Assembly: GCA_963805625.1 (NCBI GenBank)
Contig: CAWDVE010000017.1
Span: 448,001-512,000, forward strand
Origin: an uncultured Candidatus Rokubacteria bacterium
Lineage (GTDB): Bacteria > Methylomirabilota > Methylomirabilia > Rokubacteriales > DASRDR01
Direction of reading: 5' to 3'
Length of the DNA stretch: 64,000 nucleotides
In this document: in pieces, positions 1-64,000 of the stretch
How the letters are laid out: each line of letters opens with the position of its first letter
Numbering within the stretch: position 1 is the stretch's first letter
The notes under the pieces: model-generated
What the model saw: the letters and a program-made list of their open reading frames with translations, nothing else
Told to the model about the DNA's origin: nothing
The model's database searches: none
Program-made: the position numbers and the translations under genes

Positions 1-1880
1 CCGGGCGGGGGGAGCGCGACCTGGGTCGGGGGGTTCGGGGTGACGGCACCGGGGGTGCCGCCGCCGCCGCCCCCACCGCCGCCGGGCATGACGCTCGTGT
101 GGAACGGGAAGATCCGGGACCGGGTGGGGCCGAGCGAGGGGGCGCCGGCTCCGGACGGGGCGCTGGACGGGACGCTGACGGCGACGATGACGGGCGGGGC
201 GCGGACGGTGCGCCAGCTGGTGCTAGTGGCGAGCGGCGGGGGCACGGGGCAGTGGAACACGGTGCCGAACGACGGTTACTGGATCCTGGGGGCCGCGGCG
301 GGGTGGGACACGGCGACCCTGAACGCCACGAACGGCTCGGTGAACTTCGCGGTGGCGGACGGCGGGAGCTTCGCGGTGTTCGCGACGGACTGGTACAACG
401 GGAAGTTCGTGGCGGGGACGACGCTGAGGCTGACGGCGACGTTCACGGACGACACGGTAGCGACGGCGAGCGCGGTCGTGCCGGTGGTGCCGACGGTGAC
501 GGGGATGACCCCGTCGGGCGGGGAGCAGGGCGCGACGGTGTCGGTGACGGTCACCGGGACGAACTTCCAGAGCGGGGCGACGCTGAGCGTGGGGGCGGGG
601 GTGGCGGTGACGAGCATGTCGGTGCCGTCGGCCACGCAGCTGCTGGCGACGCTGGCGATCGCCGTCGACGCGGCGGTGGGGCCACGGGACGTGACGGTGA
701 CGAACCCGGGCGGGGGGAGCGCGACCTGGGTCGGGGGGTTCGGGGTGACGGCACCGGGGGTGCCGCCGCCGCCGCCCCCACCGCCGCCGGGCATGACGCT
801 CGTGTGGAACGGGAAGATCCGGGACCGGGTGGGGCCGAGCGAGGGGGCGCCGGCTCCGGACGGGGCGCTGGACGGGACGCTGACGGCGACGATGACGGGC
901 GGGGCGCGGACGGTGCGCCAGCTGGTGCTAGTGGCGAGCGGCGGGGGCACGGGGCAGTGGAACACGGTGCCGAACGACGGTTACTGGATCCTGGGGGCCG
1001 CGGCGGGGTGGGACACGGCGACCCTGAACGCCACGAACGGCTCGGTGAACTTCGCGGTGGCGGACGGCGGGAGCTTCGCGGTGTTCGCGACGGACTGGTA
1101 CAACGGGAAGTTCGTGGCGGGGACGACGCTGAGGCTGACGGCGACGTTCACGGACGACACGGTAGCGACGGCGAGCGCGGTCGTGCCGGTGGTGCCGACG
1201 GTGACGGGGATGACCCCGTCGGGCGGGGAGCAGGGCGCGACGGTGTCGGTGACGGTCACCGGGACGAACTTTCAGAGCGGGGCGACGCTGAGCGTGGGGG
1301 CGGGGGTGGCGGTGACGAGCATGTCGGTGCCGTCGGCCACGCAGCTGCTGGCGACGCTGGCGATCGCCGTCGACGCGGCGGTGGGGCCACGGGACGTGAC
1401 GGTGACGAACCCGGGCGGGGGGAGCGCGACCTGGGTCGGGGGGTTCGGGGTGACGGCACCGGGGGTGCCGCCGCCGCCGCCCCCACCGCCGCCGGGCATG
1501 ACGCTCGTGTGGAACGGGAAGATCCGGGACCGGGTGGGGCCGAGCGAGGGGGCGCCGGCTCCGGACGGGGCGCTGGACGGGACGCTGACGGCGACGATGA
1601 CGGGCGGGGCGCGGACGGTGCGCCAGCTGGTGCTAGTGGCGAGCGGCGGGGGCACGGGGCAGTGGAACACGGTGCCGAACGACGGTTACTGGATCCTGGG
1701 GGCCGCGGCGGGGTGGGACACGGCGACCCTGAACGCCACGAACGGCTCGGTGAACTTCGCGGTGGCGGACGGCGGGAGCTTCGCGGTGTTCGCGACGGAC
1801 TGGTACAACGGGAAGTTCGTGGCGGGGACGACGCTGAGGCTAACGGCGACGTTCACGGACGACACGGTAGCGACGGCGAG
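1..1880 (+). repeat. Near-identical 705-bp intragenic tandem repeat (~2.7 copies visible)
   Basis: Units start at 1, 706 and 1411; only isolated SNPs seen. Confidence 0.97.
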
Positions 1881-1896
1881 TGTGGTCGTGCAGTGA
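1..1896 (+). CDS. 5'-partial large repetitive surface protein (IPT/TIG-like Ig domain + poly-Pro linker + unknown beta domain)
   Basis: Frame is open from base 1; 235-aa unit containing PTVTGMTPSGGEQGATVSVTVTGTNF...DVTVTNPGG (IPT/TIG-like) and a poly-Pro run. Confidence 0.85.
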   Translation, partial: PGGGSATWVGGFGVTAPGVPPPPPPPPPGMTLVWNGKIRDRVGPSEGAPAPDGALDGTLTATMTGGARTVRQLVLVASGGGTGQWNTVPNDGYWILGAAAGWDTATLNATNGSVNFAVADGGSFAVFATDWYNGKFVAGTTLRLTATFTDDTVATASAVVPVVPTVTGMTPSGGEQGATVSVTVTGTNFQSGATLSVGAGVAVTSMSVPSATQLLATLAIAVDAAVGPRDVTVTNPGGGSATWVGGFGVTAPGVPPPPPPPPPGMTLVWNGKIRDRVGPSEGAPAPDGALDGTLTATMTGGARTVRQLVLVASGGGTGQWNTVPNDGYWILGAAAGWDTATLNATNGSVNFAVADGGSFAVFATDWYNGKFVAGTTLRLTATFTDDTVATASAVVPVVPTVTGMTPSGGEQGATVSVTVTGTNFQSGATLSVGAGVAVTSMSVPSATQLLATLAIAVDAAVGPRDVTVTNPGGGSATWVGGFGVTAPGVPPPPPPPPPGMTLVWNGKIRDRVGPSEGAPAPDGALDGTLTATMTGGARTVRQLVLVASGGGTGQWNTVPNDGYWILGAAAGWDTATLNATNGSVNFAVADGGSFAVFATDWYNGKFVAGTTLRLTATFTDDTVATASVVVQ

Positions 1897-1927
1897 GCGA
1901 GGCGCCTCGGCGGCGGCCTTTGGCCGA

Positions 1928-2326
1928 GTGTTGAACCGTCGCCAGGTGCTTGTTGGCGGGGCCGTCCTTGTTCTCCTGTCCGGGGAGAGAAGCGTGGCCT
2001 GGGCCGAAACGCCGGTGATCGATCCCGAGGTCCGAGCCGCTGTCGCGCGCGGTCCCGCGCGTGTACTCGTCGAGCTCCGGCTGCCTGACCCCTCGGCTGC
2101 CAGCCCGGGCGTCGGGTCGGCGCGGGGGCCGGCGATCGCGACGGCTCGCGAAGCAGTCCTCAAGCGCCTGTCGGGAACGCTCCACCGGCTCGTGCGTCAG
2201 TACACGAGCACCCCCCTGCTCGCCCTCGAGATCGGCCCGGACGCTCTCCGGGCCCTCGAGGCGATGGGTGACTTGGTGGTCCGCGTGCGCGCGGAGCAGG
2301 TCCGTGCGCCGGCCGCACCCCGCTAG
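1928..2326 (+). CDS. Small exported protein with Tat-like signal, resembling a stand-alone subtilase propeptide (I9-like)
   Basis: LNRRQVL + hydrophobic stretch + AWA; then ARVLVEL...RQYTSTPLLALEIGPDALRALE. Confidence 0.6.
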   Translation: MLNRRQVLVGGAVLVLLSGERSVAWAETPVIDPEVRAAVARGPARVLVELRLPDPSAASPGVGSARGPAIATAREAVLKRLSGTLHRLVRQYTSTPLLALEIGPDALRALEAMGDLVVRVRAEQVRAPAAPR

Positions 2327-2399
2327 CGCCGCCCGAGTGTGGCGCCTCTTCCCTTTGGCCTTCCGGCAGGGCGACTGCTCTGTGGGGCGGGTCGCAGGC

Positions 2400-2520
2400 G
2401 GGAGGCCTCCGGCGTTCACATGCGCGGCGAGCCCATAGATCGCGGGTAAGAGACGAGCCACGAGCTCCGTCACGATGTTCTGCCCCTCGACATAGCCGAG
2501 CTCCCGCATTCCTTGGTGCC
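2400..2520 (-). pseudogene. Internally deleted ABC substrate-binding protein remnant
   Basis: GMRELGYVEGQNIV joined directly to LPAIY...VNAGGL, two motifs normally far apart. Confidence 0.55.
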
Positions 2521-2760
2521 GTGGACGGCACGAGCCTCCAGGCATCCTCCCCGTCGCCGCGGCTGGAGAGCCATGTCCGAGCGCGCTGCCGCCCCCCCGG
2601 GCCGCATCCTACGCCAGGGTCCATGGGGTTCCCACGGCCGGTTGCGGACTGGTTGCAGCTCTGCCACGCTCCGGCGCGTTCGATCACTCCTGCGTGCTGC
2701 AGCTGGCCGGCACTTCTGTCTCACGTTTCGTTCCGGTAGAATGACCGGACGAGTTCTGGC

Positions 2761-3852
<1,092 letters not shown>

Positions 3853-3864
3853 CGAGCGGCGCCG

Positions 3865-6290
3865 GTGAGGATCCCGTACCGCTGGCTCCGGGAGTTCGTC
3901 GACACGGGGGCCGAGCCGCGCGCCGTCGCCGAGCGGCTGACGATGGCCGGGATCGAGACTGGCCTGGTCGCCGAGGGCGCCTCGGAGCTCGGCGGCCTGG
4001 TCGTGGCCGAGGTGCTCGACGTGGCCCCGCACGCCGCAGGCGGAACGCTCCGGGTCTGCGAAGTGTCGACCGGGGCGGAGCGCTACCGCGTGGTGTGCGG
4101 CGCGCCGAACGTCCGGGCGGGAGTGCGAGCGGCCTTCGCCCCCCCGGGAGCGGCGCTCCCCGGTGGCCGGCGGGTTGCGGTCGCCACCATCCGGGGCATC
4201 GCGTCCGAGGGGATGCTCTGCTCGGAGGCGGAGCTGGGCGTCGGGCCTGACGCGAGTGGCATCCTGCTCCTGGGCGCCGACGCGCCCGTGGGTGCCGACC
4301 TGGTTGGCCACCTGGGTCTCGACGATGCGATCCTCGAGGTCGAGGTGACGCCGAATCGGCCCGACTGCCTGGCCATCGTCGGGGTCGCCCGCGAAGTGGC
4401 CGCGCTGACCGGCGGCCGCCTCCGGCCCGCGGACTGCGCGGCCCGCGAGGACCCGGCCGTGACGACGGCTGGCTGGCGGATCACCATCGAGGATCCGGAT
4501 CTCTGCCCCCGCTACGCGGCGCGGCTCGTCACCGGCGTCACGGTCGCCCCGTCCCCGGCCTGGCTCGCCCAGCGCCTTCGCGCGGCCGGGCTCCGCCCGA
4601 TCAACAACGTCGTCGACGTGACGAACTACGTGCTCTGGGAGCTGGGACACCCGCTTCACGCGTTCGATGGCGACCTCCTGACGGACCGCCACGTCGTGGT
4701 CCGCCGGGCCCGCCCCGGCGAGACCGTCGTGACCCTGGACGGGCAGAGTCGGGCGCTCGGCGATCAGATGCTCGTGATCGCCGACGCGGCGCGTGCCGTG
4801 GCGGTGGCCGGGGTCATGGGTGGCGCCAACACCGAGGTGCGAGACACGACCCGCACGGTGCTGCTCGAGAGCGCGTACTTCGCGCCCGGCTCGATCCGCC
4901 GCACCGCGAAGGCGCTCGGCCTTTCCACCGAGGCCTCCTATCGCTTCGAGCGGGGCGCGGACATCGAGGGGCTCAGGGACGCGCTGGATCGCGCCGCGCA
5001 GCTGATCGCCGAGCTGGGCGGGGGTCAGGTCGCGACCGGCGTGCTCGACGCCTACCCCGCGCCTCGCCGGCCGCTGGCGGTGCCGCTTCGCCTGGAGCGC
5101 ATCCAGCGGGTCGTCGGCGCGTGCCCGCCCGGGGCGGCCGTCGCCGACATTCTGCGGGGCCTGGGGTTCCCGGCGACGGAGCGCGAGGGCGGCTTCGAGG
5201 TCGTGGTCCCCGCCTTCCGGCGCGACGTCGCCATCGAGGACGACCTCGTGGAGGAGATCGCGCGCGTCTGGGGCTACGAGAATATCCCCTCGACGCTCCC
5301 GTCCGGGGCCCTGGCCCTCACGCGCCGGCCACGCCACATGGTCGCGCGGGACACCGTGCGCCGCGTTCTCACCGGCGCGGGCTGCCACGAGACCGTCTCG
5401 CTGTCGCTGACCGATCCCGCGCACCTTCGCCATCTCGATCTCTCGCCGGACGACCCCCGCGTCGTCCGGCTCCAGAACCCGCTGGCGACGGACCGGTCCG
5501 TGATGCGCCCGACCCTCCTCTTCGGCCTTCTGGAGGCGCTCGCGACAAACGTACGCCGCCAGACGCCCGACGTGCGGCTCTTCGAGATCGGGCGCGTGTT
5601 CGAGGGGCGCGGGGCAGGGGTCCTGCCCCGAGAGGACACCCGCGTCGGCGTCGTGCTGACGGGGCTCCGCGCCCCGCGCGCCTGGCACACGTCCCGCGCG
5701 CGGGTCGACGTCTTCGACGCGAAGGGCGCCGCGGAGGGCGTCGTCGAAGCGCTGGGGCGGGGCGAGGTCAGCGCCGAGCCCGCGACGGCGCCGTACCTCG
5801 AGGACGGGCGCGCTGCCACGGTCGTGGTTCAGGGCGTGCCCGTCGGAGTCATGGGCGAGCTCCACCCGGACGTCCAGAAGGCGTTCGACCTGTCGATGCC
5901 GGTCTTCGTCGTGGAGCTGTCGCTCGACGCAATCGAGGCTCTGCCCGGCCGCGTGATCCAGTACCGGCCTCTCGCCCGGCACCCGGGAGTCCAGCGGGAC
6001 CTGGCGGTGGTCGTCCCCGTCGGTGTGCGGGCGGCCGAGGTTGGGCGTGCGATCGAGGCGATCCGGCCACCGTGGCTCAAGCGGGTGGCCCTCTTCGACG
6101 TCTACGAGGGTGTGCAGGTCGGGTCCGGCCGGAAGAGCCTCGCCTATGCCCTCCTCTACCAGGCCGACGATCGGACGCTCACCGACGCGGAGGTCAACCG
6201 GGCGCATGGCGAGGTGGTGGAGCAGCTCCGGGTCGAGCTTGGCGCCGAGGTGCGGGGTGCGGACGGGTCCGGGGGGGAGATGCCGAATGA
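3865..6290 (+). CDS. pheT: Phenylalanine-tRNA ligase beta subunit (true stop probably 6290; ORF as given runs to 6642)
   Basis: VCGAPN, TPNRPDCL, SYRFERG, RDLAVVV, DRTLTD motifs; homology ends near LGAEVRG ~6258. Confidence 0.95.
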
Positions 6291-6574
6291 CCGAAGACGC
6301 CCAGGCGCGACTGGCCCTCCTCGAGCAGCACGTTCAACGGGCGATCGAGCTGATCAGCACCCTTCGTGCGGAGAACGCTCGGCTCGCCACGGAGCGTCGA
6401 GGCCTGGACGCCCGGGTGGCCGATCTCACGGTCGAGGCGGAGGGGCTCCGCACCCGGCTCGAGGTCATTGGTCGGCTCGAGGCGGAGCAGCGGCGCCTCC
6501 TCGAGGAGCGCCGGCAGCTGCTCGGCCAAGTGGAGGGGATCCTGAAGGACCTCGCCCGGATCGAGGGACTCTGA
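6287..6574 (+). CDS. zapB: ZapB-like coiled-coil cell division protein
   Basis: Short all-coiled-coil ORF between pheT and zapA; ATG at 6287. Confidence 0.7.
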   Translation: MTEDAQARLALLEQHVQRAIELISTLRAENARLATERRGLDARVADLTVEAEGLRTRLEVIGRLEAEQRRLLEERRQLLGQVEGILKDLARIEGL

Positions 6575-6638
6575 CGGGTCCTGACGTGATCGCCCCGCGG
6601 TGGCCAGGTGATCACCGGATAATCAAAGGAGGTGGCCC

Positions 6639-6944
6639 ATGACCGAGGGGCGCGCGGATGTCGAGATCCTGGGTCAGCGGCTGTCCGTCCGCGGGCGGGG
6701 AACACCCGAGTACATCCACGAGCTGGCCGAGTATCTGAACGGACGGATCCAGACCGTGCGGGACCAGGCCCGGGTGTTTGACCCGTTGCGGCTCTCGCTC
6801 CTGGCCGGTCTTCACGTCGTGGACGAGCTGTACCGGTGTCGCGAGACGGAGGGCGGGCGCGGGACGGACGCCCAGTTGCTGGTGCGGGTGGACCGGTTGA
6901 CGGAGCAGCTGGGAGCCGTCCTGGACGGCCGCGCCGGGGCTTGA
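6639..6944 (+). CDS. zapA: Cell division protein ZapA
   Basis: VEILGQ...YIHELAEYLN...LLAGLHVVDEL; strong RBS; synteny. Confidence 0.88.
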   Translation: MTEGRADVEILGQRLSVRGRGTPEYIHELAEYLNGRIQTVRDQARVFDPLRLSLLAGLHVVDELYRCRETEGGRGTDAQLLVRVDRLTEQLGAVLDGRAGA

Positions 6945-6987
6945 CGGGGGCCTGCGCCCGCGGGCCTAATAATGGTTGGGCACGCGC

Positions 6988-7163
6988 TTCCCTGCGCTGT
7001 GCGTGATGTGAGGCGACGGTTGCGAGCCTAGTATCGTGAACGGGAGTCCTCCCGCGCGAGCGGTGAGCGGCCCCTCGCGAGAGGGGAAGCCTAAGGCCGC
7101 GCATTGGGCTCCCACCTGGTAGAGCCAGGTTCGAACCAGCCAAGCACACGGCAGAGGCGGGGA
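6988..7163 (+). ncRNA. ssrS: 6S RNA (ends approximate)
   Basis: Lies between zapA and rny; long terminal helix (cctgcgctgtgcgtg/cacacggcagagg), inner gggagt/gctccc helix, ccacctggtagagccaggttcgaa element. Confidence 0.85.
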
Positions 7164-7377
7164 ACTTTCCGGATGGGCGGGACCCGAGCGTCCCGCCCGT
7201 CGTGTTTTGACCCCGATGGTCGCGACGGATTCCGGCGCCCCCCGACGCTTGGCGCGCCGATCGGTGGCGGCGTCGTAACGATCGATCGTGTTGCCCATCG
7301 TCACAGGTCCGCGCCCGCCCCGGGACGTCCCGCCTGATGCGCTATGTTGACCAGGGCCAGCCGGGAAGCGACTCGCC

Positions 7378-7406
7378 TTGACACCGAGTGGCAAACAGCC
7401 TAATGT
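7378..7406 (+). promoter_or_regulatory. Sigma70-type promoter for rny operon
   Basis: TTGACA-17 bp-TAATGT. Confidence 0.65.
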
Positions 7407-7496
7407 TGAGCGGATTTAGACCGGATTCCTCATGATTGAGAGAGGGCATTCCGCGTCGGCTCGGACCCCGGCCACCGGCCGGTGGGCTGAGAGGAG

Positions 7497-9077
7497 GTGA
7501 CGATCCTGGGACCCATCACGCTCCTCGTCCTGATCGTCGCCGCCGTGGTCCTGCTGCCTCTCGCAATACTCGTTGGCATGCTGCTCCAGCGGCAAATCAC
7601 CACACGTCGGCTGGGAGATGTTGCGCAACACGGCCGGCGTGTTCTGGAGGAGGCCGAGCGGAATGCGGAGACCCGCCTGAAGGACGCCGCCATCGAGGCC
7701 AAGGAGGTCGTCTACCGCGCTCGGACCGAGCTCGAGCAGGAGATCCGTGAGCGTCAGAAGGAGGTCCAGGGCCTCGAGCGGCGGTTGAGCCAGAAGGAGG
7801 AGCAGGTCTCGCGGCGGCTCGACCAGTTCGACCGCCGTGACCGTGACTACCACGCGCGCGAGGAAGGTCTGCGCGGACGGGAGCAGGCGCTCAAGGAAGT
7901 CGAGGCGCGACAGCAGGCGCTGGTCGACGAGCAGCGCCGGCAGCTCGAGCGGATCGCGGGTCTGACGGCCGAGGAAGCCAAGCAGCGGCTCCTGGCCCAG
8001 ATGGAGGAGGAGGCCCGGCGCGAGGCCATCCTGATCGCGATGCGACTGGAGGAGGAGGCGCGCGAGGGCGCCGAGCGCAAGGCGCGCGAGGTGCTTGCGA
8101 CGACCATCCAACGACTCGCCCCGGACTACACGGTGGAGACCGCCGTCGCCATCGTAGACCTGCCGTCGGACGACATGAAGGGCCGCATCATCGGCCGCGA
8201 GGGGCGCAACATCCGGGCACTCGAGCTGGCCACCGGTGTAGACCTCATCGTGGACGACACGCCGGAGGCGGTGATCATCTCCGGCTACGATCCGCTCCGG
8301 CGGGAGATCGCCAAGATCACGCTCCAGCGCCTCATCGCCGACGGCCGGATCCATCCGGCTCGGATCGAGGAGGTCGTCGAGAAGGTCAAGAAGGAAATGG
8401 AGCAGCACCTGAAGGAGGAAGGCGAGCGGGCGTGCTTCGAGGTCGGGGTACACGGGCTGCACGCGGAGCTGGTCCGGATGGTGGGGCGGCTCCGGTACCG
8501 CACCTCCTACGGCCAGAACTGCCTCCAGCACTCCAAGGAGGTCGCGTGGCTGGCCGGCATGATGGCGGCCGAGGTCGGGGCCGACGTCAAGCTGGCCAAG
8601 CGCTGCGGCCTCCTCCACGACATCGGCAAGGCTTTGACCCACGAGCAGGAGGGCAGCCACGTCGACCTTTCCGTGGAGCTCCTGTCCAAGTACAACGAGC
8701 CGCGGGCGGTGCTGAACACGATTCTCTCGGGCCACGACCAGGAGGAGCCGGAGACGGTCGAGGCGGTGCTGGTCGAGGCCGCCGACGGCGTCTCGGCGGC
8801 GCGGCCGGGCGCCCGCCGCGACGTGCTCGAGAGCTATATCAAGCGGGTCAAGGCCATGGAGGACATCGCCTGCTCGTTCAAAGGCGTGGACGCGGCCTAT
8901 GCCATCCAGGCGGGCCGCGAGCTCCGGATCATCACCAAGTCGGATCAGATCTCGGACCTCGACACCTACCAGCTCGCCAAGGACATCGCCAAGCGGATCG
9001 AGGCCGAGATGCAGTACCCCGGTCACATCAAGGTGACCGTGATCCGGGAGCACCGCGCGACCGAGTTCGCGCGCTGA
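7497..9077 (+). CDS. rny: Ribonuclease Y
   Basis: N-terminal TM, coiled coil, KH (MKGRIIGREGRNIR), HD (LLHDIGK). Confidence 0.97.
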   Translation: MTILGPITLLVLIVAAVVLLPLAILVGMLLQRQITTRRLGDVAQHGRRVLEEAERNAETRLKDAAIEAKEVVYRARTELEQEIRERQKEVQGLERRLSQKEEQVSRRLDQFDRRDRDYHAREEGLRGREQALKEVEARQQALVDEQRRQLERIAGLTAEEAKQRLLAQMEEEARREAILIAMRLEEEAREGAERKAREVLATTIQRLAPDYTVETAVAIVDLPSDDMKGRIIGREGRNIRALELATGVDLIVDDTPEAVIISGYDPLRREIAKITLQRLIADGRIHPARIEEVVEKVKKEMEQHLKEEGERACFEVGVHGLHAELVRMVGRLRYRTSYGQNCLQHSKEVAWLAGMMAAEVGADVKLAKRCGLLHDIGKALTHEQEGSHVDLSVELLSKYNEPRAVLNTILSGHDQEEPETVEAVLVEAADGVSAARPGARRDVLESYIKRVKAMEDIACSFKGVDAAYAIQAGRELRIITKSDQISDLDTYQLAKDIAKRIEAEMQYPGHIKVTVIREHRATEFAR

Positions 9078-9114
9078 GCCCGGTCCGCCCGGCTGTTCGG
9101 GTACACTGAGGAAG

Positions 9115-9912
9115 ATGCCCGTGAAGACGCTGACCATCCTGTGCATCGGGGACGTGTTCGGGGAGCCCGGACGCCGGGCGCTCGTGACGTTCCTCCCTCA
9201 GGTCAAGAACGAGCTCCAGGTCGACCTGGTGGTGGCCAACGTGGAGAACGCCGCCGCCGGGTTCGGCGTGACGCCGGCGCTGGCGAAGGGGTTCCTCGAG
9301 GCCGGCGTGGATGTGATGACGAGCGGGAACCACATCTGGGATCGGAAGGAGATCTTCGGCTACATCGTCAAGGAGAACCTCCTCCTTCGCCCCGCCAACT
9401 ACCCGGCGGGGACCCCGGGCGTGGGGTCGGTCGTGGTGAAGGCGGGGGCGCACCAGGTGGGCGTGCTGAACCTCCAGGGCCGTACCTTCATGGCCTCGAT
9501 CGACTGTCCGTTCGCGAAGGCCGACGAGGAGCTCCTGCGGCTCCGGACCGAGACCTCGGTGATCGTGGTCGACATGCACGCCGAGGCGACCTCGGAGAAA
9601 CAGGCCATGGGCTGGTATCTCGACGGGCGCGTCTCGGCCGTGGTTGGCACTCACTCGCACGTCCAGACGGCCGACGAGCGCATCCTGACACAGGGGACGG
9701 CGTATCTCACCGACCTCGGCCTGACCGGTCCCATCGACTCCGTGATCGGCGTCGAGCCCGAGCTGGCTATCCAGCGGTTCCGGACGGGGATGCCGAGCCG
9801 GTTCGAGCCGGCCCGGGGCCGGGCCCGGTTCCAGGGGGCCGTGATCCGGATCGATCCGGAATCGGGGCGCGCGCTCTCGATCGAGCGCGTCCAGCGGGAT
9901 CTCCCCACCTGA
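9115..9912 (+). CDS. ymdB: YmdB/TIGR00282 metallophosphoesterase
   Basis: GDVFG, NVENAAAGFG, SGNHIWD, DMHAEATSEK, GTHSHV. Confidence 0.93.
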   Translation: MPVKTLTILCIGDVFGEPGRRALVTFLPQVKNELQVDLVVANVENAAAGFGVTPALAKGFLEAGVDVMTSGNHIWDRKEIFGYIVKENLLLRPANYPAGTPGVGSVVVKAGAHQVGVLNLQGRTFMASIDCPFAKADEELLRLRTETSVIVVDMHAEATSEKQAMGWYLDGRVSAVVGTHSHVQTADERILTQGTAYLTDLGLTGPIDSVIGVEPELAIQRFRTGMPSRFEPARGRARFQGAVIRIDPESGRALSIERVQRDLPT

Positions 9913-9926
9913 TCCGGGCCTCCGCC

Positions 9927-10781
9927 GTGGCGCAGATCCTCGACGGCAAGGTCGTGGCCGCGAAGGTCCAGGCGGTCGTGGCCGAGGGTGTCGGCGCGCT
10001 TCGCGCGCGGGGCGTGCGCCCCGCTCTCGCGGTCGTGCTGGTGGGCGAGGACCCGGCCTCGAAGGTCTACGTCGGCGGCAAGCGACGGGCCTGCCAGGTG
10101 CTCGGCATCGAGGCGCGCGACCATCTCTTTCCAGCGGGGCTGACCCAGGCCGACCTCCTGGCCCTGATCCGAGAGCTGAACGCCGACCGGACGATTCACG
10201 GGATCCTCGTCCAGCTGCCCTTGCCCTCCGGGATCGACGAGGATCGGGTGATCGCCGCCGTCGACCCCGCGAAGGACGTGGACGGCTTCCACCCTGAGAA
10301 CCTCGGCCGGCTGCTCGCGGGCATGCCCGGAGTCCTCCCGTGCACGCCGGCGGGGGTGATCGAGATCCTCGACCACTATGGCGTCGACCTGAAGGGTGCG
10401 GAGGCCGTGGTGGTGGGCCGCTCGCGCATCGTGGGGAAGCCGCTGGCGCAGCTCCTCCTCGGCCGCCACGCGACCGTCACGATGTGTCACACGCGGACGC
10501 GTGACCTCGCCGCTCACACGCAGCGCGCCGAGATCCTCGCGGTTGCGGCCGGCCGCCCGGCGGTGGTGACCGGGGACATGGTCCGGCCCGACGCCGTCGT
10601 GGTGGACGTCGGCGTGACCCGACTCGCGAACGGGAAGCTCGTCGGGGACGTGGACTTCGCCACCGTGAGCCCGCGGGTGCGCGCGATCACACCCGTGCCC
10701 GGCGGCGTGGGACCGATGACGATCGCGATGCTGATGCGAAACACGCTCGACGCCGCTCGTCGCCAGGCGGGGCTTGGCTGA
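9927..10781 (+). CDS. folD: Methylenetetrahydrofolate dehydrogenase/cyclohydrolase
   Basis: ILDGK, GILVQLPLP, KDVDGFHP, PCTP, TPVPGGVGPMT. Confidence 0.97.
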   Translation: MAQILDGKVVAAKVQAVVAEGVGALRARGVRPALAVVLVGEDPASKVYVGGKRRACQVLGIEARDHLFPAGLTQADLLALIRELNADRTIHGILVQLPLPSGIDEDRVIAAVDPAKDVDGFHPENLGRLLAGMPGVLPCTPAGVIEILDHYGVDLKGAEAVVVGRSRIVGKPLAQLLLGRHATVTMCHTRTRDLAAHTQRAEILAVAAGRPAVVTGDMVRPDAVVVDVGVTRLANGKLVGDVDFATVSPRVRAITPVPGGVGPMTIAMLMRNTLDAARRQAGLG

Positions 10782-10785
10782 GCCG

Positions 10786-12198
10786 ATGGCCGTCCTGCCC
10801 CTTCCGATGCCGGACGCCGGCCGCCGGGTCTTCACGGTCTCGGAGCTGACTCGCGCGGTGAAGGACACCCTCGAGGGGCGCTTCGGTGGGCTCTGGGTCG
10901 AGGGAGAGATCTCGAACCTCCGGGTGCACAGCTCGGGGCACGTCTACTTCACGCTGAAGGACGAGGAAGCCCAGATGCGGGCCGTCCTCTTCCGAGGCCG
11001 CATGCGGCGGGTCCGCTTCGAGCCCGCCGACGGGCTCCACGTTCTCGCCTTCGGTCGACTCGACGTCTACGCGGTGCGGGGCGAGTACCAGCTCGTGTGC
11101 GAGGTGCTGGAGCCGAAGGGCCTGGGCGCACTCCAACTCGCCTTCGAGCAGCTAAAGGCCCGACTCGCCGCCGAGGGGCTCTTCGACCCTGCACGGAAGC
11201 GCGCGCTGCCGACGCTTCCGCGGCGCGTCGGACTCGTCACTTCGCCGACGGGTGCCGCGGTCCGGGACTTCCTGCGGGTCGTCACCCGGCGCTTCGCGGG
11301 CCTCCAGGTCCTCGTGTGCCCCGTCCGCGTCCAGGGCGACACCGCGGCCGGTGAGATCGCCGAGGCGCTCGGGACGCTCAACCGGCTGGGCGACCTCGAC
11401 GTGATCGTGCTGGCCCGCGGCGGCGGGTCGCTCGAGGACCTCTGGGCGTTCAACGAGGAGGTCGTCGCGCGGGCGATCGCGGCGTCGAAGATCCCGGTGA
11501 TCTCCGCGGTCGGGCACGAGACCGACGTGACGATCGCCGACTTCGTGGCCGACCTGAGAGCGCCGACGCCGTCCGCCGCGGCTGAGCTGGTCGTGCGGGA
11601 GAAGACCGAGCTCGTGCGCCAGGTGGCAGCGCTCCGCGCGCGGCTCGGGCAGGCGATCGGCAAGCGTACCGGGCGCCTCGCCGACCGGCTCGCCGACTTT
11701 CGCCGGCGGCGAGTCCTGACGGACCCCGGCCGCCCGCTGCGGGACTGGGCGCGGCGCGTGGACGACCTCGGCACCCGCCTCGGCCGCGCGATGGCTCGTC
11801 ACGATGCGCGCGCGCGCGAGCGGCTCGCGCGAGCCGCGCGAGCCCTCCGGCCCGCCCTCCTCGGAGCGCCCGTGCGTCACCGGCGAGAGCTCGCCGGCCA
11901 GCTGGGGGGCCGGCTCGAGCGCGCGCTCCGCGGCGAGACCGCTCGCCGCCGGCGCGCGGTGGAGGCGCTGGCCGCGCGACTCGACGGCCTGAGCCCGCTG
12001 GCCTGTCTCGCCCGGGGCTACGCGATCGCCGTCTCGCCCTCTGGCGAGGTGCTGACGCGCGCGGACCGCGTGCGGATCGGCGAGCGCGTCACCGTCCGGC
12101 TTCACCAGGGAAGCCTGGGCTGCCGGGTCGAGGAGGTGGACCGCCCTGGCGCGCCGGCGGGACGCGGACGTGGAGAGAGCGATGCCGGCCACGCCTGA
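10786..12198 (+). CDS. xseA: Exodeoxyribonuclease VII large subunit
   Basis: WVEGEISN, SGHVYFTLKD, RGGGSLEDLWAFN, APTPSAAAE. Confidence 0.97.
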   Translation: MAVLPLPMPDAGRRVFTVSELTRAVKDTLEGRFGGLWVEGEISNLRVHSSGHVYFTLKDEEAQMRAVLFRGRMRRVRFEPADGLHVLAFGRLDVYAVRGEYQLVCEVLEPKGLGALQLAFEQLKARLAAEGLFDPARKRALPTLPRRVGLVTSPTGAAVRDFLRVVTRRFAGLQVLVCPVRVQGDTAAGEIAEALGTLNRLGDLDVIVLARGGGSLEDLWAFNEEVVARAIAASKIPVISAVGHETDVTIADFVADLRAPTPSAAAELVVREKTELVRQVAALRARLGQAIGKRTGRLADRLADFRRRRVLTDPGRPLRDWARRVDDLGTRLGRAMARHDARARERLARAARALRPALLGAPVRHRRELAGQLGGRLERALRGETARRRRAVEALAARLDGLSPLACLARGYAIAVSPSGEVLTRADRVRIGERVTVRLHQGSLGCRVEEVDRPGAPAGRGRGESDAGHA

Positions 12199-12448
12199 GC
12201 CAGCCCCGACGCGCGAGGACGGCCCGAAGTTCGAGGCGGCGATGGCGCGCCTCGAGGAGATCGTCCACGCGCTCGAGGCCGGGAATCTGTCGCTCGACGA
12301 CTCCCTGCGGGTCTTCGAGGAAGGGACCGGGCTCCTGCGCCTGTGCACCCGGCGCCTCGAGGAGGCGGAGCGGCGGATCGAGATTCTGATGCAGGATGAG
12401 GGAGGGGTGCGAGCCGAGCCGTTCCGCTGGGAGGAGGGGCAGGGATGA
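12182..12448 (+). CDS. xseB: Exodeoxyribonuclease VII small subunit
   Basis: FEAAMARLEEIVHALEAGNLSLDDSLRVFEEG. Confidence 0.95.
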   Translation: MPATPEPAPTREDGPKFEAAMARLEEIVHALEAGNLSLDDSLRVFEEGTGLLRLCTRRLEEAERRIEILMQDEGGVRAEPFRWEEGQG

Positions 12449-12548
12449 GCCGACGGGCCGCCGCGGGCCGTCACAGGCCGAAGGCCGTCGAAACAAGGCC
12501 GTCCGATCAACACCGTTCGATCAACCCCGAGCGGAGCGAGGACGTCCT

Positions 12549-13448
12549 GTGACGGCGTTCGACCTCGAGGGCTACTTCGCGGAGCGCCGGCGCGCCGTGG
12601 ACGAGGCGCTCGAGCGGTATCTGCCTCCGGCGACCGCCCCCCCGCCGGTCATCCACGAGGCGATGCGATACAGTGTCTTCGCGGGCGGCAAGCGTCTCCG
12701 CCCCATCCTGGTGATCGCGGGCGCCGAGGCGGTGGGCGGCCAGATGGACGACGTCATGCCCACCGCCTGCTGCTTCGAGCTGATCCACACCTATTCCCTG
12801 GTCCACGACGACCTGCCCGCCATGGATGACGACGACTACCGCCGCGGGCGACTCACGAACCACAAGGTCTTCGGCGAGGCGATCGCCGTTCTCGCCGGGG
12901 ACGCGCTCCTCACCCACGCGCTCGGGCTTGTCGCCGTCAACTTCGGTCTGGGCAAGGCGGCGCCCGAGGTGTTCCCGCGGGTCCTCGCCGAGATCACCGG
13001 AGCTGCCGGCACCGACGGGATGGTCGGGGGCCAGGTCGTGGACGTGCAGTCCGAGGGGAAGGCGGTTCCGGCCGAGACCCTGGAGTACATCCACACGCGG
13101 AAGACCGCGGCCCTCATCCGGGGAGCCCTCCGGTCGGGCGCGCTCCTGGCCGGCACCTCGGAGCCCGCGCTGGCGGCGCTCACGGCGTACGGCGACCGGA
13201 TCGGCCTCACGTTCCAGATCGTGGACGACATCCTCGACGTCGAGGGCTCGCTCGAGACGCTCGGCAAGACGGCAGGGAAAGACGAACGGCAGCAGAAGGT
13301 CACCTACCCGGGGCTTCACGGTCTCCCGGCGTCCAAGGCGCGGGCGGCCGTGCTCACCCGGGAGGCCCATGCCGCCCTCGCGCCCCTCGGGCCGGCGGCG
13401 GAGCCGCTTCGCGCCCTGGCCGACTTCATCCTGAACCGGCGGGCCTGA
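12549..13448 (+). CDS. ispA: Farnesyl diphosphate synthase (polyprenyl synthetase)
   Basis: GGKRLRP, HDDLPAMDDDDYRRG, FQIVDDILD. Confidence 0.95.
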   Translation: MTAFDLEGYFAERRRAVDEALERYLPPATAPPPVIHEAMRYSVFAGGKRLRPILVIAGAEAVGGQMDDVMPTACCFELIHTYSLVHDDLPAMDDDDYRRGRLTNHKVFGEAIAVLAGDALLTHALGLVAVNFGLGKAAPEVFPRVLAEITGAAGTDGMVGGQVVDVQSEGKAVPAETLEYIHTRKTAALIRGALRSGALLAGTSEPALAALTAYGDRIGLTFQIVDDILDVEGSLETLGKTAGKDERQQKVTYPGLHGLPASKARAAVLTREAHAALAPLGPAAEPLRALADFILNRRA

Positions 13449-13458
13449 AGGACCGTGA

Positions 13459-14780
<1,322 letters not shown>

Positions 14781-14781
<1 letters not shown>

Positions 14782-15119
14782 TGGTGACGCGGCTCACGCG
14801 TCCCGGGTGGATCGTGGTCGGGGCGCTCCTCATCCTCGCGGTGATGGCGGTTTTCGGCGACAATGGCGTGCTTGCCCTGAGGCGGCTTCGTGGCGAGGTC
14901 GACACGCTCGTCCGCGAGTTGCGGACGCTCGAAGCCGAGAACGAGCGCCTGTCCCGGGCGATCTCCGAGCTCCAGGAGGACCCGGCCGTCATCGAGCGGA
15001 TTGCCCGAGAGGAGCTCGGACTGGTCCGGCCCGGCGAGCGGGTGCTGCGCTTCCCGCGCAGCGCCCGGCCCGGCGAGTCGGCCCCGGCGCTCCCGTCGTC
15101 TCCGCCGCGGTCCCCGTAA
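14781..15119 (+). CDS. ftsB: FtsB/DivIC septum formation initiator
   Basis: TM + FGDNG + coiled coil + IERIAREELGLVRPGE; TGATG overlap with eno. Confidence 0.9.
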
Positions 15120-15152
15120 CCGCGGCAGGCCGACGACGCTTCGAGGGGACTG

Positions 15153-16715
15153 ATGCGCTGGACGTGGTTCGAGCCGTACACGGGCTGGCTCTTCCTCGCC
15201 ACCCTGCTGTTCAATCTCCGCGCCGCCTGGAAGCTCGCGATCGACTGGGCCGGGATGCTAACGACCGTCCGGTTCGTCCAGGCCGGCTATGCGCGCCGCG
15301 GGGAGCTTCCGCCGGAGGAGTCCCTCAGGGCGCGTGCCGGCGCCCCCGTGTTCCTGACGCTCGTCGCCGCCTACCAGGAGCCGGGGATCGCGGCGACGAT
15401 GCGAGGGCTCCTCGCCCTCCGCTACCCGGGCGAACGCGCGCGGTATGTCGTCGTCACGAAAGCGGGGGAAGACGCCGTGCCCCACCCGGCGATGCCGGAG
15501 AGCACCGGGACGCTCTGCCAGCAGTTCCTCGGGGACCTGCCGCCCTACGACGCCAAGCGGCTCGTGCATCTCGTCCTGCCCGGGCCCGGGCGCAAGGCCG
15601 AGCAGCTCAACTGGGCGCTCCGATCCGAGGCGCTCGCCCAGGTCCTCGAGGCCGACGCCGCCGATCCGTCGCGGGTGTTCGTCGGCGTGTTCGACGCCGA
15701 CTCGGTTCCCGATCCCGACACGCTCCGCTGGATCGCCGGGGAGGAGCTCGCGGGCCGCGGGGCGCTCGCCTACCAGGGCGTCACGCTGTCCCTCGCGAAC
15801 TGGGGGGCGCTCGGGATCCGCGGCCGGATCTGCGCCATCCAGCAGTCATCCATCTTCACGCGCGTGTCGCTGGCGCGCCTCGTCAACGAGGTCCGGCGCA
15901 TCCGCCTCATCGATCGCGCGACGGCCCGGATTCCGGGGCGGGCGGGCCGGTGGGCCCGGACGGCGCTCGAGTTCTGCTTCCGCCGATCCCAGATCTGCCT
16001 CGGACACCATCAGTTCGTCCGGCTCGACGTGCTCCAGGGCCTCGGCGGATTCCCGACCGGCGGGGCGACGGAGGACTCGACGCTCGGGTACACGCTCGGC
16101 GCGCGGAGAATCCTGATTCGCCCCATGCCGATGATCGAGCTGACGGACTTGCCGGAGACGAAGGAAAAGATCGTCCGCCAGAACGCTCGCTGGTACCAGG
16201 GCGTGCTCGATGACATCGCCTACCTCTGGGTGACATGGCGTGCCGCGCCGACGGCGTTCAACCTCGCTCAGTTGATCCGCCACGTGGTCAACAAGGTCGT
16301 GGAGTGGCCCATCGCCGCGTTCGTCTACCCGGCCATGGGATACCTCGGCTGGCACTTCGCCTATGCGTACCGGCAGGACCAGCCGCTGCTCTTCTTCGTC
16401 GCGGTGGCGGCGCCCACGCTGTCCCTCGGGCTGACCATCTGGGTCGGCGGGGTGGTGACGCAGCGCGAGGTGCAGGCCATGGAGCCGTACTTGCCCCGGC
16501 CCACCCCGCTCGGTTGGACGAGCTGGGGCGAGTGGCTGCTCGCGACGTTCCGCTGCCAGACCTACTGGCTCCTCGCCACGCGTGCGGCGTGGCGAGTCCT
16601 GTGGCAGACCGCGCGCGACGGCCGCTACGAGCCGAGCAAGACGGACCGGGTGACGCGGGTGGCGGGCGGGCAGGGCTGGCTCGATCGCGTGGTCGGGGAC
16701 CGGCTGGGTCGCTGA
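15153..16715 (+). CDS. Membrane glycosyltransferase family 2
   Basis: KAEQLN, FDADS, TED, QNARW (D,D,D,QxxRW) and C-terminal TM helices. Confidence 0.88.
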   Translation: MRWTWFEPYTGWLFLATLLFNLRAAWKLAIDWAGMLTTVRFVQAGYARRGELPPEESLRARAGAPVFLTLVAAYQEPGIAATMRGLLALRYPGERARYVVVTKAGEDAVPHPAMPESTGTLCQQFLGDLPPYDAKRLVHLVLPGPGRKAEQLNWALRSEALAQVLEADAADPSRVFVGVFDADSVPDPDTLRWIAGEELAGRGALAYQGVTLSLANWGALGIRGRICAIQQSSIFTRVSLARLVNEVRRIRLIDRATARIPGRAGRWARTALEFCFRRSQICLGHHQFVRLDVLQGLGGFPTGGATEDSTLGYTLGARRILIRPMPMIELTDLPETKEKIVRQNARWYQGVLDDIAYLWVTWRAAPTAFNLAQLIRHVVNKVVEWPIAAFVYPAMGYLGWHFAYAYRQDQPLLFFVAVAAPTLSLGLTIWVGGVVTQREVQAMEPYLPRPTPLGWTSWGEWLLATFRCQTYWLLATRAAWRVLWQTARDGRYEPSKTDRVTRVAGGQGWLDRVVGDRLGR

Positions 16716-16884
16716 ATGCGGACCCGAGCCTTCGCGCGTCGCGGGCGCGACACCGTGGACTCCCGGCCCGACTGAGCGCCCGGTTCTACCCCGGCCTGGC
16801 GCGGCCGGGACCCGCTGATACCCGCGCGTCCTACCCCGGGCCGCGTGGGCGGAGTATCATGCTGGCGGACGAGACGCGCGGGCC

Positions 16885-19800
16885 ATGACCATGACGTCGA
16901 TGGGCGAGCTGGTGGGCGACAGCCCGGCGATCGTGGCGCTGCGGGAGGAGGTGCGCCGCCTTCTCGCGTCCCTGGGCACCGGCCGGCTTCCGCCGGTCCT
17001 CATCGAAGGTGAGACGGGGACCGGCAAGGGGCTCCTGGCCCGGCTCCTCCACCGGGGTGGGCCCCGTGCGGCCGGGCCGTTCATCGCGATCAACTGCGCC
17101 GCGATTCCCGAGACGCTGCTCGAATCGGAGATGTTCGGCTACGAGCGGGGGGCGTTCACGGACGCCCGTCAGCCGAAGTCGGGGCTCCTCGAGGCGGCGC
17201 AGCGCGGTACCTTCTTCCTCGACGAGGTTGGGCTCCTGCCCGAGGGTGTCCAGGGGAAGCTCCTCAAGGCCATCGAGGACCGCGAGGTCCGTCGCCTCGG
17301 CGCGACGCGGAGCATTGCCCTCGACGTCTGGATCATCGCGGCCACTAGCGAGGACCTCGCGGCGGCGCGTCAGGCGGGCAGGTTTCAGGAGGCGCTCTAC
17401 CACAGGCTGTCGGTCCTGACCTTCCGGTTGCCCGCCCTTCGGACTCGCGGGGACGACGTCGTCCTCCTGGCCGAGCGGTTCCTCGCCCGCGCGTGCGCGG
17501 AGTACGGCCTCGGCATCAAGCGGCTCGGCACCGACGCGCGCCGGCTGCTGCTCGAGTATCCCTGGCCCGGCAACGTGCGCGAGCTCGAGAACGTCATGGA
17601 GCGGGTCGCGTTGCTCGGGGAGGAGGCGATCGTGGGGGCTGAGCGGCTCGGGCTCGCGCTGCCCACCGGCCGCCGGCCCCGCGCCGCGGAACCGCCGAGC
17701 GCGGCGGGGCCGGCGACGGCGGATGGGGACGACGTCGAGCCGCTCCTCCTGGCCCTCGAGCAAACGAGCTGGAACGTCTCCCTGGCCGCTCGTCGTCTCG
17801 GAATCTCCCGGAACGCGATCCGCTATCGCATCGAGAAGCACGGGCTACGCCCCGGGCCGCCTCGGCCGGGTCCGGCTCGGCCGCTCGCTGATCAGCCGGC
17901 GCCCGAGGCGGCGCCGCTGACCCCGGTGGCGCCGGCGAGCCTACCGTCCGCGGCCCCCGCGCGAGGCGTGACCTCGACGCCGGCCCCCGCACCGGCGGAG
18001 CTGCGCGGGATCCCGACCGTGCGCTGGGAGCAGCGGCGGGTGACGCTGCTCCGCGCGGCCCTCGCGATGGGTCAGACCCCGACCCCAGTGCCCGACCGTT
18101 ACGCCGGGCTCGACCTCGTGGTGGGGAAGATCACCACGTTCGGCGGGCGCCTCGAGGAGCTCGCCGCCACGGGGATCGTCGCGGCGTTCGGGCTCGACCC
18201 CGTGGAGGACGCGCCGCGCCGGGCCGCGCACGCAGCGATGGCGATCCTGAGGGCGACGCAGCGCGCCCGCGCGGAGGGCGAGGCGGTCGACATCCGGCTC
18301 GCCATCCACGTCGGCGAGGTGGTGGTCGGTCAGGCGAGCGGGACGGCCGAGATGGCGCTCGAGAGCAAGCAGGAGAGCTGGGCGCTGCTCGGTGCCCTTC
18401 TGGCCCAGGCCGAGCCCAACAGCATCGTCGTCAGCGAGGCCGCGGTGCCGTTCCTCGAGCCGCGCTTCGATCTGCTTCCCGGCGAGGCGGGGCCGGCCCT
18501 GCCGGGGCGGACGTATCGTCTCGTCGGGCTCGAGCCGTCGGCCCTCGAGCCGCGACGACGGCTGGCCCGCTTCGTCGGTCGGGGTCGCGAACTGGAGCTG
18601 GTCCAGAGCCAGTTCGCCGCGGCTGAACGCGGACACGGCCAGGTGGTGGGCATCGTCGGCGAGGCCGGCATCGGCAAGACGCGGCTCGTGACGGAGTTCC
18701 GGCAGCTGCTGGGGCCGGAGGGGATCTGCCTCGAGGCGCACTGCCTGTCGTACGGGACGGCGATCCCGTATCTGCCGCTCCTCGACATCGTCCGGTCGGC
18801 CTGCGGACTTCTCGACGGCGATTCTCCCGAGACCCTGGCCGGGAAGGTGCGGGAGCGGCTCCGGGCGCTCGGGCTCGAGCCGGGCGACGGGGCGGCGTAT
18901 CTGCTTCAGCTCCTGGGCGTGAAGACCGACGCCGACCGTCTCGATGCCCTGAGCCCCGAGGCCGTGCAGGCGCGCACCTTCGAGACGCTCCGGCAGCTGA
19001 CGCTGCGGGCGAGCCGGCGGCAGCCCCTGGCGCTCGTCGTCGAGAACCTCCACTGGATCGACCGGGCATCGGAGGAGTACCTCGCGTCGCTGGTCGAGAT
19101 CGTGCCCGGCGCCGGCGTGCTCCTGCTCTTCACCTACCGGCCCGGCTACCGGCCGCCGTGGATCGACAAGTCGTACGCGACGCAGATCGCTCTCCAGCCG
19201 CTCGCGCCCCGGGACAGCCTCGCCCTCGTCCGCTCGGTGGTGCCGGCCGAGACCGTTCCGGACACGCTCGCCGAGGCAATCCTCGCTCGCGCCGAAGGGA
19301 ACCCGTTCTTCCTGGAGGAGCTCGTCCTCGTGGTGGCCGAGCGAACCGGCGATTCCGCGACCCCGGCGGTGCCCGCGACGGTCCAGGACGTTCTCCTGGC
19401 ACGGATCAGCCGTCTGTCGGAGGAAGCGAAGTGGGCGCTCCAGACGGCTGCAGTGCTGGGCCGCGAGGTACCGTTTGATCTCCTGCGGGCAATCTGGACC
19501 GGTCCCGGCCCCCTCGAGCCCCAGCTTCGCGAGCTCACGCGGCTCGAGTTCCTCCACGGGCACGGCGGCCTCGAGGAGCCCGTCTACTCCTTCAAGCACG
19601 CTCTCACCCGCGAGGTGGCGTACGAGAGCTTGATGCCAAGCCGCCGGCGGGAGCTTCATGCGGCGGCGGGGGAGGCGCTCGAGCGCCTGTACGCGGGGCG
19701 TCTCGAGGAGATCGCGGACCGGCTCGCGCACCACTATGCGCGGGCGGAGCGGGCCTCGAAGGCCGTGCCCTATCTCGTGCGCGTCGCGGAGCGGGCGGCG

Positions 19801-21015
19801 AGGACGTACGCGCACGTGGAAGCCGCTGCCGTGCTGCGCGAGGCGCTCCACCAGGCGGAGCGGCTTGCCGAGGAGGAGCGCGAGGGGCAGCTAACCGCGC
19901 TCTCACTGCGCCTCGCCCACTCGCTCTACTTCCTCGGCCAGTTCCCGGAGGCGCTCGCTCTGCTACTCCGGTGCCGCGAGCAGGCCGCGAGACTCATCGA
20001 CCCGGCCCAGGCCGCGGCCTGGCACTTCTGGCTCGGCTACATGCGGAGCCATCTGGGCGACCACGTTGGGGCCGACGAGGAGGCCCGCCACGCGATTGCC
20101 GAGGCCGAGCGCGCGCACGATACGGTCATCCTCGGCCAGGCGCATTACCTCCTGTCCCGCGGCGGGTTCTGGGCGGGGCGGTTCGCGGAGGGTGCCGAGC
20201 ACGGGCGGCGCGCGGTCGCGCTCCTCCAGCAGACCGAGGCACGCTGGTGGCTCGGTGCTGCCCACTGGGGCGTGGCGTTCAACCACGGCTTCATGGGCGA
20301 GTTCGAGCGCGGGCTCGCGGCCGCGCGCGAGGCCCAGCACGTCGGCGAGACCATCGCGGACCCGCGGCTCCAGGCCTACGCCGCCTGGACGATCGGCTGG
20401 CTCGAGGCGGGTCGCGGTCACGGGGAGATCGGCGTCGAGGCGTGCCGGCGCAGTCTCGAGCACTCGCCGGATCCGGTGAACACCACCGATGCCCTGAGCT
20501 TCCTCGGCGGGGCGTACCTCGAGCTGGGCGACTCCCGCCAGGCGATCCCGCTCCTCGAGGACGCGGTGGAGCGCTGGACCCGCTTCCAGCACCGGCCGAT
20601 GCTGGGCTGGTTCACGGCGGTGCTGGGTGAGGCGTGCCTCGTGGCGGGAAATGCCGCCCGGGCGCGCGAGCTGGCCGCGCGCGGCCGCGAGATCGCCGAG
20701 TCGGTCGGATTCAAGTACGCGGTGGGCTGGGCCTGCCGCGTGCTGGGCCGGATGGCGCGCCTCCATGGGGACGCGGATGAGGCCGAGATCCAGCTCCGAG
20801 CCGGCCTCGCGGCCTTCCTCGAGATCGGCGCGCGCTTCGAGGCGGCCCGGACCGAGCTCGATCTGGCGGTTGGTGCGCTCGCCCGCCGCGACGGCGCCGG
20901 CGGAGCTCGCCTGGCGCGAGAGGCGCTCGCGCGCCTCGCCGGGCTCGGGGCTCCGATCTACGAGGAGCGGGCGCGCCAGCTGGCCGAGGCGCCGGAGTCG
21001 GGCCCCGGTGACTGA
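16885..21015 (+). CDS. Sigma54 activator fused to Fis HTH, degenerate cyclase domain, STAND/AAA ATPase and TPRs
   Basis: GETGTGK, GAFTDA, WPGNVREL, HTH, FVGRGREL...GEAGIGKT, EGNPFFLEEL, TPR tail. Confidence 0.92.
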   Translation: MTMTSMGELVGDSPAIVALREEVRRLLASLGTGRLPPVLIEGETGTGKGLLARLLHRGGPRAAGPFIAINCAAIPETLLESEMFGYERGAFTDARQPKSGLLEAAQRGTFFLDEVGLLPEGVQGKLLKAIEDREVRRLGATRSIALDVWIIAATSEDLAAARQAGRFQEALYHRLSVLTFRLPALRTRGDDVVLLAERFLARACAEYGLGIKRLGTDARRLLLEYPWPGNVRELENVMERVALLGEEAIVGAERLGLALPTGRRPRAAEPPSAAGPATADGDDVEPLLLALEQTSWNVSLAARRLGISRNAIRYRIEKHGLRPGPPRPGPARPLADQPAPEAAPLTPVAPASLPSAAPARGVTSTPAPAPAELRGIPTVRWEQRRVTLLRAALAMGQTPTPVPDRYAGLDLVVGKITTFGGRLEELAATGIVAAFGLDPVEDAPRRAAHAAMAILRATQRARAEGEAVDIRLAIHVGEVVVGQASGTAEMALESKQESWALLGALLAQAEPNSIVVSEAAVPFLEPRFDLLPGEAGPALPGRTYRLVGLEPSALEPRRRLARFVGRGRELELVQSQFAAAERGHGQVVGIVGEAGIGKTRLVTEFRQLLGPEGICLEAHCLSYGTAIPYLPLLDIVRSACGLLDGDSPETLAGKVRERLRALGLEPGDGAAYLLQLLGVKTDADRLDALSPEAVQARTFETLRQLTLRASRRQPLALVVENLHWIDRASEEYLASLVEIVPGAGVLLLFTYRPGYRPPWIDKSYATQIALQPLAPRDSLALVRSVVPAETVPDTLAEAILARAEGNPFFLEELVLVVAERTGDSATPAVPATVQDVLLARISRLSEEAKWALQTAAVLGREVPFDLLRAIWTGPGPLEPQLRELTRLEFLHGHGGLEEPVYSFKHALTREVAYESLMPSRRRELHAAAGEALERLYAGRLEEIADRLAHHYARAERASKAVPYLVRVAERAARTYAHVEAAAVLREALHQAERLAEEEREGQLTALSLRLAHSLYFLGQFPEALALLLRCREQAARLIDPAQAAAWHFWLGYMRSHLGDHVGADEEARHAIAEAERAHDTVILGQAHYLLSRGGFWAGRFAEGAEHGRRAVALLQQTEARWWLGAAHWGVAFNHGFMGEFERGLAAAREAQHVGETIADPRLQAYAAWTIGWLEAGRGHGEIGVEACRRSLEHSPDPVNTTDALSFLGGAYLELGDSRQAIPLLEDAVERWTRFQHRPMLGWFTAVLGEACLVAGNAARARELAARGREIAESVGFKYAVGWACRVLGRMARLHGDADEAEIQLRAGLAAFLEIGARFEAARTELDLAVGALARRDGAGGARLAREALARLAGLGAPIYEERARQLAEAPESGPGD

Positions 21016-21151
21016 GCTGGCCTCGGCCTCACCAGTGAGCGGTGAGCCGGGCCCGCTCCACCGAACCGGCACCACCACCACCACCGGGCGGCCAGCCTAT
21101 CGGCCAGCCTATCGGTGCGGTCTAACTTCACGCCGTATCAGGCGCGCCACA

Positions 21152-21167
21152 TGGCGCATCGATTGCT
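21152..21167 (+). promoter_or_regulatory. Sigma54 -24/-12 promoter
   Basis: TGGCGCATCGATTGCT (GG-N10-GC) upstream of AGGAGG and ATG 21194. Confidence 0.75.
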
Positions 21168-21193
21168 CCTCTGCGAAGGCAGGAGGGCGAACC

Positions 21194-21760
21194 ATGCGTG
21201 TGCCTGGAATCCGGTATGCACGAGGGACAGCCTGCCAGGTCGTGACCGGTGTGAGTGTCGTGGCGGTGACCCTGCTGGGCCTGGCCGTTCCGTCCTGGTC
21301 GAGCGACCTGGCACCGCGGCGCGCGGCGTCGGCGCTCGCCGCGGTGGAGGAGGCCCTGGCGCGTGACGACGTGGGGGCCGCGGTACGCGCCTGGCAGACC
21401 GCAGTCGGCGCGGCCCGCGGTGAACGGCGCTGGGAGGCGCTCGTCGCCGTCGGCGATGCGTCGCTTCGCATCGGAGCCATTCCGGGCATCCACGAGTTTC
21501 CCGAGGCGGGGGCCCGGAGCATGTACGCGGAGGCGCTCTTCCGGGCGCGCCAGCAGCGCTCGCTTCGGGGGATCGTGCAGGCGGCCCAGCGGTTCGCGTG
21601 GTTCGGCGACATGGAAGTGGTCGAGCGGAGTCTCCGCATGACCGACTCGCTGGGCACGGTCCCCGCCGACTCCGAGACACTCCCCGCGCTCGAGATCCTC
21701 CGAGTCCGTTCAGTCCTGCGGCTGTCCCAGGCGAGGGAGGGACCCGGCGCCCGGCCGTAG
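21194..21760 (+). CDS. Hypothetical exported helical protein
   Basis: RBS, sigma54 promoter, signal-like hydrophobic segment. Confidence 0.7.
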   Translation: MRVPGIRYARGTACQVVTGVSVVAVTLLGLAVPSWSSDLAPRRAASALAAVEEALARDDVGAAVRAWQTAVGAARGERRWEALVAVGDASLRIGAIPGIHEFPEAGARSMYAEALFRARQQRSLRGIVQAAQRFAWFGDMEVVERSLRMTDSLGTVPADSETLPALEILRVRSVLRLSQAREGPGARP

Positions 21761-21899
21761 GCGGCCCAAGTCTTTCGCCGGCGCCGTCGCCTGGAGCGTC
21801 GGCTCGGCCGGTCGGGCGCTCGACGTGCCTCGGAGTCCTCGCGGTGGTTTGCGGAGGGCACCGGCCTGAGGTCGGCCCGGTGGGGGAGCCTGCGTCGGC

Positions 21900-21928
21900 T
21901 TGACAGCGATGGGAGGCTGCAGTAACGT
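21900..21928 (+). promoter_or_regulatory. Sigma70 promoter of tRNA-fMet
   Basis: TTGACA-17 bp-TAACGT, 12 bp before the tRNA. Confidence 0.75.
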
Positions 21929-21940
21929 TCATCTCGGCAT

Positions 21941-22017
<77 letters not shown>

Positions 22018-22139
22018 AGTCCAGATCAAGCACGACACGGGGGTTAGCGGACACCACCGCTGGCCCCGTTCGTGTTTTTGTGTACGTCCTGTGTACAAAC
22101 GGGACGTTCGCCGTCACCGCGCCCCATCCGCCGTTCGAC

Positions 22140-22625
22140 TGACCAGTGACACTACGTTCGACTCCATAGGGAGCTGGCTCACGTAGGCGCCGGTCTGCTC
22201 CATGGCCTCCCGCAGATCGGCCTCGTTCACGATGTTGTAGCGGTCGAACATCGATCGCGTCTTGCCCTGAGACGCCCATCGCCACGGTCTCTCGGACGCC
22301 GGCGCGGACCATGTTCCGGACGGCCGTGCGACGCAAGTCGTGAAAGAGCCGCCCCGAAACGCCGGCGGCCTCGCAGGCGCTCCGCCACGCCTTCCGGAAG
22401 TCCACGATGGGCTTCCCGTGGCGGTGGAAGACGAACGGGGAGAGCGCCGAGGTTCCGTCGGCCGTCTGGTACTTGCGGGCGATCCAGCGCCGCTCGATGA
22501 GGGCGGCGAGTTCCGCATCGAGGGCCAGGGGGCGCCCGTGACCGTTCTTCGCCGCCTCCGGACGCAGCCGGATCACGTTGGCCGCGCGGTCCACGTCCGG
22601 CCACTGGAGCGAGTCTGGGAGCGCT
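22140..22625 (-). pseudogene. Tyrosine recombinase C-terminal remnant, frameshifted
   Basis: LQWPDVD, FHDLRRTAVRNM, then in another frame KTRSMFDRYNIV. Confidence 0.88.
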
Positions 22626-22945
22626 CGCAGGGCCGCCTCCAACTCGCGGTCGTCGCGAACGGGCCCCGGGCTCCCGGATCTTCGAGGTCCAGTCGTTCGC
22701 TGCCCGACGCCGGCCGCTCGTGGACGAGCCTGGACGGCCCCGTCAACGTGTCCTCGCTGCGATCCGCGGGGGCCGACGGGGCAGGAGGTGGTGTCGGGGT
22801 CTGAGACGACGAAGAACGGCATCATCACGAAGAACCGCTGGCTGGCCTACGCTTCTTTGTGACTGGAAATAATCCCTCTCCGAGGCCCCCCACCACGAGT
22901 CCATGCGCGCGCTTAGCCGAATCTTGCCGGTCTGGCTCGACAGAA

Positions 22946-22962
22946 AGTCGGATTTCTTTACA
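22946..22962. promoter_or_regulatory. PEP-CTERM box (PrsR enhancer site)
   Basis: AGTCGGATTTCTTTACA ~180 bp upstream of a sigma54 promoter; similar sites near 22925 and 23066. Confidence 0.7.
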
Positions 22963-23144
22963 GACGGACGTTGAAGTCGATTTAGCTTCAGGGATGTGCG
23001 TTCCAAATATTTGAGAAACCTTGTGAATTATGAAAATGAGGTGCGATTCAAAGAGACGCCTCATATGTCGGATATTCAGGCAATTTGCCTGACTAGTTCG
23101 GTCTCGACCCTATTAACTCAATGATAACACTAAAGTTTGTCGAG

Positions 23145-23160
23145 TGGTACGTATATTGCT
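23145..23160 (+). promoter_or_regulatory. Sigma54 promoter of PEP-CTERM gene
   Basis: TGGTACGTATATTGCT (GG-N10-GC). Confidence 0.8.
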
Positions 23161-23210
23161 TTCCGTACATTGTTTTCCATAGTGGCGCGGCAGCGAACTC
23201 ATGAGAGGAG

Positions 23211-23930
23211 ATGCCCATGAACAGATTTGTCCTGGCGATCGCAGTAGCGGCAGTGCTTGTCGCGGGCAGCATGGGGTCGGCAATGGCGACCGAGATCTTC
23301 TTCGGGGATCTCGCTCCAGATAGCACGGCCGGCTGCGGTTTCACCGGTGGCGACAAGGGCATTGTGTGCAGCAATCCGTTAACCTTTACGAACTCTGGCG
23401 CCGTCTTCACCGCGACAGGCTTTAACGCTCCGTTTAATCCGGCAGGCGGAGGCGCTCTGACGCTGAAGCCGACTGCCTCATCGCCTCTCCTTGCCACCTT
23501 CCCAGGCCTCCCGTCCAATAGCCTGGGCGAGAGTGGGATTGGTGAGAACGCCGATACCGGCATCCCCTGCTCGGACCCTGACTGCGAGATCGGCCAGACC
23601 TTCGGTGTCTCGATTTCAGTGACCGGTGGCCTGATGGATGACGCCATCATCGGCTCGGTACAGCCCGGCGAAATCTTCAACCTTTTCGCCGGTCCTGGCT
23701 TTACGCTCATCGGCACGTTCGACGGCGCCACCTGCACGCAGGCACCGGGTGTGGATGACAGCTGTCTGGTTACATTCGCTCCCACGTCCGTCATTTGGGT
23801 GCAATCCAACCAAGTGAATACGCTGGTCACGGCGGTGTCGGGAACCTTCGGCGTACCCGAGCCTTCGACGATGGCATTGCTCGGCACGGCCCTGGTTGGT
23901 CTCGGCTTGCTCAGCCGCCGGAAGGCATAG
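23211..23930 (+). CDS. PEP-CTERM sorting domain protein
   Basis: Signal peptide; C-terminal VPEPSTMALLGTALVGLGLLSRRKA. Confidence 0.95.
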   Translation: MPMNRFVLAIAVAAVLVAGSMGSAMATEIFFGDLAPDSTAGCGFTGGDKGIVCSNPLTFTNSGAVFTATGFNAPFNPAGGGALTLKPTASSPLLATFPGLPSNSLGESGIGENADTGIPCSDPDCEIGQTFGVSISVTGGLMDDAIIGSVQPGEIFNLFAGPGFTLIGTFDGATCTQAPGVDDSCLVTFAPTSVIWVQSNQVNTLVTAVSGTFGVPEPSTMALLGTALVGLGLLSRRKA

Positions 23931-24242
23931 CGACCAACCAACTGGGCTTTTCCGAACAGCTTCCAGCGCGCCGCTGCCCCGTCGGTGCTCGCAGACCTGG
24001 CGGGGTCAGCGGCCAGTGTATCTCCGGCGGCCTAAGCAGTCCGCCCTATTCTTCCGCAGCCAGTCAAGCGAGCTCAGGCGACGCGTAGGGAGCACCGCTG
24101 GCCCCCCCGTCTTGGTGGCCCACGTCTGGAACGCCCGCTTTGCCGCTCGGCTCCCTCGCCGTCTCCGCGTGGGGATTCCCCCGATGCATGTCAGAGGACG
24201 GGCAGTGGGGCGACGATCGGCCTTCCGGTTTCCCCAGGCGGC

Positions 24243-25229
24243 GTGGCGGCCGACGCACCGTTGATCGCCAGCTTCCGGGCGGCACGCGGCCCGATCGTTC
24301 TCGACGGGAGCGTCGACCCGGCGCTGCCCGCCGAGCTCGCCGGGGTGTTCGGCGAGGGCTCGGTGACACTGCCGCTCGTCTGGCGGAGGACGCTGACCGG
24401 GTTCCTCCTCCTCGGTCCCGAGCGCACGGGCCTCGGGTACGGGCCGGAGGACCTCCTCTTCATGGCGACGATCGGCGAGCAGGCGGCCGGCTCGATCGCC
24501 ACCGCCCACATGTCGGAGGCGCTCGCGCGCACGCGGGAGTTCGACGCCTTCCACCGCCTGACCTCGTACGTGATCCACGACCTCAAGAACTCGGTCTCCG
24601 CGCTGTCCCTGCTGGCCCGCAACGCCCTCACCTACTTCGACGACCCGGAGTTCCAGCAGGACAGTATCCGGACGCTCTCCCGCACCGTCGAGCGGATGAC
24701 GAGGCTGCTGGGGAAACTGGGGTCGCCCGAGAAGGCCGCCGAGCTGACCCTCGAGCCGGTCGACCTCGCCGCGCTGGTAGACGAGGCCGTCCGGCCCTTG
24801 CGCGCCGACGCGCGTCTCACGGTGCTGACCGACGTCCGACCGATCCCTCCGGTGCCCGCGGACGCCGAGGCCCTCCTCCAGGCGCTCCAGAACCTCGTCA
24901 AGAACGCGGCTGAGGCCATCACCGGAGCGGGCACGGTGACTGTCGCGGTCGAGGGAACGGAGGGGGCGGCGGTCCTCTCGGTGACCGACACGGGGCCGGG
25001 CCTGTCGGAGGAGTTCGTGCGGACGTCCCTCTTCACGCCTTTCCGCTCGACCAAGGACGGCGGCTGGGGGATCGGGCTCTTCCAGGCCCGGGACATCATC
25101 GAGCGCCACGGGGGCATGATCGCCGTGACGAGCACGCCCGGCCGGGGCACGACTTTCCGGGTGCGGCTGCCGGTCGCCGGGGAGGCGATCGCCGGGGTGA
25201 GCGGGGCCTGGCGGGAGGGCCCGGAGTGA
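24243..25229 (+). pseudogene. prsK: N-terminally truncated PEP-CTERM system histidine kinase
   Basis: GAF remnant, [35 protein letters not shown]; TM region absent. Confidence 0.82.
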
Positions 25230-26618
25230 GCCAGCCGCGGCTCCTGATCGTCGAGGACGACGAGGCCATCCAGACCCAGCTCAAGTACGCGCTGCGGGAC
25301 GAGTTCAGCCTCATCTTCGCCGGGGACCGCCCCCAGGCCCTCGCGCGGCTTCGCGAGGCCCAGCCGCCGGTAGTGACCCTCGACCTGGGCCTCCCGCCCG
25401 CCGCCCACACGGCCGAGGAAGGGCTGAAGACCCTGGAGGAGATCCTCCGCGCGGCGCCGTCCACCCGGGTCGTGGTCCTCACGGGGAACGCCGACCGGGC
25501 CAACGCCCTCCGGGCGGTGCAGGCCGGCGCCTTCGACTACCAGGCGAAGCCGGTCGACATCGACGCGCTGAGGGTCGTCCTCCGCCGCGCCCTGTTCCTC
25601 CACGGGGTCGAGACCGAGGCGGCCCACCAGGCGAGCGAGGCCGAGGCGGCGGCCCGCTTCGAGGACATCGTGGGCCACTCGCCGAGGATGCGCGAGATCT
25701 TCGACATCGTGACGCGCGTCGCCCGGACCGATGCCACGGTGCTCGTCGAGGGCGAGAGCGGGACCGGCAAGGAGCTCCTCGCCCGCGCCGTCCACGCGAA
25801 GAGCCGCCGGCGCGACCGCGCCGTTCGTCCCGATCAACTGCGGCGCGATCCCCGAGACGCTGCTAGAGGCGGAGTTGTTCGGACACGAGAAGGGCGCGTA
25901 CACCGACGCCCACGCCCAGCGGAAGGGGAAGCTCGAGGTGGCGGATGGCGGCACGCTCTTCCTGGACGAGATCGGCGAGATGAGCCTGCCGCTCCAGGTC
26001 AAGCTGCTCCGGTTCCTCCAGGAGCGGGAGATCGAGCGGATCGGCGGCCGGGAGCGGATCAAGGTCGACGTCCGGGTCGTCGCGGCGACCAACAAGGATC
26101 TCAAGGCCGAGATCGCGGGCGGGCGCTTCCGGGAGGACCTCTACTTCCGGCTCTCGGTGGTGACGATCACGCTCCCCCCGCTCCGCGAGCGCGGGGAGGA
26201 CATCATCCTCCTGGCCAACACGCTGCTCCGTCGCAACTGCCAGGAACAGCGACGCAAGCTCCAGTTCAGCCCGGACACCTTGGTGGCCCTCGGAGGGTAC
26301 GCGTGGCCGGGGAACATCCGGGAGCTGGAGAACGTGGTCCAGCGGGCCGTCATCATGGCGCGGGGCAAGTTCATCGAGCCGGCCGACCTCGGGTTCGAGG
26401 CGCCTGCGGGATCCGGGGAGGCGCCCCGGCCTCTCAAGGAGGCCCGCAACCAGCTCGAGCGGGAGCTCCTTCTGCAAGCCCTCACCCGGACCAGGGGCAA
26501 CATCAGCCAGGCGGCCAAGGAGCTCGGGGTGAGCCGGCCCACCCTCCACGACCTCCTCGACAAGCACGCCATCGACGGTCGCCTCCTCCGACCGAGCGCC
26601 AACCTGGACGAGAGCTAG
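25226..26618 (+). pseudogene. prsR: PEP-CTERM-box sigma54 response regulator, one frameshift near 25817
   Basis: REC ([10 protein letters not shown]), GESGTGKE, then frame change to [43 protein letters not shown]. Confidence 0.85.
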
Positions 26619-27309
26619 CCGTGCCCCGGGGCTGCGTTGTGGGGTTTCCATCGCGACACGGCGGCACCGTGTCAACGCGATAGCACTTGCGACTGAGATG
26701 AGCGGTGTTCGCAAACAAACTATGCACTGGATTCGTGGACAGGGTCCCAAGGCAACGATTCCAGGGGTCTGGAGGGCCCTGGATCCGGCCCGCGCGCCGT
26801 CGCGACACGAGGCGATCAGCGGCGGCTGCTGCCTTCGGCCGGTCTGGTCGACGTCGACATGATTGAACTGACGGCTGAGTTCGCCGCGACCGCCCGGGCC
26901 TGGCTCGCGGGGTACGAGGCCAACGAGCAGGAGCTGTCCGAGCTCGACGCGCCCGGTGCCTTCGCGAAGCGCCAGCGCGACCGGCGGGCCCAGCTGCGCG
27001 CGATTGACGACGGACTGCTACGCCGCGGGCTCTTCTCGGCGTCGCGCCCCACGTAGCCTGGGGCCGGCCGCCGGGGAGGCAGGAGGCGGCGAGATGCGCA
27101 TACTTACTAGCGCGACCTCGCCGGTGCCGCTTGCGCTGGCAGCATTCCGCTTCCGGGTACCGCCTGAATGGTCTGCGCAAGAGAGGCGTCCACGCGGTGC
27201 ACCCCTTCCCGGCCTAGGATGTAGACGGCTCCACTGAAGGGCGAGGGGGACGACGGCCTGCATGGTCGCGCGCCGTACGGTGCCGTCGGGTGTCCGGGCA
27301 ACTACCCAT

Positions 27310-27696
27310 GGCGCATTGCTCGACGTCTCCTTCGGTGGAATCGGAGCCGTAACGCGCGCGCCGATCGGCGTCATGCGCGCGGTGCCGGAGACTCGGCGGT
27401 TGTTGGAGCGCTGCATGGAAGAAGTGCTCACGGTAGCACGCAAGCGCCACGTGGCGTTGGCAGATACAGTCGTGGCCGATACCATGGCCTTCGTGGACTC
27501 GCTGCCCCCAGGCGCGACGACGTCACTGCAACGCGATATTGCCGAATCCAAACCATCCGAACTGGAAGCCTGGAACGGGGCCGTGGTGCGTCTGGCTCGT
27601 GAGCAAGGTGTGGCAACTGCGATCCACGAGTTCGTCTACGGCAGTCTCCTGCCGCTCGAGCTCCGCGCCCGCGGCAGAGTTGCGTTTCCGGAATGA
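27310..27696 (+). pseudogene. 2-dehydropantoate 2-reductase C-terminal fragment
   Basis: SLQRDIAESKPSELEAWNGAVVRL; no NAD-binding domain. Confidence 0.75.
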
Positions 27697-28052
27697 TATT
27701 GAGCGCGGTCGACGAGCCAACAGCGGCCGCCGAAGTCAGCGTTGGAGCAGACCGCTGGCTCGCATTCGCTCGCCGCGGCCATGACTACTGCTCACAAATT
27801 TCCGAAGCCGACTGTCTCATTCGACTTGACAACTTCCGCCGACCTATCAGCGCCGCCAGCCTGAGCAGACCGTGCTGTACCTGTAGGGCCGGGCACTGGT
27901 GACTGTGTACGGCCTGTGGCTGAACCGAGCCGACGTGGGGTTGGGTGGGGTGGGTCGTCGACCTCGGAATCGCCGTTCTTTTCGGTGGTTGTCGGTTGGT
28001 CTAGGCCCACGTTCCGCACTTCTCGGGGACAATACCTCGGAATTCCGATGAC

Positions 28053-29783
28053 CTACATGGGCCAACGGAACGCGCGGGTGGGGACGCCGAGGAGGCCGAG
28101 CACCTGACGCTGGAGATCGGTCAGCTCGGCCTCGAACCCCTGCACGGGGTGGCCGTCGTCGAGCAGCACATGGCGCTCGACGAGGCTGAAGAGCCGCAGG
28201 ACCTGTTCCGGGGTCGGCGGCTTGCAGCGCCGTTGTTCTGGGTACAGCGGTAACTCGGCGATCCGCTGCTGCTGCATCGCCAGCCGGAGCTCCCGTTCAA
28301 TCAAGGCCTGCACCAGCAGCCCGAGGAAGTACAGCGTGAACAGCGCCTCGATCCGGCCCTCGTTCTTGAGGAAGACTGGGGCGATCTCGTGGACGGTCTT
28401 GATCTGCTCGAACCGTTTCTCGATCGTCGGCTGGCCCTTGTGCGCCTCCAGGACCTGGGCGGGGGCCAGGGTGCGGTCATTGGTCAAGAGCGGGTACATC
28501 CCATCGCTCTTGCGGTCGTAGGCGATCGCGGTCTCGTCGAGCGTCCACGCCACATCCCAGCGCCGGCGGGTGAGCTTGCGGTAGGCCGTCTGCGGCCCCG
28601 GTCGTCCGCGCCGCCATTGGCGGAAGCGATGGTCCTCCCGGACCGTGCGGCGGACCTCGAGGGAGCGCCCGACTGTGTGCTGCGCGAGGATCTGCGCAAG
28701 CCGTCGGTCCACCTCCCGGGTCGTCCGCAGCCGCGTCTTCGGACTGGCGAGCCGGACCCGCAGCTCGCCGAGCGCCTCAAACGCGGCGGCGAGCCGCTCC
28801 CGCCGGCTCTGCTCCTGGCGTAGCGCGAGCAGCGGGCTCCACACCCAGATCACCGGCCACGCTTCCCGCGAGGGGAGCGGCGCCCGGCAGACGTACCACC
28901 GGTCACGGGGGCCGCCCTTCCGGCGGGGATTCGGCCGGTCCCAGACCAACTCCCAGGGGGGCTCGTGGGTCTGGACCCACTTCCGGAACTCCCGGTCTTC
29001 CAGCCGCGACCGGGGCAGGACGGTGACGAACCGGCCGCGGTGCCGGTCAAGGTAGTCCATGTTCTCTCGCGTGCAGAGCTTGGAGTCGGCGACGTAGAGG
29101 AAGTCCGCGCGGCCCGCCACCGCGCGCAGCGTCTCCCAGGTCTCGATGTGGGTCTGCGAGTCGTTGGTCCGGCCGTCGGTGCACCGGAACTGGACGGGCA
29201 CCCCGCCGTCCGCACTCGTGGTGAGCGAGAACAGGAGCTGCTTGAGGTCCGGCCGGTGATCCTTGGAGTGGCCGTAGGTGATCCAGGGCGCCCGCTGCCC
29301 CCGCAGGCGCCGGCCCGTGGCCGCGTGGTACTGGCCGCAGAAGCGGACCGTCGTCGAGTCGTTGTGGAGTTGACTGAAGCGGACCCCGAACCGCTGGCCG
29401 ACGGCGACGACGACCTCGGTCAACAGCGCGGCGCGGTCAGCATCGAACAGCCGATCGAGCGCCCGCCCGATCCGATCATCCCCCAGGGCCTGCACCTCCG
29501 CGGGCGCCAGCCCGTACATCGCCGGGGCGAACGTCCGCACGGTCTCCTGTTGCCGGTAGATCGGCTCCCGCTCCACGATGACGGAGCGCAGCAGGACGCC
29601 CAGGGCTCGCGCGTGGGGCACGTCGCAGCGGTGATCCACCGTCGGCACGGCCCGGTCCAGGACCGCCTCGAGCCCCATGCGCTGCAGGACGTGGTTGATG
29701 ATCGGCACGGGCCCCAGCCGTTCGGTGCGCAGCGTGAAGGGGCCCGGGCCCCCACGGGGCGAAAAGGCTTGCCGTGGCCTCAT
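28053..29783 (-). CDS. IS1634 family transposase
   Basis: HNDSTT, YGHSKDHRPDLKQL, YVADSKL, IEKRFEQIK. Confidence 0.93.
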   Translation of the reverse strand: MRPRQAFSPRGGPGPFTLRTERLGPVPIINHVLQRMGLEAVLDRAVPTVDHRCDVPHARALGVLLRSVIVEREPIYRQQETVRTFAPAMYGLAPAEVQALGDDRIGRALDRLFDADRAALLTEVVVAVGQRFGVRFSQLHNDSTTVRFCGQYHAATGRRLRGQRAPWITYGHSKDHRPDLKQLLFSLTTSADGGVPVQFRCTDGRTNDSQTHIETWETLRAVAGRADFLYVADSKLCTRENMDYLDRHRGRFVTVLPRSRLEDREFRKWVQTHEPPWELVWDRPNPRRKGGPRDRWYVCRAPLPSREAWPVIWVWSPLLALRQEQSRRERLAAAFEALGELRVRLASPKTRLRTTREVDRRLAQILAQHTVGRSLEVRRTVREDHRFRQWRRGRPGPQTAYRKLTRRRWDVAWTLDETAIAYDRKSDGMYPLLTNDRTLAPAQVLEAHKGQPTIEKRFEQIKTVHEIAPVFLKNEGRIEALFTLYFLGLLVQALIERELRLAMQQQRIAELPLYPEQRRCKPPTPEQVLRLFSLVERHVLLDDGHPVQGFEAELTDLQRQVLGLLGVPTRAFRWPM

Positions 29784-29829
29784 GCTGTCGCTAGTATTAG
29801 CGACAACAGAGGAGGTCGTGTCAAGCTTT

Positions 29830-30180
29830 ATGTCACCTCAACCCCCCGACGTCCTGCTCCGACGGGCCCAGGCGCGGATCGTCCGAGTCCGCGAGGCCAT
29901 CCGGGGTGTCGACTACCTGTGCTCCGGCACGCTCCTGCGGCGCACGAAGCTCTGCGGAAGACCCGGGTGCCGGTGTGCCCAGGATCCCGCCGCTCGCCAT
30001 GGCCCGTACTACGAGTGGGGGCACATGAAGGGCGGTAAGCTCGTCCACCGGATGATCTCGGCACAGCAGGCCGCCCGCCTCCGAGCGGCGATCAAGAACT
30101 ACCGAACAGTGCGGCGGCTGCTCCGCGCGTGGGAGGCGGAAACGGAGCGCGTCATCGAGGCAGAAGACCAGCGACGCTGA
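29830..30180 (+). CDS. DUF6788-like Cys/His protein
   Basis: GTL...CGRPGCRC...HGPYYEW. Confidence 0.8.
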   Translation: MSPQPPDVLLRRAQARIVRVREAIRGVDYLCSGTLLRRTKLCGRPGCRCAQDPAARHGPYYEWGHMKGGKLVHRMISAQQAARLRAAIKNYRTVRRLLRAWEAETERVIEAEDQRR

Positions 30181-30267
30181 CAGCCGCCGGCCCGACTACG
30201 CGGGCACCAAATGCCCCTCGAGATGTGCGGAAGGAAGGTCTAGGCTGGCGCCGGGGCTGACATTCCC

Positions 30268-30313
30268 CTCATAACCCAGTGGTCGCTGGTTCAAATCCAG
30301 CCCCCGCAACCAA
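30268..30313 (+). repeat. att direct repeat = 3' part of tRNA-fMet
   Basis: 44/46 identical to 21973-22018. Confidence 0.95.
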
Positions 30314-30325
30314 TTGTGGGCGAAC

Positions 30326-30366
30326 CAGCCTCCTGATCCGTCGGGGTCAGGAGGCTGGCCTGTTTT
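30326..30366 (+). terminator. Intrinsic terminator-like hairpin after the tRNA fragment
   Basis: cagcctcctga...tcaggaggctg followed by gcctgtttt. Confidence 0.6.
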
Positions 30367-30368
30367 AG

Positions 30369-32405
30369 CCCGAAGTTCCGCCTGTCGCTATAGGGGATGG
30401 CGTTGATTTTCTTGGCGAAGGCATGTCTCAGTGCCTGGGCGTTCTGGCTACAGGGTGAGGGAGACCCCGAGCCGATCGAGAGCGCGCTGCTGGAGCGGGG
30501 TCGGTGTCGTGATGGTGTCGAACTCGATCGCCGCGTCTGACTTCACGCGCATGCGATTCTTCACGATCGTCCGCAGATGGCGCAGGAGCGACTGGAAGCT
30601 GTGGACGGGGTCCCCCTCGTCGGTCCGCTTCGTCACCGCTTTGGCCTTCGCCCGGGGCGACCGCTGGGCCGGCGCCACCACCGAGCGGCGCTCGGCCTCG
30701 GCGGCCGCCGGGGCGTCGTCGTCGAAGAGCATGGGGGCCAACGCGCGCCGCATGTGCCATTCCACGTAGTAGGCCAGCATGCACAGAAAGACGTGCGCGC
30801 GGACGCGGTCGGCCTTGCGATGATGGATGGGGCGCACCTTCAAGTCGACGGTCTTGAGGCTCCGGAAGGCGCGCTCGATGGCGGCAAGCCGCTTGTAGCT
30901 GCGCACGGCCTCGGCCGTCGGGAGTCGGTCGACCTCGACACTCGTCCGGAGGACGTAGATCCCATCGAGGGCGGCCTCGCGCGCGATGGCCGCCTCGTCG
31001 CGCGCGGCCCGGAAGGTCGTGTCGGTGATCTCGAGCGTGAAGTGCTTGCCGACCTTCCGCCGCCCGAGCACCTTGCCGACCCGGAGCGCGATGCGGGCTT
31101 GGCCGCGGAGCGGCCGCGTCGCGCGCGCGGTGGCGGCCGCGATCTTGGCCAGCTCGGGTTCGGTCGCCTCCAGGAGCTCCCCACGCTTGCGAGCCCGCTC
31201 CTCGGCCAAGAGGGGGTTCTTACAGACGATGAGCCGCTCGCCGGGGTAGTCAGGATGGGTGATCTCGGCCAGGTCCTGCTGATCAAAGAGCGACAGCGGC
31301 AGGACCCCGCCCGCGGCCAGGGCCTGAATCGCCGGGGCGCGCAGCGCGGTAATCCAGTCGAGCCCCTCAATGGGCCGCAGATCCTCCCGCAGGCGGGCGT
31401 CCGTGAGCATCCCGCGGTCGCCGACCAGCACCACGCGCGCGATCCCGAACCGCTCGCGGATCTTCTTGATCTGCGCCGGGAGGGTCTTGGGATCCCCGGT
31501 GTTGCCTTCGAACACTTCGACCGCGACCGGGCAGCCGTCCCCGTTGGTCAGGAGCCCGAAGACGATCTGAAGCTTGTCCCGCCGCCCGTCGCGCGAGTGG
31601 CCGAACTTCGCTAAGGGGCACTGGCGGCCTTCGAAATACGTCGAGGTCACATCGTAGAGGATGAGACCGCCGTCGGTCAGATGCCGCCGCGCCAGGCCCT
31701 GCTCGACGCGCCCTTGCCGCGCCAGGAGCCAATCCATCGCCGCGTAGAGCGCGTCCTCGTCGGCGTCGGCGACGCCGAGGCTCTCGCCGAGGGAGGACTC
31801 CTCGGTCTCCGCCCCGAGCGCCCGCGCCGTGGCGAGCTTGGAACACGGATCCAGGAGGCGCGCCGCCATCAGGGCCTCGACGAGATCCCGCTCCCGGCGG
31901 CGCGTGGCCGCGAGGAGCGCGGGGAGCCCCAACTTCCGCGCCGTGCCCACGACCGCGGCGACGTGGCCATGGGGCCGGGAGCGGATGACCTCGAACGCGT
32001 CGTCGGGCGAAACCAGCGCGTCGCCGCGCACGGCGCGGCGAATCAGCTCAATGGTCGCGGCCGGGAGGCGGGAGAGATTTCCGAGGGTTTCGTGCTTGAC
32101 CTGGCCGTCCTGGCGATAGGTGCGCCGCAGGAGGTACGAGCGATAGCGCCGGCCGCCGTGCGTGCGCGTGATCTCGGCGACGTGACAGGCCCCGGAGGCG
32201 CGCGCCATACCGGGACCCTACGCGGCGAGCCGGCGGGAAGTCAAGCGCAATCTTGGCTACATCGCTTGCCACTCAGAATGGCAGTCCAAGGGGGCAGATG
32301 TCTCACATCTCGCCTATACTCTTGGCTACACTTATCAAACCGGAACCGACAGTTTTCGACACGGTAATGCGGACTTACCTCGCGTGCTGGCAGGGGAACT
32401 TCGGG
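30369..32405. mobile_element. IS1634-family element with perfect 11-bp IRs and TTAG target duplication
   Basis: cccgaagttcc 30369-30379 / ggaacttcggg 32395-32405; TTAG at 30365 and 32406. Confidence 0.92.
30448..32208 (-). CDS. IS1634 family transposase
   Basis: LYDVTSTYFEG, FGHSRDG, VGDRGM, IERAFRSLK, RPIHH. Confidence 0.95.
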   Translation of the reverse strand: MARASGACHVAEITRTHGGRRYRSYLLRRTYRQDGQVKHETLGNLSRLPAATIELIRRAVRGDALVSPDDAFEVIRSRPHGHVAAVVGTARKLGLPALLAATRRRERDLVEALMAARLLDPCSKLATARALGAETEESSLGESLGVADADEDALYAAMDWLLARQGRVEQGLARRHLTDGGLILYDVTSTYFEGRQCPLAKFGHSRDGRRDKLQIVFGLLTNGDGCPVAVEVFEGNTGDPKTLPAQIKKIRERFGIARVVLVGDRGMLTDARLREDLRPIEGLDWITALRAPAIQALAAGGVLPLSLFDQQDLAEITHPDYPGERLIVCKNPLLAEERARKRGELLEATEPELAKIAAATARATRPLRGQARIALRVGKVLGRRKVGKHFTLEITDTTFRAARDEAAIAREAALDGIYVLRTSVEVDRLPTAEAVRSYKRLAAIERAFRSLKTVDLKVRPIHHRKADRVRAHVFLCMLAYYVEWHMRRALAPMLFDDDAPAAAEAERRSVVAPAQRSPRAKAKAVTKRTDEGDPVHSFQSLLRHLRTIVKNRMRVKSDAAIEFDTITTPTPLQQRALDRLGVSLTL

Positions 32406-34017
32406 TTAGCCGTCCGCGCAGCTCGACCCGCCGGCCCGAGCCCTCTGACGGCAGCGGCACCAGCTCGAGATCCCCCTCGAAGTGCTTGCGGATCTCGGTC
32501 CGCGCGCGGACCGGGTCTTCGGCAACGAGCGTTGCGAGATGGTCGACGCGCGCTTGGATCCAGGTGCGGGAGGCCGGCCGCAGGGTCGGCCTCTCCGAAG
32601 CCTGAAGGGCGGCCAGCTCGACGCGAAGGCCCTGGAGGGCGCCCTCGATCGTGGCGAGTTCTTCCCGCACGGTCACGGACTCCCCGGCCCGGAGGAAGCG
32701 CACCAGGTTTCCGGCCTCTCGCTCCAGCTCCAGGATCTCGCGCTTGAGTGTCTCGAGTCGAGTGTCCCGCGCCTGCATGGCGGCCTCGACGAAACCGGTG
32801 ACCGCGACGGTGAGCGCGTCGAGCATGGAGGGCGACGTCGCGGAGCGAAAGCGCTCGAGCAGGAGGTTCTCGAGCGGCTCCTGACGGTACCAGGCACCGT
32901 GGGCGCACACGGCCGGGCCCTTGTGGGCGGCGAAACTGCACCGATAGTAACCGTAGGGGTAGACGTGCCCGCCCTTCCGGCGCGTGGTGCGCTGGGCGAT
33001 CATCCGGGCGCCACAACATCCGCACCGCACCAGGCCGGAGAGCAGATAGGGCGAATACGCTACGCGATCCCCACCGCGAGGACGGCGGTGGAGCCCCACG
33101 CCAGTCCCACGGAGGAGCTCCTGCCGGGCCTGGACCGCTGTCCAGAGATCCGGCTCGACGATACGGAGATCGGGCCGATCCTGACGGATCCACTCGCCCT
33201 CCGGCCGCGCGATGGGGCGGCGCCGGCCCGTGTCGGGATCCTTCAGGAACCGCGTCTTGTTCCAGACCCAGGTGCCCACGTACTTCTCGTTGCCGAGGAT
33301 CACCGAGATCGTCGACACGGCCCAGCCGCGCCGGGCGGGACCGCGCTTCGTGTCCTTGGCAGGGAAGGGGATCCCCTCGGCGTTCAGTGCGTGGGCGATG
33401 GCCTTGAGGCTCCGGCCGGCGGCGGACTCCTGGAAGATCCGCCGCACGATCGCGGCCTCGGTGGAATCGACGTCGTAGCGGGCCGACACCCTCTTGCGCG
33501 GCGCGAGCCCATCGGCCGGCACGGGTACGGTGCGGTAGCCGAAGATCCGGCCGCCGGTGCTGAGGCCTCGCGCGATCCGCCCGGACAGCCCGCGGTGGGT
33601 CTTGTCCCGGAGGTCATCGAGGTACAGCTCGTTCATCAGCCCCTTCACCGCGAGCTGGACCTTGGCCCCCTGGCGGCCGGTGGCGATGCCATCGCTCACG
33701 CCCACGAGTTCGAGGCCGCGGACGCGAAGACGGTGGTGGAGGCGAAGGAGTTCGGCCATGTCGCGGGTCAAGCGCGAGAGGTCCTCGACCAAGATCACAT
33801 CGAAGGGTCGCGCCGGCGCGAGGGCCGCCGCCAGAAGCTCCTGATACCCCGGGCGATGCTCGACGCCGAACCCCGACAGCGCCGCGTTCTGGAACGTCGC
33901 GACGATCGTCCAGCCCTGATGCTCGGCATAGGTGCGGCACAGCCGGAGCTGGTCCTCGATTGAGGCCGGCGACTGGAGGTCGCTCGAATAGCGAGCGTAG
34001 AGGGCGCAGCGCTTCAC
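32335..34017 (-). CDS. Large serine recombinase/integrase, C-terminus interrupted by IS1634
   Basis: ALYARYSS, EDLSRLTR, recombinase domain, YLLSGLVRCGCCG Zn ribbon, coiled coil. Confidence 0.93.
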   Translation of the reverse strand: MKRCALYARYSSDLQSPASIEDQLRLCRTYAEHQGWTIVATFQNAALSGFGVEHRPGYQELLAAALAPARPFDVILVEDLSRLTRDMAELLRLHHRLRVRGLELVGVSDGIATGRQGAKVQLAVKGLMNELYLDDLRDKTHRGLSGRIARGLSTGGRIFGYRTVPVPADGLAPRKRVSARYDVDSTEAAIVRRIFQESAAGRSLKAIAHALNAEGIPFPAKDTKRGPARRGWAVSTISVILGNEKYVGTWVWNKTRFLKDPDTGRRRPIARPEGEWIRQDRPDLRIVEPDLWTAVQARQELLRGTGVGLHRRPRGGDRVAYSPYLLSGLVRCGCCGARMIAQRTTRRKGGHVYPYGYYRCSFAAHKGPAVCAHGAWYRQEPLENLLLERFRSATSPSMLDALTVAVTGFVEAAMQARDTRLETLKREILELEREAGNLVRFLRAGESVTVREELATIEGALQGLRVELAALQASERPTLRPASRTWIQARVDHLATLVAEDPVRARTEIRKHFEGDLELVPLPSEGSGRRVELRGRLTRSSPASTRGKSALPCRKLSVPV

Positions 34018-34187
34018 GGGGTCGTGTCCTGGCCGTTCATCTCCCGCAGGTACTCCGCAGCCAGCCGCTCGGCCAGGAAGAGCAGCCAGTCCGCCACGGG
34101 TGGCGCGTATGGTAGGAGCGCGACCCGGGCGCTGTCAACGCGGGAGGAGGGACGGAGTGGTCCGGCATGACTGGATGCTCCTGCCAT
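34014..34187 (-). CDS. Small protein coupled to the recombinase start
   Basis: GTGA overlap; helical WLLFLAERLAAEYLRE. Confidence 0.45.
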   Translation of the reverse strand: MAGASSHAGPLRPSSRVDSARVALLPYAPPVADWLLFLAERLAAEYLREMNGQDTTP

Positions 34188-34923
34188 GGGCCTCCGAGGC
34201 ACCGGCTCGCTCGGCGTCCCCGTCGAGGCTCGCGCAGGTTTCCGCAACCCTGCGCGACGGCCGCCTCCCAGCTTGGCCGGCCTGACGAGAGCTGTTCGGC
34301 CGTCTCTCACTCGACGGATCTGTTCCGCGCCTCGGTCCACGGTGTTCCCGGCGCCATCGCGATTGTCGGCCGGAGTCATCGAGTCGCGCCTCACCGCCAC
34401 CAGCCTGGGCAAGCTCTGGGCCAAGATAACGAGAGCCAGCTTCAACGGTCCTGAAGTCCACGACGGTGGACCTTTGCGGTAGCTGGCGCGGTTCGCGAAC
34501 CCGCCTTGCACGAGAGCTGGTTGCGCCTGCCTTGCCGATTCGATGTCGATTCCGGCGCCGTCGGCTGCGGGTCGGGGCGACGGTGAGGCTGCGAGGGCCG
34601 CCACAACGGCGATGCGGCCGCGCACGAGCCCGCAACGCTGAGCAACTGACATCGGACAGGACGTGCCCGAGGTCCAGCCCAGCCCGCCCGTGACCACGAA
34701 ACCGCGACGGACGGTCGCCTGCACGCAGCACCGATCCTCTGCGTTCCTCCAGAATCGACCACGAATCGACAACGGATCGGCCATGCGCCTGAGGACAGGC
34801 CCGGCTCACGCGCGCAGGGTCACAGGCCGGTCGACTCGAAGCGCGTGATTTCTCGACGCAATCGCGTCCCGGTCTCCGTCGATGCTCCGACTCGCACGTG
34901 TCTTGCCCTAGCTCCGCCGCGTC

Positions 34924-36150
34924 ATGAGCCAGCGAGACGACCAACACGGGCCGAGCGAGACCACCGTCGACGGTGGAGTGAACGCCACCGTCTCGAGCCG
35001 ATCGCGGACGTCGGAGCGCTCCGCCCTCTTCGACGGCGCGCTCGCCGGCGGTGCCGATCCATATCCTGTCTACGCGCGCCTCCGCGCCGACGACCCCGTC
35101 CACCGCACGCCGGGTCCTCACGCGCTACGCCGACGTGTCCGCGGTCCTCCGCGACCCGCGGTTCGGCCGCGAAGGATTCGAGCGGCACTTCCCGACCGAC
35201 GGCGGGGACGACGGGCAGCGCCGACGGTGCCCCGCGGCCGTCGAATCGGAGGCCGACCGTGGCGCGCGGCAATCGATGCTCTTCTGCGACCCGCCGCGGC
35301 ATACGCGGCTCCGCGACCTCATCGCCTATCCCTTCGCGCCGCCGCCCGTGGACATCCTCCGGCCGGGCATCCGGTCGCTCGTCAATCGACTGCTGGATCG
35401 CGTCGACGGGGCGGACCAGATCGACGTGGTCACGACCCTCGCGGAGCCGCTGGCGCGCGCCGTCATCGGCGACCTCCTCGGAATCCCCGAGGCGGACCGA
35501 GCGGCGGTCGCCATCTGGTCGGCCGCTCTGGCGCGGAGTCTGGACGCCCTCCCGATCCCCGAGGATCGGTCGCTCCTCGTCGCGGGCCAGGCGGCCCGGC
35601 GCGCCCTCGGCGACTACATGCGCGGTCTGGTCGGCGGCCCGACGCGCCGCACCGTCGGGGGACCTCATGGGCCTGCTGATCACCCTGGCCGACGACGACG
35701 GTCTTCTCAGCGATCGGGAGCTGGTCGCAATGGCCGTCCTGGTCGCGGTCGCGGGCACTGAGACCACCACGAGCCTCATCGGCACGACCGTCTGGGCGCT
35801 GCTGAGCCACCCCGAGGCGCTCGCCGGCGTCCGCGAGGCCCCGTGGCGCCTGCCGGCGGCGATCGAGGAGACCTTGCGGTGGGAGAGCCCGGTGCAGCGC
35901 ACCTGGCGGATCGCGAAGGCCGATGTCGAGCTGGCCGGCCAGCGAGTCCCGGCCGGCGCGCTCGTCGTTCTTCTGCTCGGCGGGGCGAACCGGGACCCGG
36001 CGCGCTTCCCCGGCCCGACCAATTCAACCTCGATCGGCGGGCTGCGGGCCACCTCGCCTTCAGCGCCGGCGTCCACGCCTGCCTGGGCGCTGCGCTCGCG
36101 CGCCTGGAGGCGCAAACGGCCATCGAGGCGCTCGTGCGTCGCTGGCCGAG
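34924..36150 (+). pseudogene. Cytochrome P450, multiple frameshifts, 3' truncated
   Basis: DPYPVYARLR, DPPRHTRLR, AGTETT, ETLR, FSAGVHACLG spread over different frames. Confidence 0.9.
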
Positions 36151-36281
36151 TCACTGGTCTTCGGCCAGGTGTCGAGCCCGCCGACGATCGCCGAATGCTT
36201 GGGCAGGTCGATCAGCGCGCCGGGCCCGTAGGTGGTGATGACCTGGCCACGGCGGATCTGCCCGTGTGCCTTGCGGCTCAC
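36150..36281 (-). pseudogene. drmB: N-terminal fragment of DISARM DrmB (DUF1998 protein)
   Basis: GQIRRGQVITTYGPGALIDLPKHSAIVGGLDTW. Confidence 0.65.
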
Positions 36282-36424
36282 TGGCCTACCCTCCCTCCGA
36301 AGGAGAGAAAGAGAGCTTTGGCGGGGGATACCGAGATAGGGGTCGGTCCGAGATCATCGAGCCTGGAGGGGCTGAGCGATCGTATTTCTTGGTACCGGGG
36401 CCGCCGACGACAGATCCTGACCGC

Positions 36425-36615
36425 GGTGACAGCCCCGGGGTTCGGGGAGAGCCACGTCGGCTTGCCATTCGACGGCCAGCATGAGACCCGCTCCCCCGAA
36501 TCAAACCCAGAGAGGCCCCGACCGGCCACAGGATGCAGCGCCAGGAGCTTGCGAGATCCAGAGCGCCAATCAGTGAGCGACCGGCAGGACCTCTCGACAC
36601 GCAGTGTCTCGCGGT
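36425..36615 (+). ncRNA. Putative IS110 bridge RNA (ends approximate)
   Basis: Two stem/internal-loop/hairpin units upstream of the IS110 ORF; loop 2 contains cacaggatg, identical to the element right end. Confidence 0.65.
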
Positions 36616-36631
36616 CCGAGGGAGGGACGCA

Positions 36632-37753
36632 ATGACCTTCTTCGTCGGTCTTGACTGGGCGTCCACCGCGCATGCGGTTTGCGTGCTCGACGACACCGGG
36701 ACGGTCCGCTGGCGCGGCTCGGTACCACACTCGGCCGAAGGCCTGGCCGAACTGGTCCGCCGGCTGCGTCAGTGCGGCCCGCCGGCCACCGTGCACGTCG
36801 CGATCGAATGTCCCTCGGGGGTCGTCATCGATACCCTGATGGACGCCGGCATCCAGGTCGTGCCGATTCACCCGAACGTGGTCAAGGCCAGTCGCGCCCG
36901 CTATTCCGCCGCCCACGCCAAGAGCGATGAGGGCGACAGCTATCTCCTGGCCGACTTGCTCCGCACCGACGGCCATCGCTTCCGGCCGCTGCGGCCGCTG
37001 GCCGATGAGACCCGCGCCTTGCGGGCGCTGGTGCGGGGCCGCGATGACCTCGTCGGCCAGCGGGTCAATTCCCCGATCGCACTGGCCTTCCTGGCCCGCT
37101 ACCCGACGCCCCAAAGCGCCGAGCGCGTAGGCGAGCGCCGCCTGGTCCAGTTCCTCCGCCGCCACGCCTACTGCGGACGCCGCCCCGCCGCCGAACTGCT
37201 CGGCCGCTTGCGCAGGGCCCCGGTCGGCCGGGCGGGGGAGGCGGAGTGTGACGCCAGTGGCGACCTTGTCCGCAGCGTGGTGGCCGTCCTGGTCCCCCCT
37301 CGTCGCCCAGATCCAGCAACTCTCGGCGGCGATCGCCGCCGCCCTGGCCCCGCTGATCCAGAGCCTGCCGCGCAGTGGGCAGGTCAATGCGGCCCAGCCT
37401 CCTCGCCGAACTCGGCGATGACCGCGCCCGTTTCCCCACCGCGGAACAGCTGTCCGCTGAGGCCGGGGCCGCCCCCGTCACCCGCGCGTCCGGGAGGCAC
37501 CGGACCGTCGTCTTCCGCTGGGCGTGCAACAAGCGCCTCCGCCAAGCCGTCACGACACTCGCCGATAACTCGCGGCATGCCTCGCCGTGGGCGGCCGCCG
37601 TTTACGCCCGCGCCCGCGCGCGCGGCTGCGATCATCCCCACGCCATCCGGATCCTGGCCCCTTGCCTGGCTGCGCGTCATCTGGCGGTGCTGGCAAGATC
37701 GCCAGCCCTACGACGTCACGCGCCATCGGGCCGCGACTCTCTCCACCGCCTGA
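36632..37753 (+). pseudogene. IS110 family transposase (internal deletion and frameshifts)
   Basis: FVGLDWA, VAIE, KSDEGDS, AGAAPVTRASG, RWACNKRLR; TTGACA at right end 37765. Confidence 0.9.
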
Positions 37754-37776
37754 CGTAGGGAGGGTTGACACAGGAT

Positions 37777-38088
37777 GTCCGCACGGCGCAGGCCAAGGGG
37801 CTCAGTGGCGCGCGCATCGTCGCAGTGCACGCCCTCAGGAATGCCGGCAACGCGATTCTGACGGTGCTCGGCTGGGAGCTGATCCGCATGCTGGCCGGCT
37901 ACTCGGTCGTGGTCGAGACCGTGTTTGCCTGGCCCGGCATCGGTTTCCTCGCCGTGCAGTCGATCGAGCGGCAAGATTTGGTGTTGCTGCAGGCTGTCGT
38001 GTTCACGGTGGCCGCCATGGTGGTGACGATCAATCTGGTGATCGACCTCGCGTATCGCGCCATCGATCCGCGCATTACGACCGGTTGA
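37777..38088 (+). pseudogene. 5'-truncated peptide ABC permease (DppB-like)
   Basis: VRTAQAKGLS, HALRNA, VETVFAWPGIG, IDPRI. Confidence 0.85.
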
Positions 38089-38147
38089 GCGGTGCGGGAG
38101 GCGGCACATCCGGGCCTCGATGGCGCGTCGGGCGGGCCGCCTGCGCG

Positions 38148-39044
38148 ATGGCGGCCGTTCGGCGGCGGTTGTGGCGCGACAAGGCGGGGCTGTTCGGGCT
38201 GCTGGTCTTGCTGGCGCTGACCGGAGTGGGCTTGTTGGGTCCGCTGCTGAGCCCGCACGACCCCGGCGCGATGAACCTCGCCGAGCGGCTGCGGCCGCTC
38301 ACCTGGCTGCCGGGCGGCGGGCCGGCCCATCCCCTGGGCACCGATCAACTCGGCCGCGACGTGCTGTCGCGCATCTTGCACGGTGGGCGCGTATCGCTCA
38401 CGGTCGGCGTGACCGTGGTGTTCGCGACCGGCTTGATCGGCTGCGCGCTCGGGCTGGCCGCCGGCTATTTTCGTGGCCGCGTCGATGCGCTGGTGAGCGG
38501 ACTCGCCGACATTCAGGTGGCGTTTCCCGGATTGCTGCTGGCTCTGGTGGTCCTGGCCGTGATCGGCCCGAGCCCCGGCGGCGTCATCGTCGTGCTCATC
38601 ATCAACGGTTGGATGGCGTTCGCCCGGCTGGCGCGCGCGATGACGCTGTCGCTGCGCGAGCGCGCCTTCGTCGAGGGCGCGATCATCCTCGGTTGCCGGC
38701 CAGCCCGCGTGGTCTTCCGCCACATCCTGCCCAATCTAGCCTCGCCAATGTTCACGCTCGCCGTGCTCGAGTTCGCGCGCGTCATATTGGCCGAGGCGGC
38801 GCTGTCTTACCTGGGCGTGGGCGTGCAGCCGCCAACCGCCTCGTGGGGCCTCGATGTGGCGGAAGGCAAGAGCTACATCTTTCGCGGCTGGTGGCTGGTC
38901 ACCTTTCCCGGCTTGGCGCTCGCCGTCACCGTGCTTGGCGTCAACTTGTTCGCGGGCTGGTTGCAGCTGGTCACGAATCCCCATGAACGCGAGAAGCTGC
39001 TAGCCCAATCACAGACGGCCGGCGGCGCCAGCTCGGGCGCCTGA
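38148..39044 (+). CDS. Peptide ABC permease (DppC-like)
   Basis: HPLGTDQLGRDVLSR, RHILPN, EAALSYLGVG. Confidence 0.92.
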   Translation: MAAVRRRLWRDKAGLFGLLVLLALTGVGLLGPLLSPHDPGAMNLAERLRPLTWLPGGGPAHPLGTDQLGRDVLSRILHGGRVSLTVGVTVVFATGLIGCALGLAAGYFRGRVDALVSGLADIQVAFPGLLLALVVLAVIGPSPGGVIVVLIINGWMAFARLARAMTLSLRERAFVEGAIILGCRPARVVFRHILPNLASPMFTLAVLEFARVILAEAALSYLGVGVQPPTASWGLDVAEGKSYIFRGWWLVTFPGLALAVTVLGVNLFAGWLQLVTNPHEREKLLAQSQTAGGASSGA

Positions 39045-39149
39045 CCAGGGGCCGATGGGCTCGTGGAGATCGAGGCGCCGCGGGTCGAATTCGCGACGGG
39101 AGCCGGAGCCCCTGACGGCCGGGTCGAGCTCGTAGGCCTTGTAGACGAC

Positions 39150-39590
39150 TCGGAGCACGCGGGCCGCTCTCCAGCGAGCGCGCGGCGCGAGTAGGCCGAT
39201 ACGCACCAACGGCCGGCGGGGCGGGGGGGCGAAGGCGGCGAGCCACTCCAGCAACTCCAGGGGCTCCAGGAAGAGCGCAGTGGAGCCATCGTGCCAGGGA
39301 CGCCAGTGGTACAGCAGGCGCCCGCCCGTGCTCTCCGTCAGCCGATCGAGTGCCAGCGGCGGGCGCACGAGGTAGCGCACCAGGCGCTCCAGCTGATCCC
39401 GCCGGCGCGCCGGCACCGTGACATCCGCATGCAGGCTGAACCCCTCAAGCCGGGCCGCGCGCCGCCCCGTCGTCGTCGGGTCGGCCGCCGACCGGAGGCG
39501 ACGCACCAGCTGCTCGGCGCGCGGGCCCCGTGCGCCTCGGCCTTGCAGCGAGGCGGCGACGGTCTGCGCGAACAGCGGCCCCGAACCGAG
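39150..39590 (-). pseudogene. IS91-family (Y2) transposase fragment
   Basis: GFSLHA...LERLVRYLVRPPLALDRL...LEPLELL. Confidence 0.75.
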
Positions 39591-39602
39591 GGTTAGTGGC
39601 CG

Positions 39603-40112
39603 TTACAGGACCTCCACGCGAGTCCGAGCGAAGTTGCGCGACGCGAGGAGCAGGCGGCCGCTAAACGCGTACATGAGGAGCTCCACGACGTGGCGCGCGC
39701 GGTGCTGGTCCACCGACGCGGGGTCGTGCGCCACCTGCAGGTCGAGGCGCGCCGGCGGCTCGACGGCGCGCGGCATCTCGAACATGACCGTTGCGCCGCA
39801 CTCGGGACACTGGGCCGCCGCGTGGCCCGTCGCCTCGTACACGTCGAACCCGTCGCCGTGGAGCGCGAGCCGGTAGGCCGGCCGGGGCGTCTGGTCGCCG
39901 GGCACGCCGCGCCGCTCGCTCATGCGGAGGTCGGCGCCACGCGGTTCCTGGCGCTGCCGGCGCTCCCCCTGCCGCCGGTCCGTCAGCACGTCCACCCACG
40001 GAGCGAGCCGGTAGCGCCACGCGAGCTCATCCAGAAGACCCGGCCGGTCCGGGCGCGTCACCACCACCCAGCGGGGCGACGCTAGGTCAGGGCTCTTCGT
40101 TGAACCCAGCAT
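39603..40112 (-). CDS. Hypothetical protein (DRRxxERR + CPEC), paralog of 53327-53836
   Basis: Aligns end-to-end with the second copy. Confidence 0.85.
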   Translation of the reverse strand: MLGSTKSPDLASPRWVVVTRPDRPGLLDELAWRYRLAPWVDVLTDRRQGERRQRQEPRGADLRMSERRGVPGDQTPRPAYRLALHGDGFDVYEATGHAAAQCPECGATVMFEMPRAVEPPARLDLQVAHDPASVDQHRARHVVELLMYAFSGRLLLASRNFARTRVEVL

Positions 40113-40238
40113 CGCCACGGCCGACCATGAGCGCCTTTGTCCCCATCATTCGCCCACCGCTCCGGGATCGAAAAAGAGCGACTGGCCACCTGCTGCTAGG
40201 CGCCACCGGGGATGCCCGGTGGCGCCGCCTTCGGCCCC

Positions 40239-43200
40239 TTACTTCGTGAAGCTGAACAGGGCGACGTGCTCCGAGCCGTCGGCCAGCTTCACGACGAGCC
40301 GCCGGCAAGTTCCGCCCCAGCTCTTGTCAGTCTTCCAGACGTAGTGGTACTGGTCGGAACCCGGATCGTACGTCAGTCCGCTGGCACCGGGCGTGTCGAC
40401 CACCTCGATGTCATCGACGGCGCCATTACATCCAGTCGAGTAGGAAATCGGGTAGCCGGCCATGAAGATGCCCATCCCTTGGTACCCGCTCAGACTGAAC
40501 TTGATGGGGATGGCTTGTCCGGCCTTCACCCGATTCTCGGTCGGAAAGTTGTCGATCGGATGGAAGAACCCGGTGAAGTTGTAGCCGGTCACCGTGAACG
40601 TCCGGTCCTCGTTGGGCGCCGGATTGTAGTTCGCGTTGCCGAGCTGGGACGCTCGGATCGTACAATAGCCGGCCAGGAGCACATCAACTGTGGTGCCGCT
40701 GACCGTGCAAACGGGCGTTGTCAAGCTGGTGAAGCCGACCGTTAGTCCAGAGGAAGCGGTCGCGCTGATCACGAAGTTCGGGTCAAGGAAATACTTGTCC
40801 GCCAGCGCCCCAAACGTGATCGTCTGATCCGCCTTCTGCGCCGTCGTGTCGCTCGTCTTCTCAGGCGCCGCGTTGTAGTTCCCGTTCCCCGCCTGGTTGT
40901 AGTGCACCGTGCAGGTGCCCATCCCGCTCGTCATCTTGATGACGGCCGAGTTGCTCCCACCCGAGTCCACCGAGCACACCCCGGTCGCCGTGATCACCAC
41001 CGCGTTCCCGGACCCGCCCCCCGTCGCCGCCACGTTGAACGTGGTGTTGTACACCGCCGTCCCCGGCGCCGCCGTCGTCACCGTGATCGTCTGGTCTGCC
41101 TTCTGCGCCGTCGTGTCGCTCGTCTTCTCGGGCGCCGCGTTGTAGTTCCCGTTCCCCGCCTGGTTGTAGTGCACCGTGCAGGTGCCCATCCCGCTCGTCA
41201 TCTTGATGACGGCCGAGTTGCTCCCACCCGAGTCCACCGAGCACACCCCGGTCGCCGTGATCACCACCGCGTTCCCGGACCCGCCCCCCGTCGCCGCCAC
41301 GTTGAACGTGGTGTTGTACACCGCCGTCCCCGGCGCCGCCGCCGTCACCGTGATCGTCTGGTCTGCCTTCTGCGCCGTCGTGTCGCTCGTCTTCTCGGGC
41401 GCCGCGTTGTAGTTCGCGTCCCCCGCCTGGTTGTAGTGCACCGTGCAGGTGCCCGTCCCGCTCGTCATCTTGATGACGGCCGAATTGCTCCCACCCGAGT
41501 CCACCGAGCACACCCCCGTGGTCGTGATGGCCACGGAGAGGCTCGAGGAGGCCGTCGCCGCCACGTTGAACGTGGTGTTGTACACCGCCGTCCCCGGCGC
41601 CGCCGTCGTCACCGTGATCGTCTGATCCGCCTTCTGCGCCGTCGTGTCGCTCGTCTTCTCAGGCGCCGCGTTGTAGTTCCCGTTCCCCGCCTGGTTGTAG
41701 TGCACCGTGCAGGTGCCCGTCCCGCTCGTCATCTTGATGACGGCCGAGTTGCTCCCACCCGAGTCCACCGAGCACACCCCGGTCGCCGTGATCACCACCG
41801 CGTTCCCGGACCCGCCCCCCGTCGCCGCCACGTTGAACGTGGTGTTGTACACCGCCGTCCCCGGCGCCGCCGTCGTCACCGTGATCGTCTGGTCTGCCTT
41901 CTGCGCCGTCGTGTCGCTCGTCTTCTCGGGCGCCGCGTTGTAGTTCGCGTCCCCCGCCTGGTTGTAGTGCACCGTGCAGGTCCCGGCCCCGCTCGTCATC
42001 TTGATGACGGCCGAGTTGCTCCCACCCGAGTCCACCGAGCACACCCCGGTCGCCGTGATCACCACCGCGTTCCCGGACCCGCCCCCCGTCGCCGCCACGT
42101 TGAACGTGGTGTTGTACACCGCCGTCCCCGGCGCCGCCGTCGTCACCGTGATCGTCTGGTCTGCCTTCTGCGCCGTCGTGTCGCTCGTCTTCTCGGGCGC
42201 CGCGTTGTAGTTCGCGTCCCCCGCCTGGTTGTAGTGCACCGTGCAGGTCCCGGCCCCGCTCGTCATCTTGATGACGGCCGAGTTGCTCCCACCCGAGTCC
42301 ACCGAGCACACCCCCGTGGTCGTGATGGCCACGGAGAGGCTCGAGGAGGCCGTCGCCGCCACGTTGAACGTGGTGTTGTACACCGCCGTCCCCGGCGCCG
42401 CCGTCGTCACCGTGATCGTCTGATCCGCCTTCTGCACATTGAACGAAGCGCTGTTCCCTGGCGTGAAACTGCCACTACTCGCAGTCAGCACCACGCCGTT
42501 TTCGGCCTTTGAATACGTGACGCCCGAAATCGTTACAGAGTTGGTCCCGGCAAGGATCGTCCCTGTCACCGTCCCACCGAGTGTTCCAGTTCCCGTATTA
42601 ACGGACAGCGTTACGTTCGTATTCACTGAGACATTGGTCGGGCTCGATGCGCTGTTCTGCGACTGAACCACAACCGAAAACGGCGTGCCGAAGGTCGGAT
42701 TTGCGCCGCCGTTCACGGAAGTGATGGCGAGCTTGAGGGCGTTGAACGTGACTGTAACAGTTACAGCGTTGTTAACATTGGTCCCCACACAGGGGTTCGT
42801 TGTAACGATACCTGCTCCACACACACCGCCCGAACCACCGAAGCTCCAATTGACAAACGACGAGCTGCCATTCGGTGTCGCTGTCAATGTATAGTTCGGG
42901 TTACCGGAGGCCGTCGTAATTGAGATGGACGAGCAAGTCGCCGTGATCTTTGCGGTCGCAGTCCCAGAGCCGGTTCCAGAACATCCTCCTAGATTGACGA
43001 TGTCTGCAGGGGCCTTCGTCGCCTTAATTTCGACCTCACCGGCACCCGTACCGCCAAATGTGACAGCCAGTGTCCTGGTGTTCGCCGCCCGGTACGGCCC
43101 GACGAATGGTCCGCCGTCGCCGATCGGGTCGGCGCCCGCGGGCTGGATCTCGTCCGTGCCAGTGTCCTCGAGCGCGCGGGCCATGTTGACGCGGCCGTTG

Positions 43201-44318
43201 CCGGTCTGGTCCTGCGTGCCGGCCGGGTCGGCGGTGCGCGCCATGCGGCCCACGATCATCCCGTTGGTCAGCGTGGGGTCGACGGCCTTCAGGAACGCGG
43301 CCACGCCGGCGACGATCGCCGCCGAGGAGGACGTCCCGCTGACCGCCACGTAGTCGCCGTTGAGATCCGTCGTCGCGATGCTCTCGCCGGGCGCCGCAAG
43401 AAAGGCCGCCTTCCCGTAGTTGCTGTAACCGAGCAGTGCGTCGGCCTGGTCGGTCCCCGAGACGCCGATGACGCCGCGGTCGCCAGCCGGGAAGGTGGGC
43501 GTGCCGGCAGCGTCGTTGCCGACGGCGGCCACCAGCACGGCGCCGCGCGACCACGCGTAGTCGATCGCGTCCTGGAGGTTCGGGCTGAAGCCGGGGTTGC
43601 TGAAGGCCATCAGGATGACGTCGGCCCCGTGGTCGGCGGCCCAGATGACGCCTGCGATGACATCGCTGTCGCGCCCCTCACCGTTCGCGTCGAGGACGGT
43701 CACGGGCATCAGCTGCACACCGGCGAACGCGATGCCCGCGATGCCGATGGCGTTGTCGGTGTTAGCGGCAACAATGCCGGCCACCCACGTGCCGTGCCCG
43801 TTGGAGTCGCTCAGCCCGTTGCTGCCGTCGAGGATGGACGTTCCAGGCACCACGCGGCCAGCGAGATCAGGGTGGGCGGCGTTGATGCCGCTGTCGAGGA
43901 TCGCGACCTTGGCCGTCCCGGTCGGGGCCACCGTGCCGAAAACGAGGTCCCAGCCGATCTGCGGAAGCGCCCACTGGGAGACGGCATGCTCATCGTTCGA
44001 GAGCATCTCGCTCCGGCGGACGCGGTTCTCCTCCACGTGCTGGACCTGGGGATCCGCCTCGTAGCGCGCGGTCGTGTCCGCGAGCTCGACGGTTGGCACC
44101 TGGACGACATGGAGGCGGAGCGCCGCGATCGCGCTGGTCTCGGTCCCGCCGTTGCGGGCGATGACCGCCGCCTGCTCCTCCGCGGTGAGCCCGGACACGA
44201 GCTTCACCAGGAGCGACGACGTCTCCGGTGGTGGTGTCTGAGCCGAGGCGCCCGATGGCAGGAGTCCCAGGCTCAGGACGGCGAGGGTGATCAGCACGAA
44301 CGCGGCGCGCTTCAGCAT
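40239..44318 (-). CDS. Secreted S8 subtilase with Cys-paired Ig-like repeats and C-terminal PxKF domain
   Basis: Signal peptide, ILDSG, NGHGT, SGTSSS; C-terminal GFFHPIDN...AGQAIPIKFSL...YVWKT. Confidence 0.92.
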   Translation of the reverse strand: MLKRAAFVLITLAVLSLGLLPSGASAQTPPPETSSLLVKLVSGLTAEEQAAVIARNGGTETSAIAALRLHVVQVPTVELADTTARYEADPQVQHVEENRVRRSEMLSNDEHAVSQWALPQIGWDLVFGTVAPTGTAKVAILDSGINAAHPDLAGRVVPGTSILDGSNGLSDSNGHGTWVAGIVAANTDNAIGIAGIAFAGVQLMPVTVLDANGEGRDSDVIAGVIWAADHGADVILMAFSNPGFSPNLQDAIDYAWSRGAVLVAAVGNDAAGTPTFPAGDRGVIGVSGTDQADALLGYSNYGKAAFLAAPGESIATTDLNGDYVAVSGTSSSAAIVAGVAAFLKAVDPTLTNGMIVGRMARTADPAGTQDQTGNGRVNMARALEDTGTDEIQPAGADPIGDGGPFVGPYRAANTRTLAVTFGGTGAGEVEIKATKAPADIVNLGGCSGTGSGTATAKITATCSSISITTASGNPNYTLTATPNGSSSFVNWSFGGSGGVCGAGIVTTNPCVGTNVNNAVTVTVTFNALKLAITSVNGGANPTFGTPFSVVVQSQNSASSPTNVSVNTNVTLSVNTGTGTLGGTVTGTILAGTNSVTISGVTYSKAENGVVLTASSGSFTPGNSASFNVQKADQTITVTTAAPGTAVYNTTFNVAATASSSLSVAITTTGVCSVDSGGSNSAVIKMTSGAGTCTVHYNQAGDANYNAAPEKTSDTTAQKADQTITVTTAAPGTAVYNTTFNVAATGGGSGNAVVITATGVCSVDSGGSNSAVIKMTSGAGTCTVHYNQAGDANYNAAPEKTSDTTAQKADQTITVTTAAPGTAVYNTTFNVAATGGGSGNAVVITATGVCSVDSGGSNSAVIKMTSGTGTCTVHYNQAGNGNYNAAPEKTSDTTAQKADQTITVTTAAPGTAVYNTTFNVAATASSSLSVAITTTGVCSVDSGGSNSAVIKMTSGTGTCTVHYNQAGDANYNAAPEKTSDTTAQKADQTITVTAAAPGTAVYNTTFNVAATGGGSGNAVVITATGVCSVDSGGSNSAVIKMTSGMGTCTVHYNQAGNGNYNAAPEKTSDTTAQKADQTITVTTAAPGTAVYNTTFNVAATGGGSGNAVVITATGVCSVDSGGSNSAVIKMTSGMGTCTVHYNQAGNGNYNAAPEKTSDTTAQKADQTITFGALADKYFLDPNFVISATASSGLTVGFTSLTTPVCTVSGTTVDVLLAGYCTIRASQLGNANYNPAPNEDRTFTVTGYNFTGFFHPIDNFPTENRVKAGQAIPIKFSLSGYQGMGIFMAGYPISYSTGCNGAVDDIEVVDTPGASGLTYDPGSDQYHYVWKTDKSWGGTCRRLVVKLADGSEHVALFSFTK
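40815..42437 (-). repeat. Six 264/267-bp intragenic repeats in ABB-ABB order
   Basis: QKADQTITVTTAAPG...AAPEKTSDTTA units; higher-order period 798 bp. Confidence 0.95.
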
Positions 44319-44350
44319 GACGGGACCTCCAGGTGAAGTTGATTCACGAC

Positions 44351-44650
44351 TCATGGCAATGACGATTTGATCGACTGCGAAGTGATGGATGCGGCGACCC
44401 CGAACCTGTCGCCGTGCGCGTCCACGCGGAGCACCTCGCCGACGCAGCTCAAGTGAAGCGGCCCGGGCTCGGAATACTCGAGGACGAGCGTGAAGCGGAT
44501 GGGCGCTCCGGCCGAATACCGCTCTTCGGTCTCGAAGTAGATACCCAATGCACTGATGTCACGCGTGAGCCCCTTCCCTTGCTCCGTCTCGACCGCGAGG
44601 CTGACCGGGTATCGCGGCATCCGCCGCCGCTCGATCCGGGCCTCTGACAT
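44351..44650 (-). CDS. Single-domain PilZ protein
   Basis: RRMPR (RxxxR) and DISALG (DxSxxG). Confidence 0.88.
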   Translation of the reverse strand: MSEARIERRRMPRYPVSLAVETEQGKGLTRDISALGIYFETEERYSAGAPIRFTLVLEYSEPGPLHLSCVGEVLRVDAHGDRFGVAASITSQSIKSSLP

Positions 44651-44800
44651 GACGTGCACTCTAGGGAATGGCGGGCGCCGGGAGAATCCCCGGAAAGGTA
44701 GGATTTTCTATATCCCGGAGATAGAGGCCCCTCGGGTTCGGCAGATCAGCCGGAAGCGGAGGGGACCGGAGGGGAGGGGCGCCGGGCGGAGCCCGGGAGG

Positions 44801-45439
44801 CTAGAGGAGCCCCTTCTCCCGGGCGTAGTGGGTCAGGGCGACGCGGCCGTCGATCCCGAGCTTCTCGTAGATGTTGTGGAGGTGGACCTTTGCGGTCCCC
44901 TCGCTGATGTGGAGCCGGTCGGCGATGGCCTGGGTGCGGAGGCCCTGAGCCGCGAGCCGGACGATCTCGATCTCGCGGGGCGTCAGGACCGAGGACACGT
45001 CGCGGAACCCCGCTTCCCGGCGGAGCATCTTGTCGAGGGCCATGGTCAGGGAGCGCCGCTCGATCCACTGCTCGCCGGCGGCCACCTTTCGGACGCACTC
45101 CACGAGCATCTGGGGCGCCATCTCCTTCAGGACGACCCCCTTGACCCCGAGGCGCACCGCCTCGAGCACGTCGTCCTCCCCAAGCGCCGCCGTCAGGAGC
45201 ACGATCCGCGTCGGGAGGCTCTCCCCCTGGAGCTCCCGGATCACCTGGAGCCCGTCCGGGGCCGGCATGCGGATGTCGAGCAGGAGAACGTCCGGCCGGT
45301 GCTGGCGGACGGCGCGGAGCGTCTCGGCGCCGTCCTGGCAGCGGGCGACGACCGCGAAGTCCTTCTGCGCGCGGAACAGCTGCTCGAGCCCGTCGAGCAC
45401 GATCGGGTGGTCGTCGGCGAGGACGAGCCTAACCGGCAC
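44801..45439 (-). CDS. NarL/LuxR family response regulator
   Basis: LADDHPIV, LLDIRMP, LTPREIEI...AKVHLHNIYEKLG. Confidence 0.95.
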   Translation of the reverse strand: MPVRLVLADDHPIVLDGLEQLFRAQKDFAVVARCQDGAETLRAVRQHRPDVLLLDIRMPAPDGLQVIRELQGESLPTRIVLLTAALGEDDVLEAVRLGVKGVVLKEMAPQMLVECVRKVAAGEQWIERRSLTMALDKMLRREAGFRDVSSVLTPREIEIVRLAAQGLRTQAIADRLHISEGTAKVHLHNIYEKLGIDGRVALTHYAREKGLL

Positions 45440-47138
45440 GGCGAGCTCCCAGGCGCTCGAGAGGCAGGACGATCTCCAGGCGGACGCCCTGCTCGCTTGA
45501 GTCGACCGTGAGGGACCCGCCGAGCCCGTCGACGCGGGACCAGAGGGTGACCGGCCCCGCTCCGGGAGCCGCGAGTGCGGCGTGATCGCGGCGGCCGTGG
45601 AACGAAAGGCCGCGGCCGTCGTCCACGACCAGGAGGCGCACGCGGCCTTCCCGCGCCTCGGCGCGCACGTCGACCGTCTTCGCCCTGCCGTGGCGGGCCG
45701 CATTGACCAGGGCCTCCTGAACCATGAACTGGACGGCCCGGGCGAGCTCCCGCGGAAGCCGGGCCAGCCCGGGGTCCGCCTCGAGGGTGACCCGGAGTCC
45801 CCACTGCCGCTCGACCCGGCGGCACAGCTCCTCGAGCCGCCCGGCCAGCGTAGTCTCCGGGGGTGCGGCGCCCGCAGGGGCCGGCTTGAGGTCCCGGAGA
45901 AGCGTGCGGAGGTCGCGCTGCTCGGCGGAGAGGAGGCGCTGGACGTCGCGGAGGCGCCCGGCGGCATCCGCCTGGTCGGTGGCGATGAGGCCCCGGGCCA
46001 CCTCGATCTGGAGCCCCGCCGCGGTCAGCGCCTGGAGGAGACCGTCGTGGAGGTCGCGGGCCAGCCCGATCCTTGCGTCCGTCTCCGACGCCTCCCCGAG
46101 CCGCTCCATCAAGCGGAACTGCTCCATACGCGCCGTCACCTGGCGCGCCACCACCTCCCCAAGGATGAGGTCGTCGGAGGTCGGCGAGCGCTTGTCCAGG
46201 ACGAAGAGCCAGCCCCGGACGACCTCGCCGCGCAGGGGCAGCGCCACCACGGAACGGATGCCGAATCGGGCGCACAGGTCGGCGTGGAGCGGGGTGCCCG
46301 TCCAGGAGCCCGACTGACCCCGCGCGACCTGGAAGACGCGGGGAGCCGGCGCCGTGGCGTCGCCGCAGAGGAAGTCCGCGCCCTGGAGCGGCGGGGCCAC
46401 CAGTGGCTCGAAGATGCCCGGCGCCTCCCGGGTCCACTGGAGGCCGTCGGGCGACCACGCCGCGACGTGCCGCCATGGCTCCTCGGGGTCATCCCACACG
46501 AGGAGAGTTCGGGGTGCCTCCATCGTGCTGGCGGCCTGGGTCAGGGCCTCCCCGATCAGCGCAGCGCCCTCGTGGGGGACGACGGCCGGCCATGCAGCCA
46601 GTCGGGCAATCTCCCCGCGGAGCCGGCGCTCGTAGGCGCCCAGATACCCGATGAGCACGGCGACCACCGCCAGGTAAACGCTCCGGACGATGAAGTGGTT
46701 CAGCTCGAAGCGCGGATCTCGCTCGATCTCGCCCGCATGGAACCCCATCGCCAGGAAGAGGACCACCGCCGCTAGGGCCGTCCACAGGGTGCCCGGCCCG
46801 CCCCAGCGGAGCGTGGCCGCCACGATGGCGAAAACGAAGAGCGCGAAGAAGGGGCTCGTCGGCCCCTCGGTGAGGTACATGACCAGGGTGAAGACCGCGA
46901 GGTCGAAGGCGTGGGTGGCCAGCCGCAGGCGAATCGCCGCCGGGTCGGCGAGCCACGTCGCCGCGGCCATGATCGCGGCGTAGACGACGTAGACCGTCAG
47001 GACGAGGGAGGCCGCCCGAGCGTCCTTGATGGGCGCGGTCGGGTCGAGCCAGAGCGCCAGGAGGGCGGACGCGGCCAGCACGACGCGCCCAGCGGCGATG
47101 AGCCGCTCCGCCCGGCCCTGGGGGGAATACTGGATCAC
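45429..47138 (-). CDS. Membrane sensor histidine kinase (HisKA_3)
   Basis: TM helices, GAF-like domain, LARDLHDG, QEALVNAARH, DDGRG. Confidence 0.93.
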   Translation of the reverse strand: MIQYSPQGRAERLIAAGRVVLAASALLALWLDPTAPIKDARAASLVLTVYVVYAAIMAAATWLADPAAIRLRLATHAFDLAVFTLVMYLTEGPTSPFFALFVFAIVAATLRWGGPGTLWTALAAVVLFLAMGFHAGEIERDPRFELNHFIVRSVYLAVVAVLIGYLGAYERRLRGEIARLAAWPAVVPHEGAALIGEALTQAASTMEAPRTLLVWDDPEEPWRHVAAWSPDGLQWTREAPGIFEPLVAPPLQGADFLCGDATAPAPRVFQVARGQSGSWTGTPLHADLCARFGIRSVVALPLRGEVVRGWLFVLDKRSPTSDDLILGEVVARQVTARMEQFRLMERLGEASETDARIGLARDLHDGLLQALTAAGLQIEVARGLIATDQADAAGRLRDVQRLLSAEQRDLRTLLRDLKPAPAGAAPPETTLAGRLEELCRRVERQWGLRVTLEADPGLARLPRELARAVQFMVQEALVNAARHGRAKTVDVRAEAREGRVRLLVVDDGRGLSFHGRRDHAALAAPGAGPVTLWSRVDGLGGSLTVDSSEQGVRLEIVLPLERLGARRAG

Positions 47139-47261
47139 GCGTCACCTCCGCCGTGCTGCAGGACGGCCTTCGCCCACCGACGCACGCGGTCGATGGCGGA
47201 CCGATTATCGCCGAGACCGAGCCCTGTCTCGAAGAAGCGCGTTGGGAACGACCCCGCGCAG

Positions 47262-47328
47262 TGTCCTCGAGCGAGACGGTCCGGGCTCCAGACTCCTTCG
47301 ACCGCCGGACGTAGCCGACGGCGATCAT
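47262..47328 (-). pseudogene. Serine recombinase N-terminal stub
   Basis: MIAVGYVRRSKESGARTVSLED. Confidence 0.55.
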
Positions 47329-47488
47329 GGGCGCCGGCCCTGCGCACGAGCCTGTGCCCGCAGGCGAGCCTCGGCTACGACCTCCAGGCCACGGCCCAGC
47401 TCAAGACATTCGACTGAGCGGGTACGTGCGAGCCGTCCGCTCTGCTCCCTATCCCTACGCGCGGCGTCCGGCCGGCCGCCGGACCGCG

Positions 47489-49411
47489 TCAGTGGGCATA
47501 GGTCACGCGGATGACCTCGTCGACCGTGATGATTCCTGCCGCCACCTTGCGCAGCCCTGCGTCGCGCAGGGTTCGCATCCCCTGCGCGATCGCGATGTCC
47601 CTGATGTCGCGCGCCGACCGGCGCTGGACGACCGCCTCCTGGACCTCGGGAGTGATCTCGAGGAACTCGGCCACGACGGTGCGGCCCCGGTACCCAGTCC
47701 CGGCGCAGTTCGAGCACCCCCGGCCGGCCTGGAGCTTGAGCTTGGCCGCTTCCTCGGGCTTGAATCCGATGTCCAGCAGGGCCCCCATGGACACGGTCGT
47801 CGTGTCCCGGCACTCGAGGCAGATCTTCCGGCACAGGCGCTGGGCGACCACGAGGAGCAGGCACGAGGAGACGAGGAACGGCGCGACGTCCATGTCGAGC
47901 AGCCGAGTCACCGTGCTCGGCGCGTCGTTGGTGTGGAGCGTCGAGAACACGAGATGCCCGGTCAGGGCGGCGCGAATGGCGATCTGCGCCGTCTCGGTGT
48001 CCCGCATCTCGCCCACCAGGATCACGTCCGGATCCTGCCGGAGAAACGAGCGCAGCGCGGTCGTGAACGACAGGCCGATGTCCTCCCGCACGTGCACCTG
48101 CTTGATCCGCGGCAGCTTGTACTCGACGGGATCCTCGGCCGTCAGGATGTTGATCTCCGGCGAGTTGATGGTGGACACGGCCGCGTACAGGGTGGTGGAC
48201 TTGCCGCTTCCCGTCGGCCCGGTGACGAGGATCATGCCGTGGGGTGCGCGGATGAGGCGCCGGAGGCGGTCGAGGTCGTCGTCCTCGAACCCGAGCCGGA
48301 CCAGGTCCAGGACGACTCGCGACTTGTCGAGGATCCGCAGGACGATGCTCTCGCCGAAGATCGTGGGCAGGGACGAGACGCGCAGGTCGATCTCGCCGTG
48401 CGCGAGCCGCACCGTGATCCGGCCGTCCTGCGGCAGGCGCCGCTCTGCGATGTCCATCCTGGACATGACCTTGACTCGCGAGAGGATGGCCGGCTCCATC
48501 TGCTTCGGGGGCTGGATGGCGTCGTGCAGCACGCCGTCGATGCGGTACCGGACGTTGAAGGTATCCTCGCCCGGCTCTAGGTGGATGTCCGAGGCGTGTT
48601 TGCCGATCGCGTCGGCGAGGATCAGGTTCACGAGCCGGATGACCGGCGCCTGCTTGGCTCCCTCCTCGAGCTCCGTGATGTCGACCTTCCGGGCCCACTC
48701 AATCACCTGGATGGAGTCGGCGTCCGGCCGCTGGTCGACCTTGAACAGGGCGTCGATCTTGGCCTGGTAGTCGATGTGGTAGTGTTTGCTGAGGCTCGCG
48801 CGGATCGCGGCGGTCGGGGCCAGCACGGGGACTACCCGCAGACCGGTGGCGAACTGGATGTCGTCAATGGCGGACAGGCTGGTCGGATCAGACAGAGCGA
48901 GCGTCAGGGTGTCGTCGACCCGGCGGACGGGGAACACGTGGTACCGCTGCGCGATCTCGCGCCGGACGAGCGTCAGGGTCTCCTCCGGGATGTCAAGCGC
49001 CTCGAGGTTGACGATCGGGATGCCGTACCGGTGGCTGAGCCAGGAGAACAGTTGATTCTCGTTGAGGAACCCGAGCCGGGTGAGCACGGGCCCCACACCC
49101 TCCCCGGTTTTCCGCTGTTCCACGGCCGCCTGCTGGGCCTGCTCCGTCGTGAGCGTGCCCTCCGCGACCAGAATCTCCAAGAGCCGTGGTACCCCGGTCG
49201 CCAGGCGCCGCCATTCGCGTGCCTCTCGCACGTCCGATCCCGCTACCAGCGTCTCGTTGGCTATGCCGTCGCCCCGCGATGCCGTGTCCACGGGCGCTCT
49301 GGCGGCTCCGGCCCGCCGCTCACGTAGCATCCTCCGGACCAATACAACCGCCAGGCCCAGCGTGGCCAGGAAGGCCGTGATGAGGACGAAGGTTAGGAGA
49401 TATGGGTCCAT
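47489..49411 (-). CDS. pilB: PilB/GspE-type assembly ATPase with N-terminal TM segment
   Basis: ASDIHLEP, PQDGR, GPTGSGKST, LRQDPD, tetra-Cys motif, GYRGR; MshEN-like N-domain. Confidence 0.9.
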   Translation of the reverse strand: MDPYLLTFVLITAFLATLGLAVVLVRRMLRERRAGAARAPVDTASRGDGIANETLVAGSDVREAREWRRLATGVPRLLEILVAEGTLTTEQAQQAAVEQRKTGEGVGPVLTRLGFLNENQLFSWLSHRYGIPIVNLEALDIPEETLTLVRREIAQRYHVFPVRRVDDTLTLALSDPTSLSAIDDIQFATGLRVVPVLAPTAAIRASLSKHYHIDYQAKIDALFKVDQRPDADSIQVIEWARKVDITELEEGAKQAPVIRLVNLILADAIGKHASDIHLEPGEDTFNVRYRIDGVLHDAIQPPKQMEPAILSRVKVMSRMDIAERRLPQDGRITVRLAHGEIDLRVSSLPTIFGESIVLRILDKSRVVLDLVRLGFEDDDLDRLRRLIRAPHGMILVTGPTGSGKSTTLYAAVSTINSPEINILTAEDPVEYKLPRIKQVHVREDIGLSFTTALRSFLRQDPDVILVGEMRDTETAQIAIRAALTGHLVFSTLHTNDAPSTVTRLLDMDVAPFLVSSCLLLVVAQRLCRKICLECRDTTTVSMGALLDIGFKPEEAAKLKLQAGRGCSNCAGTGYRGRTVVAEFLEITPEVQEAVVQRRSARDIRDIAIAQGMRTLRDAGLRKVAAGIITVDEVIRVTYAH

Positions 49412-49573
49412 CTGTCGGGTGTCACCTATCGGACGCCGAGCGCCAAAGCCATCTCGCCGACCCTCCGCGCGAACTTCCGTGCACGCGTCTCAGAGGCTGT
49501 GGCTGTGGCCATGCACATATCGTACCCGTCTCGAACCCGCCGCAACCCGATGCCTACCCTGTCAAGTTTCCCC

Positions 49574-49618
49574 TTATTCGGGCGAATTCGGGTCTCATTA
49601 TTCGGGCGAATTCGGGTC
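49574..49618 (+). repeat. 21-bp direct repeat, period 24 (four ATTCGGG heptamers)
   Basis: ttattcgggcgaattcgggtc at 49574 and 49598. Confidence 0.9.
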
Positions 49619-49701
49619 GCCATTTCCGACGGCCTAGAGATGTGCATCCTCTTTAGGGAATTAGCTGCAAGCAGCCATGGAGTGGTTAAAGACCAGTTCA
49701 C

Positions 49702-49717
49702 TGGCGCGACTACTGCA
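49702..49717 (+). promoter_or_regulatory. Probable sigma54 promoter of the pilin operon
   Basis: TGGCGCGACTACTGCA (GG-N10-GC). Confidence 0.6.
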
Positions 49718-49774
49718 CTGACGCCGAGTTCGGGGGCCTCGCTTATTGCGGGCACCCTCGAGGAGAGTCAGACC

Positions 49775-50263
49775 ATGGAATTGCTCAGCGACCGGCGGTG
49801 GATTGGCGGAACGCGTACTGCCACCGGTACCGCCGGCGATGCAGGGGTGACTCTCGTCGAGCTGATGATGGTGCTCGCCCTCCTCGCCCTCCTCGGCTTC
49901 GCATCGATGCTCGCCCTTGGCAACGTCCGGGAGATCACACGCACGAAGGGAGCCGCCGAGCAGGTGGCGAGCGCGATCCAGCAGACCCGCTCCTACGCTG
50001 TGATGCACACGGCCTCGTACGAAGTCACCTTCCCCGGCAACAACCAGATCACGATCGCGTGCGTGGCCAACTGCAGCGTAAGCCCACCGGGCGACGGACC
50101 GACCCCCGTTGTGCACGAGCTGACCGTCACTCCCCCGGGAACGCCGATCCGGTTCACCTCCACCGGCGCCTCGAACGGCGGCTCGATCGTCGTCAATCCC
50201 GGAACCGATCAGAAGACCGTCTCGGTCACGCTGGCCGGTCGGGTCGACATCACCCCGCCATAG
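49775..50263 (+). CDS. Minor pilin, FimT/GspH-like
   Basis: G|VTLVELMMVL class III signal; VSVTLAGRV tail. Confidence 0.88.
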   Translation: MELLSDRRWIGGTRTATGTAGDAGVTLVELMMVLALLALLGFASMLALGNVREITRTKGAAEQVASAIQQTRSYAVMHTASYEVTFPGNNQITIACVANCSVSPPGDGPTPVVHELTVTPPGTPIRFTSTGASNGGSIVVNPGTDQKTVSVTLAGRVDITPP

Positions 50264-50274
50264 GAAGCACCGCG

Positions 50275-50667
50275 GTGCAGGGCCTTCGGAACCGGTCAGG
50301 GCTGACCCTCGTCGAGGTGCTCCTCGCCGTCATGCTGATCGGGGTCGCCCTCATCGCGCTGGCCGCCGCCTTCCCGCCCGCCTTCTACGCCGTCCACGGC
50401 GGACGCCATCTCACCACGGCCGCCGCGCTCGACCAGGAGGTCATCGAGGGCGCCAAGCGGCTCGCGTTCACCGCCGTGACCGCCACGAACCTGGCCACCC
50501 TTTATCCCTCGCCGCCGACCGGGTATGCGGGCTACACGCGGGTGATCCAGGTCGACGACATCGTCGAGGGTGGAGCCGTGGTCATGAAGCGGGTGACCGT
50601 GCGGACGACGTACACGCTGTATGGCGGCCAGTCGAACGTGTCGATGGTGACGCTCATTGCGCGCTGA
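50275..50667 (+). CDS. Minor pilin, PilV-like
   Basis: G|LTLVEVLLA. Confidence 0.88.
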   Translation: MQGLRNRSGLTLVEVLLAVMLIGVALIALAAAFPPAFYAVHGGRHLTTAAALDQEVIEGAKRLAFTAVTATNLATLYPSPPTGYAGYTRVIQVDDIVEGGAVVMKRVTVRTTYTLYGGQSNVSMVTLIAR

Positions 50668-51319
50668 GCGGCCCACGGACCGGGGCCTCTCCCCGCGCGG
50701 CACGGGACGCGGGCAGGCCGGCACCACGCTGCCCGAGCTCCTGATCACGCTGGTTGTGTTCAGCATCGTCATGCTCGTGGTCATCGTCCTGTGGCAGCAG
50801 AGCCAGCAGGCCTACTTCCACGGCGCGACGGCCGCCGAGCTCCAGCAGAACGCCCGGGTTGCGCTCGAGCAGATGACCCGCGAGGTGCGGCAGGCCGGCT
50901 ACGATCCCTGTCGATACATGAGCACGACCTGCGGCACCACGAGCGCCTTCGATCCGGTCGTCGCGGGCGTGTTTCCCATCCAGGCGTTCAACGCGACGAG
51001 CCTCTGGGTGCGCGCGGACCGGAACCGGAACGGTGACGTGACGCCGGGGGTGGGGAACCCTGACGAAAACATATGCTTTCGCCTGGCCGGCGGCCAGATT
51101 CTGCGGAAGACCACGGGTGTGGACTGCACCTCCGGCGGCGTCGAGCTCGCCCGGAACATCAACGCGCTGACCCTCACCTATTTCAAGGCGAACGGAACTG
51201 CCGCCACCGTCTGGTCCGACATCCGGATGGTCCGGATCAGCATCTCCGCGCAGGAGATGTTCATGGGCGCGCCCGTGACCGTGACGCTGCGCTCGGATGT
51301 ACGCCTCCGCGACCGATAG
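50657..51319 (+). CDS. Minor pilin, PilW-like
   Basis: G|TTLPELLI; QQNARVALEQMTREVRQAGY. Confidence 0.88.
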   Translation: MRAERPTDRGLSPRGTGRGQAGTTLPELLITLVVFSIVMLVVIVLWQQSQQAYFHGATAAELQQNARVALEQMTREVRQAGYDPCRYMSTTCGTTSAFDPVVAGVFPIQAFNATSLWVRADRNRNGDVTPGVGNPDENICFRLAGGQILRKTTGVDCTSGGVELARNINALTLTYFKANGTAATVWSDIRMVRISISAQEMFMGAPVTVTLRSDVRLRDR

Positions 51320-51344
51320 CCAAACCGGAACAGGGGAGACTGCG

Positions 51345-52802
51345 ATGCCACGCAACGCCTGGAAGCGTCACGGGGTGAGGGACGAGCAGGGAACGATCCT
51401 CGTGGTGACCGTCGTCGCCATGCTGATCCTCGGCATCCTGGCGATCTCGTTCGCCGCCCTCGGGAACCTCGAGGTGCGCATCGGCATGAACGACGTCTGG
51501 GACAAGCAGGCGGGTCTCGTCGCCGAGGGCGGCATCTCAGCCGTACGGAACCAGATCCAGACTCCCCCGGACTACACCGCCTTCTTGGACGGGCGCGTCT
51601 ACAGCTGCACGACGTCGTCCTGCTCCTGTAGCACGGGGTGCGCGATCGCCGGCCTCGCCACGATGCCGACGGGCGAGTTCTCGGTGCGGATCGACAACGA
51701 CCCCGACGATCCGTCCGGCTCGACCACCGTGGACGGCAACAAGCGGGTCATCCTCACGGCGCTCGGGATCACGCGCGGCGCCACGGGCAACGTCATGGGT
51801 CGGAGCCGGATCCGGGCCTGGCTCACCAACGACGATCCGTGGGACCACGTCTGCGCGAGCGGCGAACCCAACCCACTCTGTACCGAACCGCCCAACAACC
51901 CGAACGCCAACATCAACCCGCCCGACCCCAACGACCCGAACGGACCCCGTGCGTATCCTGAGATCCCCCGGCCGAGCGACATCCGGTGCACCCCGTCCGT
52001 GGGCGGCGCCCTGGGGTTGGGGGCGGGTAGTCCGTATCCGGTGCCCGCCGGACTGAGCAATGCCCAGGTGCCGGCGGCTCCCCGGGGCCCGTGCGTGATG
52101 TACCCGTACTACGAGATCGCGCTCACGACCCCCTGCACCGCGTGTAACCCGCAGACGTCTGCGTACCATCCGATCGCGTGCCCCACCGGGGACGCGTGCC
52201 TCGGCATGGTGCGTTTCGACGCGGACCTGGACATCCGGAACGGGACCTCGAACACCAACCGGCTCGGGGTCACCGGCAACACGCTTTCGGGCACGCTCTA
52301 CGTCACAGGCAAGGTGCGGGCGCAATCCCAGATCGGCACGATCCTCGGCACCCTCATCCTGCACGGTGGGGGCGATCCCGGCACCGGCGGGTCCCAGACC
52401 GATTTCGCCCTGGCCGGACCCCACACGGTCACGACCCAGGGGCCGGCGTGCCTCCCGAACTGCGCCTACCCGTTCGCGGTTCTGGCGTACAACCCGAACG
52501 AGCCGGCCCCGCCCGGCCAGACGATCGTCCTCGACATCAGCAATTCGGGCGTGGTCATCACCGGGACGGTGTACACGGGCGGTACGGTGGACTTCGGACC
52601 GAACACCATCACCGGGTCGATCCTCGCGCAGGTCGTCCACGCCAACAACGCGGCGACGCAGTTCCAGTACTCGTCGGCCTACGAGAACTACCTGCCGCCG
52701 CCGGGGTTCACCACGCCCTCGGTGACCCTGCCCTCGGTGGTCGCCCGGGGGACGTGGATCCAGTGCCTTACGGCGGACAACCTCACCGATCCCTGTGACT
52801 GA
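51345..52802 (+). CDS. PilX/GspK-like large minor pilin with Cys-rich tip domain
   Basis: DEQG|TILVVT (no Glu5), AEGGI. Confidence 0.85.
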   Translation: MPRNAWKRHGVRDEQGTILVVTVVAMLILGILAISFAALGNLEVRIGMNDVWDKQAGLVAEGGISAVRNQIQTPPDYTAFLDGRVYSCTTSSCSCSTGCAIAGLATMPTGEFSVRIDNDPDDPSGSTTVDGNKRVILTALGITRGATGNVMGRSRIRAWLTNDDPWDHVCASGEPNPLCTEPPNNPNANINPPDPNDPNGPRAYPEIPRPSDIRCTPSVGGALGLGAGSPYPVPAGLSNAQVPAAPRGPCVMYPYYEIALTTPCTACNPQTSAYHPIACPTGDACLGMVRFDADLDIRNGTSNTNRLGVTGNTLSGTLYVTGKVRAQSQIGTILGTLILHGGGDPGTGGSQTDFALAGPHTVTTQGPACLPNCAYPFAVLAYNPNEPAPPGQTIVLDISNSGVVITGTVYTGGTVDFGPNTITGSILAQVVHANNAATQFQYSSAYENYLPPPGFTTPSVTLPSVVARGTWIQCLTADNLTDPCD

Positions 52803-52928
52803 CCGGTCCCCCTGTCCGGCGGCATCGCGACCAGCGCGATCACCTCGTCGCTCTCGGGGGCAACCACGCCGTCACTGCGGGCTACAGCGGTGACACGAAC
52901 TTTCATGGTAGCAGTAGCGACAAGCAAC

Positions 52929-53313
52929 ATGAGCATCCCCCAGGTGGTCCAGTACATATTTGCCGGGTTCTACCCGCCGGTGGACAACGAGCCGACCCTC
53001 AACAAAGCCAATCCTGGCCAGGCCATCCCGCTCAAGTTGCGGCTCACCGACGCGAGCGGTGTCGGGTTCTCGAACCCGGCGAGCTTCGTCAACCTCAGCG
53101 CGGCGCCAGTGACTTGTGGCAATTGGGTGGTCAACCCTGACTCAGCCATCGAGGAGTATGCGGCAGGGAATTCCGGCTTGCAGTACCAAGGGAACGGCAA
53201 GTGGCAAATTCAACTGGAAGACGCCCAAGGAGTATGCCCAATGCTGGCTAATGCTGATGATGCTGAACCTCTCGGATGGATCCCAGCATTTCGCGGACTT
53301 CCAGTTCAGGTAG
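52929..53313 (+). pseudogene. Stand-alone PxKF domain, frameshift near 53207
   Basis: GFYPPVDN...GQAIPLKLRL, then FNWKTPK...LSDGSQHFADFQFR in another frame. Confidence 0.75.
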
Positions 53314-53326
53314 GAGGGCGTCGGGT

Positions 53327-53836
53327 ATGAGCGGTGAGATGAGCCCTGACGCCGCACCACCGCGGTGGGTGGTCGTGACGCGACCAGACCGGCCGGGTCT
53401 TCTGGATGAGCTCGCGTGGCGCTACCGGCACGCCCCGTGGGTGGAGGTGTTCGCCGACCGGCGCCGTGGGGAGCGGCGGCGGCGCCAGGAGCCGGGCGCG
53501 TCCGAACTCCGAATGGGCGAGCGACGCGGCGTGCCCGCTGACCGGACCTACACGCCTGCCTTCCGGCTCGTGCGCCAGGGCGACGGGTTCGACGTGTACG
53601 AGGCGAATGGCTACACGTCCGCACGATGTCCGGAATGCGGCGCGATGGCGGTGTTCGAGATGCCGCGCTCGGGCGAGCCGCCGGGGCGCCTCAATTTACA
53701 CGTCGTGCACGACCCCGTGCCCTTGGAGCTGCAGCACCGCGCGCGCCATATCGTGGAGCTGACCCTGTACACGTTCGGCGGCCGTCCGCTCCTGGCCTCC
53801 CGCATCTTCGCGCGGACGCGGGTCGACGTCACGTGA
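53327..53836 (+). CDS. Hypothetical protein (DRRxxERR + CPEC), paralog of 39603-40112
   Basis: AGGAGG RBS overlapping the PxKF stop; aligns with the first copy. Confidence 0.85.
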   Translation: MSGEMSPDAAPPRWVVVTRPDRPGLLDELAWRYRHAPWVEVFADRRRGERRRRQEPGASELRMGERRGVPADRTYTPAFRLVRQGDGFDVYEANGYTSARCPECGAMAVFEMPRSGEPPGRLNLHVVHDPVPLELQHRARHIVELTLYTFGGRPLLASRIFARTRVDVT

Positions 53837-54101
53837 TCGCCGCCCCCGGGGGCCCAAGGATTGGAAGGGAGTGGACCAAGTCGGTGCCCAGGATGCCGGT
53901 GACCTCTGGCCGCCGAGCCAGCTGATGGCGGACCTTGGTCAGCAGCTTCTGAGCGGTATGGGTCCACGGACCGGTTGAGCCCGTCTTACGAGGTCACGCT
54001 CAGTCCGGCCCCTACCGGAAGCGATCGATTTTCCTCTTGACACACCGTTCCAACCTTCATTTCCGGACCGCGGGGCAACTGCGGCTGCTACCGTGATCTC
54101 C

Positions 54102-54315
54102 ATGGGAAACGCCGACGGGCCACCAGGGGCAGGCGGGAGGTCGCCCTGGCTGCACGAGACGCTCTACGCGCGCCGCATCGTCCTCGTGACCGGCCGACTC
54201 GACGACGGCGTGGCGGCCCCGCGCCGCGGCCGCGCTCGTGAGCCTCGACGCGGCGGAAACGAGACGATCGAGGTCCATGTGGATAGCCCCGATGGCACGC
54301 TGGAGGCCGCCTCGG
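54102..54315 (+). pseudogene. ClpP-like protease fragment
   Basis: LYARRIVLVTGRLDD...IEVHVDSPDG. Confidence 0.55.
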
Positions 54316-54504
54316 AACGGGCAGTCCTTTGCAGTGCCAGCCGGGGTTCGGATGGAAGACCCCCGCCTCGCTCGCGTGGAAAACCTCGGCGATCCGCAGT
54401 TCGCCGAGGTCCTTCGTATTGTTGAATCGGTCGAGCCCACTCTGATGGATCTGATAGATGTCAGGGACGAGGAGAAGCTTCATGGGGGAACGATGCGTCC
54501 CCCG

Positions 54505-55077
54505 CCTGCGCGCCAGGACCACGAAGACGAACAGGACCTTGAACATCACGGTGGGGACGACGAAGAAGTCGACGGAGACGAGGGTCTGAAGGTGGTTCTC
54601 GAGAAAGGTTCGCCAGGTCTGCGATGGCGGCTTCCGATGGCGGACGACGTACTTGGACACTGTTGCCTGGGAAATCTCGATGCCCAGCTTCTGGAGCTCC
54701 CCGTGAATCCGCGGCGCGCCCCAGATGGGGTTCGCCGTGGACATCTGTCGGATGAGCGCTCGAACCTCCAGGGCGACGGCTGGGCGGCCTGGTCCGTTCC
54801 GGCGGCTCTTCCAGGTCCAGACGAGCTTGAAGCCGGTCCGCTGCCACCGGATCACCGTCGCGGGTTGGACGACGGAGATGGCATCCATCCAGCCGCTCCA
54901 CATACGGGACAGCAGGACCCACAACAGCCGGTCGGCCGTCCGCAGGCGTGGGCGCCGCGCGGTGCGCTGGAGGACGGCCAGTTGGTGCCGTAACGCGAGG
55001 TTCTCGAACACCAAGGAGCGCTGGGTCCTGACACCACGGAGGAGACCGATGAGGATGAGGGTGATCACGCCGGCCAT
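54505..55077 (-). pseudogene. Truncated integrase-core (rve) transposase
   Basis: ENLALRHQL, NPIWGAPRIHGEL, PPSQTWRTFL, SVDFF. Confidence 0.85.
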
Positions 55078-55139
55078 CATCGATCAGGCCGGCTGACAGT
55101 TCAACGTTGACGAGGCGGATGGAGTAAATAGAAGGCACA

Positions 55140-55364
55140 GGCGGCCCGATCTCTCGGCCGCCGTGGATGGGGAGCGTCACGGCCCGGCCATCGAGGTGGT
55201 TCCACCGCTGGTGGCTGCCGGTCTGTCGACGCCTGACGAAGCCGAGCTGACTGGCCACCCGCTGGAACTCCCGCGCGGTGGCGCTAGGCATTCACGATTT
55301 CGGTCGTGTCCTCTGGCAACAGGGCGCCCCGCTCCTGATACTCCTCGGCGATCATGTCGAAGAC
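55140..55364 (-). pseudogene. Partial diverged duplicate of hicB 3' end and hicA
   Basis: Direct repeat of 55796-56020 (offset 656). Confidence 0.85.
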
Positions 55365-55540
55365 ACGTCCTCACAACCGAGTTCCGCGAGGCCTTTGCCG
55401 CCCAGTGCCGAGCGCTCGGGTTCGACGGCACGGCCGTGTTCGTCCCGCACCCGGTCCAGAACCGGACGGCCGCCGAATTACACCGTATGGCGGAGGAGTC
55501 GGCGGCCGAGGTCGGCCACCAGATCACTTCTCTCACGTAG
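55365..55540 (+). pseudogene. UGSC-family protein C-terminal fragment
   Basis: TTEFREAFAAQCRALG...VPHPVQNRT. Confidence 0.5.
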
Positions 55541-55731
55541 GGGACTATTCGGTTCGCCGTTCAGATCGGCTACTGGTCACGCCCGTCCAACTATCTGAGC
55601 CCGTCCGTCCGCTTAGATCGGCCGCTGCGCGGCCCGATCCCGGCGAGGACCTCGTAGGCCCCCTGTGTCGTCGCCGATCGCCAGACGTACTCGTCCCGCC
55701 CGGCGGGTTCTGCCTGCCGGGGAGGCGAACT

Positions 55732-55947
55732 CTATCGGAGGCGCTCGAACTCCTCCAGGGAGAGGCCGAGTTGACGGAGGATCTTGTGGAAGAGGGGCGG
55801 CCCGATCTCTCGGCCACCATGGAGGGGAATCGTCACGGCCCGGCCATCGGGGTGATTCCATCGCTCGTGGCTTCCGGTCTGTCGACGCCTTGCGAAGCCG
55901 AGCTGACTGGCCACCCGCTGGAACTCCCGCGCGGTGGCGCTAGGCAT
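55732..55947 (-). CDS. hicA: HicA family toxin
   Basis: LGF...RQTGSH...VTIPLH...ILRQLGL. Confidence 0.92.
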   Translation of the reverse strand: MPSATAREFQRVASQLGFARRRQTGSHERWNHPDGRAVTIPLHGGREIGPPLFHKILRQLGLSLEEFERLR

Positions 55948-56161
55948 TCACGATTTCGGTCGTGTCCTCTGGCAGCGGGGCGCCACGCCCCTGATACTCC
56001 TCGGCGATCATGTCGAAGACGTGCGCCAGCTCCGCCAAGGCCTCTTCCCGCGTGGCCATCAGGGCGTAACAGCCGGAGATGGCGGGCACCTCGGCTACCC
56101 ACGAGCCATCATCTTGGCGATAGAGCACGATCTTGTAAGCGTCGAGCCCTGGGTAGCTCAT
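55940..56161 (-). CDS. hicB: HicB family antitoxin (short form)
   Basis: DDGSWVAEVPAISGC...TREEAL. Confidence 0.9.
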   Translation of the reverse strand: MSYPGLDAYKIVLYRQDDGSWVAEVPAISGCYALMATREEALAELAHVFDMIAEEYQGRGAPLPEDTTEIVNA

Positions 56162-57537
56162 GTCGAGAGAGTACCACGTCACAGACCCCTGGATCCTCGA
56201 GCGGTTCCGTCGGGTTGACGAATTGCCGCCTCAAGAGGCTGCGCCGGGAGACCACTGAAGTGAGTGTTCGGGCTGTGCGGACCGCTTCGACCACGCCCTG
56301 GAGCCGCTCGTGAGTCAAGGGGGCGACGTCGGCGAACTGTCCGTGTTTTGTCCGTGAACGCCTGCCGACCGGCCCCAACCAGCCCCAAGCGGGTGCCCGC
56401 GTAGCGTCCATCTTATATGGAGTTGGTTGGTGGGACTTGGCACCCGTCGCGCCCGGCGTTGCCCTCCGGCCTCCTGGCCCTCCAGGAGGCCGTTCAGTTT
56501 TGCCCGCCCGCGAATCTCCGCGCGTCGCTCATGCCCTGCCGAGAGTAGCGCCGTGAGGGTGAGTTCCCCGTCGAGGTGCTTGGCGGGTTCCACCTTCGCC
56601 CGCACCGGTTCCTGACGCAGGCAGATCGTCGAGGCGCTCGAGCCGAGCGAGAATCCACGCCGGATGCACCCGTGACGGGGCTCAGCGGTCGAACGCCGCG
56701 AAGCTTGCTGAGCTCCCAACGCGCGTCGTCTGACGCTCGGCGGCGGTCTCGAGGTGGGTGTTAACCATCCGCGTCAGCGTCTCGATCATTGGCGGGTCAT
56801 GGCGGGCAGGTCCTCATCACCTCCCGCGTCGCCGCCGCCGTCGAGGAGGTCGGCGCGCTCGCCCTGCGGGGCCTCACGAGGCCCGTCGTCACGCTCAACG
56901 TCTCGGGCTGAAACGCCAGCCCTAATCCGTCTCGACGTCCACGGCGGCCGCGGGGCGGCCTGCGCCCGGCACCGCCAGGGGTCGATACGCGCCCGGTCCG
57001 CCAGCCCGAGCCTCGTCCGCGGTCGCCGCGTCCCGCGAATTGCCCGCACCGCGAGGCCGCGGCCACTTCCCGGCCCCCGGATTCGCGGGCAGCCGGTGCG
57101 TGAATGGCAGAAGCTCGGCTATCATCTGGACACTCCTTCGGACGATCCCGTACGAGTGCCCCGACAGAGAGTCGCGACGAGGCAGAGAATCGTGCCGCCC
57201 ACCGCCCCTCACGTGCAGGGTCTCGACGGGTTGCCGGGTGCGCTCCTCGCCGTACGCTGATTGTGACGTTCTATCAGATCCGGCCTGCGATGGTGCTCGT
57301 CGAGCGCGGAGGCCGGACGCGTCCGGCCTTCCGCGTCATGGCAGTCGGCGGAGCCAAGTACCGAGGTCCGGATCTCATGCTCCGGGAGGCTCGGGGGAAG
57401 CGTCGGTGATCTGGCCGGGCGTCGCGCTCACGTGCAGGCGACGCTGACGGACGGCACCCGCGCAGTCACTAGGAACGAGGCCCGGTACCGGGCCAGACTC
57501 GGGGAGCGGCGCAGCGCCGGAGGGAAACCAGGAAGCC

Positions 57538-59472
57538 ATGTGCGGGATTGCCGGGGTCGCGTGGGCGGATGGGCGCCGCCCCGGCGAAGCTACGCTGGTC
57601 GAGCCCATGGCCGCCGTCCTCCAACACCGGGGCCCCGACGGGAGCGGAGTCCACCTGGGCCCGGGCATCGGCCTGGCCGTCCGACGCCTGGCCATCATCG
57701 ACCTCGCCACCGGAGAGCAGCCGATCGCGAGCGAGGACGGCACGGTAGTGGTGGTCTGCAACGGTGAGATCTACAACCACGTGGAGCTCCGCGCCGAGCT
57801 CGCAGCCAGGGGGCACCGCTTCCGCTCGGCCTCGGACGTCGAGGTCATCGTCCACCTGTACGAGGACTTTGGGCTCGAGTGCGTCCGGCGCCTCCGCGGG
57901 ATGTTCGCCTTTGCGCTCTGGGACGCGGCGCGGCGGCGCCTCTGGCTGGTCCGCGACCGATTCGGGATCAAGCCCCTCCACTATGCCCTGACCGGGGAGG
58001 GGCTCTACTTCGGGTCTGAGCTCAAGGCCATCCTCGCCGCCGGCATCGAGCCGGGGGCGCTCGACGTTCGCGCCCTGGACGAGCTGTTCCGCCTGGGCTT
58101 CGTGCCCGACCCCCGGACGCTGTTCCGCGCCGTCCGCCGCCTCGGGGCTGGCCACTGGCTGCTCTACGAGGAGGGGCGGATCAAGGAGCAGACCTACTGG
58201 CGGTACCGCGATGCCGTCACGCCGGATCATGGCGGAAGCGAAGGCGCGTGGGCCGAGCGGTTGCGAGACAAGCTCGAGGAGACGGTGCGCCTCCACCTGC
58301 GTTCCGACGTGCCGGTAGGCGCCTGGCTGAGCGGCGGAATCGACTCGAGCGCCGTCGTGAGCCTGGCCCGGGGCATCGCCGGCCCGCTTCCCACGTTCAC
58401 ACTCACCTTCGATGAAGCGGCGTACAACGAGACACGGGGCGAGCGCACGCTGGATCGGGTGCCGGGTCACGAGCTTCCCAACGAGCGGATCGCGTGCGAC
58501 CGCCGGCTCCTCGAGCGCTACCCCGAGGCGCTCTGGCAGACCGAGACCCCGGCGGGAGGCGTGCTGGGGCTGCTCCGCTTGGTCCTGTCGGAAGCGGCGG
58601 CCCGGCGCGTGAAGGTCGTGCTCACGGGCGAGGGGGCGGACGAGGTGTTCGGCGGCTACCTGTGGTTCCTGATCGATCGGCTCACAAGCCCCCTCGCCGC
58701 GCTTCCGGCGCTTCTCCGGCGAGCGGTCCTGCTCGCGCCGCTCGGCGCAGCCCGGCGATCGTACGCCCGTCGTCTCCTGCTGGGGCCGCGGGCCATGGGC
58801 GTCGAGCGCTACGCTCGCCTGATCGGTCCCCTGGGCGGGGAGCGGCGACACACGGTCTTCTCGGCCGAGATGCGGGGTCAGCTGCGCGACAGCGCCGACG
58901 CCGATGGCGGCCCGGCCCCCGGGCAGCTGGCCGGGTACGGGCGCTTCGTCCATCTCCAAGAGCTCGATCTGGATCTCCGCCTTCCGGCCTACATCAATCT
59001 CACGCTGGACGCTGCGAGCATGGCGTACGGCCTCGAGGCGCGAGTCCCCTTCCTCGACCACGAGCTGGTCGAGCTGTGCGCGCGGATCCCGCCCTCGCTG
59101 AAGCTGCGCGGCCTGCGAGAGAAGCACATCCTGCGGCGCGCCCTCGCCGGTGCGCTGCCCGACGACATCCGCTGGCGACGAAAGCGCCCGCTGATGGCAC
59201 CCCTCGATGCCTGGCTCCGCGGTTCGCTTCCGTCCTTCGCGGAGGAGCTTCTGTCGCCGACACGGTTGCGGGCGACCGGTTACTTCGAGCCTGCCGCCGT
59301 CGAGCGTCTGGTTGCCGAGGTGCGGGCGGGCAGGGGTTTCGACGCCCGTATCCTGCTGATGGTGCTGGGCGTGGAGCTCTGGGACGCGCTTTTCCGCCGC
59401 CGCGTCGCCTCCCCGCAGCCGGTGACGGCCCGACCGTCCGCGCCCGGAGGCGCCGGCCCGGCGGGGCGCTGA
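57538..59472 (+). CDS. asnB: Asparagine synthase-like glutamine amidotransferase
   Basis: MCGIAG, HRGPD, NGEIYN, LSGGIDSS, GEGADE, EARVPFLD. Confidence 0.93.
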   Translation: MCGIAGVAWADGRRPGEATLVEPMAAVLQHRGPDGSGVHLGPGIGLAVRRLAIIDLATGEQPIASEDGTVVVVCNGEIYNHVELRAELAARGHRFRSASDVEVIVHLYEDFGLECVRRLRGMFAFALWDAARRRLWLVRDRFGIKPLHYALTGEGLYFGSELKAILAAGIEPGALDVRALDELFRLGFVPDPRTLFRAVRRLGAGHWLLYEEGRIKEQTYWRYRDAVTPDHGGSEGAWAERLRDKLEETVRLHLRSDVPVGAWLSGGIDSSAVVSLARGIAGPLPTFTLTFDEAAYNETRGERTLDRVPGHELPNERIACDRRLLERYPEALWQTETPAGGVLGLLRLVLSEAAARRVKVVLTGEGADEVFGGYLWFLIDRLTSPLAALPALLRRAVLLAPLGAARRSYARRLLLGPRAMGVERYARLIGPLGGERRHTVFSAEMRGQLRDSADADGGPAPGQLAGYGRFVHLQELDLDLRLPAYINLTLDAASMAYGLEARVPFLDHELVELCARIPPSLKLRGLREKHILRRALAGALPDDIRWRRKRPLMAPLDAWLRGSLPSFAEELLSPTRLRATGYFEPAAVERLVAEVRAGRGFDARILLMVLGVELWDALFRRRVASPQPVTARPSAPGGAGPAGR

Positions 59473-59501
59473 GTGCCGGCGGGGCGGGCGCGCCCTGGAG
59501 G

Positions 59502-61055
59502 TCAGCGCTCCGTGGTGCTCAGGTGCAGGATCTTGCCGGCGCCGGTGACGACCGGCGGCCGACGCTCCACGCGCAGGAGGCGGGCCTGGCGCCACGCGAG
59601 TCCCATGACGCGCTCGGCGCCGGCGCCGTCGCTCACGGCCGCGAGGAAGGCTTCGGCCACGGCTTCGCCGGGCACGTCGCCGACGCGCGGGTGGACGAGC
59701 AGCCGCAGCACCGATCGGCCGTCGGGGCCCTCCTCCTCGACCAGCTGGTAGTCGGCGGGCCCGCCGCCGAAGCGGTCGGGCAGGAGCTCCTCGAGCACCC
59801 GCACCAGGTCGGAGTCGAGAAAGGTCATGCCGGCCGCGGTCAGCTTCTCCACGCTGCGGATCCCACGGAGGTGCGTGACCCAGTCCAGTCGCTCCATCGG
59901 GCAGCCGCAATCGCGGCGCCCGAGGATCGCACGGTCGCCGAGCGAGACGTTGAAGAGTACGAGCGGGGCCGTCATCCGGAGGGAGGAGACGAGCAGATCG
60001 GCGTCGGGGCGCTGGACGAGCAGGTGGAGGTCGTGGAGCAGATGGATCTCGTCGGGCGCCTCGGGCCGGAGGCAGCCATGGCCGATCGGCCCGCACTCGA
60101 TGCTGGAGTACCGCGGCCGGGCATCCACGCCGGCCCGCTGGATGGCTGCGAGGCGTGCCCGGGTGGTCGGCTCCCCTCCCATGGTCATCCGGGCGCCTTC
60201 GATGTCGACGCGCGCATCGAGAGCGGCCTGGCAGATTCGAACGGCCGAGGTCGGAAATGTCTGAAGGAACGGGATCTGCCCGGAGCGCAGCACGTCGGCC
60301 ATCCACCGGACGATGGGGAGCGGGTCCTCCAGGCTCACGAACTCGGGGGCGGGGAGCGGTCGACCGGCGAGACGGGCGCCCCACCGGAGGCCAGTCACGC
60401 TCCATCCGTAGCGGGCATCGAGCCCGGGCGTCCGCGGATCGATCTGAGAAAACCAGCGCACCACCGGGTCGCCGAAGGCGCTCAGGCGGAGGACCACGAC
60501 GGTCGCGGACGCCCCAGGCACGCCCCAGTACGCCTTCAGCCAATCTTCGCCGCCACGCGCGTCGAGCGCCAGACGAGTGTCGATGCCGCAGTCGCGCAGG
60601 TAGTCAAGGGCTACGAGGACGGGCGTCGGAGTGCCACGGCTCCCGCTGCTCCGTCCGGGCACGTCGCGGGCGCAGAAGGGATTCGTGAAGGTCCGAGGAT
60701 CCAGCATGACGCGGGTGCTGCCACGGACGACCGGGCGCCGGCCCTTGAACTCGTCCACGGTGAGGTAGACATCCCGGTCGGCCAGCGCGGCGAGCGCGCC
60801 TTCCGGACCATCCGCCCGGACGAGTCGCTCGAGATCTCCGTATTCGCACCCGGCCATGCGGAGCAGAGCGCGGTAGGGGCTTACGGCGTGGCCGTAGATC
60901 AACCGCCGGACGAGCGCGAGGAAGTCGGCCTCCCGGCGCTCGAGGCGATCGTGCAGCGTCGCCCGCGCCTCCTCGGCGGTGATGGGGCTCCGGAGAAACG
61001 CCGGGAGTCGACGCAGGAGACGAACGCCTGCCCGGATGTCCGCGACGTCCAGCAT
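59502..61055 (-). CDS. Adenylate-forming (phenylacetate-CoA ligase-like) protein
   Basis: SSGSRG, GGEP, YSSIECG, LGD, CGCP. Confidence 0.7.
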   Translation of the reverse strand: MLDVADIRAGVRLLRRLPAFLRSPITAEEARATLHDRLERREADFLALVRRLIYGHAVSPYRALLRMAGCEYGDLERLVRADGPEGALAALADRDVYLTVDEFKGRRPVVRGSTRVMLDPRTFTNPFCARDVPGRSSGSRGTPTPVLVALDYLRDCGIDTRLALDARGGEDWLKAYWGVPGASATVVVLRLSAFGDPVVRWFSQIDPRTPGLDARYGWSVTGLRWGARLAGRPLPAPEFVSLEDPLPIVRWMADVLRSGQIPFLQTFPTSAVRICQAALDARVDIEGARMTMGGEPTTRARLAAIQRAGVDARPRYSSIECGPIGHGCLRPEAPDEIHLLHDLHLLVQRPDADLLVSSLRMTAPLVLFNVSLGDRAILGRRDCGCPMERLDWVTHLRGIRSVEKLTAAGMTFLDSDLVRVLEELLPDRFGGGPADYQLVEEEGPDGRSVLRLLVHPRVGDVPGEAVAEAFLAAVSDGAGAERVMGLAWRQARLLRVERRPPVVTGAGKILHLSTTER

Positions 61056-61313
61056 CAGCGGGCATCCTGACCGCGCGCTCGTGGCGCGGCGCCACGTGCT
61101 CCGAGCATGGGAAACTATCGCCAACCCGTAGGCATCCAGTCAATGAGGCCGTGGTTAACTCCCAGCGGTCGCTCGACCGGCCTCGACACACTCTGCCGGG
61201 GACGCGCTAGTGACCCCAAGAGGAGGGACCCAGACGCCGTATGGCCATCTCCCCGGTCCGATCCCCGTGTGACATGGGAACTCAGGCGCCGCATTCAACC
61301 CGGGCGGCGCGGG

Positions 61314-62081
61314 TCACCGCTCGACGTAGCCGGGTAGAATCCGGTGAGCGGGACCTAACCCCAGCGTGCCGGGCGTCCCATCGCGGAGAAGGATCTCCTC
61401 GCAGAGGGCGACGTCGCCATCGTGGGTCCACGGGCCGCGGCACGATTCCGCGTACCGGATCGCCTCGGCCTTCTTCCCCAGGGCGGCCAGCGCCTTCACA
61501 GCCCAGCGCCTGTAGGGCCAGATGGTGTCGGCTTGAAGGATGTCGACGATCTCCGCGTAACGCTCCGCACGGTAGAGCGCGCTGAGGCATGCGGACGTTC
61601 CGTGGAAGTGACCGCGCAGGTCTTTGTCCGGGCTGAGCGCCATGCGCGTGATACCAACCAGGCGGTCCGCCCACGTCGAGGCGACCTCGTTTGAGGCGCA
61701 GAGCTCGCCCCAATAGTCGGCGAGCCTCTCGACATACGGGATCTCGTCTGCCTCGTGCGCCGTCCACAGGCGCTCGAGCCAGGTCTCGCGCCTCTCGGGA
61801 TCGGCGGGCGCGCCTGCGATGATCGGAACGAGCGCGGTGATCGCGTTGTTGACCGCGGTTCCGATCGCGCCCGAGGAGCTGTCGACGTGCTCGAGCGCCG
61901 GCGAGAGGCGCTCGAGCAGGGTCACGGCGCCGTCGGCGGCGAGCGCCGGGTCGCCGCGCGCGACCCTCTTGATCTCGCTCACCGCCTGCTTCACGCGCTG
62001 GGTAGCGGGCTGCGACTTCCAACCAAAGGCGTGACGTCGGAAGCGCGCCTTGAACTCCCACTTGTGGCCGTCAGCCTTCAT
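61314..62081 (-). CDS. Hypothetical helical-repeat protein (possibly truncated)
   Basis: Coherent ORF, VDSSSGAIG motif. Confidence 0.7.
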   Translation of the reverse strand: MKADGHKWEFKARFRRHAFGWKSQPATQRVKQAVSEIKRVARGDPALAADGAVTLLERLSPALEHVDSSSGAIGTAVNNAITALVPIIAGAPADPERRETWLERLWTAHEADEIPYVERLADYWGELCASNEVASTWADRLVGITRMALSPDKDLRGHFHGTSACLSALYRAERYAEIVDILQADTIWPYRRWAVKALAALGKKAEAIRYAESCRGPWTHDGDVALCEEILLRDGTPGTLGLGPAHRILPGYVER

Positions 62082-62366
62082 CGTCGCGGGATGCATGATT
62101 TCTGCGAAAACCGCTCTTTTTGCCTGAAGCCTGAATCCGCGCTGGGAAGCGATCTCGCTCTGTTCAACGGGGACCGACCTTCCGACGGAGGCACATCGAT
62201 CGGAATCTTCGCATGGTGGTCGCGTCGAGGAGGCGCGCGGGCAATCGCACCTTCAAGACACGGGTGCCCCAATTGGCGAGGGAGAGGAATGCGTCAAAGC
62301 ACTTCTCCATCCAGGCGTTCTCATCGCCCTTGAAGTTACCCCAGGAGTAGTCGTTGTTCCGGACGA

Positions 62367-63206
62367 TTACAGCCGGGGCGTGGGGGGTGTCAACCCCGGC
62401 CCGGCCCAGGCGGCCTCGAGGGCTTCGGTGCCACGCCCCAGCTTCGCGAGGAGGGCGCGCTTCAGCTCGGCGAGATCATGTCCCGCCATTGAGCTGTTGG
62501 GTGTCTTCGTCGCGAGCTCGATCCCGCGCTCTACCCACGACAGCGCGTGGTCGGCTCTGCGCCGAGTGACAAGCATGGTCGCGAGAGCGTGACAATCCGC
62601 CGCTGTGAGGCCCGTCTCTTCGGCGAGCTCCCGGTAGGCCTCGACGTTCTTCTGCGCCACGTAGAGCGTGCGGAGGATCTCGCCCCAGCGCCGGCGCGCG
62701 TAGTCGGGATTGTGCCTGAACGACTCGCCCGGAGCCGGCGTTGCGGTCGCGGCCGCGTCGAGGCGCTCCCGGATCACCTTCACGAACGCCGCAAGCCCGG
62801 CCGTGTCGAGCACCTTGGCCGCGTCCTTCTCGAGGTGCGCGCAAAAGCCGTAGGGGTCGTCTTTCATCCACCCGAGTAGGCGAGTCGCCGTCTCAACCGG
62901 ATCGGCGCCGGCCGCTTGCCGAGCCTTGATCCAGTCGCAGTAGAGCTCGGCGACGAACTGGCCGAAGCTTCCGCTCGAGTCGTCGATCTCCTCGGCCTTC
63001 TCGTGGCAGCCTGCGAGGAACGTCTCGTAGAGAGCCACGGCTTGAGCGGGAGCAGCCGGGATGAGCTTCGCGAGCTCGTGCTCGACGGTCCCGAGTTCGC
63101 CGACGAAGGACAAGTTGGCGTCGTAGGAGACGAAACGTCCTGGCGCGAGCGCCGTCTCGATCAGGCGCTCCATCTGGCTGGTTATGGCGCGAGGGGGCCT
63201 CTTCAT
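62367..63206 (-). CDS. Hypothetical TPR-like protein (possibly truncated)
   Basis: ATGA overlap with upstream gene, IDDSSGSFG motif. Confidence 0.72.
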   Translation of the reverse strand: MKRPPRAITSQMERLIETALAPGRFVSYDANLSFVGELGTVEHELAKLIPAAPAQAVALYETFLAGCHEKAEEIDDSSGSFGQFVAELYCDWIKARQAAGADPVETATRLLGWMKDDPYGFCAHLEKDAAKVLDTAGLAAFVKVIRERLDAAATATPAPGESFRHNPDYARRRWGEILRTLYVAQKNVEAYRELAEETGLTAADCHALATMLVTRRRADHALSWVERGIELATKTPNSSMAGHDLAELKRALLAKLGRGTEALEAAWAGPGLTPPTPRL

Positions 63207-63625
63207 CGAAGGCCTCGCTTCGTCCTCAGGCGCGTCTTCGCCGTGGGCTGCTCCTCGTCTTGGACGGGAATTGCCTTGAAGCCCGAGTCGTCGCCTTGGT
63301 GAAAGTAGATGTGTCCGATCAGAGAGCCATCCTTCTGGAGATTCACCCAGCCTTGGCCCCCCGCGGGATCGCACTCGTCGTTGCCGTCCCAGGTGAAGTC
63401 GACGTGGGGCCGACCGTTCTGCTGCCCGTGCCGGCAGTCCATCCACCCATCGACGGCTATGAAGCGGAACTGGCCTTCCTCGCCCTTGAACTCGATGAAG
63501 GCGGGCCCGAGGAGATCAATCGCCTCCTGGTCCCAGAGGTCCATCTCCGTGATGCGCCACCTGCCGGAAATGTTGGTCTTTGCCGCGGAGGTGGCCTTGG
63601 CTCGACTCGGTAGCCGCGTCGTCAT
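63203..63625 (-). CDS. Conserved hypothetical beta-barrel-like protein
   Basis: GRWRITEMDLWD...FTWDGNDECD...HQGDDSGF. Confidence 0.75.
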   Translation of the reverse strand: MTTRLPSRAKATSAAKTNISGRWRITEMDLWDQEAIDLLGPAFIEFKGEEGQFRFIAVDGWMDCRHGQQNGRPHVDFTWDGNDECDPAGGQGWVNLQKDGSLIGHIYFHQGDDSGFKAIPVQDEEQPTAKTRLRTKRGLR

Positions 63626-63709
63626 GCGACCTCTGACTCGCTTGCCGTCGTCCATTCGTCGGCGATCTGCGTCGGCACCACCACCAGGCGTGCTCCCTGT
63701 CCTCTTCCG

Positions 63710-63946
63710 TCACGCGGCGGCCTCGTACTCGCGAACCGCGAGCTCGACTCCGGCCGCCCGGAGTTCCTCGGTAATCGACTCGACGCGCTCGGCTGTGTCC
63801 TCGGTGAGGTAACCCTCCCCACAGTTGACGCAGCGTTCGGCGGGGACGGAGCGAATCACCGCCACGGCGCCATTCCCGCCCAGCTCCAGCATGACGGTCA
63901 TCGTTCCTGGCCGAGTCTCCCCGCTGCGGCAGATGACGCACTTCAT
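63710..63946 (-). CDS. YgiT/MqsA-type zinc finger antitoxin
   Basis: MKCVIC...VPAERCVNCGE. Confidence 0.9.
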   Translation of the reverse strand: MKCVICRSGETRPGTMTVMLELGGNGAVAVIRSVPAERCVNCGEGYLTEDTAERVESITEELRAAGVELAVREYEAAA

Positions 63947-63999
63947 CTGACTGGCCTCCTGCGTTGGAACCCCGGTTCCCACTGCTCCGGGTCCGGCTC
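63943..63999 (-). CDS. 3' end of DUF4258-like toxin (partial)
   Basis: EPDPEQWEPGFQRRR*, ATGA overlap with the zinc finger gene. Confidence 0.65.
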   Translation of the reverse strand, partial: EPDPEQWEPGFQRRRPVR

Positions 64000-64000
64000 G

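Follow-up and report, generated by a model that had tools for sequence, protein, structure and literature searches.

In the accessible part of work on Myxococcus xanthus (PMC7541494), three sets of minor pilins serve one type IV pilus machine, and the accessible part of a study in cyanobacteria (PMC13759059) proposes a beta-solenoid PilX as a replacement for PilY1, with different sets priming different filaments. Extension motors are the subject of a review (PMC11656802), the available sections of which describe two of them, PilB and TfpB, in Acinetobacter baylyi, together with the small PilB cofactors PilZ, FimX and CpiA. In those sections, PilB motors are cytoplasmic, with recruitment through the N-terminal domain and through cofactors, and the term "transmembrane" is absent; the question of why cells keep several PilBs is left open. 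Our literature search, subscription papers and supplements aside, listed no relevant paper on a membrane-anchored PilB/GspE or on the module described below, and nothing relevant on the PxKF domain.

We analyzed a window of 64,000 nucleotides from an uncultured Candidatus Rokubacteria bacterium that carries two divergent arms of pilus-related, regulatory and secreted-protein genes, each arm ending in a copy of a protein that we call Y (Table 1). Open reading frames and profile searches reproduced the gene order of both arms given in a preliminary description of this DNA, along with the transposase remnants on both sides and the absence from the cassette of a major pilin, PilC, secretin or PilY1. 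Scanning the cassette for promoters and terminators gave results at chance level. In the reading that we favor, at somewhat better than even chances, the cassette supplies an accessory tip and motor that make use of the host type IVa pilus (T4aP) machine, and Y is likely a small cytoplasmic protein that partners this motor.

Table 1. Features of the cassette and its flanks (positions in the window).
Feature	Position	Strand	Evidence or remark
Flank: Y2_Tnp transposase remnant	39009..39506	-	profile search
Y1, 169 aa, soluble	39603..40112	-	no Pfam/NCBIfam match; no hydrophobic segment
Secreted S8 subtilase with six repeats and C-terminal PxKF, 1359 aa	40239..44318	-	profiles, repeats
Stand-alone PilZ protein, RxxxR and DxSxxG motifs	44351..44650	-	PF07238 33.9 bits
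NarL/LuxR-type response regulator, 212 aa	44801..45439	-	profile search
Membrane sensor kinase, 569 aa: GAF, HisKA_3, HATPase	45429..47138	-	profile search
PilB-type extension ATPase, 640 aa	47489..49411	-	TIGR02538 667.8 bits (curated cut-off 675.65)
FimT/FimU-like minor pilin, 162 aa, prepilin motif with E5	49775..50263	+	
PilV-like minor pilin, 130 aa	50275..50667	+	
PilW-like minor pilin, 220 aa	50657..51319	+	
PilX-like tip pilin, 485 aa, without E5	51345..52802	+	
Second half of Big_3_5 Ig domain and PxKF, pseudogene remnant	52803..53313	+	no start, three frame changes
Y2, 169 aa, Y1 paralogue (68% identical), separate Y clade	53327..53836	+	
Flank: transposase/integrase-type remnant (HTH_32/HTH_21)	54088..55080	-	profile search

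The two arms had been described as mirror images, both closing with a PxKF domain and Y. Although the gene order agrees with this, the symmetry is weaker than claimed, since PxKF in the right arm does not form a gene: the remnant begins directly after the pilX stop codon, inside the Ig domain (profile positions 60-81), lacks a signal peptide as well as a start, and scores 45.8 with NF038114. We rejected sequencing error as the source of the breaks, given that a Logan contig of run X1 spans 52718-52953 with 0 differences and 0 gaps, bridging the pilX/PxKF junction and the first two of the three breaks; the third lies outside the listed pieces, and X1 may be the source sample. A recent inverted duplication and transposon ends were likewise rejected as origins of the mirror. 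The Y1 and Y2 DNA forms an inverted repeat (396 + 110 nt at 80% and 77%), in which the differences at codon positions 1/2/3 number 24/26/53 over 165 codons, and the two proteins fall into separate Y clades (98, 99). Moreover, the left and right PxKF domains are just 47-50% alike over ~40 residues, so the arms are no recent duplication. Judged by these differences, Y1 and Y2 are old paralogues. The mirror is best read as two divergent operons, each ending in an old "PxKF protein plus Y" unit, with the right-arm unit shortened by a deletion.

The platform protein, prepilin peptidase, major pilin and secretin that the cassette lacks are all present in a complete type IVa pilus locus ~80-120 kb away (C17:376-407 kb; pilB-pilT-pilC-pilSR-pilA-pilD-minor pilins-pilMNOPQ), and the host genome (G000) has, outside the cassette, a T2SS and a total of two further sets of minor pilins. 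Because this complete locus is in the genome, borrowing of its machine is plausible. In a genome of another genus (G016), an unanchored PilB shares an operon with the nearest orthologues of the cassette FimT, PilV, PilW and PilX (48-58%); no Y was found within that 19-kb contig, and no PxKF. The host locus and the pairing of pilin set and PilB in G016 both support the earlier proposal of a plug-in tip set and ATPase that rely on the host machine.

All four cassette prepilins are co-oriented, and E5 is present in PilV and PilW as in FimT. The structure model of PilX (mean pLDDT 57) has a pilin fold with an inserted beta-solenoid, and it matched GspK, ComZ and beta-solenoid adhesins at Z 7.8-8.9, values of 7-9 being common for solenoids. 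These matches include 4wa0 (Z 8.9, rmsd 2.8 over 121 residues), GspK (3ci0_K; Z 7.8, rmsd 3.0 over 98 residues) and Thermus ComZ (6qvi; Z 7.8 over 269 residues, rmsd 13.4). PilY1 adjoined none of the three minor-pilin sets in the host genome, where PF05567 had no match, control genomes being equally blank. With modest confidence, the model suggests that PilX is a pilin plus beta-solenoid, as in the PilY1-less tips of cyanobacteria.

The N-terminus of the cassette PilB has a feature absent from the preliminary description, namely a signal-anchor-like helix (residues ~7-25), which is followed by a basic patch, a linker and a degenerate MshEN domain. A coding signal is present over the first 20 codons, and this N-terminus is covered by a ~92% identical relative in run X8. 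When an anchor was defined as a best 19-residue hydropathy >2.5 with a basic patch after the segment, it was present in 20/20 subfamily sequences and in 0/40 other PilB/GspE proteins of the order, the former count being partly by construction since the subfamily was gathered by an N-terminus search. A membrane anchor on PilB is a prediction from sequence. The ATPase part alone recovers the anchored PilBs as monophyletic (SH 100); they form 14 clusters that are 82-89% identical with an anchor of invariant length, and they are nested among main-locus PilBs of related genera (SH 97-100). Their sister is the unanchored G016 PilB (SH 90-93), a placement with support below 95 in which both branches are long. 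Walker A, Asp box, Walker B, His box and both CxxC of the tetracysteine zinc motif are intact in 14/14 anchored PilBs, and by these motifs the clade is catalytically intact.

The c-di-GMP-binding motif of MshEN domains is RLGxx(L/V/I)(L/V/I)xxG, and its RLG was found in 0/20 anchored PilBs. The cassette PilB scored 34.5 bits with NF053729 (cut-off 38), whereas the host main-locus PilB, which also reads RLL, passes at 44.9; with NF053534 (TfpB), the cassette PilB reached 477 bits, where 850 is the cut-off. Both the anchor and the lost RLG motif separate it from the host PilB, and the stem branch of its clade is long (0.38). Instead of a working motor for the cassette tip set, it could therefore be a modulator that joins the host PilB at the machine or competes with it there, acting in priming, in polar pinning or as an inhibitor, and switched by Y; according to the available sections of PMC11656802, the roles of PilB and TfpB in A. 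baylyi differ, and the two possibly form mixed complexes. However, the catalytic motifs of the anchored PilBs are all intact, and the unanchored sister PilB sits in an operon with its pilins, which suits a dedicated motor, so we regard a modulator role as decidedly doubtful.

Y1 comprises an N-terminal DRRxxERR-type module, a CxxC and a beta-rich C-terminal half. Its structure model (pLDDT 76) had no Foldseek match at E 0.001, and the best VIA Z was 3.3, which is not proof of a new fold. Linkage between Y and PilB was assessed from contig sizes, with PilB- and Y-coding contigs of exactly equal size inferred to be identical. Among the contigs of at least 8 kb in the lists, which are incomplete, 7/15 with an anchored PilB shared their exact size with a close-Y contig, leaving 8/15 PilB contigs and 7/14 Y contigs without a match; a jitter null gave 0 matches in 14,598/20,000 runs and a maximum of 4. 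These matches are not all independent. Of the seven, four involve contigs of 8-12 kb (8,123, 9,273, 9,686 and 11,895), one (31,146) has two Ys, and the remaining two involve contigs so long (115,410 and 823,822) that adjacency is not implied. Both Y clades recur with anchored PilB in this way, and the close Y subfamily appears to travel with the anchored motor. In addition, a PilX with at least 90% identity shares a contig size (32,993) with an anchored PilB, and Y directly follows PxKF once in real DNA outside the cassette (L078). The concern that Y, PxKF and pilin genes might never co-occur elsewhere is thus not borne out, for the close subfamily only.

Distant Y homologues are widespread (49/61 relatives), and linkage to pilus genes was found at 0/15 of their loci. 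Metagenomes yielded 28 Y loci, 26 of them <5 kb and so mostly too short for neighborhoods, and none was found in viral contigs. In a scan for Y fusions that covered 30 of 150 listed representatives, three had clear families (cNMP-binding, HEAT and coiled coil), and none had a pilus domain.

The PilS-like transmembrane region of the sensor kinase scored below its cut-off. Orthologues of the kinase and regulator lie in G007 and G016, in loci of 12 and 20 kb from which pilus, Y, PilZ and PxKF genes are absent. We rejected the view that the pair belongs invariably to the module, given its occurrence without pilus genes in 2/2 other genomes. This, together with the missing RLG motif in 20/20 PilBs, leaves the suggested control by a two-component system and c-di-GMP hypothetical. 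The surroundings of the cassette are a decaying, IS-rich island, in which IS elements, gene fragments and a serine recombinase come after a tRNA-Met at 21941. The motor could hence be a hitch-hiker in a mosaic island, as could Y, the pilins, the PxKF genes and the two-component pair, all co-inherited without joint function in a block that is decaying. This would fit the broken PxKF remnant and the presence of anchored PilB in just 1/251 genomes of the phylum, and also the fact that PxKF, the distant Ys and the kinase/regulator pair can each be found without pili. We nonetheless consider this unlikely: all 11 cassette genes other than the right-arm PxKF are open and full length, the conservation of the ATPase clade and its anchor length argues against it, as does the recurrence of both Y clades with anchored PilB, and the pairing of pilin set and PilB is found again in another genus.

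The S8 protease of the left arm retains its D142/H175/N268/S330 motifs, has repeats of 264/267 nt (88-89 aa), and ends in an intact PxKF (NF038114 126.5 bits) on a protein with a signal peptide. PxKF had been suggested to be a sorting or docking domain, by which S8 cargo would be attached to the tip or exported via the pilus machine in place of PilY1. Its C-terminal position in 18/20 other proteins, most with signal-peptide-like N-termini, is in keeping with this, as are its placement before Y twice in the cassette and once in L078, and the contig size (30,551) common to a Y1-type protein and a piece of S8 with at least 90% identity. In contrast, pilin, PilB, PilT, PilC, PilZ or Y genes were found within up to 10 kb of PxKF at 0/20 other loci, which come from Chloroflexi, Acidobacteria, Actinomycetes and Rhizobium and speak at the level of loci rather than whole genomes; in L059 a Y-module match lies ~6 kb from PxKF, but it is weak (E 0.003) and we did not take it as support. 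PxKF occurs in 7/61 relatives vs 32/61 for PilX, the pilin-side copy is a pseudogene, the G016 module has none, and PilX already has a solenoid cap in its model. We rejected PxKF as a pilus-linked domain on the 0/20 loci, and the sorting idea, which finds little support, is in our view very improbable.

Returning to the tip-and-motor module, host PilD would mature FimT, PilV, PilW and PilX, which would form a priming and tip complex capped by the PilX beta-solenoid in place of PilY1. The anchored PilB would work with host PilC and PilM to start or extend host-PilA pili bearing the cassette tip. Its anchor would hold it at the membrane and, because the RLG motif is lost, perhaps replace c-di-GMP-dependent recruitment, and Y would tune or stabilize the motor in the way that small cofactors act on PilB in other systems. 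Linked surface and regulatory cargo, as opposed to established structural parts, would be the role of PilZ, the secreted PxKF proteins and the kinase/regulator pair. A more specific proposal, which we hold only tentatively and think improbable, is that anchored PilB and Y are an undescribed motor-cofactor pair fixed in the inner membrane that selects its own tip complex. If true, a single pilus machine could exchange its motor along with its tip by way of a mobile module, tip specificity would be encoded by the motor without c-di-GMP recruitment, and linked surface cargo (the PxKF protease) would be delivered.

Compared with described systems, as far as the accessible parts of the papers go, the three FimU/T-PilV-PilW-PilX sets and one core machine of the host genome resemble those of M. 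xanthus (PMC7541494), but no PilY1 lies beside any of the three, and the cassette set has its own PilB and is island-borne. Like the cyanobacterial PilX (PMC13759059), ComZ and GspK, the cassette PilX is large, with a pilin fold predicted to be interrupted by a beta-solenoid and no PilY1 next to it; no dedicated anchored motor or Y is described in the part of the cyanobacterial study available. Like other NF038114 ("rightmost") proteins, the left-arm protein is secreted and multidomain, with PxKF at its C-terminus; elsewhere, however, PxKF does not adjoin pilus genes (0/20 loci), and the second copy in the cassette is broken. As in A. baylyi (PMC11656802, available sections), a second extension ATPase and small partner proteins would serve one machine. 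Unlike TfpB, however, the cassette PilB arose inside the order's own PilB clade and has a hydrophobic N-terminal anchor, and unlike PilZ, FimX and CpiA, Y resembles no named family. The anchored PilB clade, with its linked tip set and putative small partner, could be used to test motor-tip matching and whether tethering bypasses recruitment. We regard the cassette, which had been put forward as an undescribed system, as a variant of known multi-tip-set pili rather than a new class.

Open reading frame calling over the window (C17:448001-512000) bore out the gene list of the preliminary description. By Pfam and NCBIfam, the cassette PilB, an extension ATPase of 640 aa, combines T2SSE and MshEN domains (TIGR02538, 667.8 bits against a cut-off of 675.65), followed by a HisKA_3/GAF kinase, a NarL-type regulator, PilZ, and an S8 protease carrying PxKF at its C-terminal end (NCBIfam, 126.5 bits). 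The cassette also holds four prepilin-like genes, and the paralogous 169-aa proteins Y1 and Y2 matched no Pfam or NCBIfam family. Its surroundings in this 7.27-Mb genome (GC about 70%), probably that of a Rokubacteria-type organism, contain gene fragments and IS elements as well as a serine recombinase, and a mosaic island runs from tRNA-Met at least as far as the cassette.

Locations and content of the features (window, C17, C24, C13, and C19 belong to the source genome; L-numbers are fetched loci)
Feature	Location	Content
tRNA-Met	window 21941	upstream of cassette
Mosaic island	window 21941-39600	after tRNA-Met, several IS elements, 560-aa serine recombinase, broken P450, truncated peptide ABC transporter
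Cassette	window 39603..53836	left arm (minus), right arm (plus)
Toxin-antitoxin pair	window 55140-56182	HicA/HicB-like, flanked by 225-nt direct repeat (93%); partial second hicA copy
Convergent pair	window 57538-61124	asparagine-synthase-type amidotransferase; 540-aa protein without Pfam match
Complete main T4aP locus	C17:376116-407600 (L001, L002)	pilB, pilT, pilC, pilS, pilR, pilA, pilD, fimT-pilV-pilW-pilX, pilMNOPQ; encloses glycosyltransferases, GGDEF gene, hybrid kinase
Second pilA	C17:445 kb	
Second pilA-like gene	L008:13042-17897 (window 1-1896 plus upstream)	directly 5' of a gene for a further large S8 protease, secreted and bearing TIG/Ig domains; pair within rplT-pheS region
Second minor-pilin set beyond main locus	C24:25085-27889 (L003)	stand-alone, PilX 517 aa, without PilB
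T2SS	C13	
ATPase operon	L179:11660-15563 (C19)	response regulator, MshEN-type PilB-like protein, two PilT/PilU-like ATPases; gene with Y N-module only, 4 kb 5'
Genes 3' of close Y homologues	L077:521-1120, L078, L081 (three metagenome contigs)	secreted DUF4124 and aspartyl protease gene

The arms had been described as mirror images that both end in PxKF and Y. This holds for gene order, but the right-arm PxKF is a remnant and the arms do not stem from a recent duplication. The right-arm PxKF DNA opens immediately 3' of the pilX stop, inside the second half of a Big_3_5 domain, has neither start codon nor signal peptide, changes frame three times, and is matched by NF038114 as two separate pieces; in the intact relatives P0059-P0063, Ig or other domains lie N-terminal to PxKF. 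A contig from sequencing run X1, which may be the source sample, spans the pilX/PxKF junction and the first two breaks with zero differences. Y1 and Y2 form the sole long inverted repeat within 30-64 kb of the window (396 and 110 nt, at 80% and 77%), share 68% protein identity with mostly third-position codon differences (24/26/53 at positions 1/2/3), and fall in two separately supported clades, while the two PxKF domains are 47-50% alike. Because of this divergence and the remnant state of the right PxKF, we read the mirror as a pair of divergent operons, each closing with an old PxKF and Y unit; the Y divergence, separate clades, and PxKF likeness rule out a recent duplication. Among 28 mostly short metagenome loci, PxKF stood immediately 5' of a close Y in one further case in real DNA (L078), and tandem Ys occurred in three further loci.

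PxKF had also been proposed as a pilus sorting or docking domain, which our survey did not support. In a scan of GTDB contigs (20 loci from Chloroflexi, Acidobacteria, Actinomycetes, and Rhizobium), PxKF was C-terminal in 18, with one other stopping at a contig edge and one partial, so that cargo display directed by PxKF has a terminal position in its favor; yet none of the 20 matched pilins, PilB, PilT, PilC, PilD, PilM, PilQ, PilZ, or Y, or carried a prepilin motif (the motif used recovers 3/4 of the window's pilins). Among 61 relatives, PxKF occurred in 7, versus PilX in 32 and PilB in 58, and a literature search on PxKF returned nothing relevant. We consider such display very unlikely.

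The closest orthologues of the cassette pilins (48-58%) lie in G016, a genome of another genus, where fimT-pilV-pilW-pilX-pilB form one operon with kinases around; G016 has a second minor-pilin set, linked to pilD, on a separate contig (L166). A PilW orthologue at E 1e-30 was present in 2/183 order genomes. PilY1 was absent beside every minor-pilin set in the source-genome neighborhoods inspected, and PF05567 had 0 matches in that genome, with control genomes equally blank. In structural alignment, the cassette PilX model (pLDDT 57) reached Z 7.8-8.9 against GspK, ComZ, and beta-solenoid adhesins; Foldseek gave no match at E 0.001.

Relative to the host PilB start, the cassette PilB has 75 extra N-terminal residues, comprising a hydrophobic helix, predicted to be a membrane anchor, and then a basic patch. 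Querying with residues 1-125 collected 13 other clusters, which share 82-89% full-length identity, versus 62-64% with the unanchored G016 and host PilBs. The helix was found in 20/20 anchored members checked, a figure partly by construction as the set was gathered via the N-terminus, and in none of 40 other PilB/GspE proteins from the order, for which upstream frames were checked as well. In quick trees with SH support and no bootstrap, the last 565 residues alone placed the anchored set in one clade (SH 100), sister to the G016 PilB (SH 90; 93 in another tree), and both nested in main-locus PilBs of other genera (SH 97), apart from the source genome's own PilB, a topology consistent with duplication and then transfer. 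The anchored N-terminus was seen in 1/183 order and 1/251 phylum genomes, in both cases the source genome itself, and a relative about 92% identical spans it in run X8; the gene is an accessory one, mainly seen in metagenome assemblies. Of 20 second-tier PilB loci (L129-L148), two proved to be main loci; neither a pilin gene nor pilC was close by in the remaining 18. Orphan second-tier paralogues are common in the order, several with long low-complexity N-terminal extensions. Catalytic and zinc motifs were all intact in 14/14 anchored PilBs, while RLG was missing from 20/20, which bear respectively against and for a modulator ATPase, a role we regard as quite improbable. The main-locus PilB of the source genome has RLL in place of RLG, like main PilBs of the same family; most of family f2 retain RLG.

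Y is soluble by sequence (no hydrophobic segment), and its confident two-part model (pLDDT 76) matched no solved structure. The wide family (676 representatives; 49/61 relatives; 14 source-genome ORFs, 5 full length) showed no pilus linkage for distant members in 15 same-genus loci, and 45 PilB or pilin loci gave two weak N-module matches. Close Ys, whose members above 53% identity occur only in the source genome among 183 order genomes, differed. We compared the length of each protein's longest contig rather than the contig DNA: the 50 anchored PilBs gave 49 distinct lengths and the 115 Ys gave 110, after exclusion of the cassette's own contig, of three short fragments of PilB, and of any entry lacking a length. 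Seven lengths were identical: 8,123, 9,273, 9,686, 11,895, 31,146 (two Ys), 115,410, and 823,822, or 7/15 PilB and 7/14 Y contigs of at least 8 kb. With jittered lengths, 14,598/20,000 runs gave zero matches and the maximum was 4. The matching Ys include Y1 and Y2 types. By eye, a PilX and an anchored PilB shared length 32,993, and a Y1-type protein and an S8 piece 30,551. We infer that close Ys travel with anchored PilB, unlike distant ones, although some matches may be the same population, the Y on the 824-kb contig is frameshifted, and adjacency is assured solely on the four 8-12-kb contigs; on this reading, the proposed co-occurrence of Y with pilus genes would hold for the close subfamily only. 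Hitch-hiking within a decaying island would suit the gene fragments and the broken right-arm PxKF, less so this linkage, and seems unlikely. The Y N-module (strand-helix-strand, then DRRxxERR repeats) has no family name and is widespread, whether it stands by itself, in tandem, or fused to other domains (throughout the source genome; P0257, P0273, P0277, P0293, P0339); its motif is reminiscent of the c-di-GMP-binding RxxxR of PilZ.

The cassette PilZ carries RxxxR and DxSxxG, motifs associated with c-di-GMP binding, and a run X3 contig about 91% identical joins PilZ to the S8 gene. Kinase and regulator recur as a pair in G016 and another genome, G007 (3/21 family genomes), at loci with polysaccharide-export-like or secreted-protein neighbors and no pilus genes; control of the pilus genes by kinase, regulator, and PilZ is possible.

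Taken together, we somewhat favor a reading in which the cassette supplies an accessory tip set together with a dedicated, membrane-anchored extension motor, both of which would use the host T4aP machine, with Y as a candidate cofactor of that PilB. The literature searched held no description of an anchored PilB and, on pili of these organisms, gave only a line on twitching-motility genes (PMC5712423, in excerpt). A single machine served by two motors has precedent, as do small cofactors of PilB (PMC11656802, in excerpt). In the excerpted accounts, several tip sets serve one machine in M. xanthus (PMC7541494), whose multiple minor-pilin sets per genome the source genome shares, and a beta-solenoid PilX is proposed as a PilY1 substitute in cyanobacteria, where different sets prime different filaments (PMC13759059), as would fit the predicted beta-solenoid of the cassette PilX and the lack of PilY1 beside its set.
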